Assembly (NCBI GenBank): GCA_028702025.1
Contig: JAQVPR010000001.1
Coordinates: 1 to 63,247 of the forward strand
From: Candidatus Cloacimonadota bacterium
GTDB lineage: Bacteria; Cloacimonadota; Cloacimonadia; Cloacimonadales; WRIO01
DNA length: 63,247 bases
Direction of reading: 5' to 3'
The translations under genes and the position numbers were made by a program. A model generated the notes under the pieces. That model had not been told where the DNA came from and searched no databases. It saw only the letters and a program-made list of their open reading frames with translations. This document shows, piece by piece, positions 1 to 63,247 of the stretch (positions are counted from its first letter, which is position 1; every line of letters begins with the position of its first letter).

Positions 1-262
1 AATAGGGGAGATTAGGGGTTGAACCGAGAATTAGTCCTGTTGAGCAATCAATAATACCCGGAGATGCAATGCTTATACATTTTGGGTTAGGATGAAGTTC
101 TAAAAGTTCATTTAATATTTTTTTGAATAAAAGCATTAACTCGTGTATAGACTTTGAAGGATTTCTTTTTTTATTAAAATATATGAGACCTTGTTTTTGG
201 TTTCCAATGCCGTATTTTAGGAAAGTTCCGCCGAGATCAAATCCAAATATATTATTATTCAT
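1..262 (-). CDS. ROK-family sugar kinase (glucokinase-like), N-terminal fragment running off the window
   Basis: My own minus-strand translation from the ATG at 262-260 gives MNNNIFGFDLGGTFLKYGIG...ISIASPGIIDCSTGLILGSTPNLPY. This has the ROK/actin-fold DxGGT phosphate-1 motif and the PG-I-D motif. The ATG overlaps the upstream stop as ATGA. It is not in the ORF track because it is truncated by the window edge. Confidence 0.7.
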   Translation of the reverse strand, partial: MNNNIFGFDLGGTFLKYGIGNQKQGLIYFNKKRNPSKSIHELMLLFKKILNELLELHPNPKCISIASPGIIDCSTGLILGSTPNLPY

Positions 263-708
263 TTTTTTACAGTGCTTAATTGTTTATCAGGACTTTGGTT
301 TCCAAATAGTTGCCATTGTCCTTTATCATAAAAGAAATAAGCTAAATCTCCATACATTTCGGGTGTTAAGAAAGGACCGTATCTGTTGTTAGTGTCATAA
401 AAATAAATTTTTAAATATGCTGTTGCATAATCATCTTGTAATTCTATATCCAGAATTTCAATTTTTATCATACTATATAGAGTCATTCTGTCTTGCCAAT
501 CATAATAGATATTTGTTAAATTTTTGCCATCGAACAGAAAGTCTGTATGAAAGTAAGAGATTATTTTGTCAGCATTAAATTCATTAAATCCTTCTTCAAT
601 ATGTATAAGAATATCTGAAATTTGAGATTTTTGAATGTCGGACTCACTTGTGCTTGTCGAACAAGAAATTAAGACTAATGAAACAATTATTAAAATATAT
701 TTATACAT
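259..708 (-). CDS. Small lipoprotein, possibly NTF2/SnoaL-like fold
   Basis: 149-aa ORF with a lipoprotein signal (LVLISC-S lipobox). The IEEGFNEFNADKIISYFHTDFLF segment resembles the N-terminal helix of NTF2-like domains. No specific family recognised. Confidence 0.5.
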   Translation of the reverse strand: MYKYILIIVSLVLISCSTSTSESDIQKSQISDILIHIEEGFNEFNADKIISYFHTDFLFDGKNLTNIYYDWQDRMTLYSMIKIEILDIELQDDYATAYLKIYFYDTNNRYGPFLTPEMYGDLAYFFYDKGQWQLFGNQSPDKQLSTVKK

Positions 709-913
709 TTTTTTATACCTCTATAATAGTTTAAATGAGAATAGGATAAATGTCAAGTGATTTATGTGTAATAATGATTATATATTTAATTTTTTGTAAA
801 AATGTTGATTGATTATAATGATATTAGATTGAATATCAAGTGGATATTCAAAATATAAACGATGTACAATCTTTTGCAAATAAAAATAATTTTATTATTT
901 ATATCTTTTTCGC

Positions 914-942
914 TTGACAAAAAAACTCACTCTTGATAGTTG
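914..942 (+). promoter_or_regulatory. Possible sigma70-type promoter upstream of secG
   Basis: TTGACA at 914-919 within the recurrent CTTGACAAAA motif. Only a weak -10 (TAGTTG) lies 17 nt downstream. Confidence 0.3.
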
Positions 943-973
943 TGCTTTTATATCTGAATAGGAGTGAATAATT

Positions 974-1312
974 ATGATGACTCTCTTGATTGTCGTACAT
1001 GTGATAATTTGCATAGCATTAATTTTTATAGTTTTGATACAAACCGGTAAGGGTGGTTTAGATAGTAATTTCGGAGGAATGGCTACGAGTGCTTTAGGTA
1101 CTCAAGGTGCTAATGACTTTGTAAAATTATGGACAAAAATACTTTTTGCCGCATTTGTTGTTTCTTGTGTTTTGCTTGCAGGACAAGTAAAACGTAATGA
1201 TACTTATACCCCGGGAAAAAGTTTAATTCAAGATGAAGCTAAATCTGAAGTAGGTGAAACTCTTCCTGCTCAAATGCCTACAGAAGAATTACCTGTTGAA
1301 ACAGCAGAATAA
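974..1312 (+). CDS. secG: Preprotein translocase subunit SecG
   Basis: 112 aa with two TM segments and the LIQTGKGGLDSNFGG SecG signature. AGGAG RBS 8 nt upstream. A tRNA-Leu follows immediately, as in the E. coli secG-leuU arrangement. Confidence 0.9.
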   Translation: MMTLLIVVHVIICIALIFIVLIQTGKGGLDSNFGGMATSALGTQGANDFVKLWTKILFAAFVVSCVLLAGQVKRNDTYTPGKSLIQDEAKSEVGETLPAQMPTEELPVETAE

Positions 1313-1321
1313 ATGATTTTT

Positions 1322-1408
1322 GCAGAAGTGGTGGAATTGGCAGACACGCAAGACTAAGGATCTTGTTCCAGCAATGGTGTGCGGGTTCAAATCCCGCCTT
1401 CTGTACCA
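1322..1408 (+). tRNA. tRNA-Leu (class II, long variable arm), anticodon reads AAG; CCA encoded
   Basis: Manual fold: acceptor GCAGAAG/CTTCTGT, D arm GTG-GAATTGGCAGA-CAC, anticodon stem CAAGA/TCTTG with loop C-T-AAG-G-A, variable arm CCAGCAATGG, T arm GCGGG-TTCAAAT-CCCGC, then A-CCA. Confidence 0.85.
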
Positions 1409-1414
1409 AATATA

Positions 1415-1446
1415 AGAACCGTCAATTGACGGTTCTTATATTTTTA
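1415..1446 (+). terminator. Rho-independent terminator after secG/tRNA-Leu
   Basis: Perfect 10-bp stem AAGAACCGTC/GACGGTTCTT with loop AATT, followed by a T-rich run (ATATTTTTA). Confidence 0.8.
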
Positions 1447-1479
1447 TAAAATATTGGATGCACGTGATTTATGTTTTTA

Positions 1480-1505
1480 GTGTAAGCAAGATGTATGTAC
1501 AATAT
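1480..1505 (-). repeat. Degenerate copy of the GTGCGAGCA-hairpin repeat core
   Basis: The plus strand reads GTGTAAGCAAGATGTATGTACAATATT. Compare GTGCAAGCAAAGATGCTCGCACAACAATA in the 3321-3415 array. The stem is no longer complementary. Confidence 0.3.
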
Positions 1506-1621
1506 TAATCCTCAACAGTTTTAAAATGTTATAAAAGCTTATAAAAAATAATTTTATGATTTTTCTTGACAAAACAGAAAATTTTCTTATTTTTATGATA
1601 TCGTAATAATTGGAGGTGTAT

Positions 1622-2587
1622 TTGAATTCAATCATTAAGGTAATCAATCTTTGTAAAGAATATAATGGGTTTAAAGCAGTAAATAATATTAATTTTGAAA
1701 TCCAAAAAGCAGAGATATTTGGATTTTTAGGTCCTAACGGTGCCGGAAAAACTACAACAATCAATATGTTAACCGGTATGGCTAAGATTAGTTCAGGTCA
1801 AATTTTTTATAATAATCAAGATCTAACATATAAAATAAAAAAAGCTCAAAAAGTAATAGGTGTCGTTCCTGACGAAAGTAATCTATACGATGAAATGAGT
1901 GGTTTTGACAATTTATGTTTCTGTGGCTCTATTTATGGAATGAGGAAAAAAGAAAGAGAAACAAAGGCAAACCAATTACTTGAAGAATTTAAATTATTAG
2001 ATGCCCAAAACAAGAAATTCAAGGCATATTCTAAGGGGATGAAAAGAAAACTAACCATAGCCGCAGCTCTAATGCATTCACCTGAAATACTCTTTCTTGA
2101 TGAACCGACAACCGGAATTGATGTTGTCAGTGTTAGGCAAATAAGAAATCTAATTAAAGAACTAAATGAAAAAGGGACTACTATTTTTTTAACTACACAT
2201 TATATAGAAGAAGCTGAACGTCTCTGCGATAGAGTAGCTTTTATAATGGGAGGAGAAATCATCAAAATTGATTCTGTAATTAGATTAATTGATGATACTC
2301 AGACAAATAACATATTAGAAATAACTTATGAACCTTTACAATTGAATATGAAAGATTTTATAAACTCTTTGCAGATTAATTTTAATAAAATATCCGTTTC
2401 TATCAAAGATGAAACCTGTATCAAAATAATTAGTAAAGAAAAGATTGATATTAGTCCAATTATAAGCTTTTTTGCACAACATAACTTCTATATCTTAGAG
2501 GCTAAACTAATCAAACCAAGCCTTGAAGACGCTTTTGTCAAATACACAAAAATAGATATTACTCAAATGAAAAAGGAAAAAAGATGA
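1622..2587 (+). CDS. ABC transporter ATP-binding protein (ABC-2/drug-export type)
   Basis: Walker A GPNGAGKTT, signature SKGMKRKL and Walker B ILFLDEPTTGID. The track ORF starts at 1610, but a GGAGG at 1612-1616 favours the TTG at 1622. Confidence 0.85.
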   Translation: MNSIIKVINLCKEYNGFKAVNNINFEIQKAEIFGFLGPNGAGKTTTINMLTGMAKISSGQIFYNNQDLTYKIKKAQKVIGVVPDESNLYDEMSGFDNLCFCGSIYGMRKKERETKANQLLEEFKLLDAQNKKFKAYSKGMKRKLTIAAALMHSPEILFLDEPTTGIDVVSVRQIRNLIKELNEKGTTIFLTTHYIEEAERLCDRVAFIMGGEIIKIDSVIRLIDDTQTNNILEITYEPLQLNMKDFINSLQINFNKISVSIKDETCIKIISKEKIDISPIISFFAQHNFYILEAKLIKPSLEDAFVKYTKIDITQMKKEKR

Positions 2588-3315
2588 AATCAATGATTGC
2601 CTTTTGGAATATATTATCTAAAGATATGAAAAACTATTACCTTAAACCACCAAATATAAGTTGGGGTTTAATATTCCCCTTTGCATGGATTTTGATGATG
2701 TTTCTTAGAACAAAGACCTTTAATGTTGTAGAAATCTTCCCCGGAATTATTGGGATGTCGGTACTCTTTGGCACAACATCAATGCTTGCAGTTACTATTA
2801 CCTTTGAAAAAAAATCACGCTCATTTGAACGTCTCTTACTTGCACCCATATCTTTAGAATTACTAATAATGGCTAAGATTACCGGAGCGATTTTATTTGG
2901 TATATTCAATAGTATATTGCCTATTCTAATTTCTGTATTCTATTTTAAAGCAAGTATTTATAATCCTATATCTTTATTCCTCGGAGTATGTTTATTGTCA
3001 ATAATTTCAACATTATTTGGGTTATTTATTTCTGTGTCAGCCAAAGAAGTGTTTGAGGCACAGACATATTCAAATTTTTTTAGATTTCCAATGATATTTT
3101 TATGTGGTTTATTTGTGCCAATAACAACACTTCCTATCTACCTAAGAATTATATCTTATTTGTTGCCGGTTACTTATGCTATGGATTTTATAAGGTATTC
3201 TATAGATAAAAGCAATCTCATTTCAAATACATTAAGTCTTATTTTAATCTCAGTATTTTGTTTGTTATTATTTTATATCAGCATTCATAATATGAAAAAG
3301 AAATGGCTAAAATAA
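2584..3315 (+). CDS. ABC-2 type transporter permease
   Basis: 243 aa with about 6 TM helices. It overlaps the ATPase stop by 4 nt (ATGA), the typical ABC-2 membrane partner arrangement. Confidence 0.8.
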   Translation: MKSMIAFWNILSKDMKNYYLKPPNISWGLIFPFAWILMMFLRTKTFNVVEIFPGIIGMSVLFGTTSMLAVTITFEKKSRSFERLLLAPISLELLIMAKITGAILFGIFNSILPILISVFYFKASIYNPISLFLGVCLLSIISTLFGLFISVSAKEVFEAQTYSNFFRFPMIFLCGLFVPITTLPIYLRIISYLLPVTYAMDFIRYSIDKSNLISNTLSLILISVFCLLLFYISIHNMKKKWLK

Positions 3316-3320
3316 TAAAT

Positions 3321-3415
3321 GTGCAAGCAAAGATGCTCGCACAACAATACCTGAGTGCAAGCAAAGATGCTCGCACAACAATACCTGAGTGCAAGCAAAG
3401 ATGCTCGCACAACAA
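3321..3415 (-). repeat. Tandem array (2 full units plus a 27-nt partial third) of a 34-bp unit carrying the hairpin repeat core
   Basis: GTGCAAGCAAAGATGCTCGCACAACAATACCTGA occurs at 3321-3354 and 3355-3388, with a 27-nt partial unit at 3389-3415. The reverse complement contains the consensus core GTGCGAGCATCTTTGCTTGCAC. Confidence 0.95.
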
Positions 3416-3440
3416 ATATTTATTAACAAGTTTTTTAATA

Positions 3441-3467
3441 ATAAAAAAAGGAGCTTTTCAGCTCCTT
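3441..3467 (-). terminator. Rho-independent terminator of the YbgF-like gene
   Basis: Stem AAGGAGC/GCTCCTT with a 6-nt loop. On the minus strand it is followed by a T-run (plus-strand A-run at 3443-3449). Confidence 0.7.
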
Positions 3468-3485
3468 AATGATTAAAAATATATA

Positions 3486-4181
3486 TTATTGAGTGAGTCT
3501 AAGATTTTGATCAACAAGTTTCATATTTTGATATTGAGGGAAATCTCGCTTTATTGCTTGCAAAATACTTCGAGCTTGATCTTTTTTATTTTGTTGGATC
3601 CAAGTCATAGCAATTTTAAGTTGAGAATCAACAAATTTATTTGAGTTTGGATAATTTTCTTGAACATGCTGAAAAGCCATTCTTGCTGCAGAAAAATCAG
3701 CTAAGGCGTAATAAGATTCACCAATCCAATATTGAGCATTTCCTGCTAAATCATGATTGGGGGCTTGCTCAATAATTGATTGAAAGGTTCTAATTGCTAC
3801 AGGATAATCTTTAGTTTGATAATGATTTCTTGCTTCTTGGTATAAAGCAACAATATCTGTAGAGCCTTTGTCTGATGAAGCATCTACAACCGTGATTGTG
3901 GGTTTTACATAATCACGATTAGGTTGAATATTTCTTGAACCTGAGTTTGTTTCAAGAACACTGAGTCGATTATTTAAGGCTTGCAATTGATTTACTATTT
4001 GCATATCTTGTTCTTGAGTTGCTTCTGGAGTTGCACTAAATTGATTAATTAACTCTTCAAGATGGGCAATCTTCTGTTCTTGAGTTTCCAGCCTTGCATT
4101 AATATCATCAATATCTTGTTTTGTAACTGCACAGCCGGATAAAAGTACTATAATCATTAAGCTTAGAAATAAGTTTTTCAT
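3486..4181 (-). CDS. YbgF/CpoB-like lipoprotein (coiled coil plus TPR)
   Basis: Lipobox LLSGC-A, an N-terminal coiled coil (ETQEQKIAHLEELINQ) and C-terminal TPRs (AQYWIGESYYALADFSAARMAFQHVQENYPNSNK). GGAGG RBS present. No tol-pal genes adjacent. Confidence 0.55.
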   Translation of the reverse strand: MKNLFLSLMIIVLLSGCAVTKQDIDDINARLETQEQKIAHLEELINQFSATPEATQEQDMQIVNQLQALNNRLSVLETNSGSRNIQPNRDYVKPTITVVDASSDKGSTDIVALYQEARNHYQTKDYPVAIRTFQSIIEQAPNHDLAGNAQYWIGESYYALADFSAARMAFQHVQENYPNSNKFVDSQLKIAMTWIQQNKKDQARSILQAIKRDFPQYQNMKLVDQNLRLTQ

Positions 4182-4247
4182 TGTTTACCTCCACTAATGA
4201 GTTGATTATGTTCATAAACAACTTTTTGTCAAGTAAAAAAAATTTTA

Positions 4248-4276
4248 TTGACAAGATAAAATTATTAATTTATAAT
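4248..4276 (+). promoter_or_regulatory. Consensus sigma70 promoter of the sensor kinase/response regulator operon
   Basis: TTGACA (4248-4253), a 17-nt spacer, then TATAAT (4271-4276). The ATG at 4283 lies only 6 nt after the -10. Confidence 0.7.
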
Positions 4277-4282
4277 AGAGAT

Positions 4283-6523
4283 ATGAAGAAATTAGGATTA
4301 AGTCTATTAATAATATGTGTAAGTATTGTGAATTCTTATGCAACAAAAAATATATTCATTTTGCATTCCTATCGACCATCTTTAGGCTGGACAGAACAAA
4401 TGCATAAAGGATTTACAGATGTCATTAATCAACATAATGAATCTCTATTAATTGTGCAAGAGTCACTTGATATTAAAAGTAGTTACAATGCACTTAAACA
4501 AGAGGATATATATAATTATTTAAATTTAAAATATAAAGATTTTATACCTGATGTATTTTTTTGTAGCGATAACGAAGCCTTAGATTTTATTTTAAAGTTT
4601 AGAGAATCAGATAGAAATTCTCAACTTTTTACAAATAATATTCCGATTGTTGCTTGTGGGATTAATCTACAAGATAAAAATGATTATCAAAATCTACAGA
4701 ATCTTTTTATCATTCAAGAAGAAATGAGTCTTAATGAAACAATTGTCTTGGCTAAACAATTACATAAAAACAGTAGAGATTTTATCTTTCTCACAGATAA
4801 AAGCGATTATGGACTTTATCTTGAGCAAGCTATTATCAATTATTTTCAAGATTTTAATACTGACATAAATTATAAAATAATTTCAATAGAATATATTTAC
4901 GATTTAGATAATATATTTCATAAAGAGATAAAAAATTCAAGCGTAATTTTTTTACTCTGTGGACAATTAAAAATAAACGAAACAACACTTTATGATATTA
5001 CGAAAATTCCAGAACTTGTTTTAAGCAGAACTGACTTACCTATATATACATTTTGGAAAGATTATCTTTTCCCGGGTATAATGGGCGGTAAAGTTATCTA
5101 CCCCTATAACCAAGGATTAAAGGCTGCTAATATCACAAAGGGAATTCTATTTAAAAAACACCAACATACTCAAACACATATTTTTGATAGTCCAAATGAA
5201 TATTTTTTTGATTACTCTGCAATTCATAAATTTAAAATCAATAAGAAATTACTCCCCAAACAATCAAAAATCATCAATATCCCGGAAATAACTAAAGAAT
5301 ATAACCGAATAATCAAGTATCTTATTTCTTTGATAATCTTTATTTCTGCTGTAACTATCATACTTATCATTGAAAACTTCAGTCGTAAAAAAATACAAAA
5401 AGAATTACATCAATCTAAATTACTTTTTGATTTTATATCTGAACATACTGATGAAATAATCTGGTTAATGAATCAAGATAAAAAATTCTTTTTTTTAACT
5501 CCCGTAGCTGAAAAAAAGTTAGGTTATAAATTACAAGAATTAGAAAATATCAAATTTGAAGAACTACTAGAAGAATATCCTAACACATTTTATAACAATT
5601 ATATGGAAGCGGTTAATAATTTATTAAATCCTCAAAAATCAAAAGATGTTTCTTTAAAATACAACACCAAACAAGAAGAAATACTTAGATTTGAATTACC
5701 TATTAAAACCAAAAATAATGAGTTATTATGGGGCGATATAACAATAAAACTCCTACCCGGAGAAGGGAAAAATTCTTTCTGGGTATTAGGAGCAATACAT
5801 GACGTAACTAATATCAAAAAAGTTCAAAATGAATTACTCCAAACTTTAAATGAAAGAGAATTACTATTAAAAGAAGTTCATCATAGAGTAAAAAATAACC
5901 TACAGATAATAAGTACCTTAGTACAATTACAATTAGATAAATTTAATGACAAAGATTGGTATGAAACACTTCACAATATCCAAAGCAGAATACACGCAAT
6001 TTCATATATTCACCAAAAAATATACACATCTAACCACTTTTCTTTTATACGCTTTGATGAATATGTAAAGGAAATTTCCCATAAATTATGCTCTTTATAC
6101 ACCAATAAATATATTCAATTTAGCTTCGAAACGGAAGAAATAAGCATCCCTCTTGAATTATGCGTTTCTCTTGCTATGGTCTATCATGAACTCTTTACCA
6201 ATGCTGTTAAATATTCAGATTCTAACAATAAAAATCTTGATTTTAAAATAAAATTATTTAAAGAAATACTAAAACAAACAACTCAATCGACAAGCGATAA
6301 ACGTTTCAATCTTAATGATACAAGCAGTGAAGTTATTCATTTGTTTTTTAAAGATTCAGGAAAAGGATTCCCTCAAGACTTTACCTTGTCTAAAATTAAA
6401 ACTGTTGGACTGAGCTTAATTAATAACCTAATCTCAAACCTTAATGGCAGTATAAATATTTATAATGATAACGGAGCAGTTATACAAATTTCCATACCCT
6501 TAAAAGGAGTTCAAAATGCATAA
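4283..6523 (+). CDS. Sensor histidine kinase (periplasmic PBP-like sensor, TM, PAS, HisKA_2, HATPase)
   Basis: Signal/TM MKKLGLSLLIICVSIVNSYA and a roughly 330-aa extracytoplasmic domain. A second TM segment, a PAS-like region, the H-box HHRVKNNLQIISTLVQLQ (HisKA_2 type), an N-box ELFTNAVKY and a G-box DSGKGF follow. I chose the start at M35 of the track ORF. Confidence 0.8.
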   Translation: MKKLGLSLLIICVSIVNSYATKNIFILHSYRPSLGWTEQMHKGFTDVINQHNESLLIVQESLDIKSSYNALKQEDIYNYLNLKYKDFIPDVFFCSDNEALDFILKFRESDRNSQLFTNNIPIVACGINLQDKNDYQNLQNLFIIQEEMSLNETIVLAKQLHKNSRDFIFLTDKSDYGLYLEQAIINYFQDFNTDINYKIISIEYIYDLDNIFHKEIKNSSVIFLLCGQLKINETTLYDITKIPELVLSRTDLPIYTFWKDYLFPGIMGGKVIYPYNQGLKAANITKGILFKKHQHTQTHIFDSPNEYFFDYSAIHKFKINKKLLPKQSKIINIPEITKEYNRIIKYLISLIIFISAVTIILIIENFSRKKIQKELHQSKLLFDFISEHTDEIIWLMNQDKKFFFLTPVAEKKLGYKLQELENIKFEELLEEYPNTFYNNYMEAVNNLLNPQKSKDVSLKYNTKQEEILRFELPIKTKNNELLWGDITIKLLPGEGKNSFWVLGAIHDVTNIKKVQNELLQTLNERELLLKEVHHRVKNNLQIISTLVQLQLDKFNDKDWYETLHNIQSRIHAISYIHQKIYTSNHFSFIRFDEYVKEISHKLCSLYTNKYIQFSFETEEISIPLELCVSLAMVYHELFTNAVKYSDSNNKNLDFKIKLFKEILKQTTQSTSDKRFNLNDTSSEVIHLFFKDSGKGFPQDFTLSKIKTVGLSLINNLISNLNGSINIYNDNGAVIQISIPLKGVQNA

Positions 6524-7448
6524 AATCTTAATAGTTGAAGATGAATTTATTATCGGTTTCGGTATTCAACATATATTGGAGAAAAACAATTATGAAATTT
6601 GCGGTATATACAGTAAAGGTGAAGAAGCTATACAAAAAGCACTCTCTTTAAAACCTTCACTTATCCTAATGGATATAAATCTCGCCGGTGAAATTGACGG
6701 TATAGAAGCATCTGAAGAAATAAAAAAACATCTCGATATACCTATTATTTTTCTTACCTCTTATGTGGATAATATCACTGTCACACGTGCAAAAAAGTCA
6801 GAACCTTTCGCTTATCTCGTTAAACCTGTAGATTCTAAAGAACTCCTAATCACAATCGAAATGACACTCTATAAACACGAAATGCAAAAACTAATCAATG
6901 AAAAAGAAAACTGGTTTAAATCTGTTTTAAAACATCTAAGTGACGGTGTAATTGCTACTTTTAATGATTTTAGAATTAAATTTTTTAATGACGCTGCAAC
7001 GGAAATTTTCTCCAATCTTTCAGACCTACATTTCAATAACATCTTTGACTTAAATATTTACAATTATGATAGCATAAAACTTATTTCCATTGATGACTTT
7101 ATCCTTAACCAAACTAAAAACGTTAAATTTAATAATAAATTTCTTGAAATCACTGCTAATAAAATCATTAATGATAAATTTGAACTTGCAGGATATGTTT
7201 TTGTTATTAAAGATATATCTCGGAAAATTCAACTCGAAAATGAAAAAGAACAAAACCTTTCTCAACTTAGACAAGCTCTTAATGAGATACAAAAACTTAG
7301 TGATCAGTTAACTATTTGTAGCTCTTGCCAGAAATTCAAAGATGAAAACAATCAATGGCTCAAACCAATTGATTATTTTATTAACAATAAAAATATCCAA
7401 ATCTCTCAAGAATTATGTCCAAATTGTCAAAAAACAAATAGTAAATAA
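6516..7448 (+). CDS. Response regulator: receiver, PAS-like domain and C-terminal CxxC...CxxC motif
   Basis: Receiver domain (ILIVEDE, LILMDINL, KP). The middle region is PAS-like. The C-terminus is TICSSCQKFKDENNQWLKPIDYF...ELCPNCQ. It overlaps the kinase stop by 8 nt. Confidence 0.8.
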   Translation: MHKILIVEDEFIIGFGIQHILEKNNYEICGIYSKGEEAIQKALSLKPSLILMDINLAGEIDGIEASEEIKKHLDIPIIFLTSYVDNITVTRAKKSEPFAYLVKPVDSKELLITIEMTLYKHEMQKLINEKENWFKSVLKHLSDGVIATFNDFRIKFFNDAATEIFSNLSDLHFNNIFDLNIYNYDSIKLISIDDFILNQTKNVKFNNKFLEITANKIINDKFELAGYVFVIKDISRKIQLENEKEQNLSQLRQALNEIQKLSDQLTICSSCQKFKDENNQWLKPIDYFINNKNIQISQELCPNCQKTNSK

Positions 7449-7494
7449 ACAAAGTAATATTTCATTTTTTTCTATTCATATAAAGTATTAAGCT

Positions 7495-7539
7495 ATTGAA
7501 TAATAATATTGTGCGAGCTTCCTTGTTTGAGCATTAAAA
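7495..7539 (+). repeat. Copy of the hairpin repeat family (diverged 3' arm)
   Basis: ATTGAATAATAATATTGTGCGAGCTTCCTTGTTTGAGCATTAAAA shares the ATTGAATAAT...TTGTGCGAGC leader and core 5' arm with copies at 32999, 33241 and 48282. Confidence 0.7.
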
Positions 7540-7562
7540 AAAGGGAGACCAAATGGTCTCCC
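7536..7562 (-). terminator. Rho-independent terminator of the rplS operon (possibly bidirectional)
   Basis: Stem GGGAGACC/GGTCTCCC with loop AAAT. On the minus strand it is followed by T7 (plus-strand A-run at 7536-7542). Confidence 0.8.
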
Positions 7563-7570
7563 TAAAGATT

Positions 7571-7936
7571 TTATGCGTTAACTTTATTGACAACTCTTCT
7601 TCTTTCCTTAATACGGCTTGCTTTACCTTTAGCTGTACGCAAGTAGAATAACTTAGCACGACGTACGTGACCAAAGCGAACTATCTCTAATTTATTAATA
7701 AGAGGTGAATTTTGAGGGAAAATACGTTCTACGCCAACCCCATTACTAACTTTTCTAACAGTGAAGGTTTTTGAGATACCCATACCTTTTTTCTGAATAA
7801 TAATTCCTTGAAAAATTTGTATTCTTTCTTTACTACCTTCTTTAATTTTATAGTGGACTTTAACAGTATCCCCAACTCTAAATTCGGGTAAATCTGTTCT
7901 AATTTGTTCTTTCGTTGACATTTGAATGATATCCAT
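7571..7936 (-). CDS. rplS: 50S ribosomal protein L19
   Basis: [33 protein letters not shown]...RRAKLFYLR is a typical L19 sequence, in the trmD-rplS synteny. Confidence 0.95.
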
Positions 7937-8508
7937 TATTCCTCCTTATATTCTTCGGATAATAATCTATCCAGTACAATCGCTACGGCACTTCGAACCG
8001 ATAGGTGATTATATTTTGATTTTGCTTGAATTGGTGATAAAATATAATCTGAGCTATTGAGAATTTCTTCACATAACCCGTTACCGGTGCCAAATAGTAA
8101 ATAAATCGGTCTTTGGCTTGACTTAATTAGTTCTTTTAGATTATAAAAACTAATTTGATTTTCTTTTGTTTGAGCGGTTGTAGTTATAATTATAGGATGA
8201 TTATTTTCCTGATTTTTTATTAAATTTACGGATTCATCTATTGATTTAGCAAACTTTATTACAGACAATGCATCGACGCGATGTTGGTTGTAAAAAGCTG
8301 CCATTTCTGTTTTCCAAAACCCAAGAATTTGGTTAAATATTTCTTTTTGTCTTTGATTTGGATGGATTAAAAAATAATTTTTAACGTTATATGACAAAGC
8401 TGATCTTGAAATGTCATGTACGTCAAGATTTGTAATACCCGAAGTGATTACTTCACCGGCTTTATTATATACCGGATAATGTACCAATCCAATGTAAATA
8501 TTTGTCAT
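7936..8508 (-). CDS. Putative SPOUT-class RNA methyltransferase (TM1570/PF09936-like)
   Basis: 190 aa. The N-terminus [34 protein letters not shown] and its position between trmD and rplS match the family as I recall it. The assignment rests on memory of the family, not on a search. Confidence 0.5.
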
Positions 8509-9200
8509 TTTTTCTCTAAAATATCAGGTCTAATTTTTTTTGTTAATTCGATAGCTTTTTTATTTCGCCATTTATTAATATTTTTATGGTTACCTGAAAT
8601 AAGAACTTCAGGTACTGTCATATTTTCGAATTCATAAGGTCTTGTATAATGAGGACATCCTAAAAGAGAATTTTCGTGGGAATCTGTTTTAGCTGAATCA
8701 GAATCGCTTAAAACACCATCTAAAAGACGAGATATAGCATCAATGAAAATCATTGCCGGTAGCTCTCCACCGGATAGGACATAATCTCCGATTGATATTT
8801 CATCTGTTACGTATCTATCTCTGATTCGTTGGTCAATTTCTTTATAGTGTCCGCATATTAATGTAATTTCAGAATTATGTGAATATTCTTTGATTATATT
8901 TTGATTTAAAAGACGACCTTGAGGGGTAAAATAAACAATCTGATCTTGTTGTTCTTGTTGTGTTTTATTATTTATAAATTTTAAAGCTTCAGCAATGGGC
9001 TCAGGTTTTATTACCATACCCGGACCTCCACCATACGGATAGTCATCTACTTGCCTATTTTTATCGTTTGAGAAATCTCGAATATCAATTAGATTAAGTT
9101 GCATTTCACCTTTTGATTGAGCAATAGCAGGAATACTTTCACTCAAAAAGTTGTAAAATATTGCCGGAAATAAGGTTAATACATTAATTATGATACTCAT
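8505..9200 (-). CDS. trmD: tRNA (guanine37-N1)-methyltransferase TrmD
   Basis: INVLTLFPAIF, DDYPYGGGPGMV and SIGDYVLSGGELPAM motifs, in the rimM-trmD-rplS synteny. Confidence 0.95.
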   Translation of the reverse strand: MSIIINVLTLFPAIFYNFLSESIPAIAQSKGEMQLNLIDIRDFSNDKNRQVDDYPYGGGPGMVIKPEPIAEALKFINNKTQQEQQDQIVYFTPQGRLLNQNIIKEYSHNSEITLICGHYKEIDQRIRDRYVTDEISIGDYVLSGGELPAMIFIDAISRLLDGVLSDSDSAKTDSHENSLLGCPHYTRPYEFENMTVPEVLISGNHKNINKWRNKKAIELTKKIRPDILEKK

Positions 9201-9715
9201 ATATCAATGAATTGATCTAAATCTTGTACTTTTATATAGCAATCTTTTAGATTAGTTTCTGTTACAAAAGCTTCAACATCAGGAATTAAAACGATTTTAC
9301 CGTCATTCATTTTGATTTCATAAACATCATGAGCTCCATTGAAAAAGAAGTTTTCAATGATTGCAACCTCTTGGTTATTCCAAACTACTTTCATTCCTAT
9401 AGGATCGAAATATTGGTTTGAGTTATCAATATTTATGATATCCTCTTCGTTTAAGCAAAGAGAAATTGAATGTTCTTGTTTGATTTCTTTTATAACATCA
9501 TCATCTAAGATTTCTAAATAGTATTGTTTTTCATCAATAATTTCTACAATGTTCACAGTTACATATCGCACTCTATGGTCTTTAAAGATCAAAAATACTT
9601 GTTTAAGATTAGATATAAAATCTTGGAATTCAGTTTTTGGTTTTAAAATAATCTTTTTTGGATTATTATGACTGAATTCCAAACTACCAATCTTAATTAA
9701 GTCTGAAATCTCCAT
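9197..9715 (-). CDS. rimM: 16S rRNA processing protein RimM
   Basis: 172 aa located between the KH protein and trmD. C-terminal PRC-barrel-like region (LIPDVEAFVTETNLKDCYIKV). Confidence 0.75.
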   Translation of the reverse strand: MEISDLIKIGSLEFSHNNPKKIILKPKTEFQDFISNLKQVFLIFKDHRVRYVTVNIVEIIDEKQYYLEILDDDVIKEIKQEHSISLCLNEEDIINIDNSNQYFDPIGMKVVWNNQEVAIIENFFFNGAHDVYEIKMNDGKIVLIPDVEAFVTETNLKDCYIKVQDLDQFIDI

Positions 9716-9945
9716 TATTCAATAATTTCGAGTTCAGCTCTTTTACCTTGTTTTGTTGAAACTGCGTTGAGGATAGTTCTAATAGCGAGGGCAGTTCTTC
9801 CTTTTTTCCCGATTATTTTACCAATATCATTTTTTGATACTCTTAATTCAAAGAGGGTTACTTTATCTCCGGTAACTTCATTGATTTGAACTTCAGCAGG
9901 GTCATCTACGAGGGATTTAACAATAAATTCTACTAATTCTTTCAT
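9715..9945 (-). CDS. KH-domain RNA-binding protein (YlqC/UPF0109)
   Basis: 76 aa with the [20 protein letters not shown] motif, located between rpsP and rimM. Confidence 0.85.
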
Positions 9946-9954
9946 TTTTTCCTC

Positions 9955-10245
9955 TTAGTTTTCCGGGGTTTGTTCAGTTTTAACAAAGCGCATTTCATGC
10001 CATTTTTTTAAAATCCCGGCTTTTCTAAATAAAGAACGCACAGTTTCTGAAGGTTGAGCACCTACTTTTAACCATTTTATAGCTTTTTCTTCATCAAGAT
10101 TGATAACAGCGGGATTATGTTTTGGGTCATAATACCCAATCTTATCGAGATATCTTCCGTCTCTTCTTTCTCTGGAATCGATCGCAATCACACGATAGAA
10201 TGGCTTATTAATTGAGCCCATTCTAGTTAAGCGAAGCTTTACCAT
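9955..10245 (-). CDS. rpsP: 30S ribosomal protein S16
   Basis: MVKLRLTRMGSINKPFYRVIAIDSRERRDGRYLDKIGYYDP is a canonical S16 N-terminus. Confidence 0.95.
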   Translation of the reverse strand: MVKLRLTRMGSINKPFYRVIAIDSRERRDGRYLDKIGYYDPKHNPAVINLDEEKAIKWLKVGAQPSETVRSLFRKAGILKKWHEMRFVKTEQTPEN

Positions 10246-10330
10246 TTCTACTCCTTTATCAGCATTAATCTTTTTTATTCTACAAAAAACACATATTTAC
10301 GGTTATATGAAAAAAGTCAAGCAAAAAATA

Positions 10331-11656
10331 TTAAAAAGGTAATTTCATATTTTTTAGAGCTTTTGATGAGGTCATTTTCTTCATCATTTTTTTCATATCC
10401 TCAAATTGTTTTAGTAATCTATTTACGTCTTGAACGGTTGTGCCACTACCCTTTGAAATTCTGATTCTACGGCTGCCATTAATAATATTGGGTTTTTCTC
10501 GTTCTTTGATTGTCATTGATCTTATAATTGCTTCTACTTTTTTTATTTGACTATCTTCAATTTTTACATTTTTCATAGCAGCTTGATTCATTCCTGGTAT
10601 CATTTTTAAGATTTGATCTAAGGGACCAAGTTTTTTTATTTGTTGTAACTGAGATAAAAAATCAGTAAAAGTGAATTGATTTTTTTTCATTTTCTCAGCC
10701 ATTTTTTCAGCTTCTTCTTCATTGATAGCTTCTTGTGCTTTTTCAACTAAACTTAAAACATCACCCATTCCAAGTATTCTGGAAGCCATTCTGTCAGCAT
10801 AGAAAGATTCTAAATCAGAAATCTTTTCTCCGGTACCTATAAATAAGACAGGTTTGTTAGTTACAGCCTTGATTGATAGAGCTGCTCCACCTCGAGAATC
10901 ACCATCAAGTTTTGTTAGAATAAGCCCTGTAAAGTCTAATAATTCATTAAATTCTTTTGCTACATTAACTGCATCTTGTCCGGTCATGGCATCAGCTACA
11001 AAGAATATATAATCCGGTTTAATAAAATCTTTTAATTTTTTTACTTCGTCCATCATATCTTTGTCAATATGTAAACGACCGGCAGTATCAAATATCATTA
11101 ATTGGATGTTTTCTTTTTTTGTCCATTCAATGGCTTTATCAGCTATTTTTATTATATTTTTCTCTTCAGTATCACTAATGACCGGAACACTTAATTGTTT
11201 ACCTAAAACTTCAAGCTGATGAATCGCAGCAGGTCTATAAACATCACATGCTACTAATACCGGTTTTAAATTATTTTTTTTCCTAAAATGGTTTGCTAAT
11301 TTTGCACAAGCAGTGGTTTTTCCTGAACCTTGTAAGCCTACTAACATTATTTTGTTTAAGCGGTTATTTTGCAATTCTATTTTTGTGTCGGTATTGTCCA
11401 TTAAGGTAATAAGTTGTTCGTGAACAATTTTGACTACTTGTTGCCCTGGTTGTAAACTTTTCATTACTTCTTGACCAATAGCTCTTTTTTCGACTTCGGT
11501 AACAAAGTTTTTAACAATTTTAAAGTTTACATCAGCTTCAAGTAATGCAAGTCTTATTTCACGCATCGCATCTTTAATGTTTTTTTCTGATAATTTTCCC
11601 ATACCTTTTAAATTGCGCATTACATTATCTAATTTTTCTGATAATCTATTAAACAT
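10331..11656 (-). CDS. ffh: Signal recognition particle protein Ffh
   Basis: N domain, G domain (GLQGSGKTTACAKLA, DTAGR, TKLDGD) and a Met-rich M domain at the C-terminus. Confidence 0.95.
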   Translation of the reverse strand: MFNRLSEKLDNVMRNLKGMGKLSEKNIKDAMREIRLALLEADVNFKIVKNFVTEVEKRAIGQEVMKSLQPGQQVVKIVHEQLITLMDNTDTKIELQNNRLNKIMLVGLQGSGKTTACAKLANHFRKKNNLKPVLVACDVYRPAAIHQLEVLGKQLSVPVISDTEEKNIIKIADKAIEWTKKENIQLMIFDTAGRLHIDKDMMDEVKKLKDFIKPDYIFFVADAMTGQDAVNVAKEFNELLDFTGLILTKLDGDSRGGAALSIKAVTNKPVLFIGTGEKISDLESFYADRMASRILGMGDVLSLVEKAQEAINEEEAEKMAEKMKKNQFTFTDFLSQLQQIKKLGPLDQILKMIPGMNQAAMKNVKIEDSQIKKVEAIIRSMTIKEREKPNIINGSRRIRISKGSGTTVQDVNRLLKQFEDMKKMMKKMTSSKALKNMKLPF

Positions 11657-12305
11657 TCAATAAGCTCCTGATAGCATTTTGATAATTTTTATTTCCAAAT
11701 ATATACGAACCGGCTACGATAATATCTGCTCCTGCATCTATAATTGGTTTGATAGTATGGTTATTTACTCCACCATCAATTTCAATTTTAAAATCTCTGT
11801 TACATCTAAGTGAATATTCTTTTAGATATTTTATTTTTTTTAAACTTGACTCTATAAATTTTTGACCACCAAAACCGGGATTTACACTCATTACTAATAC
11901 AAAGTCTAAATCTTCGATAATAGCATTGAGACTTTCAACAGGTGTGCCCGGATTTAAAGCTATACCTGCTTTCATATTACAAGCTTTAATTTTTTCGATT
12001 AATCTATGTGTATGATATACTGTTTCTAAATGAAAGGAGAAATATGTTATTCCTAACTCAGCAAGTGGTTCTATATAAAAGTCGGGATTTTTTACCATCA
12101 GATGTGCATCCATCGGTATTGAAGTTGAATTTTTTATTGATTTAATAATAGGTATTCCAAAGGTAAGGTTTGGGACAAAATGGCCATCCATAATGTCAAG
12201 GTGTAATATATCAGCTCCGGCATCAATGATGCTTTTGATTTCTTGGTTTAGATTCCCAAAGTCAGCTGAAAGTAGAGAAGGTGCTATAAGTATTTCTTTT
12301 TTCAT
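11649..12305 (-). CDS. rpe: Ribulose-phosphate 3-epimerase
   Basis: IAPSLLSADFGNL, HLDIMDGHFVPN, VNPGFGGQKF and IEIDGG motifs. Confidence 0.9.
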   Translation of the reverse strand: MKKEILIAPSLLSADFGNLNQEIKSIIDAGADILHLDIMDGHFVPNLTFGIPIIKSIKNSTSIPMDAHLMVKNPDFYIEPLAELGITYFSFHLETVYHTHRLIEKIKACNMKAGIALNPGTPVESLNAIIEDLDFVLVMSVNPGFGGQKFIESSLKKIKYLKEYSLRCNRDFKIEIDGGVNNHTIKPIIDAGADIIVAGSYIFGNKNYQNAIRSLLNV

Positions 12306-12310
12306 TTTTT

Positions 12311-12586
12311 TTAAACTGTAAACAAAATATTGTCAATTTCAATATTTGTTTTTTCTTTCATTTTTTTTATTATATCCGGTCTGTGTAAGATAAATTCTTG
12401 CATCCAAACATGGTTACAAACTTTTACATAAAGGATTTTACGTTCATATTTTAAAATTTGAGATCGCTCTGAAAGTAAGTTACCAACGATATACTTCCAA
12501 TTCAGAGCGATTACAACTAATTCTTGATATTTATTTCCGGCAATTCGGAATAGTAAATTTTTTATAGAAGAATTGATTCTATTCAT
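12311..12586 (-). CDS. DUF721/DciA-like small protein
   Basis: 91 aa. WKYIVGNLLSERSQILKYERKILYVKVCNHVWMQEF fits the DUF721 pattern (W..vvG....hs.p..l..g.L.v.v.s..w..eL). Confidence 0.5.
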   Translation of the reverse strand: MNRINSSIKNLLFRIAGNKYQELVVIALNWKYIVGNLLSERSQILKYERKILYVKVCNHVWMQEFILHRPDIIKKMKEKTNIEIDNILFTV

Positions 12587-13151
12587 TAGTTTTGATTAAT
12601 TTTTTTGCTAATGCACTCATACCTGTCCAAGCAACAATAGCCTCAAGGAGAGTGATGTAATACACCATTCCCATAGTACTATATGAATTATCATAACCTG
12701 AAATGCCAATAGCAGGTATAGCGGCAGTTGCTAATAATACTAAATAACCGATATATGCAAAAACTTTATTTTTTTTGCTATAACAATTAATTAACCATAT
12801 ACCGGCAACTCCAAGGATTAACATAACGATTGTGATTAAGAAAATTGGGAAAAATGAGATTAACCCCGGTCTGTATTTGATCATCAAAAAGGCAGGTAAA
12901 AATAATGATATTAAGCTTAATCCACCACCAATAATATAAGGCATAAATGAGGAACTTTTCATATCTTCAAAGGAATGTCTTTTGTGTTTTGTAGAATATA
13001 AGTAGATTAATCCTAAAATTACAATCATTGTTAGGGCATAAACCGGAACCATTAAGCCCGGACTTTCGGTCCCTAATCCTATAGCTGCAAATGCAGATAT
13101 AAAAATTAACCAGGCAAGAATTTTGCCTATAAGCAAGAGTATCTGTTTCAT
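12579..13151 (-). CDS. Integral membrane protein, unknown function
   Basis: 190 aa with about 6 hydrophobic helices. It overlaps the downstream gene start by 8 nt. No family recognised. Confidence 0.55.
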   Translation of the reverse strand: MKQILLLIGKILAWLIFISAFAAIGLGTESPGLMVPVYALTMIVILGLIYLYSTKHKRHSFEDMKSSSFMPYIIGGGLSLISLFLPAFLMIKYRPGLISFFPIFLITIVMLILGVAGIWLINCYSKKNKVFAYIGYLVLLATAAIPAIGISGYDNSYSTMGMVYYITLLEAIVAWTGMSALAKKLIKTNE

Positions 13152-13209
13152 AGAGTCCTCCGTTTTTTAAATAAAAATGACATGGAATAATCCATGTCAT
13201 TTAATAATT

Positions 13210-13656
13210 TTAAATAGTAGCTTCTACCTTAACTTTTAACATAGCTGTTATTTCTGAAGTAAAAGCAATCTTAACTTCGTATTCACCGGTTGTTTTAATA
13301 TGTTTATCCATAATTATATGGTTTTTTTGACAGTTGATATTATTGTCTGATAAGTAATTGATAATGTCAATTTCTGCAACAGAACCAAATAAGCGACCGT
13401 CTTCTTCTGCTCTTCTGGAAAAACAAGCTGAAAGTTGTGATATCTTATCTGCCATAGATCTGTATTCAGCATTTTTTTGATCTGCTTTAGCTTTGGCATC
13501 AGCTTGAATTTGTTCAATCTTTTTAAGATTGTGAATATTAGCTAAAATAGCTAATTTTTGCGGTAAAAGATAATTTCTTGCAAATCCATCTTTTACATTT
13601 ATTACCTGTCCGGCATTTCCAACTTTTTCAATAGTTTCAGTTAGAATTATTTTCAT
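13210..13656 (-). CDS. rplI: 50S ribosomal protein L9
   Basis: MKIILTETIEKVGNAGQVINVKDGFARNYLLPQKLA is a canonical L9 N-terminus. I placed the start at M20 of the track ORF, because the longer ORF would overlap the upstream gene. Confidence 0.9.
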   Translation of the reverse strand: MKIILTETIEKVGNAGQVINVKDGFARNYLLPQKLAILANIHNLKKIEQIQADAKAKADQKNAEYRSMADKISQLSACFSRRAEEDGRLFGSVAEIDIINYLSDNNINCQKNHIIMDKHIKTTGEYEVKIAFTSEITAMLKVKVEATI

Positions 13657-14521
13657 GTGAATCCTCCAATTGAGATAAATTTCTAAAATCGAACCAATTA
13701 TCAAATAGCCCAATAACAGAAATAAATAAAACTAAATATGGATTTAATATCAAAGAAAAAATTGCAATAATTAATAAGATTTTTGATAGTAAAAACCAAT
13801 ATCCAATTTTTTTTTGTATTATTGCAATCCCTTGAATGAAGAATAACGGAACAAGTGCAATTAAATAATTAATTGCTATGATTTTTGTCGGATTAATGAC
13901 TGTTAAAGCTAATGCTATTACAAATGTATATATTACAAATACATTTGTGCGATACTTTTTAAGAATATTTATGTGAAAATATCCCTTTGAAAAAAAGTAA
14001 TACGCAATCATTAAACATAATAAAAAAGTTCCTATCCAAATTCCGGGGCTATATTTTAAGTAAAATTCTTTAGTTATTTCGACCATATCCATAAATAATT
14101 GAAATTGTTCAGGGTTGTCATTAAACCTTGAACTCAAAATTTTTATAGCTTCATCAACCGAACGTTTATAATCTGCAAAAATTGTTTTTGCAAATATTAA
14201 CTGGCGGATTAGCATAAATAAAGAGTTATAAAAAAGAAGAATCATAAAAATTATGTCAATGTTAAATTTCTTTTTTAAAAACTCAAAGACCAGAAATATG
14301 CTTAGACCGACTCCAAATACAATATTTATTAATTGTATATGGTTAATAATTCCAAGAAACCAAGTAATTATACTTGCAGTAACCCAGATAAAGAAAAAAT
14401 GTAAATTTGCTTGTTTCTTTTCGTATAGCATTTTCCCTGAAGTTGGTATGATAAATAAAGTACCAACAGCAGGTGAAAAAATACTAATTAATAAACCGAT
14501 TAAGCCAATCCAAGGTATCAT
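13637..14521 (-). CDS. DUF2232 (YybS-like) polytopic membrane protein
   Basis: 294 aa with many TM helices, located between rpsR and rplI as yybS is in Firmicutes. Confidence 0.55.
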   Translation of the reverse strand: MIPWIGLIGLLISIFSPAVGTLFIIPTSGKMLYEKKQANLHFFFIWVTASIITWFLGIINHIQLINIVFGVGLSIFLVFEFLKKKFNIDIIFMILLFYNSLFMLIRQLIFAKTIFADYKRSVDEAIKILSSRFNDNPEQFQLFMDMVEITKEFYLKYSPGIWIGTFLLCLMIAYYFFSKGYFHINILKKYRTNVFVIYTFVIALALTVINPTKIIAINYLIALVPLFFIQGIAIIQKKIGYWFLLSKILLIIAIFSLILNPYLVLFISVIGLFDNWFDFRNLSQLEDSHENNSN

Positions 14522-14524
14522 ATA

Positions 14525-14761
14525 TTAGTCTGCTATGTAAGGCAATAAAGCCATTTGACGAGCTTTTTTGATTTCTCTACTAACTTGTCTTTGATGTTTA
14601 GCACAAGTTCCGGTAATTCTTCTTGGTTCGATTTTACCGGTATCTGATACGTAATTTTTTAAAACGTCAGTACTTTTATAATCAATTTGAAGCTCTCTAT
14701 TTGCACAAAATCTACATATTTTTTTCTTAAAACGTGAAGATCTTTTTTTGTCGTAAGCCAT
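14525..14761 (-). CDS. rpsR: 30S ribosomal protein S18
   Basis: [49 protein letters not shown] is a typical S18 sequence. Confidence 0.95.
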
Positions 14762-14778
14762 AATGTAACTCCTTGTAT

Positions 14779-15288
14779 TTAGAATGGAAGATCATCTTCT
14801 GTATTTGAATCGTTTAAATCCGGTTCATAATTGGTATTATTTTTAATACTTTGATCTTCTTGATAATTTTGTTGTTTAGAATAATTGTTTTCTTGATAGT
14901 TTTGTTGTTGAGTGCCGGAATAATTGCTATTATAGTTATCATCTCTTTCAAGAGGATAAACTCTTGCAATCATAATTTCAGTGACTTTTCGATTTTGATT
15001 ATTTTGGTCAGTATATGTGTGAGTTTTTAAAGCACCTTCCACGATTACAGGACTACCTTTTTTTAATGATTCTTGACAAATCTGAGCAGTTTTTCCAAAA
15101 GCAACAGCATCAATAAAGCTTGCTTGGGTTTGTTGATTACCAAATTCATCTTTATAATAATGATCAACTGCTAGAGTTATTTTTGCTACAGGTAAATTAT
15201 TGTTAGTATATTTTAAGTCAATGTCGCGAGTCATTCGTCCTGAAATAACAACATTATTTATGCGTGGAAATCTTAATAATCCACTCAT
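14779..15288 (-). CDS. ssb: Single-stranded DNA-binding protein
   Basis: OB fold ([18 protein letters not shown]), a Q/N/Y-rich linker and the acidic tip DDLPF. rpsF-ssb-rpsR synteny. Confidence 0.9.
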
Positions 15289-15296
15289 AATTACTC

Positions 15297-15593
15297 CTAT
15301 TCTTCTGCATCAAGTTTGATTACATTATGACGAATAATTTTTTCGTTAAGTCTGTAATGTCTATCAATTTCATTAATTTTTTGTGTATCCAGATTAAAGT
15401 AATTAATCAGATAAAAACCTTCACGAAATTTCATAATTTCATAGGCAAGTTGTTTTTTGCCCCATGTGTCTGTTTTAATGAATTCACCACCTAATTCTGA
15501 AATCAAATCAAGAATCTTTTTGTTTTCTTTTTCGATATCTTCATTTGAAAGATTAGGTGCTAATATGATCATACTTTCATATTTGCCGATCAT
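15297..15593 (-). CDS. rpsF: 30S ribosomal protein S6
   Basis: YESMIILAPNLSNEDIEK...WGKKQLAYEI is a typical S6 sequence. Confidence 0.9.
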   Translation of the reverse strand: MIGKYESMIILAPNLSNEDIEKENKKILDLISELGGEFIKTDTWGKKQLAYEIMKFREGFYLINYFNLDTQKINEIDRHYRLNEKIIRHNVIKLDAEE

Positions 15594-15596
15594 AAT

Positions 15597-16187
15597 TTAA
15601 GTTCCTCCTTTGGTCTTAGATTCTGAAATTAAGCTTTCAGAATAGGATTTTTTATTTTTACTATAAAAATCCAACATTGACTGAAATCCTCTGGCGATAA
15701 AACAGTCTATAAGTTGAATAGAAAAATCAACTATCTTTTCAAGTTGCAGGCTTTCATTGATATTAAAATCTTCCAGTACGTATTTTTTTAGTAAAGCTTG
15801 GTTTTCAGGTTCACCTACTCCAATACGTATTCTCATAAAGTTCGCTGTCCCTAACTCATGAATGATAGATTTTAAACCATTATGACCACCATCACCACCA
15901 TTTTGTCTTAATCTTATTTCAGCAAAAGGCAGGTTTATGTCGTCACAGATCACAATTGTTTCGTCAAAGTCAGGAAATAACTTTTTTATAGCTAATCCAC
16001 TTAAATTCATATAAGTTAGTGGTTTTACTAAAGTAAAATTATTCCTTTTTGCAATCAAAGAATTTGATTCTTGTTTAAAGTTTAGCTTTCTTTTTTTTGC
16101 AAATCTATCTAAAATTATAAAGCCTATATTATGTCTATTAAGTTGATATTCCGCTCCGGGATTACCAAGTCCCGCAATTAATTTCAT
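15597..16187 (-). CDS. pth: Peptidyl-tRNA hydrolase
   Basis: MKLIAGLGNPGAEYQLNRHNIGF and GGHNGLKSI motifs. Confidence 0.95.
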   Translation of the reverse strand: MKLIAGLGNPGAEYQLNRHNIGFIILDRFAKKRKLNFKQESNSLIAKRNNFTLVKPLTYMNLSGLAIKKLFPDFDETIVICDDINLPFAEIRLRQNGGDGGHNGLKSIIHELGTANFMRIRIGVGEPENQALLKKYVLEDFNINESLQLEKIVDFSIQLIDCFIARGFQSMLDFYSKNKKSYSESLISESKTKGGT

Positions 16188-16190
16188 TAA

Positions 16191-16796
16191 TTATTCTGTT
16201 TTCTCTACTACTGTATCTGTTGTTTCTTCATCTTCAGTTGTTTTTTCTGCTTTTGGTGAGTGAATTGAGACAACAGCAATATTACCTGAATCTTTAATTG
16301 TTACGTTTTCAATATTTAAATCTTTGATATAAATTGTATCGCCTAAATTAAGATTTTCAATATTTAAAGGAATGTCTTCGGGTATATGGCGAGGTAGACA
16401 AGAAACTTCTACTTCTCTAACGGTTATTTCCAAAATTCCGCCTTCTTTGATTGAAGCCGGGGTTCCAATAAATTTAATTGGGACAGATAAAGATAATTCT
16501 TTACCCTTATGAAGTTCTAAGAAATCGACATGTAAAAACTCACGACTTACAGGATGCATCTGACGAGATTTAACAATCGCCTGTAAATCATTACCATTTA
16601 AGGTTAAGTTAAAAACAGCAACTTCTCTTATACTCTTTCTATAGAGTTTTAAGAACTCATTTGCCGGGACCGATATATTTATACCGGGCTGTCCTTCTGA
16701 GTAAATAACAGCGGGTATTTGACCGCTTTTTCTAAGGTTCTTTCTCTCGGATTTTTTACCAAGTTCACGAGATTGAACAGCTAAATTGAGTATCAT
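16191..16796 (-). CDS. 50S ribosomal protein L25/general stress protein Ctc
   Basis: LRKSGQIPAVIYSEGQ, PVSREFLHVDF and an acidic C-terminal tail. A GGAGG lies 5 nt before M8 of the track ORF, so the start is set at 16796. Confidence 0.85.
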   Translation of the reverse strand: MILNLAVQSRELGKKSERKNLRKSGQIPAVIYSEGQPGINISVPANEFLKLYRKSIREVAVFNLTLNGNDLQAIVKSRQMHPVSREFLHVDFLELHKGKELSLSVPIKFIGTPASIKEGGILEITVREVEVSCLPRHIPEDIPLNIENLNLGDTIYIKDLNIENVTIKDSGNIAVVSIHSPKAEKTTEDEETTDTVVEKTE

Positions 16797-16813
16797 TTTT
16801 CCTCCAGAAGTTA

Positions 16814-17764
16814 TCATCTAAATAATATGCTTATAGATTCCTCAAGATGAATCTTTTTAATTGCAGAAGCAAGCAATTCTGCAATGGACAGCTGAATAAT
16901 TTTTTTACATAGTTTTTTATCCTCACTGAGAGGTATAGAGTTTGTAATAAACAAGTTATCAATAGGAGATTGATTAAGATTTTTAATTGCATTTTTTGAT
17001 AATACACCATGAACACAACAAGCAAATATTTGTTTAGCTCCTTGTTCGGCTAACTTTGCTGCTATTTTTGTTAGTGAGCCGCCTGTATCGATAATATCAT
17101 CGTAAAGAATAGCAATTTTACCTTGTACATCGCCAATGACATTTAATACTTCAGCATTGTTATCATTGCCAATCCTTCTTTTATCTCCAATTGCTAATGA
17201 ACAATTAAGCCTTTTTGCAAAAGCTCTTGCTCGGTTTGCACCACCTGAATCAGGAGAGACAACAACCATTTCTTCAGGGTTGATATCTAAACTTTTAAAG
17301 TACCTTACAAATATTGGCATTGAATATAAGTGGTCTACAGGTATATTAAAAAATCCTTGAATTTGGTCAGCATGTAAATCTACAGTAATAACTCTATCTG
17401 CACCGGCGACAGTTATCAAATCTGCAACTAATTTTGCAGTAATTGGAACTCTCGGCTGGTCTTTTTTATCAGAACGTGCATAACCGTAATATGGTATAAT
17501 ACAACTAATTCGGGCTGCTGATGCTCTTTTTAATGCATCAATCATAATTAACAATTCCATCATATTATCATTAACCGGATAACATGTAGATTGTACTATA
17601 AAAACATCTGAGCCTCTAACGTTATCATTGATTTTTACAAAAGTATCATCATTGCTAAATTTAAATACTTCTGCATCACTCAATGGAATTCCGGCAAAGG
17701 AAGCTACTTCCTTTGCCAGATTTGGATTAGAATTTCCGGTAAATATTTTTAATTTTGAAAACAT
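16814..17764 (-). CDS. prs: Ribose-phosphate pyrophosphokinase
   Basis: IFTGNSNPNLAKEVA, PYYGYARSDKK, VSPDSGG and DDIIDTGGS motifs. Confidence 0.95.
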   Translation of the reverse strand: MFSKLKIFTGNSNPNLAKEVASFAGIPLSDAEVFKFSNDDTFVKINDNVRGSDVFIVQSTCYPVNDNMMELLIMIDALKRASAARISCIIPYYGYARSDKKDQPRVPITAKLVADLITVAGADRVITVDLHADQIQGFFNIPVDHLYSMPIFVRYFKSLDINPEEMVVVSPDSGGANRARAFAKRLNCSLAIGDKRRIGNDNNAEVLNVIGDVQGKIAILYDDIIDTGGSLTKIAAKLAEQGAKQIFACCVHGVLSKNAIKNLNQSPIDNLFITNSIPLSEDKKLCKKIIQLSIAELLASAIKKIHLEESISILFR

Positions 17765-17783
17765 ATGCCTCTAATTAGAATTC

Positions 17784-18059
17784 CTATTCTGCCATTTCAG
17801 GTTGTTCTTTTAAAGCTTCATTATATTTTTCAATAACAAGCTTTTCGATTTCATTTCTTGTTTCAGTGTTCAACGGATGAGCAATATCACGATATTCGCC
17901 ATTTTTGTTTTTTTGACTTGGCATTGCGATAAAAAGTCCGTTTTTTCCTTCAATAACTTTGATGTTTTTGATGATAAAAGCATCATCAATAACGATATTA
18001 GCAAAAGCTTTTAGTGGGTCTGCAGGACGAAGAAATACTTTAACGTCTGTGATGTTCAT
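17784..18059 (-). CDS. spoVG: Septation protein SpoVG
   Basis: MNITDVKVFLRPADPLKAFANIVIDDAFIIKNIKVIEGKNGLFIAMPS is a canonical SpoVG sequence. Confidence 0.9.
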   Translation of the reverse strand: MNITDVKVFLRPADPLKAFANIVIDDAFIIKNIKVIEGKNGLFIAMPSQKNKNGEYRDIAHPLNTETRNEIEKLVIEKYNEALKEQPEMAE

Positions 18060-18918
18060 TGGTTTGTCTCCTTCTTGTTGAGGTAATGTAACTCCAGAAA
18101 TTTTGTTTACTTATTAATTTCTGGGCTTTTATGCAAGTATTTGGGTCATTAAAAAACGCAATCATAGTAGCGCCGCTACCGGATAATATTGCATTTTTTG
18201 CTCCCAAATCTTTTAATAAATTTAATGTTTGTCTGATGGTAGGATATTTTTTTGATATTCCTTCCTCCAGCTTATTAAAACAAAATACAGGATTTTGTGT
18301 TTTTAATAATTGTGATAAATTACTATTATGTTTATTGATTTGTGCCAAATCGTAAGCTTCTTTGCTTGAAATAGGGAAATTTGGGTTTATAAGTAAAATA
18401 TTTTCTATATAAATATCATTTAGTTTGGTTATTTTTTCTCCTCTATTTTCACCTAAAGCTGTAAATCCTTCAAGAAAAAAATTTATATCACTGCCAAATT
18501 TTGAAGCTATTTCGTGCATATCAGTGATTGATAAATTTAAATTCCAAAGCTTAGATAATCCTTTTATTGTTGTAGCTGCATTACTACTGCCACCACCCAA
18601 TCCGGCTGCGATTGGGATATTTTTTTTCAGCTCTATATTTGCACCACATTGAACACTATATCTATCTTTTATAAAGATCCCTACCTTGTAAATCAAGTTA
18701 TCTTGATTATTCAGGTTATCAATATTAGACATAATTTTTAATTCTGCATTATTTGTCAAAGAAAATTTTATTTTATCATATAAATCTACTTCTGTGAAGA
18801 GAGTAGTTATGTCATGATAACCATTTTCTAATTTTTTATTTATATCTAAAAAAAGATTAATTTTTGCGTAAGAGTTTAGCCCAAAGGCTTTTTTTGTTTT
18901 GATTTTTAGATTCTCCAT
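18040..18918 (-). CDS. ispE: 4-diphosphocytidyl-2-C-methyl-D-erythritol kinase
   Basis: YAKINLFLDI, the GHMP motif PIAAGLGGGSSNAA and SGSGATMIAFF. The only in-frame start (18918) overlaps the upstream kinase tail by 62 nt. Confidence 0.85.
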   Translation of the reverse strand: MENLKIKTKKAFGLNSYAKINLFLDINKKLENGYHDITTLFTEVDLYDKIKFSLTNNAELKIMSNIDNLNNQDNLIYKVGIFIKDRYSVQCGANIELKKNIPIAAGLGGGSSNAATTIKGLSKLWNLNLSITDMHEIASKFGSDINFFLEGFTALGENRGEKITKLNDIYIENILLINPNFPISSKEAYDLAQINKHNSNLSQLLKTQNPVFCFNKLEEGISKKYPTIRQTLNLLKDLGAKNAILSGSGATMIAFFNDPNTCIKAQKLISKQNFWSYITSTRRRQTNEHHRR

Positions 18919-21154
18919 AGTAATAATAATAATAGTAATAGTAGTAACTATATCCTCTATAATACCTTTCGTGAACTATTCCGTTAACGATAATACCGGT
19001 TACGTTAATATTAATATTTTCAAGCATAGATTTTGTGCGTTGAATAACTGATTTTTCAGTATTATTTACTCTGATTACGAGTAAAAGCATATCAACTTTT
19101 TTTGCCATAATCATAGCATCTGTAACAGCGATGATAGGAGGCATATCAAAAAGTACATAGTCATATTTTTGTTTAAGTTCGGTAATCATTATATTTGCTC
19201 TATCTGAAGCTATAAGTTCTGAAGGGTTAGGTGGTATAGCTCCGGAGGTTATAATATCTAAATTATCTATTCCTGATGATTTTATTATTGTATTTATGTT
19301 AAAGCTTTCTTCGGATAAGAAATCGCTTGATCCGTTATTTCTTTGTAATTCAAATATATTATGAATCATTGGTCTTCTCAAGTCAAAGTCCACTATGATG
19401 ACTTTTGATTTCATTTGAGCGAGAGTGATTGCAAGGTTTGCTAGAGACGTTGATTTACCTTCACTTGGGCCGGATGATGAAATAATCAGAGCTAGAGGAC
19501 CGGGTTGTTTTTTTGCCATAACATTAGTTCTTAATGTTCTGTAAGATTCTGCAACTGGAGATTTTGGAGCATAATGAGAAATTAAACGAGAAGATATCTT
19601 TTTGCCTTCGGAGTCGTTTTTATTAAGTGAGACTAATTCTTCGCCGGTTTCCATATTAATTTCTTTGGTTTCTTCTGTATCGTTAATTGACATAAAAGGA
19701 ATAGTACCTACAACGGGATATTTGATAAATCTTTCAACATCGTCTAAAGTTCTTATTTTAGTATCGGTAGAATTAATCATCATAGCCGCACCGACACCCA
19801 AACCAATACCAATAACAAAACCAATAAGCAAATTCATTTTCTTTTTTGGTTTGATGGGTATTCTTGGCATAACGGCACGTTCAACAATACGAATGTTACC
19901 CATTTTTGCTTGTTCAGCTACTTTTGCGTCTTCGTATTTTTCAGTTAATAGGCTGTATATTTTTTCATCGATACTGTAATTTCTTTGAAGTCTTGCTAAT
20001 TCTAGTTCTGTATCCGGTAAAATACTCATTTTTTTATCGTAAGAATCTACAATATTTTGATAACTAATGACTTTTGCGTAAGAAAGATTTTCATTTACTT
20101 GAGCTTCGGCTATACGTTGAATTAATTCATTACGATAGTTCAGTAAATCTGTGGAACCTGTTTTAATGTTTAATGTTTTTTTAATTTCTTCATTTAGTTT
20201 AGCTTTAGAATTATCTAGTGTTCGGTTTAATTTAATAATTTCAGGATGATCTTCTGAATATTCATTATTATTGATTAATGTAGTAATTCTAGATTTAGTT
20301 CTAACAACTTCTTGCTGTAGTTGTTCAATATAAGGGGTTGAAAATGTTAAAGAAACATCAGATAAAAGTGTGTCTTGAGTGGCGAGATCTTTTTGTAAAA
20401 AATCTAAATTAATTTGGGCAATTTCATATTCTGCTTGTGCGGCCTGTAAGTTAGCATTTGCTTCGGAAGCTTTTTCTATCATTTGAACTGTTTCTTGAGT
20501 GAGTTGGAAAACGCCGGTTTCAATTTTATAGTTTCTTAAATCTTCTTCAGAATTTTGTAGCCTTCTTGTGATTGCATCTAATTGAGATTCTAAAAATTCT
20601 CTGATATTAGTAAATTCTGCTCTAGCGTTTTGAGTATTTTGTTGCATTAGGGCTTCAGAAAGTGAATTTACAATTATCATAGCTTCAGAAGGGCTTGTTG
20701 ATTCAAAAGACACTGTTAAAATATCAGTTTCTCTTTTTGTTTCTACCTTGACGTTATTAATTATTGAGTTTATTGGGTCAAAAAATTCTTCGTTTTGATT
20801 TTTCATTATTGGGAATAAATCATAATCAGGATATTTTTGAATTAATTGGTAAGCTAAATTAACTACAGGACGACTTTTAATTATTTCGATTGTATTATTT
20901 ATCGAGGTTTTTGATAATCCTTGACTGAAAAGCATAAAATCTTGAGAAGGACTTTTGTCTTCTAATATTACTTTTGAAGAAGCTTCATAAATTTTAGGTG
21001 AATTTAGCGTATATATAATAGTAACAACCATTACGAAAAAGAAGATACCGGTAACTAACCATCTATAGTTTAAGATTATTTTTAAATAATCCATTAAAGA
21101 AATTTCTTGTTCTTGATTATCATTCATTTGATTTGTATTGTAATTGTTTTCCAT
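18857..21154 (-). CDS. Polysaccharide co-polymerase/BY-kinase (Wzc/GumC-like tyrosine autokinase)
   Basis: N-terminal Wzz/chain-length domain with a TM segment and a long coiled coil, then a second TM segment. Walker A SSGPSEGKST, A' VIIVDFDLRRP and B YVLFDMPP. C-terminal Tyr cluster YYRGYSYYYYYYYYYYG. Confidence 0.9.
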   Translation of the reverse strand: MENNYNTNQMNDNQEQEISLMDYLKIILNYRWLVTGIFFFVMVVTIIYTLNSPKIYEASSKVILEDKSPSQDFMLFSQGLSKTSINNTIEIIKSRPVVNLAYQLIQKYPDYDLFPIMKNQNEEFFDPINSIINNVKVETKRETDILTVSFESTSPSEAMIIVNSLSEALMQQNTQNARAEFTNIREFLESQLDAITRRLQNSEEDLRNYKIETGVFQLTQETVQMIEKASEANANLQAAQAEYEIAQINLDFLQKDLATQDTLLSDVSLTFSTPYIEQLQQEVVRTKSRITTLINNNEYSEDHPEIIKLNRTLDNSKAKLNEEIKKTLNIKTGSTDLLNYRNELIQRIAEAQVNENLSYAKVISYQNIVDSYDKKMSILPDTELELARLQRNYSIDEKIYSLLTEKYEDAKVAEQAKMGNIRIVERAVMPRIPIKPKKKMNLLIGFVIGIGLGVGAAMMINSTDTKIRTLDDVERFIKYPVVGTIPFMSINDTEETKEINMETGEELVSLNKNDSEGKKISSRLISHYAPKSPVAESYRTLRTNVMAKKQPGPLALIISSSGPSEGKSTSLANLAITLAQMKSKVIIVDFDLRRPMIHNIFELQRNNGSSDFLSEESFNINTIIKSSGIDNLDIITSGAIPPNPSELIASDRANIMITELKQKYDYVLFDMPPIIAVTDAMIMAKKVDMLLLVIRVNNTEKSVIQRTKSMLENININVTGIIVNGIVHERYYRGYSYYYYYYYYYYGESKNQNKKSLWAKLLRKN

Positions 21155-21167
21155 ATTACCTCTTAAA

Positions 21168-21656
21168 TTAGAAATTCTTTATTGTAACTATTACGCTTAA
21201 TGCAACAGCAATATTTGCTAAGAAACTTGCAATTCTGGCAACAGCAAAAAATGAAGTTCCGGGTATGATGACAGTATCACCGGGCATTAGTTTTGGTATT
21301 AAGTCGGAATTGCCTGTAGAAATATATTTTTTCATATCAACGATTATTATTTTTTCTGAACCGTTTTCAAAACTGCGAACAATTTTTATTGCTTTTAATT
21401 TAGCATCATCTTTAGGCCCACCTGCTAAGGAAATTAAAGTTAATAAATCTGTATCATCAGGCACAATATATAGCCCGGGTTTTTGGATTTGTCCCCATAT
21501 ATATGTATATATTTTTAGTTGATCTTGTTCGTTCATAGTGCCTGAATAGCTAAAGGCAGATGAATTTGTACTTGAAGCAGCAGAACTTGCTGATTGAGCT
21601 AATAAGATATTATTTATTAAAAAAATAATTAATAATAATGTTAAAAATTTCTTCAC
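21168..21656 (-). CDS. Small polysaccharide-export (Wza-like) protein: signal peptide, SLBB domain and C-terminal helix
   Basis: GQIQKPGLYIVPDDTDLLTLISLAGGPKDDAKLKAIKIVR...PGDTVIIPG looks like an SLBB/soluble-ligand-binding beta-grasp domain. Hydrophobic C-terminal helix FFAVARIASFLANIAVALSVIVTI. Located immediately upstream of the Wzc-like gene. Confidence 0.65.
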   Translation of the reverse strand: MKKFLTLLLIIFLINNILLAQSASSAASSTNSSAFSYSGTMNEQDQLKIYTYIWGQIQKPGLYIVPDDTDLLTLISLAGGPKDDAKLKAIKIVRSFENGSEKIIIVDMKKYISTGNSDLIPKLMPGDTVIIPGTSFFAVARIASFLANIAVALSVIVTIKNF

Positions 21657-21720
21657 AAAACCTCCTTGATGAAGCTTAATGGCAATTTAAAATTAAATAT
21701 AAAAGTGTCAAGATGATTTT

Positions 21721-22527
21721 TCATTGTATAATAAATTTCCTTTCTTCCGATTTTGAACCTGAATTATAGTTAAGATTTTCGTCCATAGCTCCTTGAGCAT
21801 CTACTCTCCAGTAATAAGTTCCTGCCGGCAGAGGTTCTCCGGTGTAATTGATATTAAATTCAGAATTTTCTGTAATATTTGATTCATCAAAATGCCACAC
21901 ATATTCTTTATAATTTAAATCCCCATCACTGAATTGATCATTGGTTTTAAGTATTAACACTCTTAATCTTGATATATTTGTGTTGTAAGAAACCCAATTA
22001 AATGAAAGTTGTGAACTGCTTATCAAAGTATCGCCTGGTTCCGGTGACAATAATAATGGTTTGTTAATTAGAGTAAAGTTTACAGTATCAGAGACAGTTG
22101 AGTTGCCTGTCATATCAACAACTTCTATAAAATAATGCCAATTGGTTTGGGTAGCAGGATTAGTTCCTGTGTTTTCTAATCTATCAATGTATTCTTCATT
22201 ATCCCATCTAATTGAGTCAACTTTGACAGGATTTGGATTAAGAGATTCCGGATAGCGATAAATTCTTATTACTGATAGGTCATTATCAATTAAACGAGAC
22301 CATTGAAGTCTTAATCTGTCTCCATCCGGTAATGGAGATAATCCGTTATTGCTGTCATTGATTAAATATCCGTCAATTAATAAATTATCTCCCATATCAC
22401 CAAGATGGGGTATTAATATGGGTTTATTTGGTGGAAGTTTATCAATACTTGTTTTATCGGATGAGGAACATGATATTATGAAAAGTGAAAAAAACAAAGA
22501 ATACATAATAATAGAAAGCTTTTTCAT
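21721..22527 (-). CDS. Lipoprotein, unknown function (beta-rich, Ig/FN3-like by composition)
   Basis: Lipobox FIISC-S. 268 aa. No family recognised. Confidence 0.5.
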   Translation of the reverse strand: MKKLSIIMYSLFFSLFIISCSSSDKTSIDKLPPNKPILIPHLGDMGDNLLIDGYLINDSNNGLSPLPDGDRLRLQWSRLIDNDLSVIRIYRYPESLNPNPVKVDSIRWDNEEYIDRLENTGTNPATQTNWHYFIEVVDMTGNSTVSDTVNFTLINKPLLLSPEPGDTLISSSQLSFNWVSYNTNISRLRVLILKTNDQFSDGDLNYKEYVWHFDESNITENSEFNINYTGEPLPAGTYYWRVDAQGAMDENLNYNSGSKSEERKFIIQ

Positions 22528-22538
22528 ATTTATTCTCC

Positions 22539-23546
22539 TTAAAATTTAAAACCTAAACCTATTCTGTTAGTATTTCCTAAATTATTAGTAAGGAAAGCAT
22601 AATCTAATTTAATATTATACAATTCTATACCAATTCCGGTACTAAAATTTTGATCGTACCAGCCTAATCTTAATTCTGTGAAATTTTTGTATTGCCAGGC
22701 TAAACCAAAGTAGTCAATTTTTTCATAAATAAAATCTTTAGAAAAGGCTAATATTAGTTTTGAATCTAGTGAATTTATGGGTTGAAAGTAAGCTAATCCT
22801 AATTTTGTATTGAAGAGAATTTCATCTTTATGTCTGCTTTCTACATCCCAGGTTAGGGTAGTATTAGAAATATCTTGTAAATTTAAAGACCATGAAATAT
22901 CTCCTAACCATTCAACATCAGTCAATATTCCTAAGTTTGTCTTTGCCATAAATGAAAAATCAAAGCCTGTTCCATCGCCAATATAGCCCATCATTTTTCT
23001 TCGGATATATTTAAAATTTGCTCCTAGATAATAATCAATCGGTAAGTCAAATAAAAACCATCCAAGATCAACTGTTTGTTTGAAATGTTTTGAAAAGGCA
23101 AATTGAAATAAATCATCAGTGCTCTTAAATTTTCCATCAGGTATTGCTGTTAATTGAAATTCTTCAAAGGCAGCTCTTTGATCGATATTAGTTCCTACAA
23201 GATGACTTTCACTGTATATAGGTACATCATCAATTGTTAATCTGGTCCAATTGAATCCAAGAGTAACTTCATTTGGTAAAGGGTAGCACATATTAAAATT
23301 ATCATAGTAAGCTAATCCTTCATATAAAAAAGCTCTCATTAGAGTAAATTCTATTTCTTTTATTTGAGAAATCCCTGATGCATTCCAATATATCGCTGAA
23401 CCATCATCTGCGATTGCTGAATAAGCTCCTCCCATTCCTAATGCTCTTACTCCTGAACCAATAGCCATAAAATCACCTGCATAACGACCTGCTTGTAAGT
23501 TATAGCTCAAGATAATAATACAAACCGTTATCAGAATTTTTTTCAT
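22539..23546 (-). CDS. PorV/PorQ-family-like outer-membrane beta-barrel
   Basis: Signal peptide. The N-terminal motif GSGVRALGMGGAYSAIADDGSAIYWNASGISQ is typical of PorV/PorQ/FadL-like barrels. Alternating beta-strand pattern with a C-terminal ...GLGFKF. Directly downstream of the C25 protein. Confidence 0.55.
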   Translation of the reverse strand: MKKILITVCIIILSYNLQAGRYAGDFMAIGSGVRALGMGGAYSAIADDGSAIYWNASGISQIKEIEFTLMRAFLYEGLAYYDNFNMCYPLPNEVTLGFNWTRLTIDDVPIYSESHLVGTNIDQRAAFEEFQLTAIPDGKFKSTDDLFQFAFSKHFKQTVDLGWFLFDLPIDYYLGANFKYIRRKMMGYIGDGTGFDFSFMAKTNLGILTDVEWLGDISWSLNLQDISNTTLTWDVESRHKDEILFNTKLGLAYFQPINSLDSKLILAFSKDFIYEKIDYFGLAWQYKNFTELRLGWYDQNFSTGIGIELYNIKLDYAFLTNNLGNTNRIGLGFKF

Positions 23547-23565
23547 TTATTATTCCTCATTTCTT

Positions 23566-26500
23566 TTATTTCAATATAGATAATTTATTAGTTTTTATGA
23601 TTTCTTTATTACCTTTATTTGCGATAATTTTATAGAAATACATACCGTTAGCAAGTTCATAACCTTCTTCATCTCTGCAATCCCAGCTATAAACTGTTCT
23701 TGGATATTCGTGATATCCTACAGATACCGGAAGGTTTCTAAAAGTTTTAACTAAGCGACCGCTAACAGTATAAACTTTTAAGGTTACAGTATCGGCATCA
23801 TCGGTAAGAGTATATGTAAATCTTGTTCTACCGGCGTTTACGGGATCTATGGTTCTACTTCTTACCGGATTAGGGTAATTTGCTGTTCTTATTAAATCAA
23901 ATCTGTCGTTTATTTTAAAAGAAAATTGTCTTGAATTGTGATTCCCGTTTACATCTGAACAAGAAATAATTATCGTATAGTCTCCCTTAGGATGAGAAAG
24001 ATGATATTTCATAGGGATATGGTTTGTATGTTCGGGTATAATAGACATTGCAAAATCTTGAGGATTAATGAGTTGACCATTGATGTACATTTCTATTGGA
24101 TGCTCTAAGATATCTATGCCGTTTGCGTCACTAAATAAGAAAGATAGTACGCCTTTACCTGAGATATATCCTCCAACAGTAAATTCTTGACCTTCAACGT
24201 TAACGTCTATTAGAGGTACAGTTGTGTCATAATTTCGTAAGACGGTATAAGTCCCTGTTTTAGTAACGTCACAAATGACTTTTTTATTAACTGTATCTAT
24301 ATAGGATCCACCTTGTTGTATCCATTTTGAGGTATAAGCATCCCATCTAAAAACAGTAAAATTATTTTCAGTTTCTTGTTCTAAGACATCAGAATCTGTT
24401 TTGTGGTAAAAGAAACTTAGTATTATCCTTTTATTCTTGGGTAATGTTCCAAGTGTGTCAATTAAGCCGGAATTATCAAGCAATGATATGTTAAAGGCAG
24501 GAGAGAAGTCATTGTTTATGAGTTTTAGAGTCTGTATGTCAGGTTGATTGTCCGGGTTTAGGGAAGGTGATTTCTCTATGGAGAACCAAACATCTTGTTG
24601 AAATATATTTTCCGGGATGTCTATTTTAAGATTTTTATCTAAGGAATAGATTGAAAATGGATTTAATCCTGCTTTAAAGAAATAATTATCAAGTTGATGA
24701 CTCATTGAATTATTAGTATATGAATATTCTCCAAAATTTTCACCATTATTATTGACTATTGCATTAATTGTTAAATGTTGAATAGTTTGAGGTATGCTAA
24801 CAAAAAGCCATATATTATCCATTATATTGATTGGATTAACTTCAATTTGATTTAATTCTTTAGTCCCGGACTTAAGTGATAAATTAGTAGGTTGCGAGAT
24901 AACATCTCCTGAATTTTGGATTTGAATATTATAACCCGGTTCTCCATTATTTTCTGTTAAAAGCATATTGAGTATAACTAAGTCCGGAGCTGAGATTTTA
25001 AAAGAATAAGTTTCAGAATTTGTTATTGCACTATCATCAGCCCAGTAGATTTTAAAGTGGTAATTAATTATTTGTCCTGCTGCAAACGGTTTAATTCTAT
25101 GGCTGATGTATTGTTCGGCGATATTGTCCCATAACATATCATAAGTATTTTCTGTATAATTCGTGATAGTAGTAAGAGTTAATTTATGGATGTTTTTATT
25201 TGTAAATAATTTGGTTGTAATTTGGATAGAGTCATTTTCAGTAGGTATGTCCGGGATGACATTTGATTCAGTAAAGATGCTATTACCAATTGCAAATTTA
25301 CTATTTACGGAATACACTTGATTAGTTCCTGAAGCAATGATTTTTATATCACGCTTCCCTGAGCCTAAATCATTAGGTATAGTATATTGATTTTGAAATA
25401 TTCCTTGTATTGCAGGAGATTCATAAACAATATTTTGTGCAATTTCATTTTCATTTAGGATATACATTTTTGCTGAATATACGTCAGGTGTAAAATTTGC
25501 ATTAATCGTGAGTGTATCTCCCGGGTTTACTAAGTAATTATCGTTATCTATTGATATTTCTCCGTTTTGTATAATTCTATGATGACCTATCATTGGGTCG
25601 CCTAAAAGAACACATCCTTGTGTAAGTGCAATTCCTGCATAACTATTGCCATATTGTCCAAAAAATTTTGCTTTTGTGTAGGTTGAAATTTCTCCGAATG
25701 ATTTTAGATTTTTATTAAAAAATCCATCAGCTAAATAATTACCAAAATCTTCATCTTGTCTTAAATAGCCTAATCCTGAAAAACCGATATGAGCTATAGC
25801 TCCTTTACCGGGTTCAGCAACAAACACTTCTCCAATGGAAGCTAATCCTCGTGTATCAAATGCTGAAGCAAAACATGCTAAGCTGGAGACAAACGGATAA
25901 TTAGTGTTAGAAAGTGTTTTTACATCATTAGCATTTAAGAGGTTATAGTCTGACCATATACGACCACCACCATGCCCCATAAATTGTAAAAATACAGTAC
26001 CATCGTTAATTTTATCTTTTAATTGGAAAGTGCCACCGGTATATTGAGGAGATACTGTAGATACGGCTGTATAAACTCTATTTACTTGATAATAATCCGG
26101 AATATAATTTGTTCTTATATTTTCATTTTGTTGAGCAAAAGTGTCGGTATAATCTGATATTTTACCTCCTGAGGCGAGTGTAACTTGACTATGCCATTTG
26201 CTATGAAAGTCCGGATTATTAATGTAATGGTGCGTCTTTTCTGCAATAGAAAGGATATGTTCTTCTTCTGTAACACTGATTCTGGAAATGTGAAAATCAG
26301 GTATTGGATCATCTCCGATAATGCATGCATACCAGTTATCTGATGCGGTTGCACCATATTTGTTAGTCCAAATATTATATATAGGAATTATATCATATTT
26401 GTCAATATCAGCTTGATGTTTTTTATCAAAAATCCCGTCACCAAGTAATAAAACGTGAGAAAAACGTGGTTCAGTCCAATTATTATAAGCATAAGAAAAG

Positions 26501-28566
26501 AAATTTTTAATTGCCTTAGGAGATATTTGACCATTATTAAACTCATCATATATGTCTTGCACGTCAATAAGTTTTGTATTAATACCGTTTGTTTGCCAAG
26601 TTTGTTGTAGAAATAAAGCCCCTTCTGATTTTGCAAATTGTGTATTAGTTAAAATTAAATAGTCAGCTTGGTTATCTGGATTTAACAAATCTGAGGGAAT
26701 ATCATAAGAATATGCAAAAGGGGTTAATTTTTGGTTGTCTGTTAATGCAATGTATTCTATTTCATTAGAATTTATATAGTCTTGAAATTTTATTGTATAA
26801 GGCGGGATTCCAAGCTCTGTTAAGGGTTCAATGGTTATATTGTTAAATACACTTGATCCAATTTTATAGATGCTTACATCTTCTTGAGTAAAATTATGTA
26901 GTTCAAATTGATATAAACCAAAAGGGCGATTGGATGGCTTTTTAAACTTAAGAAAGTTTTTGTCTGTTCGGTATTCTCTCCAATAAGTAATCTCAAAATA
27001 ATCTAAAAATATTTGTTCTAAATATCCCATTGGCGTATCACCGGGCATATCAATAAACATATTGTTTGTTCCATTTATTAAATAGCTATTAGCCATATTG
27101 GAGTGATTTTCAAATATTTGTTCTGTTTGATCTCTCCAACTTTGATTATTGACTAAGGCGGAATTTATTCTAACAATAGCGTGATGATCATAATCATTGC
27201 TTGAAGATAAATGAGAAGCACCCCAAACAGATACTTTTGCATTAAAATATCGGGTATTGACATTTAAGGGATATTCTAATTCAAATGGAGATATGTTTAG
27301 GTCAGGAGCTGTAATTGCTTTCCAAAATAATACATCTTCTTTGTGAAAGAAAGTATTACCTTGAGCAACTTGATTACCTAATCTATCTGTGAATACTTGA
27401 TTTTCAAAATGCACTGTCTGCTCATATCCATCAGGGATGATGATATTGGATGAATTAGTCTCGTTTAATCCGCCGTTTTCTACAGCCATTCGTGTTCCTA
27501 CTGTATCATTGAGTAGGAATAATTTATAAATGTTTTTATTTGTGTAAGAATGATAGTAGGCCTCTTCACCTTTGTTATGTTCACCCCAAAATTCAAGGTA
27601 GTCGCCGGGGTCAAAAGATTGGTCGTTTTCTCCTACAAAATGAATGGGGACCGGCATACCATTGTTTTTTAGTTCTAAATATTTTGGATTAAGTTGGTCA
27701 ATATCCCATAAGAAATTAATATTTAAAGAATCTTGCATTACTTGCATTTGTTCTTTTAGTTCTTCGTAGGATATTTTATAAATACCATCTTCAATAATTA
27801 CAATATTTAAAATAGAAATATCATTTAACCCTTTATATTTTGGTTCATAATTTTTCACTTTACTTGTGTTTTCTCTTTGCCATAATTTAGCTTTGTCGTA
27901 GTTTAATAATAAGTCGTTTAAAAAAAGACTGTACCTATCCTCATAAAAAGAATTTCGTGTTTTATTTGTTGTGCCGGAAATAGATATATTTATTCTTGCT
28001 GAGTTTATAATTTGAAGGGTACGATTTTGAGAATTTACTTGGAATGGATGAAAAACAAAGCTTTGAATTTTATTATTGCCGGCAAAAGCACTTTCATTTG
28101 TTTTTATAGGAAAAACGGGATATAGGGTATTGCTATTGTAAAAATCTGTATTTGCTTGTAAAATATAATCAATTTCAGGAAGTGTATCTTGCTGTAATTG
28201 AATATTTTCTTTGTATCTTAATTCTATAGTTTCATTGGGTTCAATTAAAATGTTTGCAATTTGTGAAGTTTGGGTGTTAGAGATTGAAACATTTATCTTA
28301 CCGTCAACAGGGATGCCAATAATTTCACTAAATATAGGTAAACTCGGTAATCCTTCTTCAGAGGTATATGAAGCTGAAGGACATATTATTTTTTGATAAC
28401 CTTCTAATTCTGAGTTTTTTATCTCGTATTGAGGCAAGTTAAAGTCTAATATGATATTATTGTCTGTAATAGAAATTATTGTAAATGGAGAGCAATGTAT
28501 TGAAGTAATAAGTAAAAATGAGAAAAAAATAAAAACAATTATTTCTTTTGTTAAGTTTTTTTTCAT
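23566..28566 (-). CDS. Peptidase C25 (gingipain/PorU-like) giant surface protein with T9SS-type C-terminal domain
   Basis: Signal peptide. Caspase-like His/Cys dyad context FMGHGGGRIW ... FVSSLACFASAFD. C-terminal FlgD-Ig/T9SS type A-like domain (NYPNPVRS...TLKVYTVSGRLVKT...GMYFYKIIA...LSILK). Confidence 0.8.
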   Translation of the reverse strand: MKKNLTKEIIVFIFFSFLLITSIHCSPFTIISITDNNIILDFNLPQYEIKNSELEGYQKIICPSASYTSEEGLPSLPIFSEIIGIPVDGKINVSISNTQTSQIANILIEPNETIELRYKENIQLQQDTLPEIDYILQANTDFYNSNTLYPVFPIKTNESAFAGNNKIQSFVFHPFQVNSQNRTLQIINSARINISISGTTNKTRNSFYEDRYSLFLNDLLLNYDKAKLWQRENTSKVKNYEPKYKGLNDISILNIVIIEDGIYKISYEELKEQMQVMQDSLNINFLWDIDQLNPKYLELKNNGMPVPIHFVGENDQSFDPGDYLEFWGEHNKGEEAYYHSYTNKNIYKLFLLNDTVGTRMAVENGGLNETNSSNIIIPDGYEQTVHFENQVFTDRLGNQVAQGNTFFHKEDVLFWKAITAPDLNISPFELEYPLNVNTRYFNAKVSVWGASHLSSSNDYDHHAIVRINSALVNNQSWRDQTEQIFENHSNMANSYLINGTNNMFIDMPGDTPMGYLEQIFLDYFEITYWREYRTDKNFLKFKKPSNRPFGLYQFELHNFTQEDVSIYKIGSSVFNNITIEPLTELGIPPYTIKFQDYINSNEIEYIALTDNQKLTPFAYSYDIPSDLLNPDNQADYLILTNTQFAKSEGALFLQQTWQTNGINTKLIDVQDIYDEFNNGQISPKAIKNFFSYAYNNWTEPRFSHVLLLGDGIFDKKHQADIDKYDIIPIYNIWTNKYGATASDNWYACIIGDDPIPDFHISRISVTEEEHILSIAEKTHHYINNPDFHSKWHSQVTLASGGKISDYTDTFAQQNENIRTNYIPDYYQVNRVYTAVSTVSPQYTGGTFQLKDKINDGTVFLQFMGHGGGRIWSDYNLLNANDVKTLSNTNYPFVSSLACFASAFDTRGLASIGEVFVAEPGKGAIAHIGFSGLGYLRQDEDFGNYLADGFFNKNLKSFGEISTYTKAKFFGQYGNSYAGIALTQGCVLLGDPMIGHHRIIQNGEISIDNDNYLVNPGDTLTINANFTPDVYSAKMYILNENEIAQNIVYESPAIQGIFQNQYTIPNDLGSGKRDIKIIASGTNQVYSVNSKFAIGNSIFTESNVIPDIPTENDSIQITTKLFTNKNIHKLTLTTITNYTENTYDMLWDNIAEQYISHRIKPFAAGQIINYHFKIYWADDSAITNSETYSFKISAPDLVILNMLLTENNGEPGYNIQIQNSGDVISQPTNLSLKSGTKELNQIEVNPINIMDNIWLFVSIPQTIQHLTINAIVNNNGENFGEYSYTNNSMSHQLDNYFFKAGLNPFSIYSLDKNLKIDIPENIFQQDVWFSIEKSPSLNPDNQPDIQTLKLINNDFSPAFNISLLDNSGLIDTLGTLPKNKRIILSFFYHKTDSDVLEQETENNFTVFRWDAYTSKWIQQGGSYIDTVNKKVICDVTKTGTYTVLRNYDTTVPLIDVNVEGQEFTVGGYISGKGVLSFLFSDANGIDILEHPIEMYINGQLINPQDFAMSIIPEHTNHIPMKYHLSHPKGDYTIIISCSDVNGNHNSRQFSFKINDRFDLIRTANYPNPVRSRTIDPVNAGRTRFTYTLTDDADTVTLKVYTVSGRLVKTFRNLPVSVGYHEYPRTVYSWDCRDEEGYELANGMYFYKIIANKGNKEIIKTNKLSILK

Positions 28567-28568
28567 AC

Positions 28569-29837
28569 CTATTGTAATCCTTTTTTGCCTATGTCGTGCC
28601 TAAATCTCAAAATATCAGATTTAATGAATTTTAAATTATTATATGCAGAATTGATTGCATCTATGAGTGAAATGCCAAGACTTGTTAAGCTAATAACTCT
28701 TCCGCCATTATTTACAAGACAATTTAGTTCTTTTGAATCTTTAACTCCTGCATAGTATAGTTTAATGTCTTGTTTTTTTTCAATTGATGAATCAATATAT
28801 ATTTGCTTGCCTTTTTCAAAACTTTCAGGATATCCTTTTGAGGCTAATACAACAGTAACTGCGTATTTATCTTCCCATTCCAAGTTGATATTATGTATTG
28901 TTTTATTAGAAATTGCTGTGCATAATTCATAGAAATCATTTTTAAGTAATGGTAGTATTACTTGAGTTTCAGGATCACCTAAACGACAATTAAATTCTAT
29001 TACTGAAATATTTTCATTATTAATCATTAATCCGGCATATAATACTCCACTAAAAGAGCAGTTTTCTTTTTTTAGAGCAGATAAAATAGGAGTAAAAATT
29101 TGTTCATCAACTTGTTTTTTTAATTTTGTAAATTTATCGACAGGAGCAAAGGCACCCATTCCACCGGTATTTAAGCCTTTATCTTCATCAAAAACTCGTT
29201 TATGGTCTTGTGAAAAAATTGTTGAAACATAATTATCCCCATCGCAAAAGGCAAAAATTGAGGCTTCTTCGCCATATAAAAAGTCTTCAATGACAATCTG
29301 AGAGCCTGCTTCTCCAAATTTTTTATCAAGCATTATTTCTTTTATGGATAATTCTGCTTCGGTGAAATTACTTGCAATTATCACACCTTTGCCGGCTGCT
29401 AATCCATCAGCTTTTAGTACAATAGGGAATTTTTTACCTTTTAAATATGAAATAGCAGAAGAGGTCTTATTAAAAATTGCTGAATTTGCAGTTGGGATAT
29501 TATATTTTTGCATTAAATTTTTTGCAAATACTTTACTACTTTCGATTTGAGCTGCATCCTTTGTCGGTCCGATTACCTTGATATTATGCGATAATAAAAA
29601 ATCACTTATACCTTCAGATAATAGTTGTTCTCCTCCAACAAAAACCAGATCAATTTTATTATTTTCAACAAAATCTAATATGCCGTTAAAATCTTCTTGA
29701 GGAACTGTTTGATAATATTTTTTTATTCCATCATTGCCGGGCATTACAAATATTTTGTCTGTATGTTTACTTTGATTAAATGCGTCAGCTATTGTATGTT
29801 CGCGAGCACCGCTACCTAAAACTAATATATTTTTCAT
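28569..29837 (-). CDS. purD: Phosphoribosylamine-glycine ligase
   Basis: MKNILVLGSGAREH, the ATP-grasp region and GGRVISLT. Confidence 0.95.
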   Translation of the reverse strand: MKNILVLGSGAREHTIADAFNQSKHTDKIFVMPGNDGIKKYYQTVPQEDFNGILDFVENNKIDLVFVGGEQLLSEGISDFLLSHNIKVIGPTKDAAQIESSKVFAKNLMQKYNIPTANSAIFNKTSSAISYLKGKKFPIVLKADGLAAGKGVIIASNFTEAELSIKEIMLDKKFGEAGSQIVIEDFLYGEEASIFAFCDGDNYVSTIFSQDHKRVFDEDKGLNTGGMGAFAPVDKFTKLKKQVDEQIFTPILSALKKENCSFSGVLYAGLMINNENISVIEFNCRLGDPETQVILPLLKNDFYELCTAISNKTIHNINLEWEDKYAVTVVLASKGYPESFEKGKQIYIDSSIEKKQDIKLYYAGVKDSKELNCLVNNGGRVISLTSLGISLIDAINSAYNNLKFIKSDILRFRHDIGKKGLQ

Positions 29838-31063
29838 TTAGTCTCCAATAATGCTATCATCATAAAAATTGCTTTTTCAGCAGTTTTAAATCTTATTAAC
29901 TCTCGAGTTCCGGTAAAAAAACATTTTTGACTTATTAGTTTATCATTGAATTTTATGCCAATAAAGACTGTTCCAACCGGTTTATCGGCAGTTCCACCTT
30001 CCGGACCTGCTATTCCGGTTACAGCACAAACGAGATTGGTATTAAAGAGTTTTTGGCAGCCGGTTAACATAGCTTCTAATGTTTCTTGGCTTACAGCACC
30101 ATTTTGTTCTATGATTGTTTTTTCTATTTGAAGTAAATTTTCTTTTTGTTTATTAGAATATACTACAGCAGAACCTTCAAAATAAGAGGATGCTCCGGGA
30201 ATTTCGGTAATCATTTTAGCAATTAATCCTCCGGTACAAGATTCAGCTGTACTTAACGTTATTTTAAGTTTTGTTATTATGTTATGCAGTTTATGCTGAG
30301 GTGAAAGCTCATTTATACCCCAGATATTAGAGTGGAATTTTTGTGTAATTACTTGTTGTGCATTTTCTATTTTTTTTTCGTTATTTCCGTATAATCTTAT
30401 GTTTACTCTACCGGTTTGTGGCAACCAAGCTATATTTATATCATCAAAATTTATTTGTTCCATTTCATCTGCAATTTGTGATTCGGGTAGTTCATAGGTT
30501 TGTATATCAATGCAATAGAATGAATCAATCTTATATTTTTTTATTATATCAGGTTTGAGGTAAGTTAGGAATAGGTTTTTCATTTCAAAAGGTACTCCGG
30601 GGAAACAGTATAATGATTTCTCACCTTCTTCATATTTTAATCCGGGAGCAGTGCCTAAAGAATTTGTTAACGCAGTAAAGTTTGCAGGAACATAAGCTTG
30701 TGTTTTATTTGACTCGGGCATTTCAATGTTTCGTTCAATAAATCTTTGTCTAATTTGATTTTCTATATCAATGTTATAAATGAGCTCTTTATTAAAAAAA
30801 TCTGCCACTGCTTTTTTTGTTATATCGTCTTTCGTAGGTCCAAGACCTCCGGTTATAATAATTAAACTACTTTTTTCCCAAGCATTATAAAGAGCTTGAT
30901 GAATTATATCTGTCTCGTCAGGGATAATAACAGCTTTGTTTATATTAATACCTATCATTGATAATTGATTAGCCATCCAACTTAAATTAGTATTTACTGT
31001 TTTTCCGAGTAGAAGTTCATTGCCAATATTAATTATTGTGACGTAATTTATACTACTTATCAT
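29834..31063 (-). CDS. cinA: CinA-family protein (MoCF-binding domain plus nicotinamide-nucleotide amidohydrolase PncC domain)
   Basis: IINIGNELLLGKTVNTNLSWMA, ITGGLGPTKDDITK and the C-terminal TAESCTGGLIA motif. Confidence 0.9.
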   Translation of the reverse strand: MISSINYVTIINIGNELLLGKTVNTNLSWMANQLSMIGININKAVIIPDETDIIHQALYNAWEKSSLIIITGGLGPTKDDITKKAVADFFNKELIYNIDIENQIRQRFIERNIEMPESNKTQAYVPANFTALTNSLGTAPGLKYEEGEKSLYCFPGVPFEMKNLFLTYLKPDIIKKYKIDSFYCIDIQTYELPESQIADEMEQINFDDINIAWLPQTGRVNIRLYGNNEKKIENAQQVITQKFHSNIWGINELSPQHKLHNIITKLKITLSTAESCTGGLIAKMITEIPGASSYFEGSAVVYSNKQKENLLQIEKTIIEQNGAVSQETLEAMLTGCQKLFNTNLVCAVTGIAGPEGGTADKPVGTVFIGIKFNDKLISQKCFFTGTRELIRFKTAEKAIFMMIALLETK

Positions 31064-31135
31064 TTTTTTAAAATTCCTTTTTTTGCAAATATATTCAGTT
31101 ATTTATTTTTATTTATTTATTTTGTCAATATGAAA

Positions 31136-31162
31136 ATAAAAAAAGTCGGAATAATCCGACTT
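31136..31162 (-). terminator. Rho-independent terminator after the 31169-32008 OMP gene
   Basis: Stem AAGTCGGA/TCCGACTT with loop ATAA. A T-run follows on the minus strand (plus-strand A-run at 31136-31144). Confidence 0.75.
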
Positions 31163-31168
31163 TAATTA

Positions 31169-32008
31169 TTAAAAACTTGCACCTACACCTATATTAAATG
31201 TTGATGTATTTGCAAGTGAATAATCTGCAAATATATCCAATATTAAGATACTGTATCTTAATCCAACAGTAGCTTTAATGTCGTTTTCTGCATCTAATTT
31301 TAACTTAATTTCTTCTTGAATTAAGCCATCATCGTAGGTATATTTTGCTTTAAGTTGAGCTTTTTCATAACCTAAGGCACAATATGGTGTTAAAAATAAC
31401 AATTTTTTACTTGCTTGCATATTGAAAGCTAAGGTATTTACATCAACAATATCACCAACTGTGAGTTGTTGATATACTGCTTGAATTGACCAATCGATTG
31501 GAAATAATTTTGTTAGATATTGATCAATACTATGTTTAAATCCAACTCCCCATAAACTTATATTTCCAATATCATCGGTAATTTTTATTGGAGGAAATCC
31601 TCTTAACATAATTTCATTACCTTTTGGTAAACCGAGAGAAAATGAAACTGTTGGTACTGCAGCAATATTTAAATCAGTTCCTTCAGGGAACCCATTATTA
31701 CCATTATTACCAAATATTGTAGAAGTTTCGACTGTGGAAGTTGGGGTGATAGCATTAAACTTTTTTTCATTTGAAGGTATAGGTATGAATGCGGCCCCAA
31801 TCATAACTGATGGTCTGAGAGTTTTTAATACTTTTGCTGTGTTAAAATAGCCTGAATTTAAACCTGCTCCCATTGTGTTTGCTAAAGGTTGTAAATATCC
31901 GTTTGCATTTTCTTCTAACATCTGGGATAATTTGTCTTCAATATAGTCAGCTGATAAGAAATTAAAGAGACTAACTATGAAAACTATTAACAATACTTTT
32001 TTTATCAT
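31169..32008 (-). CDS. Putative outer-membrane beta-barrel protein
   Basis: Signal peptide, alternating hydrophobic beta-strand pattern and a C-terminal ...NIGVGASF (terminal Phe). No family recognised. Confidence 0.55.
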   Translation of the reverse strand: MIKKVLLIVFIVSLFNFLSADYIEDKLSQMLEENANGYLQPLANTMGAGLNSGYFNTAKVLKTLRPSVMIGAAFIPIPSNEKKFNAITPTSTVETSTIFGNNGNNGFPEGTDLNIAAVPTVSFSLGLPKGNEIMLRGFPPIKITDDIGNISLWGVGFKHSIDQYLTKLFPIDWSIQAVYQQLTVGDIVDVNTLAFNMQASKKLLFLTPYCALGYEKAQLKAKYTYDDGLIQEEIKLKLDAENDIKATVGLRYSILILDIFADYSLANTSTFNIGVGASF

Positions 32009-32030
32009 TTATTCCTCCTATTATTAATTA

Positions 32031-32059
32031 ACTATATTTTTATTTATTAATTTTGTCAA
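32031..32059 (-). promoter_or_regulatory. sigma70-type promoter for the OMP gene
   Basis: Minus strand: TTGACA (32059-32054), a 17-nt spacer, then TATAGT (32036-32031). A GGAGG RBS and the ATG at 32008 follow. Confidence 0.6.
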
Positions 32060-32161
32060 TAGTTTTTTCATAATCAATCCATTATTGTTGTTTGTAGAGT
32101 GTGTTGTTGTGCAAAAATCATTAAAGACTGTTGGATAATGTTATTTGTTCGGTTTTTTTTC

Positions 32162-32190
32162 TTGACAAAAACATTGAAATTATTGATAAT
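32162..32190 (+). promoter_or_regulatory. sigma70-type promoter for the methyltransferase gene
   Basis: TTGACA (32162-32167), a 17-nt spacer, then GATAAT (32185-32190). Confidence 0.6.
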
Positions 32191-32217
32191 AATTTAAATA
32201 GATTTATGGAGTAGCTA

Positions 32218-32991
32218 ATGGATAATAAAAATGTTTATGAAAAATTTGATTGGGAGCAGTTACAAACTAAGAATTTATTAAATAAAATTGAGATTATAAA
32301 TGAATTTATACCTGATGATGTGAAAAGTATTATTGATATTGGTTGTGGAAATGGGATTATTACAAATATGCTAAGTGCAAAATATGATGTTACCGGTGTT
32401 GATCGAAGTGAAAAAGCATTATCCTTTGTTACAACTTAAAAAATCTTGTCTGATGCTGAACAGATACCCGTAAAAGATAATAGTTATGATTTAGTTTTTT
32501 CAAGTGAGATGTTAGAACACTTAGATGATGATTCGTTGAATTTAGCAATTAGAGAAATGAAAAGAATTAGCAAGAAATATATTTTGATTTCAGTTCCAAA
32601 TGGTGAAAATCCTATGAAAAATTCAATTCAATGCCCAAAATGTAAACATATTTATGCTCGTTCATATCATTTACAATCTTTTAAGCTTAATAAATTAGTG
32701 AAATTATTTCCTGAGTATAAACTATTGAAATATAAAACTTCAGGTATAAAAGTAAGGTATTACCGTCCTTTTATTTTAAAGCTTAAATATAAATTTTCAC
32801 CGCCTATATCATGGATTCCTTATTATTGGATACACAGAAATCAACGAAATACTGTTTGTCCAAGATGTGAAAATGAGTTTATTTTTCAATATAAATTTAA
32901 TTTGGCAGCTACTTTTTTCGATTTAGTAAATATTGTGTTTTCTTCAAAAAAACCATATTGGTTAATTGTTCTTTTAGAAAACAATAAATAG
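32218..32991 (+). pseudogene. Class I SAM-dependent methyltransferase interrupted by an in-frame TAA (32437-32439)
   Basis: ORFs 32218-32439 (motif I IIDIGCGNGIIT) and 32446-32991 (post-I/II region DLVFSSEMLEHLDD, plus CPKC...CPRC) are in the same frame. A single TAA separates them. Confidence 0.7.
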
Positions 32992-32998
32992 AACGGCA

Positions 32999-33162
32999 AT
33001 TGAATAATATTGTTGTGCGAGCATCCTTGCTTGCATTAAAATAACCTTAAGTCATAGTTATTCAATATTTTATAAAACTACAAGCTGGAAGCTTTAGAAC
33101 AATAATTGAAATTATTCAACAGCCTTTATGTAGTAGCTTTATAGAATATTTATACTTGATTT
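32999..33162 (+). repeat. Long copy (E1) of the hairpin repeat family
   Basis: ATTGAATAATATTGTT, core GTGCGAGCATCCTTGCTTGCAT (33015-33036), then ...ACCTTAAGTCATAGTTATTCAATATTTTATAAAACTACAAGCTGGAAGCTTTAGAAC. A tail (..CAACAGCCTTTATGTAGTAG..CTTGATTT) is shared with copies at 33241 and 51284. Confidence 0.85.
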
Positions 33163-33216
33163 ACAAGGGACCTCCAAGATGCTTTAAAGCATCTTGGAGG
33201 TCCCTTGTGTTTTTCT
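33163..33216 (+). terminator. Very strong intrinsic terminator hairpin (20-bp stem) closing repeat copy E1
   Basis: ACAAGGGACCTCCAAGATGC-TTTAAA-GCATCTTGGAGGTCCCTTGT followed by GTTTTTCTT. The same arms recur at 51395-51441. Confidence 0.75.
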
Positions 33217-33240
33217 TATAATTTTATGTTAAAAAAGGTA

Positions 33241-33418
33241 GTTGAAAAATAATATTGTGCGAGCATCTCTGCTTGCACTCAAAACCTTAAGTGATAGGTA
33301 TTCAATATTTTATGAAACTACAAACTGGAAGCTTGTAGAACATTTTTGCATTTTGGGACAGCGTCTGAAAAATGTGGCTAAGGTTTTAATTGTTCTTTCA
33401 CAGCCTCGTATGAATAAG
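33241..33418 (+). repeat. Long copy (E2) of the hairpin repeat family
   Basis: Core GTGCGAGCATCTCTGCTTGCAC (33257-33278), then ACCTTAAGTGATAGGTATTCAATATTTTATGAAACTACAAACTGGAAGCTTGTAGAAC. The tail is TTTTGGGACAGCGTCTGAAAAA...CACAGCCTCGTATGAATAAG. It abuts the kinase stop at 33422. Confidence 0.85.
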
Positions 33419-33421
33419 ATT

Positions 33422-35146
33422 TTAATTGTTATGATTGATTAGATCTTGTATTTTGATTGAGATTTCGTGAAAATCTAATGGTTTTTTAAGTATTGCATCA
33501 ACTAAGAGGTCATTTGCCATTTTTTCAGATTCTTCGTTATGGTATCCGGAACATAAAATAATCGGAATTTTATTATCAATGGCTTTTATTTTTTTGATTA
33601 AATCAAATCCGTCAGACTTTGGCATTATCAGATCAGTGAAGATTAGGTTATATTTATCCTTATAATTTACATAATACTCAAATGCCTCAAGACTGTCATT
33701 AAAGATATCTACATCGTAGCCGAGTTTAGATAAAAAATCTTGCATAAGAAAGTTAATGGAAGGTTCATCATCTACGAATAAAATAGAACCCTTTCCATAT
33801 TGATAAGTGTGTAATTCTTTTGGTTTTTCAATGTGTATGGAATCAATTTTGGGTAAGAAAATTTCAAATTTTGTGCCTTTTCTGGGTTCAGAAATAACTT
33901 CGATAGAGCCGTTATGTTCAGAAACTATGCCTAATACAACAGATAATCCAAGACCTGTTCCTTGGTCTTTGTTTTTAGTAGTAAAGTAAGGGTCAAAGAC
34001 TTTATTTAATATATTTTTAGGTATCCCTGAGCCGTTATCGGAAACAGTTAATTTATAATAAATTCCGGGTGTGATTTTATTATTAAAAATTAGGGTGGTA
34101 TCTATATCTACATCTATTTGTTCTAAGATGATATTGATGATACCGGGTTTGCCTTGCATTGCATGCCAAGCATTAGTGCAGAGATTGAGAAGTATTTGTT
34201 TGATTTGTATGTCATTTCCCGCAATCAGTGCGTGTTTAATATTAATTTGTAGGTTTATATCTACTATTGAAGGTATGGTAGGACGGATTAATTTAAGTGA
34301 TTCTTCTATGCAATCTATTAAATTAATTGGTTGTATTTCTTTTGAACTTTTTCTTGAAAAGGTTAAGATTTGTTTTATTAATTCTTTAGCTCTATTTGAA
34401 GCAAAAAGGACTTCTGAAAGGTATTTTTTTATTTTATCCGGTTTTTCTACAAAGTTATTGGCGATTTCCGTATATCCGATTATAGCTGACAGGATATTAT
34501 TAAAGTCGTGTGATATGCCACCTGCAAGTGTACCTAAAGCTTCGTGTTTTTGAGAAGTATTTAAATGATTTAGTAAAACTAAATTGTCATTTTTAATCTT
34601 TGTTAAGTCAGTTACATCTAAGGCGAAACATACAATTCCTGATATTTGATGATTTTCGGCAAATACAGGTAATATATTGACTTCAAAGTAATAAGCCTTA
34701 TTATTTATTTGTATGGAACAATCTCTTTTTAAAAGAGATTTTGCATTTTGAATTACAAAAAGTTCGTCACTTTCATTAAAGTATTCAGTTTTGAAAAGTG
34801 ATTTTTGATTATGTCCGATAACTTTAGAAATTTTTAAATTAAAAAATGATAAAAATGGTCTGTTGACTCGAACAAAGTTTAACTTTATATCTTTGAAAAA
34901 GATAATTGCCGGTGAGTAGTCAAGCATAATTTGTAATTCATAAAGTGTATTTTCAAGAGTTCTTTGATAGTGGATTAATTCTTCATTTTTGTTGATGACA
35001 TTTTTTTCGAGGTTATTAACAATTTCTAAGTATTTATCTGTAATTGCTTTGTTTTCTTGTTTTGTAAGGTTAAGTTCATTTTTGATTTGTTGATTTTCAA
35101 TTTCTAAATATTTGATTTTTTCTAACAACTCGGGAGTTTTGTCCAC
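33422..35146 (-). CDS. Hybrid sensor histidine kinase (coiled coil, PAS, HisKA, HATPase, receiver)
   Basis: H-box GISHDFNNIL, N-box LCTNAWHAM, G-boxes DNGSGI and GTGLGLSVV. C-terminal receiver domain (ILFVDDEPS, IFTDLIMPKSDG, KKP). Confidence 0.9.
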   Translation of the reverse strand: MDKTPELLEKIKYLEIENQQIKNELNLTKQENKAITDKYLEIVNNLEKNVINKNEELIHYQRTLENTLYELQIMLDYSPAIIFFKDIKLNFVRVNRPFLSFFNLKISKVIGHNQKSLFKTEYFNESDELFVIQNAKSLLKRDCSIQINNKAYYFEVNILPVFAENHQISGIVCFALDVTDLTKIKNDNLVLLNHLNTSQKHEALGTLAGGISHDFNNILSAIIGYTEIANNFVEKPDKIKKYLSEVLFASNRAKELIKQILTFSRKSSKEIQPINLIDCIEESLKLIRPTIPSIVDINLQINIKHALIAGNDIQIKQILLNLCTNAWHAMQGKPGIINIILEQIDVDIDTTLIFNNKITPGIYYKLTVSDNGSGIPKNILNKVFDPYFTTKNKDQGTGLGLSVVLGIVSEHNGSIEVISEPRKGTKFEIFLPKIDSIHIEKPKELHTYQYGKGSILFVDDEPSINFLMQDFLSKLGYDVDIFNDSLEAFEYYVNYKDKYNLIFTDLIMPKSDGFDLIKKIKAIDNKIPIILCSGYHNEESEKMANDLLVDAILKKPLDFHEISIKIQDLINHNN

Positions 35147-35171
35147 TTTATCTCCTCAAATGATTAAAAGG

Positions 35172-36050
35172 TTATAAAATACCATTTGTATGCATTTCGT
35201 TTAATTCACATTGAACTAATTCTAATATTGGTTCAAAACAGACAGGGTCAAGTTTTAGAAATTTAAGAGATGAGTCATATCTATATTGATTAAAGAGAGA
35301 ATTATCAGCAAAACCGATGCCTTCATTTTTTAGTATTTGGTCAATTAAGAAAATAGAATAGGTGTCTTTTCTATTTGATTTAGGAGCATTTATCGGATTG
35401 TGATGATGTTTGATTGTATTTATTAGATTAATTGGGAATCCCCATTCTTCCATTATATCAGCAGCCAATTCTGTGTGGTCAAACCCAAGAATTTCTTTTT
35501 CACAAAGATTTAAATCTTTGTTAGTATCATACATTTTATCTAAAATATTTCTATAGTCTTCTGTACGAAACTGATCAAGTAGTATTACTCCAATATTATG
35601 TAATAATCCGACCGAATAGATAAAGCTACCCGGGTCATAGAATTCTCTTCGGTAAAGAGCTTTGCCCATAATTGCAGTTGCAATACTTGATTTCCATAAA
35701 TCCAATCTTGAAAATTTATTATGTTGATTATCACCTTCAAATACTTCTATAACTTTCATAGACATTGCTAAATGTTTGACAGTATCAAAGCCTAACCAAA
35801 CAATAGCCTCTTGTATATCGGTTAGCTTTCTAAATGTTCCATAATATGCTGAATTAGCTAATTTTAATATTCTTAAGGTTAAAGGTGGATCTAATTCAAC
35901 AATTTCTTTTAATTCTCTTGCACTACATGAGGGATTATTGATGAGTTTGAAAAGCTCTAATAAAGTATTCTTTATAGAAGCAAGTTTAGAATTATGGATT
36001 TCAGTTTTTAGAAAGTTGTAATACTCATTAAAATTTTTATTTGATTTCAT
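35172..36050 (-). CDS. HDOD domain signalling protein
   Basis: LINNPSCSARELKEIVELDPPLTLRILKLANSAYYG and the HD-like GLLHNIG...FDHTELAA pattern. Confidence 0.85.
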   Translation of the reverse strand: MKSNKNFNEYYNFLKTEIHNSKLASIKNTLLELFKLINNPSCSARELKEIVELDPPLTLRILKLANSAYYGTFRKLTDIQEAIVWLGFDTVKHLAMSMKVIEVFEGDNQHNKFSRLDLWKSSIATAIMGKALYRREFYDPGSFIYSVGLLHNIGVILLDQFRTEDYRNILDKMYDTNKDLNLCEKEILGFDHTELAADIMEEWGFPINLINTIKHHHNPINAPKSNRKDTYSIFLIDQILKNEGIGFADNSLFNQYRYDSSLKFLKLDPVCFEPILELVQCELNEMHTNGIL

Positions 36051-36441
36051 TCAATATCCTCTTAAATACAAAGAAAATTAGTATTTAAATTTTTGCAAGC
36101 TTTTTTTGTATTAAAGCTCATTTCTTTTGTTAAGACTTTTATTCAACTGTGATTGATTGTTTTGATAAATCCTAAAAGTAAGTTTCTATATTAATAGATA
36201 TTATATTTTTTTGTTTTAACCAAAAACTCATTTTAACTTGTTGAAGTAATAATTAAGGATTAATCTTAATGATTTTGTTTTATAAAGTATTATTCCGGAT
36301 ATTTTAACATCTCCTTTTTTTCTAATATATTAAGTATTTGAAAAACTAAGTTTTGATTTAAAAACATAAAGTGTATATTGGCAAATTTTGTTTTTTTCAA
36401 TAAAAAAATAGCATAATTATAAAAATTTAGTTATTTTGTTA

Positions 36442-36470
36442 TTGACTTTTTATCTTAGAATTATTATACT
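36442..36470 (+). promoter_or_regulatory. sigma70-type promoter of the efflux operon
   Basis: TTGACT (36442-36447), a 17-nt spacer, then TATACT (36465-36470). A GGAGG RBS precedes the ATG at 36505. Confidence 0.6.
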
Positions 36471-36504
36471 AACTTAGATGAAAGTTATATAATGGAGGAA
36501 AATA

Positions 36505-37812
36505 ATGAATAAAATATGGATATGTATAATATTAATCTTCACAATAGTAAATGTTTATTCTTTGACACTTGATGAAGCAATTGAAATCGGATTCGAAAAT
36601 TCACCAATTATTAAATCAGCAAGTCAAAACCTTGAACAAACAAAATGGGATTATTACCAATCTACTTTTGAACTTTTCCCAACTGCAAATTTAAATGCTT
36701 CATATACAAAGTATGATCCATCAATTGGCATAAATACTGAAAATAATAAAAGTTATGGTATTCAAGCAAGTCAAACATTGTTTGCAGGAGGTAAGATTTG
36801 GCTCAATAAAAAAACTAAACAAAATCTATATAAAGCTTCAAAAGAAAATTTTTCTCTAAAAAAAATTGAACTTCTGTCTGAAATAGAAAATAAGTTTTTT
36901 AATGCTCTGGAAAAAAAACAATATGTTTTAATAGCTGAAAATGAATATAATAATGCTGTAACAAATGAACAAATTGCTCAAATTAGATATAATAATGGTT
37001 CTCTTACTGAAGCAGAGTTATTTAGAATGAAAGCTCAAACAGTAAATAAAAAAGTTAATAATATACAAGCAAAAACTAATCTTTTAACAGCCGTTATAGA
37101 CTTAAAAAATACTCTTGGTATTAAAGATGATGTAATTCCTGAAGATATTAATGAAGATGTTTTTGAGGAAAATATGTTTAATGTATATGAATGGGATATG
37201 GAACAAATTAATAAATTTGTTGAAGATATTAGTCAATTGAGCTTGTCTGAAAATACAAGTTTAAAAGTTTATCAATTAAATATAAAAAATGTAAAAAATC
37301 AATTAACTATGGCAACAGGAAATTTTTTGCCTACAGTAAATTTAAGTTATTCAAAAAGTTATGCAAAGACAAATCTTGAAGATGATTATTCTGATTCAAG
37401 TACCTTGATGTTAAATGCATCAATTCCAATTTTACCTTTTGGTAATAATCTTTCTTCATATCTTAAGAATAAAGCAAATCTACGAAAAAATGAATTTGAT
37501 TATACTACAACTGAAAATACTATAAGCTTAAATGCTCGATCAACTGCACTTGCATGGGTATCTGCAATTCAAACTGCAAAATCAGCTGAACTTTCATTAG
37601 AGTATGCAAAAAAATCATGGCAACAAATGAACCAAAGATATAAAAATGGCATTATTTCAAGTTCGGAAATGCTTGATGCCGATATTATGTTAAGCAATGC
37701 TAATGTGCAATATGTCACTTCAAGATATAATATTTTAAGAAATAAAGCGAATCTAAAAAAACTTTTAGATATTGAATCCGATGAAGAATTTATAAAATTA
37801 GTAATTAATTAG
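36505..37812 (+). CDS. TolC-family outer membrane efflux protein
   Basis: Signal peptide, the start LTLDEAIEIGFENSPIIK, and two repeated coiled-coil/beta-barrel halves typical of OEP/TolC. Confidence 0.85.
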   Translation: MNKIWICIILIFTIVNVYSLTLDEAIEIGFENSPIIKSASQNLEQTKWDYYQSTFELFPTANLNASYTKYDPSIGINTENNKSYGIQASQTLFAGGKIWLNKKTKQNLYKASKENFSLKKIELLSEIENKFFNALEKKQYVLIAENEYNNAVTNEQIAQIRYNNGSLTEAELFRMKAQTVNKKVNNIQAKTNLLTAVIDLKNTLGIKDDVIPEDINEDVFEENMFNVYEWDMEQINKFVEDISQLSLSENTSLKVYQLNIKNVKNQLTMATGNFLPTVNLSYSKSYAKTNLEDDYSDSSTLMLNASIPILPFGNNLSSYLKNKANLRKNEFDYTTTENTISLNARSTALAWVSAIQTAKSAELSLEYAKKSWQQMNQRYKNGIISSSEMLDADIMLSNANVQYVTSRYNILRNKANLKKLLDIESDEEFIKLVIN

Positions 37813-37820
37813 GAGGTTAT

Positions 37821-38924
37821 GTGTATAAGAAAAAAAGATTTTTTGTGATGATAGGGTTACTTTTATTTATTTCAGCTTGTAGTAAACAGGCACCTCAAAA
37901 TTCATCTAAACAGCCAACTAATGAGCAAACAGTAATTATTCAAGAAGTAATGCCAAGGAATTTAAATGAATATATTAGAATAACTGGGGTTATTGAAGGA
38001 GAAACAGATATTTTACTGAATTCAGAAGTTTCAGGAAAGATTATAGAGATTTATAAATCACTTGGAGATAAAATTACAAAAGGTGAAACAATTGCAAAAA
38101 TAGATAATAAGGATTTTGAAATCCAAGTTTTACAGGCAGAAGCAAATTTACTGGCAGCTGAAGCAAGTAAAGAAGCATTGGAAAAGCAATTTCAAAGTAA
38201 TCTTCAACTTTATAATGATAATATAATTTCTGAATTAGAATATCAAAACTCTGTCAGTGCTTATAAAAATGCTACAGCTCAATGGCAAGGAGCTCTCGCT
38301 AATCTTGAAATAAAAAAGCGAATTTTAAATAACTCAATGTTCATTGCACCTGTTTCCGGGTCTATTGTTGACTTGCCGATTAAAATTGGTCAAACTGTAT
38401 CTGTTAATCAAAAAATTGCAGGTATAGTCGACCTTGATAAACTTATGATAAGGACAGGTGTAGGTGAAAAAAGCATTTTGTTATTAAAAAATAATCAAAA
38501 AGCAACCGTGTTGTATAATAATAAACAATATCCTGCTAAAATAAGTGGTATCGGATATAAATTATTAAGTTCTATTGCAAATTATCCAATAGAAATTAAA
38601 TTAGATAATAAAAATAATGACTTAATCCCCGGAATGATTGTTAGTGTAGAGGTTTTAGTTAACACACATCAAGATATTTTTTATACTTCTCTTAATCATA
38701 TATTACAAGATTATGATCAAAATTACGTTTATGTTGTTGATAATGATAATAAGATAATTAGAAAAAATGTTACCTTAGGGAAACAGATAAGTGAAAATGT
38801 CATAATTAAAGAAGGATTAATTCAAGGAGATATGCTTGTAATTGAGGGTTATGAGAATGTTGAGCCTGATATGAAGGTAATTACAAGAATTTTTGAAACT
38901 AAAAATAATGCGTTGGGAGATTAA
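37821..38924 (+). CDS. Efflux RND transporter periplasmic adaptor (MFP/HlyD family)
   Basis: Lipobox FISAC-S, the lipoyl-like motifs ITGVIEGETDILLNSEVSGKI..IAKID, an alpha-hairpin and beta-barrel domains. GTG start after AGGAGG. Confidence 0.85.
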   Translation: MYKKKRFFVMIGLLLFISACSKQAPQNSSKQPTNEQTVIIQEVMPRNLNEYIRITGVIEGETDILLNSEVSGKIIEIYKSLGDKITKGETIAKIDNKDFEIQVLQAEANLLAAEASKEALEKQFQSNLQLYNDNIISELEYQNSVSAYKNATAQWQGALANLEIKKRILNNSMFIAPVSGSIVDLPIKIGQTVSVNQKIAGIVDLDKLMIRTGVGEKSILLLKNNQKATVLYNNKQYPAKISGIGYKLLSSIANYPIEIKLDNKNNDLIPGMIVSVEVLVNTHQDIFYTSLNHILQDYDQNYVYVVDNDNKIIRKNVTLGKQISENVIIKEGLIQGDMLVIEGYENVEPDMKVITRIFETKNNALGD

Positions 38925-41900
38925 ATGTCCATAGCAAAATTTTCTGTAGAAAATACTGTATTAATTAATATGTTGATGGTTGTTGTTTTTATTATGGGTA
39001 TTTTTGCGATTATTGATATCCCTAAAGAAGCTGCTCCTGCAGTAGATTTTGGCTCTGCAGTAGTAACTGTTTTATATCCCGGAGTATCTCCTGAAGAAAT
39101 TGAAAATTTAATAATAAAAAAAATAGAGGATCAATTGCAGAATCTGGATGATGTAGATTATATTTCTTCTACCGCACAGGAAGGACGAGCAAATATCAGA
39201 ATATCTTTTGATGCTAAGGCAAATGCTGATGATGCCTGGGATCAACTTAATGAAGAAATGAATAAAATTACGGATTTGCCGGAAGATGCTCAAGATCCGG
39301 TCCTTATTCAGATTAAAATGAGAGAAGTTAACGAAATTTGTGATATTTCGATGTTTGGGCAATTTAGCGGAAATACTATGCGGGAAATAGCTGAAGATTT
39401 ACAAGAACAGTTGAATAATGTAGATTATGTTTCAAAGGTAGAAGTCTTCGGTACTCAAGAAAGACAGATTCATATTAATGCAGATTTAGAAAAATTAAAC
39501 CATTATGGATTAAGTCTTTCTGATATAAATAATGCAATTCAAACAAGAAATATAAATATGCCCGGCGGAACAGTTGATTTTGGTAAAGCTGAGTTTATAA
39601 TTCGTTCAATGGGAGAGTTTCAAACAGTTCAAGAGATAGTAGAATTGAGAGTAAAGACTGATACAAATGGAAGAATGTTATTAGTTGATGATATTGCAAT
39701 AGTAGCTGATACACTTGAGGAAAAAAGAGTTATTTCCAAACTTGATAATAAGCCAAGTATAAATTTTTCTGTTTATAAAAAAGCTGAAGGTAACATTATT
39801 GACGTAATGAAAAATATTCGTCAAGTAGTAAAAGATTTTGAATCTAATGTGCCGGGCTTAACTGTTACTGTAAGAAATGATGACTCAACAGATGTAAAAA
39901 ATAGTGTTAATACTCTTGGCTCAAGCGCAATATTTGGTATTGTGTTAGTGTTTTTTATATTATGGTTGTTTATCGGTTGGAGAAACGCTTTGCTGGCTGC
40001 TTGGGGTATTCCTTTTAGCTTTATGTTAACCTTTATTGTATTGAGATTTACCGATATTACTATGAATAACCTTTCTCTCTTTGCCCTTGTCCTTGTCTTA
40101 GGAATGATTGTTGATGATGCAATTGTTGTGATAGAGAATATTTACCGTTATATCGAAAAAGGTTATGCTGTAAAAGATGCAGTTATAACCGGTGTCAAGG
40201 AAGTTACTTGGCCGGTGATTGCTGCAATAGCAACTACTTGTGCTGCGTTTTTGCCGATTTCACTAACTGAGGGTATAATGGGGAAATTTATTAGAGTATT
40301 CCCTATAGTTGTCAGTATTGCATTAGTAGCTTCATTATTTGAGTGTTTGGTTGTATTGCCGGCTCATGTTTCTGAAGTTATTAAACCTAAAATTAAAAAG
40401 CAGAATGAAAAGGCTCATTTTTATGAGAAACTACAAAAAAAATATCGTAAATTATTACGGATTGTTCTATGTAAAAGAGGATTGGCTGTTACAGTTGTTT
40501 CCGGGTTACTTTTATTGTCTTTGTCTGCTCTTTTTTTAGGATGGGTGAAATTTGATTTCTTTCCGACTAGAACTCCTACTTCTTTGAATATAAAAGTAAG
40601 AACACCTATTGGGACTAATCTGGAAACTACTGATAATATAATTTCTAATATTGAAAACTTTATTCTTAATATGCCCGAAAAGGAAGATGTTAAGGCGATT
40701 GTTACTACTGTAGGACAATTAAGAGAAAATATGCAATGGAGACAAGCTACTTCAAATGCTGAAATGAGAATTGAGCTTGTCGAAGCTAATAACTTAAAAT
40801 TTGATTTAGAAAAAACTAAAAAGAGAATAAGAGATTATCTTGATGATTTACCCGGTATATATACTTATAGATTTGGTGAAAATCGACAAGGTGCTCCTGT
40901 CGGTCGGGATGTAGAATTAAGAGTTAAAGGTGAAAATCTGGAAAGATTAGAATATATCGGGAAAATCATTATTAGTGAATTAGAAAAGTTGCCCGGTGTG
41001 TCTGACCTTGAAGATAGTTTTAGCCCGGGTAAGGAAGAAGTAAGGCTAAGACCTTATCATGAAAAACTAGCTTTAAACGGGATTACTGTAACTCAGATTG
41101 CAAGCCTTATTAGAACAGCCTCAGCAGGTAATACTCTTTCAAAATATCGAGGCTCCGGATTTGAAGAATATGATATTGTTTTAAAAGCTCAGGATTATCA
41201 GATTAATGATTTTGAAGATTTAAAACATTTACAAATAAGAAATAATAAAGGTCAACTTATTCAATTAGATGAGTTAGTTTATTTTGATATAACAAAAGGG
41301 CTTGCCGAAATTGAACATAGAGATAGAAAAAGAATTATTACTATCACCGGTAATGCTAGCTTTTATGAAGTAAATGGCAAGTTTAGAAAAAGAACTTCAA
41401 ATGAGATTAATGAATATCTTTTTGGTAACAAACTCAGAAGAACTACAGGTGTTCTATCAACTTTTTCTCAAAGATTTCCGGGATATCAAATTGAAACCGG
41501 TGGGATAGCTGAAGACCAAAGACGTTCATATTCTTCACTTATATCAGCCTTAGCAATAGCTTTGTTGTTGGTATATTCTGTTTTAGCCGCTCAATTTAAA
41601 TCTTATGTACAACCATTGATTGTAATGTTGACAATTCCGTTTGGTTTTATTGGTGTAATATTAGGTTTATTAATAACTAATTTACCCTTTTCATTAACAA
41701 CGATGATTTCAGTAGTTGCTTTATCCGGTGTTGTTGTTAATGATTCCTTAGTTTTAGTTGATTTCATAAATAAGGAAAGAGAAAACGGAAAAGACAGGTG
41801 GCATTCAATTATAAGTGCCGGTTCGATTAGGTTAAGGCCAATAATTTTGACAACAGTTACAACAATTGGTGGTTTGTTACCAATGCTTTTGTCAACTTCT

Positions 41901-42098
41901 GAGGCTTCAGCTGATTGGAGACCTATGGCCGTATCTATTTCTTTTGGATTAGGATTTGCAACAATTCTAACTTTATTTATTATCCCATGTGTATATTCGT
42001 TTGTTGATTCATTTTTTGGTAGATTTGGTATTACAAGATTTAATGAACATACTCCGATTTGTATGATTAAGGACGAAGATTTTGATAAATCAGAGTAA
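38925..42098 (+). CDS. Efflux RND transporter permease (AcrB/HAE1-like)
   Basis: 1057 aa with the 12-TM architecture and two large periplasmic loops. LGMIVDDAIVVIENI motif in TM4. Confidence 0.95.
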   Translation: MSIAKFSVENTVLINMLMVVVFIMGIFAIIDIPKEAAPAVDFGSAVVTVLYPGVSPEEIENLIIKKIEDQLQNLDDVDYISSTAQEGRANIRISFDAKANADDAWDQLNEEMNKITDLPEDAQDPVLIQIKMREVNEICDISMFGQFSGNTMREIAEDLQEQLNNVDYVSKVEVFGTQERQIHINADLEKLNHYGLSLSDINNAIQTRNINMPGGTVDFGKAEFIIRSMGEFQTVQEIVELRVKTDTNGRMLLVDDIAIVADTLEEKRVISKLDNKPSINFSVYKKAEGNIIDVMKNIRQVVKDFESNVPGLTVTVRNDDSTDVKNSVNTLGSSAIFGIVLVFFILWLFIGWRNALLAAWGIPFSFMLTFIVLRFTDITMNNLSLFALVLVLGMIVDDAIVVIENIYRYIEKGYAVKDAVITGVKEVTWPVIAAIATTCAAFLPISLTEGIMGKFIRVFPIVVSIALVASLFECLVVLPAHVSEVIKPKIKKQNEKAHFYEKLQKKYRKLLRIVLCKRGLAVTVVSGLLLLSLSALFLGWVKFDFFPTRTPTSLNIKVRTPIGTNLETTDNIISNIENFILNMPEKEDVKAIVTTVGQLRENMQWRQATSNAEMRIELVEANNLKFDLEKTKKRIRDYLDDLPGIYTYRFGENRQGAPVGRDVELRVKGENLERLEYIGKIIISELEKLPGVSDLEDSFSPGKEEVRLRPYHEKLALNGITVTQIASLIRTASAGNTLSKYRGSGFEEYDIVLKAQDYQINDFEDLKHLQIRNNKGQLIQLDELVYFDITKGLAEIEHRDRKRIITITGNASFYEVNGKFRKRTSNEINEYLFGNKLRRTTGVLSTFSQRFPGYQIETGGIAEDQRRSYSSLISALAIALLLVYSVLAAQFKSYVQPLIVMLTIPFGFIGVILGLLITNLPFSLTTMISVVALSGVVVNDSLVLVDFINKERENGKDRWHSIISAGSIRLRPIILTTVTTIGGLLPMLLSTSEASADWRPMAVSISFGLGFATILTLFIIPCVYSFVDSFFGRFGITRFNEHTPICMIKDEDFDKSE

Positions 42099-42118
42099 AA
42101 AAAGTAGATAAATAAGTT

Positions 42119-42182
42119 GTAAGTCTTATGTTAGTTTATCTTTTTGATTAAGAAGTGGCATAAGACTTGCATTTTTCTTTTT
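42119..42182 (+). terminator. Putative terminator after the RND operon (long-loop hairpin plus T-run)
   Basis: AAGTCTTATG (42121-42130) pairs with CATAAGACTT (42159-42168) across a 28-nt loop, followed by ATTTTTCTTTTT. Confidence 0.45.
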
Positions 42183-42205
42183 ATAATAAGAAAAATCTTT
42201 AAGGA

Positions 42206-42673
42206 ATGATTATGATTTATGAACAAAATCTTGATTGTGTGTCTGAAAAGGCTAAGATTCTCGTTAAACAAAAAGAAGATAAGTATTTTAAATATCTTAA
42301 TATAGGAAAATTAGCTTACTTGTTAGAAGAAAAAAAGGAAATGTTTACTCTTAATGCAAACTATAAGATTGATAAGATTATTAAGATTGAAAGTATAGGA
42401 TTGCAAGAATTTATGGAAATTAAAACATTTAGTGGTTCTAAGGTATTGATAGGTCAGGAAGCAGAAGTTTATATTGATGATGAATGGATTTTATCTAATC
42501 AACTGAGATTTCACGAAGATGTTTTTGTATATGATATATTTAAGAATGATTTCAAAGAAACATTTATTATGGATATTCAACAAAATAAAAAGAGTAAAGC
42601 TTATCAAGTGTTTACTGAGCAAAATAATGGTTTTGTTGTTAATAATTTATTAGTTAGGAATAATTCAAAATAA
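42206..42673 (+). CDS. Hypothetical protein with Hint (intein-like) domain resemblance
   Basis: 155 aa. The block A-like C11 VSEKAKILV...NIGKL, the block F-like DVFVYDIF and the block G-like NGFVVNNLLVRNNS were judged by eye only. The start may be the second ATG (42212). Confidence 0.45.
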   Translation: MIMIYEQNLDCVSEKAKILVKQKEDKYFKYLNIGKLAYLLEEKKEMFTLNANYKIDKIIKIESIGLQEFMEIKTFSGSKVLIGQEAEVYIDDEWILSNQLRFHEDVFVYDIFKNDFKETFIMDIQQNKKSKAYQVFTEQNNGFVVNNLLVRNNSK

Positions 42674-42701
42674 TTGATTTAGTAAAAAATGCGATTTATA
42701 G

Positions 42702-42730
42702 TTGACAAAATTGTATTGTATTTTATTTTT
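42702..42730 (+). promoter_or_regulatory. Possible promoter of the TPR gene
   Basis: TTGACA (42702-42707) inside GTTGACAAAA, with a weak -10 TATTTT after a 16-nt spacer. Confidence 0.35.
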
Positions 42731-42755
42731 AGCAAAAATATACGGAGGCAATTGC

Positions 42756-43742
42756 ATGAAAAATTTTAAAATAATATTAATCGTAGTAATAATTTTAATT
42801 GTCAGCTTATCACTTTTTGCTCAGGAAAAGTCAAAAGAAAGGATTGCTAAAGAATATTTAGCAACCGGAGACTCTTTGTTTACAGCAAAAAATTTTACTA
42901 AGTCAATTGAAAGTTATAGGAATTCTTTAAACACCTTTAATGATGCTAAAACTGATTTAACTCCTTTTACTGAAGAAATTAAAGGTATTAATTTTAAACT
43001 TTATGCTGCCGGTTTGAATGCGAAAAATTACGAAGTTGCTACTCAATATGGAGAAGCTTACTTGACTTATGATCCGGCAAATGAAGCAGTAGTTAAAAAT
43101 TTAGCACAAGTCTATAGAATTGCTTTAAAAAACATTCAAAAGGCAATTAGTTTATGGAAAAATTATGATGATAAATATAATAGTTTTACAGCCAAACAAG
43201 AGATAGCTGAGTTATACTCAAAAAATAAAGATACAAGTAATGCGATTTTATGGTATAATAAAGCCTTAGAAATGAATAAAGATGCTGATGTATTACAAAA
43301 AATCGCTTCTTTATATATTGATAACAAGCAACCTGAAAAAGCAATTAAAACTTATCAAGACTTTATTTCAACAAATCCTTCTCAAAGAGATTTGGGCAAA
43401 ACTTATAGAAATATGGGTACTTTATACAAAGATATTAATGATAATGCTAATGCAATTAAATATTACGAATTAGCTTTAAATATAAATTGGGATAGAAATA
43501 TCGCTCTTTGGTTAGTTATGCAATATTATGATTCAAATGGATATTCAAATGCTAATAAGCATATAGCTATTATGTTAGAAAGAAATTCTAAAGACAATGA
43601 TGCTATTTATTACAAAGCTTTAATCTTATATAATCAAGAAAATTTAACTGAAGCAAAAACTTATTTTGAAAAGATTAAAAATCATCCTTCTTATGGTCAA
43701 TCTGCTCAAGGATATATTAAAAGTATTGATTCAGAAAATTAA
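42756..43742 (+). CDS. TPR-repeat protein (secreted or membrane-anchored)
   Basis: Start at M19 of the track ORF, after a GGAGG RBS. N-terminal signal/anchor MKNFKIILIVVIILIVSLSLFA and multiple TPR units (AILWYNKALEMNKD, AIKYYELALNINWD). Confidence 0.75.
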   Translation: MKNFKIILIVVIILIVSLSLFAQEKSKERIAKEYLATGDSLFTAKNFTKSIESYRNSLNTFNDAKTDLTPFTEEIKGINFKLYAAGLNAKNYEVATQYGEAYLTYDPANEAVVKNLAQVYRIALKNIQKAISLWKNYDDKYNSFTAKQEIAELYSKNKDTSNAILWYNKALEMNKDADVLQKIASLYIDNKQPEKAIKTYQDFISTNPSQRDLGKTYRNMGTLYKDINDNANAIKYYELALNINWDRNIALWLVMQYYDSNGYSNANKHIAIMLERNSKDNDAIYYKALILYNQENLTEAKTYFEKIKNHPSYGQSAQGYIKSIDSEN

Positions 43743-43771
43743 AATGTTATTTTTATACATATAGTTAATTG

Positions 43772-43803
43772 ATAGCAGTCATTCTTTGGCTGCTATTTTA
43801 TTT
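43772..43803 (+). terminator. Rho-independent terminator after the TPR gene
   Basis: Stem ATAGCAG/CTGCTAT followed by TTTATTT. Confidence 0.55.
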
Positions 43804-43823
43804 AACTTTGATAAGGAGAAAAT

Positions 43824-44600
43824 ATGAAACGATTTATTATTGCAGGTAATTGGAAGATGCATTTAAATTTACTTGAAATGAGATCATTTTTTTTAAATTT
43901 ACAAAATAATCAATGTTTGTTTCATCATAAGGATATCACAAAGATTATTTGCCCGGTATTCCCTCTAATAGCTGAAGCAATAAATCTTTCTAAGGGTTTA
44001 AAAATATTAATTGGAGCTCAAAATGTTTCACAGTATGACAAAGGTGCATTCACAGGAGAAGTATCTGCAAATATTTTAAAATCTATTGAAACACAATATT
44101 GCATTATAGGTCACTCAGAAAGACGACAGTATTTTAAAGAAGATGAAGAAATTATTAGGTTAAAGTGGATGCAATTACGTTCTGAAAACATTAATCCAAT
44201 CATTTGTATTGGTGAAACCTTAGAACAAAGAGAAAACAATGAAACCTTTAATGTAATTGAAAAACAGTTAAATGGTATATTTAGTGATATGGATTTGAAG
44301 GTGAATGAAGATTTATTGATTGCTTATGAACCCGTATGGGCAATTGGTACCGGTAAATCAGCTACGCCTGAAATGGCTCAAGAAGTACATAAATATATTA
44401 GAAAAATTTTGAATGGTATTTATGGAAAAAATGCTGAAGATATCCCATTGTTATATGGAGGATCTGTAAAATCTAAAAATATAAGAGATTTACTAAGTCA
44501 AAAAGATATAGATGGAGCTCTCATTGGTGGAGCATCTTTGATTGCTGATGAATTCGCTGAAATGACTAAAATAGCAGGAGATTTAATAGAAAATGCTTGA
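43824..44600 (+). CDS. tpiA: Triosephosphate isomerase
   Basis: IIAGNWKMH, IIGHSERR, AYEPVWAIGTG and GGASL motifs. Confidence 0.95.
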   Translation: MKRFIIAGNWKMHLNLLEMRSFFLNLQNNQCLFHHKDITKIICPVFPLIAEAINLSKGLKILIGAQNVSQYDKGAFTGEVSANILKSIETQYCIIGHSERRQYFKEDEEIIRLKWMQLRSENINPIICIGETLEQRENNETFNVIEKQLNGIFSDMDLKVNEDLLIAYEPVWAIGTGKSATPEMAQEVHKYIRKILNGIYGKNAEDIPLLYGGSVKSKNIRDLLSQKDIDGALIGGASLIADEFAEMTKIAGDLIENA

Positions 44601-45858
44601 TTTAAAATTTATACGAGATAATGCAGAACTTATTGAAACTGCAATAAAAAATAAGAATGAAAAGGCTGACATTAAAAAAGTTCTTTCATTAGATGAATTA
44701 AAAAGAAAAATACAGTTTGAATTTGACCAATTGAAATCTGAACAAAACAGAGTTTCTAAAGAGATTGGTAGATTGAAAAAAGATAAACAAGATGCTACGC
44801 ATTTGTTGACTAATATGCAAGAGATTGCTGAAAAAACTAAATCATTATCAACTCAATTATCTGAAGTAGATAATGAACTGTCCAATCAATTGCTTACTAT
44901 CCCAAATATACCTCATTCCTCAGTACCTATCGGTAGAACTTCTGATGATAATATTGTTGTAAGAACAGTTGGTAAAGATGTAGAAAAGGATTTTGAACTT
45001 AAAGAGCATTTTGATTTAGCTCAAAATCAAAATTTAATTGATTTTATTAGAGGGGCTAAGATTACCGGTAGCGGATTCCCTGTTTATGTTGATAAAGGTG
45101 CGTTACTGGAAAGAGCACTTATTAATTTTATGCTTGATTATCACATACAAAAACATTCATATACAGAGGTAATGGTGCCTCATATTGTGAATAGAAATAG
45201 TATGACAGGTACCGGGCAATTGCCAAAATTAGAAAATGATATGTATTTTTTGCAAGAAGAAGATTATTTTATGATACCGACAGCAGAAGTACCGGTAACA
45301 AATTTGTATTCTAATGAAATATTAAGCATAGATAAATTGCCGACAAAATTTATCTGTTATACTCCTTGTTTCAGAAGAGAGGCAGGTTCTTATGGTAAGG
45401 ATACTAAAGGGTTGCAGAGACTTCATCAATTTAATAAAGTTGAGATGGTTAGGTTTGTTCAGTCTGAAAACTCTTGGGATACTCTTGAAGAGATGCTAAA
45501 CGATGCTGAAGATATTTTAAAGGCGTTGGATTTGAAATATAGAGTTTTATCTTTATGTACGGGGGATATGAGCTTTGCTTCAGCAAAGACTTATGATTTA
45601 GAAGTTTGGTCTCTTGCCGCTAAAAAATATCTTGAAGTTTCATCAGTATCTAATTTTGAAGATTTCCAGGCTCGCAGAGCTAATATAAGATATAGGGATA
45701 CTGATGGTAAGGTGAAATTTGTACATACATTGAATGGTTCCGGACTTGCTACTCCGAGGACTTATATTGCTATCTTAGAGCAATATCAAAATAGTGATGG
45801 AACTATTACTATCCCTGAAGTGTTGAGACCTTATATGCATGGAAGAGAGAAGATATAG
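44593..45858 (+). CDS. serS: Seryl-tRNA synthetase
   Basis: MLDLKFIRDN, an N-terminal coiled coil and class II motifs (FRREAGSYGKDTKGLQRLHQFNKVE, GSGLATPRT). Confidence 0.95.
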   Translation: MLDLKFIRDNAELIETAIKNKNEKADIKKVLSLDELKRKIQFEFDQLKSEQNRVSKEIGRLKKDKQDATHLLTNMQEIAEKTKSLSTQLSEVDNELSNQLLTIPNIPHSSVPIGRTSDDNIVVRTVGKDVEKDFELKEHFDLAQNQNLIDFIRGAKITGSGFPVYVDKGALLERALINFMLDYHIQKHSYTEVMVPHIVNRNSMTGTGQLPKLENDMYFLQEEDYFMIPTAEVPVTNLYSNEILSIDKLPTKFICYTPCFRREAGSYGKDTKGLQRLHQFNKVEMVRFVQSENSWDTLEEMLNDAEDILKALDLKYRVLSLCTGDMSFASAKTYDLEVWSLAAKKYLEVSSVSNFEDFQARRANIRYRDTDGKVKFVHTLNGSGLATPRTYIAILEQYQNSDGTITIPEVLRPYMHGREKI

Positions 45859-45867
45859 AGTTTTGTA

Positions 45868-47313
45868 ATGTTAAATGATTATAAATGGATTCCCTCAGTT
45901 AATAAGATAATTGATGAAGTTCTCAGAATAGATTTGTTTAATGATATTGATAAAAGACTTTTAGCAAGCCATATACGTCAATATTTGGGAGCATTTAAAA
46001 AATCTAAAAATAATCTTATTGAAGAAAGTTCTGATGCCTTAATACAAGATTATGTTAAAGTTTTGAAACAAATAATTCTGAATCCGTTGAAGTCTATGAT
46101 TAATGCAACAGGTATAGTTATTCATACAAATATTGGTCGTGCTCCTTATGGTGACTTATTAGTAAAAAAAGCACAAGAAACACTTTCTTCTTATACAAAT
46201 ATTGAATTTAGTTTGGAAAATGGCAATAGAGCTTATAGAGACGATTTTTTACAAAGTATATTCAATTTCATAACCGGTTCTGAAGACGTTGTAATTGTTA
46301 ATAATAACGCTGCCGCCGTTTATTTGATTTTGAAACAGTATGCTCAAGATAAAGAAGTTATTGTTTCAAGAGGTGAATTGATAGAAATTGGAGGTTCGTT
46401 TAGAATCCCGGATATTATGGACAATTCAGGTGCTATATTAAAAGAAGTAGGTACAACAAATTGTACAAGAATTAATGATTATGAACAAGGAATTGGTGAA
46501 AATACAGGATTATTATTTAAAGCACACACTTCAAATTATTCTATACAGGGGCATACTGAACAAACTAAGATTGAAGAAATAATAGAGCTTTCCAAAAAAA
46601 ATAAAATTCCTTTTGTTTATGATGCCGGATGTGGTATGATTAAAGCGTTTGATAGTATGAATAAAGATAATTTCCCAAAATTTATGTCTGATACTAATGA
46701 ATTAGATATTTCCAATTGCTTAAAACAAGGTGTTGATATTGTATGTTTTTCGGCTGATAAAATCCTTGGCTCTGTTCAAGCCGGAATAATTCTTGGTAAA
46801 AAGAAGTATTTAGCTCCTCTAAAGAAAAACCCATTAATGAGAATTTTAAGAGTTGACAAGTTTACGATTACATCATTATATCATACTTTAAGCAATTATG
46901 TTTACAATGATAGATGGTATAAAAATATTCCTGTATTTCAAATGCTTAATCAAAATGAATCTATTTTGAAGAGAAAGGCAGAGAGATTATCATTAATCTT
47001 AGAGAATTATAATCTAAATTATTCCATAATTAAAAGTTCTGATAAGGTTTTTTCAAAAAATCTTTATGCTCAAATTGGAGGAGGTTCTTTCCCAAATAAA
47101 TATATTTCTTCATATTTAATAAGACTTAATTTTGATCATATTCAGAAAACTAAACTTAATTTTGCGGATAAAATTTATAGGTCTCTCTTACAATTAGAAA
47201 AACCTATATTGACAGTTCGTTTTGAGAGGTCAATTTATTTAAATCTTTATACTTTAAGTGAAAATGATTTTGATTATATAGCTAAGAGTTTAGCTAAACT
47301 TATTGCGATGTAA
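45868..47313 (+). CDS. selA: L-seryl-tRNA(Sec) selenium transferase
   Basis: INATGIVIHTNIGRAP and the PLP-lysine context FSADKILGSVQAGIILGKKK closely match the SelA pattern (FSGDKLLGGPQAGIIVGKK). Confidence 0.85.
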   Translation: MLNDYKWIPSVNKIIDEVLRIDLFNDIDKRLLASHIRQYLGAFKKSKNNLIEESSDALIQDYVKVLKQIILNPLKSMINATGIVIHTNIGRAPYGDLLVKKAQETLSSYTNIEFSLENGNRAYRDDFLQSIFNFITGSEDVVIVNNNAAAVYLILKQYAQDKEVIVSRGELIEIGGSFRIPDIMDNSGAILKEVGTTNCTRINDYEQGIGENTGLLFKAHTSNYSIQGHTEQTKIEEIIELSKKNKIPFVYDAGCGMIKAFDSMNKDNFPKFMSDTNELDISNCLKQGVDIVCFSADKILGSVQAGIILGKKKYLAPLKKNPLMRILRVDKFTITSLYHTLSNYVYNDRWYKNIPVFQMLNQNESILKRKAERLSLILENYNLNYSIIKSSDKVFSKNLYAQIGGGSFPNKYISSYLIRLNFDHIQKTKLNFADKIYRSLLQLEKPILTVRFERSIYLNLYTLSENDFDYIAKSLAKLIAM

Positions 47314-47332
47314 TAATTTGTAAAATAAAAAA

Positions 47333-47356
47333 ACCTGCGTATGCAGGTTTTTTTTG
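47333..47356. terminator. Bidirectional rho-independent terminator between selA (+) and the lipoprotein gene (-)
   Basis: ACCTGC-GTAT-GCAGGT is flanked by an A-run upstream and T8 downstream. Confidence 0.8.
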
Positions 47357-47371
47357 TATTAATCTGTTTAA

Positions 47372-48160
47372 TTAAAAATTAAAACCGCTTTTGATGCCTT
47401 TAGAGATTCTTCTTAAATCTTCAACTTCTTCATTAGTAAAGGTTTCTTTATTTTTAACTTTTATGATTGAAAATATTTTATCATAACCGGTTACTAAGCT
47501 TTTAAACCAAGGTTCATTGTATAATTCTTTATTTTCCATTTGATTTAAGTTACGTACTAAATTATCAACAATTCCTTTTTGATTGAGTAATTTGGAAGTA
47601 TCAGTTTGATAGTTTTGAATTATAAACTCAGTCATACAATATAGTCCTTCAGTCCAGCCACCTGCTTGCACAAGAGTCATAAGGTCAAATTGATGAGTTT
47701 CATAGAGAGATCTCTCAATTTCATTTTTATATTTATCTAAAGAAACTTGTAGATCTTCCCATTTGTCTTCTTGTATTAAAAGCATTAACTCGTCAGCTAA
47801 TTTAAGAACTTCTTCGTTAATTCCAATCATTTTTGAATAATCAATCATAGCATGAGCAATACTGGTTAATTTTGTTTTATTTCTTGCTTTAGTAGCGATA
47901 ATAGCATCAGCTGTTAAAGTTCCGAGATAAAAAGAAGCATTGTAAACATCATTAATTTTTGTGTTATATTCTTCCGGGATAACATTATCATAATCAGCTC
48001 TTTGTAAGTAATCTAATGTTGCAAATAAATCAATAAAAGAAGGAACAGGAAAGAACCTTTCTTCTGTTTTAACAATGGCATCATCTTGTTGTGGAGCTTT
48101 CTTTCCACAAGCTGTTATGGCGATTACTACGAGCATTATAACTAAAATTTTTTTCCACAT
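47372..48160 (-). CDS. Lipoprotein, unknown function
   Basis: Start moved to M6 (a GGAGG lies 8 nt upstream). Lipobox AITAC-G. Helical-rich sequence, no family recognised. Confidence 0.55.
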   Translation of the reverse strand: MWKKILVIMLVVIAITACGKKAPQQDDAIVKTEERFFPVPSFIDLFATLDYLQRADYDNVIPEEYNTKINDVYNASFYLGTLTADAIIATKARNKTKLTSIAHAMIDYSKMIGINEEVLKLADELMLLIQEDKWEDLQVSLDKYKNEIERSLYETHQFDLMTLVQAGGWTEGLYCMTEFIIQNYQTDTSKLLNQKGIVDNLVRNLNQMENKELYNEPWFKSLVTGYDKIFSIIKVKNKETFTNEEVEDLRRISKGIKSGFNF

Positions 48161-48281
48161 AACTATATCCTCCAATTAAATATTCACATTATTTTCATTT
48201 AAAGCAAATTTATTTTTAAAAAAGTTCCTGTCAACTTATTTTTCTTACTTGAGATAATTAAATCCAATATTTATAAAGACT

Positions 48282-48389
48282 ATTGAATAATTTAGTTTAG
48301 CGAGCATCTTTGCTTGCACCATAAAACATCTTAACTATAGGATATTAATTAATAAGTTTCTTGCTTTTTGGAACAGGCTTTCAGAAAAC
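48282..48389 (+). repeat. Copy F1 of the hairpin repeat family
   Basis: ATTGAATAATTTAGTT, core TAGCGAGCATCTTTGCTTGCAC (48298-48319), then ..CTTAACTATAGGATATTAA.. and ..TTTTTGGAACAGGCTTTCAGAAAA. Confidence 0.8.
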
Positions 48390-48512
48390 TATTGTTGTGG
48401 AAACATCTCTGTTTGGGTTTAAATTCTTAATTGGCGCACATTCAGTATGTTATGAAACTATAAGTTGAAAGTCCGTAGAACTTTTTTGATATTTTGAGAC
48501 AGCTTAAGGAAG
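48390..48512 (+). repeat. Copy F2 of the hairpin repeat family (diverged core with compensatory changes)
   Basis: Core GTGGAAACATCTCTGTTTGGGT (48397-48418), then ..ATTCAGTATGTTATGAAACTATAAGTTGAAAGTCCGTAGAAC and TTTTGAGACAGCTTAAGGAAG. Confidence 0.75.
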
Positions 48513-48614
48513 TTTGAAGAGCAATATATGATAAATACAACAATGATTACTATTAGATGGACATATCTTAAGGTTGTGAATCTAAACTTTTTTAGAAAAA
48601 AATAAAAAAAAATC

Positions 48615-48643
48615 TTGACAATTAAATAAAATAACTTATTATT
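48615..48643 (+). promoter_or_regulatory. Possible promoter of the solute-binding protein gene
   Basis: TTGACA (48615-48620), a 16-nt spacer, then TATTAT (48637-48642). Confidence 0.45.
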
Positions 48644-48670
48644 AATAAATAAAAAATATTGGAGGTTAAA

Positions 48671-49417
48671 ATGAAAGCACGTCTAATTTTTACTTTGGCA
48701 TTATTAAGTTTATCTGTTTTTTGTTTTGCATTGCCAAAACTTGATATTGTTACTGAAGAGTATCCACCTTTTAATTTTACACAAGATAATCAATTAAAAG
48801 GAATATTTGTCGAAGTTATGGATTATGTTTTAAAAGATATTGGTTCTACTCAAACTTATCAAGATATTCAAGTGTTGCCATGGGCAAGAGGTTATAATAT
48901 GGCATTAAATAATGAAAATACAGCCTTATTTGCTACTTCATTTACTGAAGAAAGAAAGGATCTATTTAAATGGGTTGGACCTGTTTTGTCTTCAAATCAT
49001 GTGTTAATTGCAAAAAAATCCAAAAATATTAAGATTAATGACGTAAAAGATATTAAAGATTATAAAATTGGTGTCATAAATAAAGATATAGCCGAAGAAA
49101 TAGTCTTAAACAAAGGAGTAGATAGAAATCTATTAGATTCAATTGCAGATCCAACAGTTAATGTTAAAAAACTTGCAATGGATAGAGTCGATATGATTGC
49201 TTATGGTGAGATTACTGCTTATTGGTTGCTTAAAACCATTGATGAAGATGCTGCAAGTTACGAGACAGTTAATGTTTTACAGGAAACTCCTCTTTATATT
49301 GCATTCAGTAAAACTACTTCAGATGAGATTATTAATGCTTTTCAAAAATCTTTAGAAAAGCTTAAGACTCAAGATAAAGATAAATTTCAAGAAATATTAA
49401 AAAAATATGGTAATTAA
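48671..49417 (+). CDS. Family-3 (amino-acid type) ABC substrate-binding protein, orphan
   Basis: ATG at 48671 after a GGAGG. Signal peptide and a PBP type 2 pattern (IVTEEYPPFNF, PWARGY, FKWVGP). No permease or ATPase gene adjacent. Confidence 0.75.
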   Translation: MKARLIFTLALLSLSVFCFALPKLDIVTEEYPPFNFTQDNQLKGIFVEVMDYVLKDIGSTQTYQDIQVLPWARGYNMALNNENTALFATSFTEERKDLFKWVGPVLSSNHVLIAKKSKNIKINDVKDIKDYKIGVINKDIAEEIVLNKGVDRNLLDSIADPTVNVKKLAMDRVDMIAYGEITAYWLLKTIDEDAASYETVNVLQETPLYIAFSKTTSDEIINAFQKSLEKLKTQDKDKFQEILKKYGN

Positions 49418-49483
49418 AAAATTAAGAATTTTGTTTTAAATTGTTTGATGATATGATTTTGTCAGCATTTGGATCGGTTTTGA

Positions 49484-49580
49484 GGATTTATGTTGTGCGA
49501 GCATTTTTGTTTGCACAACTTATTTTATTAATAGATGGTTTTATAGCATTTAATGTTTTCAGTGTTATGGTTTTCGTAAC
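49484..49580 (+). repeat. Copy H of the hairpin repeat family (12-bp stem)
   Basis: GTTGTGCGAGCATTTTTGTTTGCACAAC (49492-49519) followed by ..AATAGATGGT..TTTCAGTGTTATGG..CGTAAC, which aligns with the linker of the other copies. Confidence 0.75.
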
Positions 49581-49668
49581 TTTCTGTTTGATAATAATTT
49601 TACCTGTATGCTTATATCATTATATGGTTGTAAATTTGAATAAAATTCAATTATTTTGTAAAAAAAAC

Positions 49669-49697
49669 TTGACAAAAAAAATATCTTATATATTATT
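49669..49697 (+). promoter_or_regulatory. Possible promoter of the TRL-like lipoprotein cluster
   Basis: CTTGACAAAA with TTGACA at 49669-49674, a 16-nt spacer, then TATTAT (49691-49696). This leaves a leader of about 170 nt before the ATG at 49871. Confidence 0.5.
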
Positions 49698-49870
49698 AAA
49701 TTAATAACTAATTGAAATTAATGATTTTGGTCTTGAAAAGTATATATATGAAGATTAATTTTGATTTGCCAACTTAATTAATTTTCAAAGTGATAGAAAT
49801 CACAAAAATCCTATTAATTTAGGTGGTGTACCGATGACTGGTTTGTCGGAAAAAAATGAAGGAGTACGTT

Positions 49871-50155
49871 ATGTTTAAAAAAGCAAAAACTATTGTTACA
49901 GCACTTGCTGCTACAGCTATTATGGCTGGTTGTGCATTAACTCTTCCTGTAAATGCTACAGGAAATCCGGTTGGTAAAAAAGTAGGAACAGCTACAGCTA
50001 CAGGTTATCTTGGATTTTTATTCTTTAATCAAGATGCTAGTATCCAAAAAGCAGCACAAAATGGTGGGATTACAAAAATTTCCACAGTTGATGTAAAAAC
50101 ATCTACTATTTTAAATCTTCTTATTTCTTACGAAACTATCGTAACCGGCGAATAA
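49871..50155 (+). CDS. TRL-like small lipoprotein
   Basis: Start at M6 after AAGGAG. Lipobox MAGC-A. GYLGFLFFNQDASIQKAAQNGGITKISTVDVKTSTILNLLISYETIVTGE resembles the TRL-like family pattern as I recall it. Confidence 0.5.
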   Translation: MFKKAKTIVTALAATAIMAGCALTLPVNATGNPVGKKVGTATATGYLGFLFFNQDASIQKAAQNGGITKISTVDVKTSTILNLLISYETIVTGE

Positions 50156-50175
50156 TTTTTAGCAAAAATTAGTAT

Positions 50176-50207
50176 GAAAGGAGGCAGGCAAACCTCCTTT
50201 CGTTTTT
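50176..50207 (+). terminator. Rho-independent terminator/attenuator after the TRL-like gene
   Basis: Stem GAAAGGAGG/CCTCCTTTC (9 bp) with loop CAGGCAAA, followed by GTTTTT. Confidence 0.75.
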
Positions 50208-50218
50208 AAGGATAATTT

Positions 50219-50704
50219 ATGAAAAAAAATACAATTTTGATATTGATTTGTCTTTTATTGCTTTTAGCGTGTGCTAAACAAAATTCAAACAATGTTAAAC
50301 TGTTTAATGATGTAGAATTTGTATTAGGAGAAGGTGAGTCGAGTGATTTAGTTGACTCAAATCTTGCTAATGAATATCGCTCTTATGTTTTAAATCCTGA
50401 TTATGAGTTTCCTTTATTTAAATATATCAAACATACAGATTATCAAATCTTCATTGCTTTGCCTTTTAATATGGATACAGAAAAACTCTTTAATCTCGAT
50501 TTTTTTACTTCAAAAAATATTGATTTTAAAAATGGGGATAATTATATTTTTTTTAAACATAAAAAGAAAGATATGTTTGTTGTCGAATATCTCTTAGAGT
50601 ATAATCAAAGTGTTTTTCATTTTTTATGTATCACAAATGATGAAGATATTGATAATAATCTTTTGAGTTATGACAAACTAATACAAAGAATTAGCTTAAA
50701 ATAA
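50219..50704 (+). CDS. Lipoprotein, unknown function
   Basis: Lipobox LLLAC-A. 161 aa. No family recognised. Confidence 0.5.
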   Translation: MKKNTILILICLLLLLACAKQNSNNVKLFNDVEFVLGEGESSDLVDSNLANEYRSYVLNPDYEFPLFKYIKHTDYQIFIALPFNMDTEKLFNLDFFTSKNIDFKNGDNYIFFKHKKKDMFVVEYLLEYNQSVFHFLCITNDEDIDNNLLSYDKLIQRISLK

Positions 50705-50706
50705 TT

Positions 50707-51249
50707 ATGAAAAATTTTAAAATATACTTTATATTAATCTGTACAGTTATTCTTTTATGTTCTTGTATGGGAGTTAGACCGGGATCAAGAAAAGGTGCTT
50801 CAAGCCTATATGAAAGTTTTTATGCCGGCGAAGAAGGGATGCAGTATTTTATTAAACCTCTTGAGTTTAAAGATAATAACAAAAATAAACTCTTAGTGGA
50901 TTTTACTTTTAGGTATAAAAAAGAAATAAAAGACTCTGTGATTGTAAATATTTCTGTAATAAGTGAAAATCTCATAAGAGAATTTAATGCTTTGAAAATC
51001 ACTACTAAAGACAATATTGTAAGTGCAGATACTTTGAATTTCTTTTTGTCTCAAATTCATAATGAAGATATAACTTCTCGTTTTACAACTAATATTTTTT
51101 TGGGTGATATTGTAGATATTTTTGAAAGTTCTGACTGGGTTATTAATATTGATACAAATTATATAAAAAGTGAGTTTTATCCTACTAATAAAACAAAAAA
51201 AATAATAAAACGTTTAAACCAAAATTTATTCATTTTATTTAGACATTGA
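50707..51249 (+). CDS. Lipoprotein, unknown function
   Basis: Lipobox ILLCSC-M. 180 aa. Starts 3 nt after the preceding gene. No family recognised. Confidence 0.5.
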   Translation: MKNFKIYFILICTVILLCSCMGVRPGSRKGASSLYESFYAGEEGMQYFIKPLEFKDNNKNKLLVDFTFRYKKEIKDSVIVNISVISENLIREFNALKITTKDNIVSADTLNFFLSQIHNEDITSRFTTNIFLGDIVDIFESSDWVINIDTNYIKSEFYPTNKTKKIIKRLNQNLFILFRH

Positions 51250-51283
51250 TTATTAGTAAAAAAATATTTATTATCAATCTTAT

Positions 51284-51305
51284 GAAAGTATTTTTGTTTG
51301 CACAA
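51284..51305 (+). repeat. 5'-degraded copy (G) of the hairpin repeat core
   Basis: GAAAGTATTTTTGTTTGCACAA matches the loop and 3' arm of the 49492 copy. It is followed by a TTTCGAGACATTCTTCCGAA tail motif and ..ATCTTGATTTT as in copy E1. Confidence 0.55.
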
Positions 51306-51394
51306 TAGTAGTTTCGAGACATTCTTCCGAATTTGTAAAACATCGTTTGATGTTAGTTAATATCTTGATTTTATAAGCTTTTTTTTAGCAAATC

Positions 51395-51441
51395 TACAAG
51401 GGACCTCCAAGATGCTTTTTCCTTCTTGGAGGTCCCTTGTA
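51395..51441. repeat. Second copy of the GC-rich GGGACCTCCAAGA hairpin
   Basis: TACAAGGGACCTCCAAGA-TGCTTTTTCCT-TCTTGGAGGTCCCTTGTA has 18-bp arms identical to 33163-33208 with a different loop. No clean T-run on either side. Confidence 0.85.
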
Positions 51442-51501
51442 CGTAGTATGTAAATTTTAAGTATCTAACTTGATGTTTAATAATAATTTATATGTATTTT
51501 T

Positions 51502-52263
51502 TTAGATGTTTGGCAGAGTTAAGATTTCGTAAGAATCTTTTGTGATTAAAACAGTATGTTCAAATTGAGCACTTAGGCTATTATCTTTTGTTGTGACAGT
51601 CCATCCGTCAATAGATGAAGTGTGTACTCTCCAATTTTTACTTTTATTAATCATAGGCTCTACTGTGAAAATCATACCTGTTTGTAATTTGATATTATTT
51701 GATTTTGTATAAAAGTGGCAGACGTGAGGTTCTTCGTGAAATCTGATGCCTACACCGTGCCCACCGTATTCTTTCACAACTGAATAATTAAAGGGTTCGA
51801 CAAATTTTTCGATAGTTTTACCCATTTCTGAAAGTAAAATACCGGGTTTTAAGATTTTAATACCGGCGTACATAGAGTCTTCAGTGATTTTGACAAAGTT
51901 TTTAATGTCTTCATCAGCTTCTCCGATAATATAAGTTTTTGACGTATCTCCAAAATATCCTTCGTAAATTACAGTGATATCAATATTTACAATATCTCCA
52001 TTTTTTAAGATATCTTTTTTGTCAGGTATGCCGTGGCATACAACATTATTAATGGAAGTACAAATAGATTTAGGAAACCCGTGATAGTTTAATGGAGCAG
52101 GAATGGAATTTTGAGATTTAATATATTTATGAGCAAGCTCGTTGAGAGTTTCAGTATCTTGCCCGATATGTAAGAATTGTTCAAGATAGATTAACGTATT
52201 AGCTGCAATTACGCTAGCTTTTTTAATACCTTGAATTTGAGTTTCGTTTTTGATAATAATCAT
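51502..52263 (-). CDS. map: Type I methionine aminopeptidase
   Basis: VCHGIP, DITVIYEGYFGD, GHGVGIRFHE and FTVEP metal-ligand motifs. Confidence 0.95.
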   Translation of the reverse strand: MIIIKNETQIQGIKKASVIAANTLIYLEQFLHIGQDTETLNELAHKYIKSQNSIPAPLNYHGFPKSICTSINNVVCHGIPDKKDILKNGDIVNIDITVIYEGYFGDTSKTYIIGEADEDIKNFVKITEDSMYAGIKILKPGILLSEMGKTIEKFVEPFNYSVVKEYGGHGVGIRFHEEPHVCHFYTKSNNIKLQTGMIFTVEPMINKSKNWRVHTSSIDGWTVTTKDNSLSAQFEHTVLITKDSYEILTLPNI

Positions 52264-52280
52264 CTTATAGCCCTTTCTTA

Positions 52281-52306
52281 AAAATAAAAAAGCCGCTTAA
52301 AGCGGC
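52281..52306 (-). terminator. Rho-independent terminator after tRNA(CAT)
   Basis: Stem GCCGCT/AGCGGC. On the minus strand it is followed by TTTTTTATTTT. Confidence 0.65.
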
Positions 52307-52313
52307 AAATTTA

Positions 52314-52389
52314 TGGTGGGCCCAAGAGGAGTCGAACCTCTGACCGTCCGGTTATGAGCCGGAAGCTCTACCAACTGAGCTATAGGCCC
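52314..52389 (-). tRNA. tRNA with CAT anticodon (elongator Met, or Ile2 if lysidine-modified); CCA encoded
   Basis: The reverse complement is GGGCCTATAGCTCAGTTGGTAGAGCTTCCGGCTCATAACCGGACGGTCAGAGGTTCGACTCCTCTTGGGCCCACCA. It folds as a cloverleaf with anticodon loop CTCATAA. It lacks the initiator features (C1:A72 mismatch, three G-C pairs in the anticodon stem). Confidence 0.85.
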
Positions 52390-52475
52390 TAAATAATTCA
52401 CTCTTTAGATAAACATAATTTTTAGATATTGATTTTTTTGTCAAGAGAAATATTTATTATTTAGGGATATTGAGT

Positions 52476-54944
52476 TTATTTTGAAGAAATTTTCTTGGCT
52501 AATAAATTTTTTAATTCTATGATATTTAGTGGTTTGTATAGCTTATCTATATGCTTGATATTTTTTGTATCAAGTAAATCTTTATGACGATAAAGTAGTA
52601 TGAAATTAGCTTGGATATTACTTAATATTTTCAACAAAACATAATTTGATTCCGGATTTTCTATGAAATTTATAGCATCACAGATTATATAGTCGTATTT
52701 TATGTCTGGATCAATATGTTTAAATTGTGCAATAAAACGTAAAATTGTAATAATTTCAAAATTTATATTTAAATCTGTAAAAAATTTAAATATATTCTGA
52801 TAAATGTTGTGTTCGTTATCTATAAATAGAATATTTATTTTTTTAACCGTTTTAATTTCCGGCAATTTTTGGAAATGGGGAGAAGTGCTTTTTAAGGGTA
52901 AAGAAAAGTTAAATCTGGTACATTCATCATTGTCAATATATTCAATATTGCCGTTTAATAACTTAAATATTTGCTTTACTAAAGCAAGCCCTAAACCTGT
53001 ACCACTATTTTTTCTTTCTAAAGAATTATCTAATTGAGAGAAAATTTTAAAGAGATTTTTTTTGTTTTCTTTATTTATTTTATTGCCGGTATTTATAATA
53101 GAAAAATTATATAGATATTGGTCTTTTTGTATTTTATTAGCAGATTCTAAGGAAAGGATAATAGTTCCATAAGAGGTGAATTTTACTGCATTATCAATCA
53201 GATTATTTAGTGCTTGCCTTAGCCTGGAATTATCTCCTGTGACAAAATCAGGATAGTCAAAAGACCAATCTAAATATATATCCAAGTCCTTTTTAAAGGC
53301 TTCATTTGAGAAACTTTGGATCGCTGATTGGCATAAATCATATAAAGAGAAATTATTTTCAATGATTGCAACATTACTTGAATCTAATTTAACAAAATCA
53401 AAAATGTCATTGACTAATGTTAATAAGTTGTTTGATGAATCATCAAGAATATTCAATAATTGTTTTTGATCTTCGTTCAGATTAGTTTTCATTAGCAATT
53501 GGGTCATTCCCAGAATTCCATTTAGTGGTGTTCTAAATTCATGGCTCATAGTAGCTAAAAATTTATTTTTTATTTCATTTGAGATGTTTGCTTCAAGTGT
53601 GAGTTGTTGCTCTTTTTCAAGAGCATTTTTAAGCTCTTCATTTATTTTATTAATTTCTTGAGATTGCTCAATAAGTTTTTCAAAGTATTCATATCTTTCT
53701 GAAATATTAATCATTGAAACTATTGCTTTTAATGGAAAATATTTGCCTTCTTTGATTAAATTCCATTTGACAATTAGTCGGACAGGCTTATTATCTTTGT
53801 CGTACAAAATTCCTTCATCTTCAAATGATTCTTGGTTGTAGTAGAGACTGCAAATCATTTTTCCGAACAAATTAAAGGTTTCTTCACGAGTTATTTTGTT
53901 GAAGTGATTTCTAATTTCTTGTATATTCTTGAACTTGAATATGGTCATCGATAATTTATTTACAGTATTTAGGATTAAAAGTTTAATAGAAGTTGTAAGG
54001 ATTTCCTTGTGTTCTTGTAAATAGTCGTATAAATTTACATTATCAGGTATAGACAAGGAGTTTATATAAACTCTTAGTAAACTTAAATCAACTTCCCACA
54101 GTATAATAGGTGAAGAATTAAAAAAGGTATAATATTTATTTATTTGTTTGTTAAGCTCTAATTCAGTTATTGTTTTATCGGTAATATCTACAACAATAGT
54201 TTGTATTAAGTAAGGAGAATTAACAAGAGAAGGATAATAAAAATTAACCGGTAATTTTAGTTTTGATAGTGAGAGTTTAGCAGTTTGGTATGTTTTGTTT
54301 TTTGTTTTAATATCTATTATTAATTGAAGATTGTTTGATGTCTCAAAAAGATGTCTATTTTTTTTAAATAACATATTGAATTCAGGACTGTAATCAGAAA
54401 AAAGGATATTGATTTTATTATTCTCAAATTGAAAATATTTTTTTGCTTCATTGTTATAATCAAGTATTTCTAATGTATCCGGATTCATAATAAAAATTAT
54501 TGATTGAGAGGTTTGAAACATATTTTCGTAAAGAGCTTTTTTTTCTGATTCTAATCTTTCGCTTTTTTTATTGATAGTAACGTCATAGCTCATACCGATC
54601 ATTTGATCAAATTTATTGTTTTTTGTATATGGCTTTATGAAAATCCTAAACCACATTTCATTATTTTGATTTTCAGACAGATAAAAATCAGATTTATATA
54701 GTTTGATTGAATCCGGGTTTTTATTGATTTGCTTGATTGTTTTTATCATAAAATTACTAACATCCGGGTATTGGAAATTAACAATATTACTATTAATCAG
54801 TATATCGGGATTAATTTTTAAAATTTTTTCTAAATTAGGGCTAATATATTTTACTAATAAATTTTTATCAATTTGCCAAATAATGAGATTTGATATTTCT
54901 GCTATATTATCAATAATTTTATTGCCATTTTGTTTGTCTTGCAT
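52476..54944 (-). CDS. Multi-PAS sensor histidine kinase with C-terminal receiver-like domain
   Basis: Cytoplasmic protein with no TM segment and several PAS-like segments. H-box MSHEFRTPLNGI, N-box NLIDNAVKFT and G-box GTGLGLALV. The C-terminal region (ILFIDNE...YIICD...KP) is receiver-like. Confidence 0.85.
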   Translation of the reverse strand: MQDKQNGNKIIDNIAEISNLIIWQIDKNLLVKYISPNLEKILKINPDILINSNIVNFQYPDVSNFMIKTIKQINKNPDSIKLYKSDFYLSENQNNEMWFRIFIKPYTKNNKFDQMIGMSYDVTINKKSERLESEKKALYENMFQTSQSIIFIMNPDTLEILDYNNEAKKYFQFENNKINILFSDYSPEFNMLFKKNRHLFETSNNLQLIIDIKTKNKTYQTAKLSLSKLKLPVNFYYPSLVNSPYLIQTIVVDITDKTITELELNKQINKYYTFFNSSPIILWEVDLSLLRVYINSLSIPDNVNLYDYLQEHKEILTTSIKLLILNTVNKLSMTIFKFKNIQEIRNHFNKITREETFNLFGKMICSLYYNQESFEDEGILYDKDNKPVRLIVKWNLIKEGKYFPLKAIVSMINISERYEYFEKLIEQSQEINKINEELKNALEKEQQLTLEANISNEIKNKFLATMSHEFRTPLNGILGMTQLLMKTNLNEDQKQLLNILDDSSNNLLTLVNDIFDFVKLDSSNVAIIENNFSLYDLCQSAIQSFSNEAFKKDLDIYLDWSFDYPDFVTGDNSRLRQALNNLIDNAVKFTSYGTIILSLESANKIQKDQYLYNFSIINTGNKINKENKKNLFKIFSQLDNSLERKNSGTGLGLALVKQIFKLLNGNIEYIDNDECTRFNFSLPLKSTSPHFQKLPEIKTVKKINILFIDNEHNIYQNIFKFFTDLNINFEIITILRFIAQFKHIDPDIKYDYIICDAINFIENPESNYVLLKILSNIQANFILLYRHKDLLDTKNIKHIDKLYKPLNIIELKNLLAKKISSK

Positions 54945-55130
54945 TAAGTTAAATACTTTGTCTAAGCTCTATTCATTAATCATTACATACCTCTTATAAG
55001 TTATCAATCATCATTTGACTTTTTGATAGAAAAATATTAGATATTATGTTATTATGAAATCTGAAACTTGTCAAGAGAAAATGTTTTAATAATAAAAAAA
55101 AATAAAAATGAGTATTTTTAAAATTTTTTG

Positions 55131-55161
55131 TTGACAAAATCACAGCTTTTAAACATATTAT
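55131..55161 (+). promoter_or_regulatory. Possible promoter of the T9SS-cargo gene pair
   Basis: GTTGACAAAA with TTGACA at 55131-55136. -10 candidates CATATT and TATTAT lie 17-19 nt downstream. Confidence 0.4.
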
Positions 55162-55193
55162 ATCATAGACATGATTTAAGGAAGGAGTCGATT

Positions 55194-58043
55194 ATGAAAA
55201 AGAGTATTTTGCTATTTTTAGTTTGCTTTGCATTAGCAAGCTTTTTATTGGCTGAAAATGTAACTGTTGTAAACACAAGAACAAATCAAGAACCTACTCA
55301 AAAACTTCGCGTTGAAGAGGAAGTTATTGTATTTGAAAATTTTGAAGATGGTTTAGGAAACTGGGTAACCGAAGATGCAACATTGCCTCCACATCAATGG
55401 CATTTATCTAACACTTCAGCACTTACCTACCAAGGAACCGGTTATAGCTGGTTTATGGGTAATCCTGAACTCGGTACAAACGGTGGTTATACTGACGGTG
55501 TGTTAATTTATTTACAAACACCTGCTATAACTGTACCTTCAGCTAGCTCAAATCTTACTTTTAAAGTAAATTTTGAATTAGAAGAGCCTGCAGTTCATGA
55601 AGGTTATGATGGCTGGGATGCTGCTAATGTAAGAATTTCAACTGACGGTGAAAACTGGACAGTATTAGAACCTACAGGTTTACCTTATAATTGTACTTCA
55701 ATGTATGGTTTTGGTTATAATGGCGAAGGCGAAGGCGTAGCCGGATGGGGTGGATCAAGTGATGGCTGGCAAGATGTTACTGTTGACTTATCAAGCTATG
55801 CAGGCGATGACGTAATGATTCGTTTTGTATTCGGTTCAGACCCTGCTTATAATACTGCTGATGATCCTGATATGTTTGGTATCTTAGTTGATAATATTAC
55901 TCTTGGTGATTTCTCTCATGATTTTAATGATAATCAATTAAACGGAATGACAGTTGGTAGCTCTATCCCTGTTGGTGGAGATTTATGGCATACTGCAGAA
56001 TATGATTTAGCAACTTCCGGTACTTATGTATTAAGCTGTAATAACGCTAATGATACCTATGAACCAAATATGAGAAATTATATCTATTCAGAAGTTTATG
56101 ATTTACCTTCAGCAGGCGATATAAGAGCAGATTTTCAACTTAGAGGAACCTGGTCAGATAATGATACTGAAGACTTAACTCTTATGGATTATTTTGGTTG
56201 GGAAATTTCTCCTGATGCCGGTGCTAATTGGTATGCAATGAGCAATCCTTACGGAGATCCTAATGGTGATAATTATGTTTTTTCTAATGCTCCTGAACAA
56301 TTCCAATCAATGGTTGAATCATATACCTCTATAGACGGAATAATTACTGACTATGCAGGTCAATCTGTTCAATTCCGTTGGTACTTTAAATCTGATAGCG
56401 ATGCTCCTATGGGCGAAGCTATAATGATTGATGACTTTAGAATTTATCATAAATTAGAATTATTAATTCCACAAAATTTAACTGCTGAATATATTGGTGA
56501 TGGTATCGAACTTAACTGGGACGATCCTAATACCACTAATCCTGCTGTTGAAGGTTGGATTACTCAAGGTTTAGATACTTATACCGGTACTGGTATTGGT
56601 GTTAATGCTGCTGCTCAATTTAGCGTAGCTCATAGATTCACTTCTGCTCAACTTAACGAAATTCAAGCTATAGGTGGTTATTTAACTAAAGTTTCATTTA
56701 TTGGAAATGAAGCTACAGCTACATATTCTATCAGAGTATGGACCGGTGGATCTACTAATAATCCGGGAACTACTGTTGTAGAACAAAATGTAACAAACTT
56801 TGTCGCAACTGAATGGGTTGAAGTTGAATTAAATACTCCTGTTCTTATTGAACCGGGTCAAGAATTATGGTTTGGTTATTATTGTGATACACCTTCTGGT
56901 TACCCTCTTGCTACTGACGGTGGTCCGGTTAATGAAGGTTTTGGAAACGTAATTCAATTTCAAAATTCATGGACTACTTTAACAGCCTTAGGTGACAATT
57001 TAGAATACAATTGGATGATTAAAGGTTATGTTGCAACTGATGATGGTAGAGTTGTATTAAATAAAAACTTCAATACAAATATAAGAAATACAAGAGAAGA
57101 TGTAACAGGCTATAAAGTATATAGAAAAGTTGCAGCCGGTGATGATTTTGAAGAAATTGGTGAAGTGGGTGCTGATGTTACTACATATATTGATGAAACT
57201 CCTGTATATAATTCAGTTAATTTCTATGCAGTAACTGCATTATACGGAACTGAAGAATCTGAATACTCAGATGAAGCTACTGCTTTTGCTCCTGGTGAAA
57301 CAACTTTCTTATATTCTCATGATGATGGAACTGCTGAATCAGGTTTAAGCTACGCAGGTATCGTTCTTAACAAAATGAGCCCAACTGTTGTGCCTTATAC
57401 CCTTACACACGTTTTATTCTATCTTGAAACTAAAGCCGGAAACTTCTTCTTAAAAGTTTATGGTGATGGTGGTAATCAACCTGGTGAAGAATTACTTTCT
57501 ACTCCTGTTTTAGCATCTAACCTTAATGAAGGTTGGAATATTATCGATATCGAAGATATCGACTTTGAAAGTGGAATATTCTATATTGGTGCTCAAGTTG
57601 CTACAAGCAGTTCAAAAATTGGTATTGATGAAGATTACGAAGGAACTCCTGTTTCTGTAAGAAAAACATCAACTGCTCCTTCTTTTGATAACTTTACTGA
57701 TGGCGTATTTATGATTAGAGCTTATGTTGATTTACATACCGGTAATTCAGAAATAGTATTACCTCAAACTAAATTAACTGCTAATAATTATCCAAATCCA
57801 TTCAATCCGGAAACTACTATTTCTTTCAATATCCCTACTTCAGGTAATGTTTCTGTAAAAGTATTTAATGTCAAAGGTCAAATCGTAAATACCTTAGTCA
57901 ACGAAGAAATGAAAGCCGGAAATAATCAAGTAATTTGGAATGGCCTTGATTATGCAGGTAAACAAGTTACTTCAGGTGTTTACTTCTATAAAGTAGAAAC
58001 TGAAAATCATTCAATAATTAATAAAATGTTATTGATGAAATAA
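55194..58043 (+). CDS. Large secreted protein with jelly-roll/lectin-like and FN3-like domains and a T9SS type A C-terminal sorting domain
   Basis: Start at M23 of the track ORF, after AAGGAG. Signal peptide. C-terminal NYPNPFNPETTISFNIP...VKVFNVKGQIVNTL...SGVYFYKVET...MLLMK. The function of the N-terminal domains is not recognised. Confidence 0.75.
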   Translation: MKKSILLFLVCFALASFLLAENVTVVNTRTNQEPTQKLRVEEEVIVFENFEDGLGNWVTEDATLPPHQWHLSNTSALTYQGTGYSWFMGNPELGTNGGYTDGVLIYLQTPAITVPSASSNLTFKVNFELEEPAVHEGYDGWDAANVRISTDGENWTVLEPTGLPYNCTSMYGFGYNGEGEGVAGWGGSSDGWQDVTVDLSSYAGDDVMIRFVFGSDPAYNTADDPDMFGILVDNITLGDFSHDFNDNQLNGMTVGSSIPVGGDLWHTAEYDLATSGTYVLSCNNANDTYEPNMRNYIYSEVYDLPSAGDIRADFQLRGTWSDNDTEDLTLMDYFGWEISPDAGANWYAMSNPYGDPNGDNYVFSNAPEQFQSMVESYTSIDGIITDYAGQSVQFRWYFKSDSDAPMGEAIMIDDFRIYHKLELLIPQNLTAEYIGDGIELNWDDPNTTNPAVEGWITQGLDTYTGTGIGVNAAAQFSVAHRFTSAQLNEIQAIGGYLTKVSFIGNEATATYSIRVWTGGSTNNPGTTVVEQNVTNFVATEWVEVELNTPVLIEPGQELWFGYYCDTPSGYPLATDGGPVNEGFGNVIQFQNSWTTLTALGDNLEYNWMIKGYVATDDGRVVLNKNFNTNIRNTREDVTGYKVYRKVAAGDDFEEIGEVGADVTTYIDETPVYNSVNFYAVTALYGTEESEYSDEATAFAPGETTFLYSHDDGTAESGLSYAGIVLNKMSPTVVPYTLTHVLFYLETKAGNFFLKVYGDGGNQPGEELLSTPVLASNLNEGWNIIDIEDIDFESGIFYIGAQVATSSSKIGIDEDYEGTPVSVRKTSTAPSFDNFTDGVFMIRAYVDLHTGNSEIVLPQTKLTANNYPNPFNPETTISFNIPTSGNVSVKVFNVKGQIVNTLVNEEMKAGNNQVIWNGLDYAGKQVTSGVYFYKVETENHSIINKMLLMK

Positions 58044-58057
58044 AAAAATATAATTTA

Positions 58058-58086
58058 CAGACGGGTTAATGCCCGTCTGTTTTTTA
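58058..58086 (+). terminator. Rho-independent terminator between the two cargo genes
   Basis: Stem CAGACGGG/CCCGTCTG followed by TTTTTT. Confidence 0.8.
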
Positions 58087-58105
58087 ACATTTATAAGGAG
58101 ACTCT

Positions 58106-61100
58106 ATGAAGCGTATAAGTATAATATTAATACTTATTTTAAGTTTAACTCAATTGTTAGCTGTAAGTAATTTCGATGAAAAAAATTTCTATCCTAATTC
58201 CATTATTGTCTGTTTTGATTCTAATGCAATCAATAGTACAACCGGTGAGATTACGATAGAACAAACAAATTTGGGACAAGTTCAGATAGGTCTGAAATCA
58301 TTTGATGATTTAGCAAAAAAATATGATTTTGTTGATTTAGAGAGAATGTTTTGGGTGAAAAATCAAAAGTGGTCCGATGATAACGGTGCATACCCAATGA
58401 ATATATTCAGAGTTACTATTAAAAATAATAATATAATTGAAGAAGCTTTAAATGCTTTAACTAAAGATAAAAATATCATTTTTGCTGAATATGAAGCAAT
58501 CTTGAAACAATCTTATATCCCTAATGACCCAACTTTGGATTTAATGTGGCATATTCCCATTATGCAAACTCCCGAACTTTGGGATTACGTAAGAGGTGAT
58601 ACTACTATTGTTGTTGCTATCATTGATTCAGGAGCTAAATGGAATCACGAAGACTTAAGAGATAATATCTTTATTAACTACGCTGAAATGCCGGGAATGA
58701 CTATTAATTGGGCAAACGGTACCGTCTCAGGCGGCGATGCTCAAGATAATGACGGCAATGGAAAAGTTGATGATGTTATCGGATGGGATTTCTTTGTTGG
58801 AAATAATAATCCTTATCAATCTTATGACGGTAATGACCATGGAACTCACGTTGCAGGTTGTGCCGGTGCTGTTAGTGATAATAATGTTGGTATAGCTTCT
58901 CCTGCTATGCATATAAAATTACTCATTTCAAAACACCAGTCACATACTCAGTATAGTAATAATGTAACTAATGGATATGGTGGTATATACTATGCTGTAG
59001 ATACCGGTGCTGATATTATCAACTGCTCATGGGGAGGTACAGGTGGTAGTGGTACAGCCAATACTGCTGTTAATTATGCAAATAGTGAAGGTATTTTAGT
59101 TGTTTCTGCTGCAGGAAATGAATATCAAAGCAATGATACTTATCCAAGTTATCCATCAGATGCAACTAATGGTGTTGCTGTTGCAGCAAGTGATCAAAAT
59201 GATATAAAAGCAAATTTCTCAAATTGGGGAGATGCTATTGATATCACTGCTCCCGGTGTCGCTATTAGATCAACAATCTATCATGGAACTCACGCTAATG
59301 CTGTTGATGCTTATGCTGCATATCAAGGAACTTCTATGGCTTCACCTGTAGCTGCAGGTATTGCTGCTATGATAAAATCTGTCCATCCGGAATATACCCC
59401 TGCTCAGATTAGACAACGTATGTCTGAAACTGCTGACCCAATGCCTAATGAACCTTATTTCGAACAGGGTAAACTCGGTGGTGGTAGAATTAATGCTTTT
59501 AAAGCTGTACTTTCAGAAAAAATTCCTAACCTTGAAATATATGGTGATTTATTGGTTGAAGAACTGGAAGGTGATGGAGACGGTGTTCCTAATGTTGGAG
59601 AAACTGTGTCTGTTACTTTTAGTTTAACAAATCTTGCCGGTTGGTCTTATGCTGCCGGAGTACAAGCAGTTTTATCTACAGAAACTGAAGGTGTAGAAAT
59701 TGAAGAAGGTAATTTAACCTTTAGTGATATGCTAAGTGAAATGATTGTTACTTCTGATAATCAAGCAGTTGTTTCTATTTCTTCTGATGTTAATACGTTA
59801 AATATCCCAATGCTCTTAACAGTTACTTGTAATCAAGAAGCTTCAAATCCTTATCCATATACAAAAGAAATTCCCGTGACTTTAAATCTTTCAATGAATC
59901 AGGCAGGATGGCCTTTAGTACTTGATGCTCAGTCTCCTTCAGCTCCTATAGTTGCTAATTTAGACGGAACAGGTAAAAAATTAATTACTATCGTAAGTGG
60001 TGTAATTCATGTAGTTGATTCTGAAAAAAATTATGCTACCGGATTCCCTTATGACACAGGTGCTAATACTTTAGGTCAATTAGCTATAGGTGATGTGACA
60101 GGTGATGAAGATAATGAAATCGTTGTTGCAAATTCAAATGGATGGTTAAGAGTTATCAGTGCTTCGGGCGAATTACTTAATGAATATGATACTCAAGGAA
60201 ATCTAAGAAATGCTCCTATTATTGCTGATTTGAATAATGATGGACAAAATGAAATTATTGTCGGAAATCAAAGTCGTAAAGTAATAGTTTTAAATGGAAA
60301 TGATTTAAGCGTATGGCCTAATTATCCGGTTGATTTAGGTGGAGTCATTATCACAAATTTAGCAGTGGGCGACATTAATAACAATGGTAATCAAGAAATT
60401 GTTATAAATCTTATTGGTAGCCCGGGTGCATTACATATACTTGATCCTGTTACCGGTCAAAATATTTCCGGTTTCCCATTGACAACCATTGGAGCTAGTA
60501 ATATGGGCTCATCAATTGGAAATTTGGATGACGATGATGATTTAGAAATTATTTTTGCCGGCTCATTAGGTACAAATTGTCCTATTACAATAGTAAAAAG
60601 TGATGGTTCTATATTACATAATGAAACTTTCTCTTATGGTATTAAAACGGAAATTGCGATTGTTGATTTGAATAATGACGGTCAAAATGAAATCATTTTT
60701 GGTGATTATAATGGTGACCTTTATGTGAAAAATGTAGATTTTGAAAACGTTACCGGATTCCCTTTAAATGTAGGAATAGGTATTGAGTCTTCTCCTGTTT
60801 TTGCAGATTTTGATTCTGATGGAAACAGAGAAATCGTTTTTGGTGATAATAATGGTAAAATACACGTTGTAAAATATAATGGAACATATATTAATGCATT
60901 CCCTGTTAAGGTTTCAGATACTCCTTTTAAAACATCTCCGTGGGTAGGAAATTTTGATAGTGATGCTGATGGTGATATTCTTTTAAATGGAAATACCGGT
61001 GTATTATTCTTAGATTATAAAGAATCAATTTCTGATTTATTTTGGAATACTTTTAGAGCAAATTTTGGAAATACAGCAAATAATGCTGATATTTCAACTC

Positions 61101-61405
61101 CAAATACTAGTACTGTCATTCCTTTATTTACTAATCAATTACAACAAAATTATCCTAATCCTTTTAATCCGGAAACTCAAATTAGCTTTTCTTTAAAAAA
61201 TTCACAAGATGTAAAACTTTCAATTTATAACATCAAGGGACAATTAGTTAAAACTCTTGTTAATGAAAAGAAATCTGCCGGTGCTCATACAGTTGTATGG
61301 AAAGGTTTAGATGAATACAATAAACAAGTTTCAAGTGGTATATATTTTTATAAACTTGAGACAGCAACTTATGTTAATACAATGAAAATGTTGTTAATGA
61401 AATAA
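58106..61405 (+). CDS. Subtilisin-family (S8) serine protease with FG-GAP/VCBS-like repeats and a T9SS type A C-terminal sorting domain
   Basis: Catalytic triad contexts VAIIDSGA (Asp), HGTHVAGCAG (His) and GTSMASPVAAG (Ser). Repeated DxNxDGxxEI(I/V) motifs. C-terminal NYPNPFNPETQISF...YNIKGQLVKTL...SGIYFYKLET...MLLMK. Confidence 0.9.
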   Translation: MKRISIILILILSLTQLLAVSNFDEKNFYPNSIIVCFDSNAINSTTGEITIEQTNLGQVQIGLKSFDDLAKKYDFVDLERMFWVKNQKWSDDNGAYPMNIFRVTIKNNNIIEEALNALTKDKNIIFAEYEAILKQSYIPNDPTLDLMWHIPIMQTPELWDYVRGDTTIVVAIIDSGAKWNHEDLRDNIFINYAEMPGMTINWANGTVSGGDAQDNDGNGKVDDVIGWDFFVGNNNPYQSYDGNDHGTHVAGCAGAVSDNNVGIASPAMHIKLLISKHQSHTQYSNNVTNGYGGIYYAVDTGADIINCSWGGTGGSGTANTAVNYANSEGILVVSAAGNEYQSNDTYPSYPSDATNGVAVAASDQNDIKANFSNWGDAIDITAPGVAIRSTIYHGTHANAVDAYAAYQGTSMASPVAAGIAAMIKSVHPEYTPAQIRQRMSETADPMPNEPYFEQGKLGGGRINAFKAVLSEKIPNLEIYGDLLVEELEGDGDGVPNVGETVSVTFSLTNLAGWSYAAGVQAVLSTETEGVEIEEGNLTFSDMLSEMIVTSDNQAVVSISSDVNTLNIPMLLTVTCNQEASNPYPYTKEIPVTLNLSMNQAGWPLVLDAQSPSAPIVANLDGTGKKLITIVSGVIHVVDSEKNYATGFPYDTGANTLGQLAIGDVTGDEDNEIVVANSNGWLRVISASGELLNEYDTQGNLRNAPIIADLNNDGQNEIIVGNQSRKVIVLNGNDLSVWPNYPVDLGGVIITNLAVGDINNNGNQEIVINLIGSPGALHILDPVTGQNISGFPLTTIGASNMGSSIGNLDDDDDLEIIFAGSLGTNCPITIVKSDGSILHNETFSYGIKTEIAIVDLNNDGQNEIIFGDYNGDLYVKNVDFENVTGFPLNVGIGIESSPVFADFDSDGNREIVFGDNNGKIHVVKYNGTYINAFPVKVSDTPFKTSPWVGNFDSDADGDILLNGNTGVLFLDYKESISDLFWNTFRANFGNTANNADISTPNTSTVIPLFTNQLQQNYPNPFNPETQISFSLKNSQDVKLSIYNIKGQLVKTLVNEKKSAGAHTVVWKGLDEYNKQVSSGIYFYKLETATYVNTMKMLLMK

Positions 61406-61422
61406 AAAATGATTTTAATTAT

Positions 61423-61452
61423 GCAGGCGGAGAAATCTGCCTGCTTTTTCTT
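61423..61452 (+). terminator. Rho-independent terminator after the S8 protease gene
   Basis: Stem GCAGGCGGA/TCTGCCTGC (one mismatch) followed by TTTTTCTTTT. Confidence 0.7.
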
Positions 61453-62670
61453 TTATAAGTCTTTTTCTTGACTGAATTTTAAAATTAAAGCAACAGCGAT
61501 TGTATTTATTAAAAGGTTAGAGCCGCCATAGCTGATAAAAGGTAAAGATATACCGGTAACAGGCATTAAACCGATATTCATACCGAGGTTTGTAAGTGTT
61601 TGAAAAAATAGAAATCCAAAGAAACCTGCGATAGCTATTTGACGTTCTTTTATCTCGGTCTTTTTGATACTATTTAATATTTTCAGAAAGAAAAGCAAGA
61701 AAATTGTTAAGAGGAGAGCACTTCCTGCAAAACCAAATTCTTCTGAAATAACTGAAAAGATAAAATCTGTATGATTTTCAGGCAAGAAGTTAAGGTTTTT
61801 TTGAGTTCCTTCAAGAAATCCTTTACCTGTTAATTGTCCGCTTCCGATAGCTATTTTAGCTTGAATTATTTGATATCCTGTATTGAGAGGGTCTTTGCTT
61901 GGGTCAATAAATGTTAAGATTCTGTTTTGTTGGTAAGGTTTAAGTTTATTCCATAGAACAGGTGTAAGGAAAACAAAGAAAATATTGATAATCATAACTA
62001 AGCTGATAAAGTGAATCGATAGTTTTGATTTCCAAAGAAAATATATAAGTAATAAAGCAAAAATGACAAATATGGGGACATAAAAAGAAGTTACTATGCT
62101 TATAATAGGAGTTATTATTAAGATTAAGTATAAGCCTTTAAATCCTGCTTGGGCTAACATAATAAAGTATGCTACCCAAAAAACGATTGTAGTGCTCAGA
62201 TCAGGTTCAATAATTATCAATGACATTGGTAAAATCATATAAATAAGGGGTTTTATGACAGATTTTACATTTAAAATAGATTCTTTGGCAAGTATTTTAG
62301 CTGTTAAAAGAATTACAATTAATTTAGCGAGTTCTGAGGGTTGAAACCTAAATCCCATCAAAGAAATCCATCTATGAGATTGGTTTATTGCCGGCATAAA
62401 AAGAACAGCAATCAGCATTAGATTAGTTAAGATATAAACCGGTATAACCATAAGATCAATTATAGGCATAGGCAGTTTAAGGATAATATAAAGTGAAACA
62501 AATGATAAAGAAATCCAGATAATCTGTTTGAGATAGTAGTTACTTCTAATAATTTCATCATCGATTTTTATTGTTGAGGCGGAATAAATAGCTATAAATC
62601 CCATAGTTATTAGGATAAACCAAAGTAATAAAAGGGTCCAATCAAAGTCTCTATTTAAAGGTAATTTCAT
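61453..62670 (-). CDS. rodA: Rod shape-determining protein RodA (SEDS family)
   Basis: FRFQPSELAKL, PENHTDFIFSVISEEFG and SYGGSNLL motifs. Its start overlaps the stop of the upstream PBP2 gene (ATGA). Confidence 0.85.
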   Translation of the reverse strand: MKLPLNRDFDWTLLLLWFILITMGFIAIYSASTIKIDDEIIRSNYYLKQIIWISLSFVSLYIILKLPMPIIDLMVIPVYILTNLMLIAVLFMPAINQSHRWISLMGFRFQPSELAKLIVILLTAKILAKESILNVKSVIKPLIYMILPMSLIIIEPDLSTTIVFWVAYFIMLAQAGFKGLYLILIITPIISIVTSFYVPIFVIFALLLIYFLWKSKLSIHFISLVMIINIFFVFLTPVLWNKLKPYQQNRILTFIDPSKDPLNTGYQIIQAKIAIGSGQLTGKGFLEGTQKNLNFLPENHTDFIFSVISEEFGFAGSALLLTIFLLFFLKILNSIKKTEIKERQIAIAGFFGFLFFQTLTNLGMNIGLMPVTGISLPFISYGGSNLLINTIAVALILKFSQEKDL

Positions 62671-63247
62671 TTTTGTGTTCTCACATTATCTTGATAAAAT
62701 TGTATAATTTTTCTTGCTATAGGACCGGCGTTACTACCTCCGTGTCCGATATTTTCAATAAATACCAGAAAAGCAATTTCAGGCACATTATCCCATTTAG
62801 CATATCCAACAAAATAGGCATGAGTTAGGTCATTGAAAGAGTTTTCGGCAGAGCCTGTTTTAGCATAAACTTCAGCACCTTTGACGTTGGCGTAATGTCC
62901 TGTTCCATCATGTCTATAAACAGTATCGTAAAGGCTTTTTTGTATGATTTTAAGGTTTTTCTCAGATATTGGGAGTTGTTTAGTATTTTTTTTAAGAATA
63001 TCCTCGTAATATATGCTTGATTCATTAAAAACACGTTCAAGTAGGTGAGGAGATTGCCAAATTCCGTCATTAGCAATGGCTGCATAGTAGTTACATACAG
63101 CAAGAGGGGTTGTGAGGGCTTCTCCTTGTCCGATGACAAGGTTAGCTTTTAATCCTACAGATGAAAAGTATCTGCCGTAGTGTTTGGTGTACCAGTCAGT
63201 ATTAGGGAAAAAGCCTGTTCTTTCGAAGGGAAGGTCAATGCCTGTTT
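62667..63247 (-). CDS. mrdA: Penicillin-binding protein 2 (transpeptidase), C-terminal fragment running off the window
   Basis: My own minus-strand translation gives ...RHDGTGHYANVKGAEVYAKTGSAENSFNDLTHAYFVGYAKWDNVPEIAFLVFIENIGHGGSNAGPIARKIIQFYQDNVRTQK*. The KTGS box is present. It is not in the ORF track because it has no start within the window. Confidence 0.8.
   Translation of the reverse strand, partial: TGIDLPFERTGFFPNTDWYTKHYGRYFSSVGLKANLVIGQGEALTTPLAVCNYYAAIANDGIWQSPHLLERVFNESSIYYEDILKKNTKQLPISEKNLKIIQKSLYDTVYRHDGTGHYANVKGAEVYAKTGSAENSFNDLTHAYFVGYAKWDNVPEIAFLVFIENIGHGGSNAGPIARKIIQFYQDNVRTQK

Follow-up and report, generated by a model that had tools for sequence, protein, structure and literature searches.

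The hairpin repeat that recurs between genes of the window (a 63,247-nt stretch of a Candidatus Cloacimonadota contig, 30% GC) is probably a family of non-autonomous transposons (MITEs), with the hairpin as an internal module. We base this assignment on inverted repeats at the unit ends, duplications of 5 bp of target and the empty counterpart of a filled site; these also refute the view, taken in a first-pass annotation of the window, that a classical mobile element was unlikely. As in other MITEs, the units are small, non-coding and numerous, have inverted repeats at their ends and duplicate the target, with an empty site to match; the duplication and the filled and empty site were demonstrated for one of two unit types (type A) only. 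Insertion is into intergenic DNA that is AT-rich and repeats 5 bp of the target; the element is present or absent between related strains and codes for nothing. We see in it a further MITE family, modular and BOX/REPIN-like, from a poorly studied lineage, and not a known RNA family. A literature search on the stems Endomicrobi- and Elusimicrobi- with REP or MITE returned no description of the repeat, and the S1 string (defined below) returned unrelated primers only. The general picture is unchanged, MITEs and REP-like repeats being well known.

Copies, census and anatomy of the unit

We refer to the 22-nt hairpin core (GTGCGAGCA-N4-TGCTTGCAC) as S1 and to a second, inverted S1-like hairpin as S2. 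With up to three mismatches allowed, dinucleotide shuffles predict 0.01 strand-hits to S1, whereas 13 were counted in the window; the dense repeat family noticed in the first-pass annotation is a genuine one. A profile HMM of the whole unit, built from 57 full units of related contigs, was then run against the window with nhmmer and returned eight loci (Table 1), comprising three full-length copies, four truncated copies and one locus with three tandem units. Nine loci had originally been listed, of which the profile confirmed all except 51284-51305. Direct-repeat finding and alignment gave the window copies a common leader, linker, second hairpin and tail, the tail sequence being TTTTGGGACAGC; all of these parts had been correctly described for the longer copies. 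The density in the window is about one element per 7 kb. Every copy had been called intergenic, which holds in that all lie outside credible genes, but the tail-like end of the array at 3321 runs into the end of ORF 2584-3315. A single ORF of 80 aa or more crosses a window copy: 49441-49704, with a TTG start and no Pfam hit, overlaps the stump at 49480.

Table 1. Copies of the repeat in the window, with their parts, profile matches and surroundings
Position (strand)	Class	Parts	nhmmer match	Surroundings
1435..1517 (-)	Truncated	Degenerate head, S1, linker fragment	1435-1517(-), E 1e-6	Between tRNA-Leu and an ABC-transporter promoter
3305..3435 (-)	Deletion derivative	Head-like cttgttaataaatatttgtt; three tandem S1 units of 34 nt (S1 at 3389-3410, 3355-3376, 3321-3342); tail-like atttattattttagcc	3321-3424(-), three tandem units	Tail-like end overlaps last codons and stop codon of ORF 2584-3315
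7494..7539 (+)	Truncated	Type-A head ATTGAATAATAATATT; degenerate S1 7511-7532 (T.T and G.A mismatches)	7494-7539	3' of ORF 6516-7448; terminator hairpin follows
32992..33126 (+)	Full-length type A, decayed	Head AACGGCAATTGAATAAT 32992-33008; S1 33015-33036 (G1.T22); linker; S2 33078-33097 (1-nt deletion vs strains L182/L183); tail ATTATTCAACAGCCTT 33111-33126	32995-33128, E 1e-31	Begins immediately 3' of TAG stop of ORF 32446-32991; no intact target duplication (AATAG vs TATGT)
33235..33407 (+)	Full-length, A-like head and type-B tail	Head AAGGTAGTTGAAAAAT; S1 33257-33278 (perfect consensus); linker with ACCT..AGGT; S2 33318-33338; tail ATTTTGGGACAGCGTCT 33350-33366; on the tail side, extension module CTGAAAAATGTGGCTAAGGTTTTA 33365-33388 and additional ..CACAGCCTC motif to 33407	33237-33368, E 5e-40	
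48280..48379 (+)	Truncated	Type-A head ATTGAATAAT; degenerate S1 48298-48319 (outer two pairs broken); partial linker; no S2; type-B-like tail TTTTTGGAACAGGCT 48365-48379	48280-48348, E 7e-8	Abuts next unit
48375..48505 (+)	Full-length, degenerate	B-like head AGGCTTTCAGAAAACTATTGTT; S1-like 48397-48418 (inner stem compensated, A-T at 7/16; outer stem broken); S2-like 48458-48478; tail ATTTTGAGACAGCTT 48491-48505	48375-48505, E 1e-19	Abuts preceding unit; upstream of best promoter match 48615-48642
49480..49519 (+)	Truncated	Head-like sequence and S1 only; S1 49495-49516 (G7.T16)	49480-49517	S1 (49492-49519) followed by T-rich TTATTTTATT, terminator-like score for the upstream solute-binding-protein gene
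51284..51305 (+)	Doubtful remnant	ATGAAAGTATTTTTGTTTGCAC; S1 likeness confined to 3' arm	Not significant, E>1	

The window is 98-99.9% identical to contigs of JGI metagenomes (Ga0334899, Ga0265294), ENA assemblies and Logan assemblies; its proteins include Por_Secre_tail domains and have their nearest named homologues in Cloacimonadota. A pattern scan of a species-representative genome collection gave mostly chance matches, with true copies in two MAGs only: CAZJNG01, deposited as Cloacimonadota, and JBAYZJ01, deposited as Endomicrobiaceae, the contigs of which are 99% identical to the same JGI metagenomes. A metagenome scan yielded 120 stretches (about 1 Mb, 31% GC). These stretches, the contigs of the two MAGs and the window together held 326 distinct S1 copies and 104 full units. 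No copy and no sequence similarity came from viral, plasmid and phage collections. Non-redundant S1 copies numbered 316, and 313 of them fall outside ORFs of 110 aa or more.

The complete unit, about 135 nt long, reads head, S1, linker, S2, tail. At either end a terminal repeat of 16 nt is succeeded, a few bases further in, by a 22-nt palindrome that can form a hairpin. The terminal repeats are of two types, type A (AAGGCTGTTGAATAAT) and type B (AGAGGCTGTCCCAAAAT, frequently with further extension). Heads are aaGGCTGTTGAATAATgttgtt in type A and AGAGGCTGTCCCAAAATtaatgtt in type B, and tails close with ...ATTATTCAACAGTCTC or ...ATTTTGGGACAGCCTCT. Head and tail are mutually inverted, the type-A ends forming the inverted repeat AAGGCTGTTGAATAAT ... 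ATTATTCAAC(A/C)G(T/C)C(T)T, and their subtypes are concordant (12 A/A and 26 B/B units vs four discordant). Type-B units often have an additional inverted extension (..AAAATCTTAGCCACNNNTTTCAG..), which is present on the tail of the unit at 33235-33407. A linker of about 40 nt (TAAAAACCTTAAGTGATAGGTATTCAATATTTTATGAAA) leads from S1 to the right hairpin S2, which is CTACAAGCT-N3-AGCTTGTAG in inverted orientation (in full CTACAAGCTGGAAGCTTGTAG, then AAC). The reverse complement of the common S2 variant, CTACAAGCATCCTTGCTTGTAG, has a 14-nt core (AGCATCCTTGCTTG) in common with S1; judged by sequence, S2 is an inverted homologue of S1. Each hairpin is preceded, in its own orientation, by (T)GTT, and TGTT stands before S1 in 271 of the 326 copies. 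With a terminal repeat and a subterminal hairpin at each end, the ends are compound and the whole unit is a quasi-palindrome. Folded with DNA parameters, the canonical unit pairs its head with its tail in an outer stem and also forms both hairpins, S1 and S2 (-29.7 kcal/mol, z = -7.4).

Parts of the unit also occur by themselves. Many copies are stumps of head and S1, and solitary S1 copies and S1 clusters exist. Tandem arrays were found with periods of 33-34 nt (S1 alone), 51 nt (head and S1) and 63 nt (S1 and S2), and arrays of whole units, of up to seven copies, had periods of 109-136 nt.

Insertion sites and differences between strains

With type-A unit ends set 2 nt beyond GGCTGT/ACAGCC, identical 5-mers flanked eight of 37 non-redundant type-A units, against 0.31 expected when flanks were cross-paired between units. 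The duplicated 5-mers were TTTTA, TAATA, TTATT, CATTT, TATTT, TAAAT, TTTAA and AAGAA. In a 3-bp register, duplications were seen in 10 units versus 1.47 expected (p about 1e-6). For one of these units an empty site is known as well. The filled site in L116 reads ...AATATCATTT, the 135-nt element, CATTT, then GTATTGAACCAG..., with CATTT on both sides of the element; the orthologous empty site in L099 (...AATATCATTT followed directly by GTGTTGAACCAG...) has a single CATTT and no element. This pair is the signature of insertion at a 5-bp staggered cut. Clean duplications were confined to type A, type-B units having no consistent boundary or duplication that could be defined, and in the window itself no full-length copy retains an intact duplication.

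Near-identical strains differ in the number of modules as well as of units. The array at 3321-3422 has three S1 units in the window and two in a 98%-identical strain (L180), an exact indel of 34 nt; full units number two in L064 versus one in L114; and a palindromic cluster varies by one S1 per arm between L097 and L140. An empty site for the window's own loci was found neither in strains at 99.7% identity, all of which have the copies near 33 kb, nor beside the two nearest homologues of the neighboring kinase (63% and 53% identical), where the downstream DNA is not syntenic with the window. The copies near 33 kb change about sixfold faster than the surrounding DNA, S2 being one base shorter in the strain of the window. 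After insertion, units decay, and the S1 module grows and shrinks in tandem repeats of 33-34 nt, with replication slippage as the probable cause. Two kinds of array fit a simple scheme less well: whole-unit tandem arrays with junctions of 2-4 nt are unusual for cut-and-paste insertion, and S1-only arrays that have no terminal repeats need a second process, either slippage or separate mobilization. Several related contigs end at these repeats. Several families of small palindromic repeats riddle these genomes, and assemblies break at such repeats, which are also open to being misread as RNA genes, CRISPR-like arrays or regulatory motifs. Polymorphic insertions and the tandem-repeat number of S1 offer ready strain markers for this uncultured lineage.

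The same data bear on the proposal that the repeats are not selfish and are DNA sites maintained by the host, bound by a nucleoid or recombination protein or resembling integron attC sites. Their density, palindromic form and strictly intergenic placement, and the shared orientation of several window loci, are what such sites might show. But the repeats insert, as their presence or absence with target duplication shows, truncation or decay is common among the copies, and in more distant relatives the 7-12 kb around each of the two kinase homologues has no copy. Cassette arrays, uniform orientation and an integrase are all absent. We consider host maintenance very improbable. An integron attC or cassette array in particular was rejected, the sites lying among housekeeping genes in both orientations and with no integrase.

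Pairing and orientation of the hairpins

The S1 stem is kept. It was paired in 99% of cells in the 57 aligned full units, and the 326 copies held 44 compensated Watson-Crick cells, including A-T at 7/16 in 20 copies and C-G or A-T at 1/22 in 16 copies. A G5.T18 wobble is the S1 consensus (298 of 326 copies). Mismatches in the stem had at first been described as always G-T on one strand, a pattern from which selection on a strand-specific hairpin was proposed. The pairs named in support (5/18; 7/16 in the copy at 49495; 1/22 in the copy at 33015) and the A-T pair at 7/16 in the copy at 48397 are as described, but the rule itself does not hold: the copy at 7511 has T.T and G.A, the copy at 48298 has T.C and A.A, and the outer stem of the copy at 48397 is broken. 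Over the 326 copies, which are not independent, single-side departures from S1 pairing were 88 G.T vs 54 A.C (binomial p = 0.005), a modest bias.

S2 leans the other way. On the sense strand of the element its single-side departures were 95 A.C vs 32 G.T (208 copies), a polarity opposite to that of S1 (Fisher p = 1e-9). The variants CTTATAG and CTCGTAG lie behind much of the A.C excess, and CTCGTAG, read on the opposite strand, is the G5.T wobble of S1. For each hairpin the "preferred" strand is thus the one running inward from its end of the unit, a polarity that fits a feature inherited or selected at DNA ends and not one transcript folding both hairpins. A small third hairpin (ACCT..AGGT) was paired in 72% of cells. 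Covariation, which the first-pass annotation had put forward as a check, was weak in the 57 full units (15 compensated cells vs 7.7 in shuffles); high conservation with little covariation points to recent amplification rather than long purifying selection.

Nor did orientation show the bias relative to flanking genes that had been proposed as a further check. After arrays were collapsed to 135 loci, 42 lay in convergent intergenic regions, where the repeat preferentially accumulates, and 24 in divergent ones; where the flanking genes were co-oriented, S1 was sense at 33 loci and antisense at 36. GC skew in the orientation of S1 averaged 0.004 and was positive at 51.5% of loci. S1 thus shows no preferred strand relative to transcription or, to judge by skew, to replication. 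A replication-strand bias had seemed possible within the window, where eight of nine loci fit a GC-skew minimum near 18 kb; it was gone in 130 independent loci, and the apparent bias of the window is a small-sample effect.

These results make it most improbable that the unit is a structured non-coding or cis-regulatory RNA (a 3'-UTR stabilizer, terminator or sRNA) with its hairpin under selection in a transcript. Such an RNA would be in keeping with the compensated pairs of S1 and its excess of G.T over A.C, with the good folding of the unit, with the terminator-like score of the S1 copy at 49492-49519 and with the several window copies directly 3' of stop codons. Against it stand the random orientation toward flanking genes, the preference of S2 for the opposite strand, the loosely paired third hairpin and the weak covariation. 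Promoter matches of neighboring genes are found downstream of the copies at 48282-48512 and 1435-1517, the sequence 3' of S1 is A-rich rather than T-rich in most copies, and a window copy folded as RNA reached only z = -1.6. Rfam at gathering score found two tRNAs in the window and no match to the element, in agreement with the earlier remark that it matched no described RNA family; in an E-value scan of 32950-33450, sub-threshold generic hairpin hits fell on 33160-33210, outside the element. Of the strand-specific RNA hairpin first proposed there thus remains a maintained S1 stem with its compensated pairs and G5.T18 wobble, and the strand-specific RNA part is weakened by random orientation, the position of several window copies upstream of the best promoter matches, the third hairpin and the reversed polarity of S2.

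Window copies lie upstream of the best promoter matches at 48615 and 49669, and others directly after (32992) or over (3305-3320) stop codons. Terminator, promoter-proximal and stop-codon placement is plausibly an incidental effect on the host; copies placed as possible terminators or stop-codon donors would be by-products and not the reason for the family's existence.

Mobilizing enzyme and related repeat families

As MITEs, the elements would be mobilized in trans by a putative transposase encoded elsewhere in the genome. From what is known of transposase families, the 5-bp staggered-cut duplication suggests a DDE-type rather than an HUH enzyme. The subterminal hairpins may be part of end recognition by the transposase or its cofactors, which would explain wobble-compatible pairing on the inward-reading strand of each end. 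A compound end of this kind, a terminal repeat with a conserved wobble hairpin, raises the question of how the transposase recognizes its substrate.

Among the nearest parallels are bacterial MITEs such as the Correia element of Neisseria and RUP of Streptococcus pneumoniae. Like our units, they are about 100-150 nt long, non-coding, multi-copy and intergenic, often lie beside gene ends, and have terminal inverted repeats, short target-site duplications and the capacity to form long hairpins; they are mobilized in trans, as we propose here. They differ in duplicating TA, against 5 bp here, and their ends are not compounded of a terminal repeat and a subterminal 22-nt hairpin. A parent insertion sequence, unlike in these two families, was not found for our element in the window and about 1 Mb of related contigs. 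BOX elements of pneumococcus have the modular architecture boxA-boxB(n)-boxC. Our unit is built similarly, as head-(S1)n-...-tail, with end modules that pair and an internal module in variable tandem number that differs between strains; the host lineage is unrelated, and the likeness is one of architecture.

The hairpins themselves recall REP, REPIN and BIME sequences, which are likewise short imperfect palindromes with a conserved 5' tetranucleotide, arranged as inverted doublets and clusters outside genes. S1 and S2 might then be REP-type sequences and the doublet a REPIN, moved as single-stranded DNA hairpins by an HUH tyrosine transposase (RAYT, IS200/IS605-like), the terminal repeats being incidental. 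Several observations agree with this: the 22-nt imperfect palindrome of S1 with its 5' TGTT (271/326), the inverted S1-like S2 that makes the unit an inverted doublet, the solitary S1 copies and clusters, and the wobble polarity of each hairpin, which tracks its own orientation. Such systems do operate in these genomes. By a motif search we found at least three IS200-like Y1 proteins in related contigs (Pfam Y1_Tnp, E 1e-25 to 1e-28), and each of the three genes is flanked by its own, different REP-like hairpin. Yet HUH/Y1 transposition (IS200/IS605, RAYT) is not known to produce target duplications or terminal inverted repeats, and the full units have both. S1 and S2 flank none of the three Y1_Tnp genes among the sampled contigs (about 1 Mb), the window has no Y1 gene, and GC skew gives no orientation bias. 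We therefore regard a REPIN origin of the whole unit as unlikely. PATEs, derived from IS200/IS605, are also small and non-coding with subterminal hairpins, but their end hairpins are direct and they are not known to have terminal inverted repeats or target duplication. Left and right ends of this kind were rejected for our unit, in which S2 is inverted and terminal inverted repeats and target duplications are present.

The MITE model leaves the conserved G5.T18 wobble and the TGTT flank without account. A variant in which these features mark S1 and S2 as REP-like single-stranded DNA sites of a hybrid family, or in which the hairpins serve as host-level terminators or protectors of mRNA ends, seems to us rather unlikely. 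A hybrid family would imply a cut-and-paste transposase at the terminal repeats plus an HUH/RAYT-type or other hairpin-binding enzyme, and would account for S1 copies that stand alone or in S1-only arrays and for a wobble polarity that is symmetric between the ends.

We looked for an autonomous partner of the MITE units in several ways. Searching all window ORFs of at least 80 aa against Pfam gave no transposase and no integrase, as the first-pass annotation had stated; the ORFs are core chromosomal genes, among them those for ribosomal proteins, SRP54, TrmD, PurD, SerS, SelA, an RND efflux system and T9SS-tailed proteases. Neither the window nor the roughly 1 Mb of related contigs yielded an ORF with these terminal repeats as its bounds. 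A search for such repeats at a spacing of 0.3-5 kb turned up only a pair of MITEs on either side of a protease gene, a broader scan for ORFs between inverted repeats, judged by eye, gave ordinary genes only, and a 3.5-kb strain-specific insert proved to be an ars island. The minus-strand block at 7571-32008, flanked by copies, was considered as a prophage with att sites and rejected: it is core chromosome, encoding L19, TrmD, RimM, S16, SRP54, ribosomal proteins, PurD and a C25 peptidase. Five PD-(D/E)XK "transposase" genes are present in related contigs.

Palindromic repeats beside the S1/S2 family

The window carries a second repeat family, a ~46-nt near-perfect palindrome of the form ACAAGGGACCTCCAAGATGC-loop-GCATCTTGGAGGTCCCTTGT, of which 38 copies were found in 37 of the sequences searched, a set that includes the window. 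It is separate from, and unrelated to, the ~135-nt MITE family built on the 22-nt hairpin S1 and its inverted S1-like partner S2. The copy at 33163 scored as a strong intrinsic terminator, and its Rfam matches were weak and to generic hairpins only.

Related metagenomic contigs (L-numbers) harbor larger composite palindromes, in which extra repeat modules are attached to S1 and S2 (e.g., L057 3380-3640, L071, and L084). The extra modules were CGACCAGGATGGTCAAGCTACG (n = 53), GTGTGAGTCGAGAACGG (n = 45), and GTCATTCTGAACGAAGTGAAGAATC (n = 30), and none of the three was present in the window.

Genes for IS200-like Y1 transposases (RAYT-like) were identified on three related contigs, and all three were flanked by REP-like hairpins that differed from gene to gene (GCATTCC-N4-GGAATGC; GCCACTTCAGTGGC; CCGGGCGTAAGCCCGG / GCTCCTACGGAGC). 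Since each Y1 gene has its own hairpins, these genomes contain several distinct palindromic repeat systems.

Palindrome copies in the window and Y1 transposase genes in related contigs
Feature	Sequence	Coordinates	Strand	Description
Second repeat family copy	Window	33163-33208		Near-perfect palindrome
Second repeat family copy	Window	51399-51440		Near-perfect palindrome
Y1 transposase gene	L062	7695-8177		IS200-like, RAYT-like
Y1 transposase gene	L079	12081-12452	-	IS200-like, RAYT-like
Y1 transposase gene	L176	8511-8966	-	IS200-like, RAYT-like

Contig breaks and a split methyltransferase gene

The repeat elements act as assembly breakpoints; several same-strain short-read contigs break at or inside the repeat cluster adjoining a methyltransferase gene (ends of L185-L187; position 198 of L188). 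In the window, this gene (32446-32991 and upstream) is in two pieces of 181 and 73 aa, and it is likewise split in strain L187. The gene is an intact 257-aa frame in strains L182-L186 and L188 (99.7%-99.9% identity), and a frameshift or nonsense mutation of recent origin probably accounts for the split.

Genomic context and taxonomy

The closest named homologues of window proteins are from Cloacimonadota, and C-terminal sorting domains of the T9SS type (Por_Secre_tail, FlgD_ig) are encoded at 55128-61405 and 23566-28566. Contigs with repeats of the S1/S2 family (L022/L057), 99% identical to contigs from the metagenome series of the window strain, are included in an Endomicrobiaceae MAG deposit, and the two taxonomic labels thus conflict.

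GC skew along the window is negative up to ~18 kb, near zero at 18-32 kb, and positive thereafter, with a cumulative minimum at ~16-20 kb. This change could mark a replication-related switch; minus-strand gene orientation persists to 36 kb. Finally, one related strain (contig L137) holds a 3.5-kb arsenic-resistance cluster (ArsC, ACR3, ArsR, and a thioredoxin-like protein; 4404-8365) at a position occupied in a second strain (L129) by ~420 nt (8999-9420).
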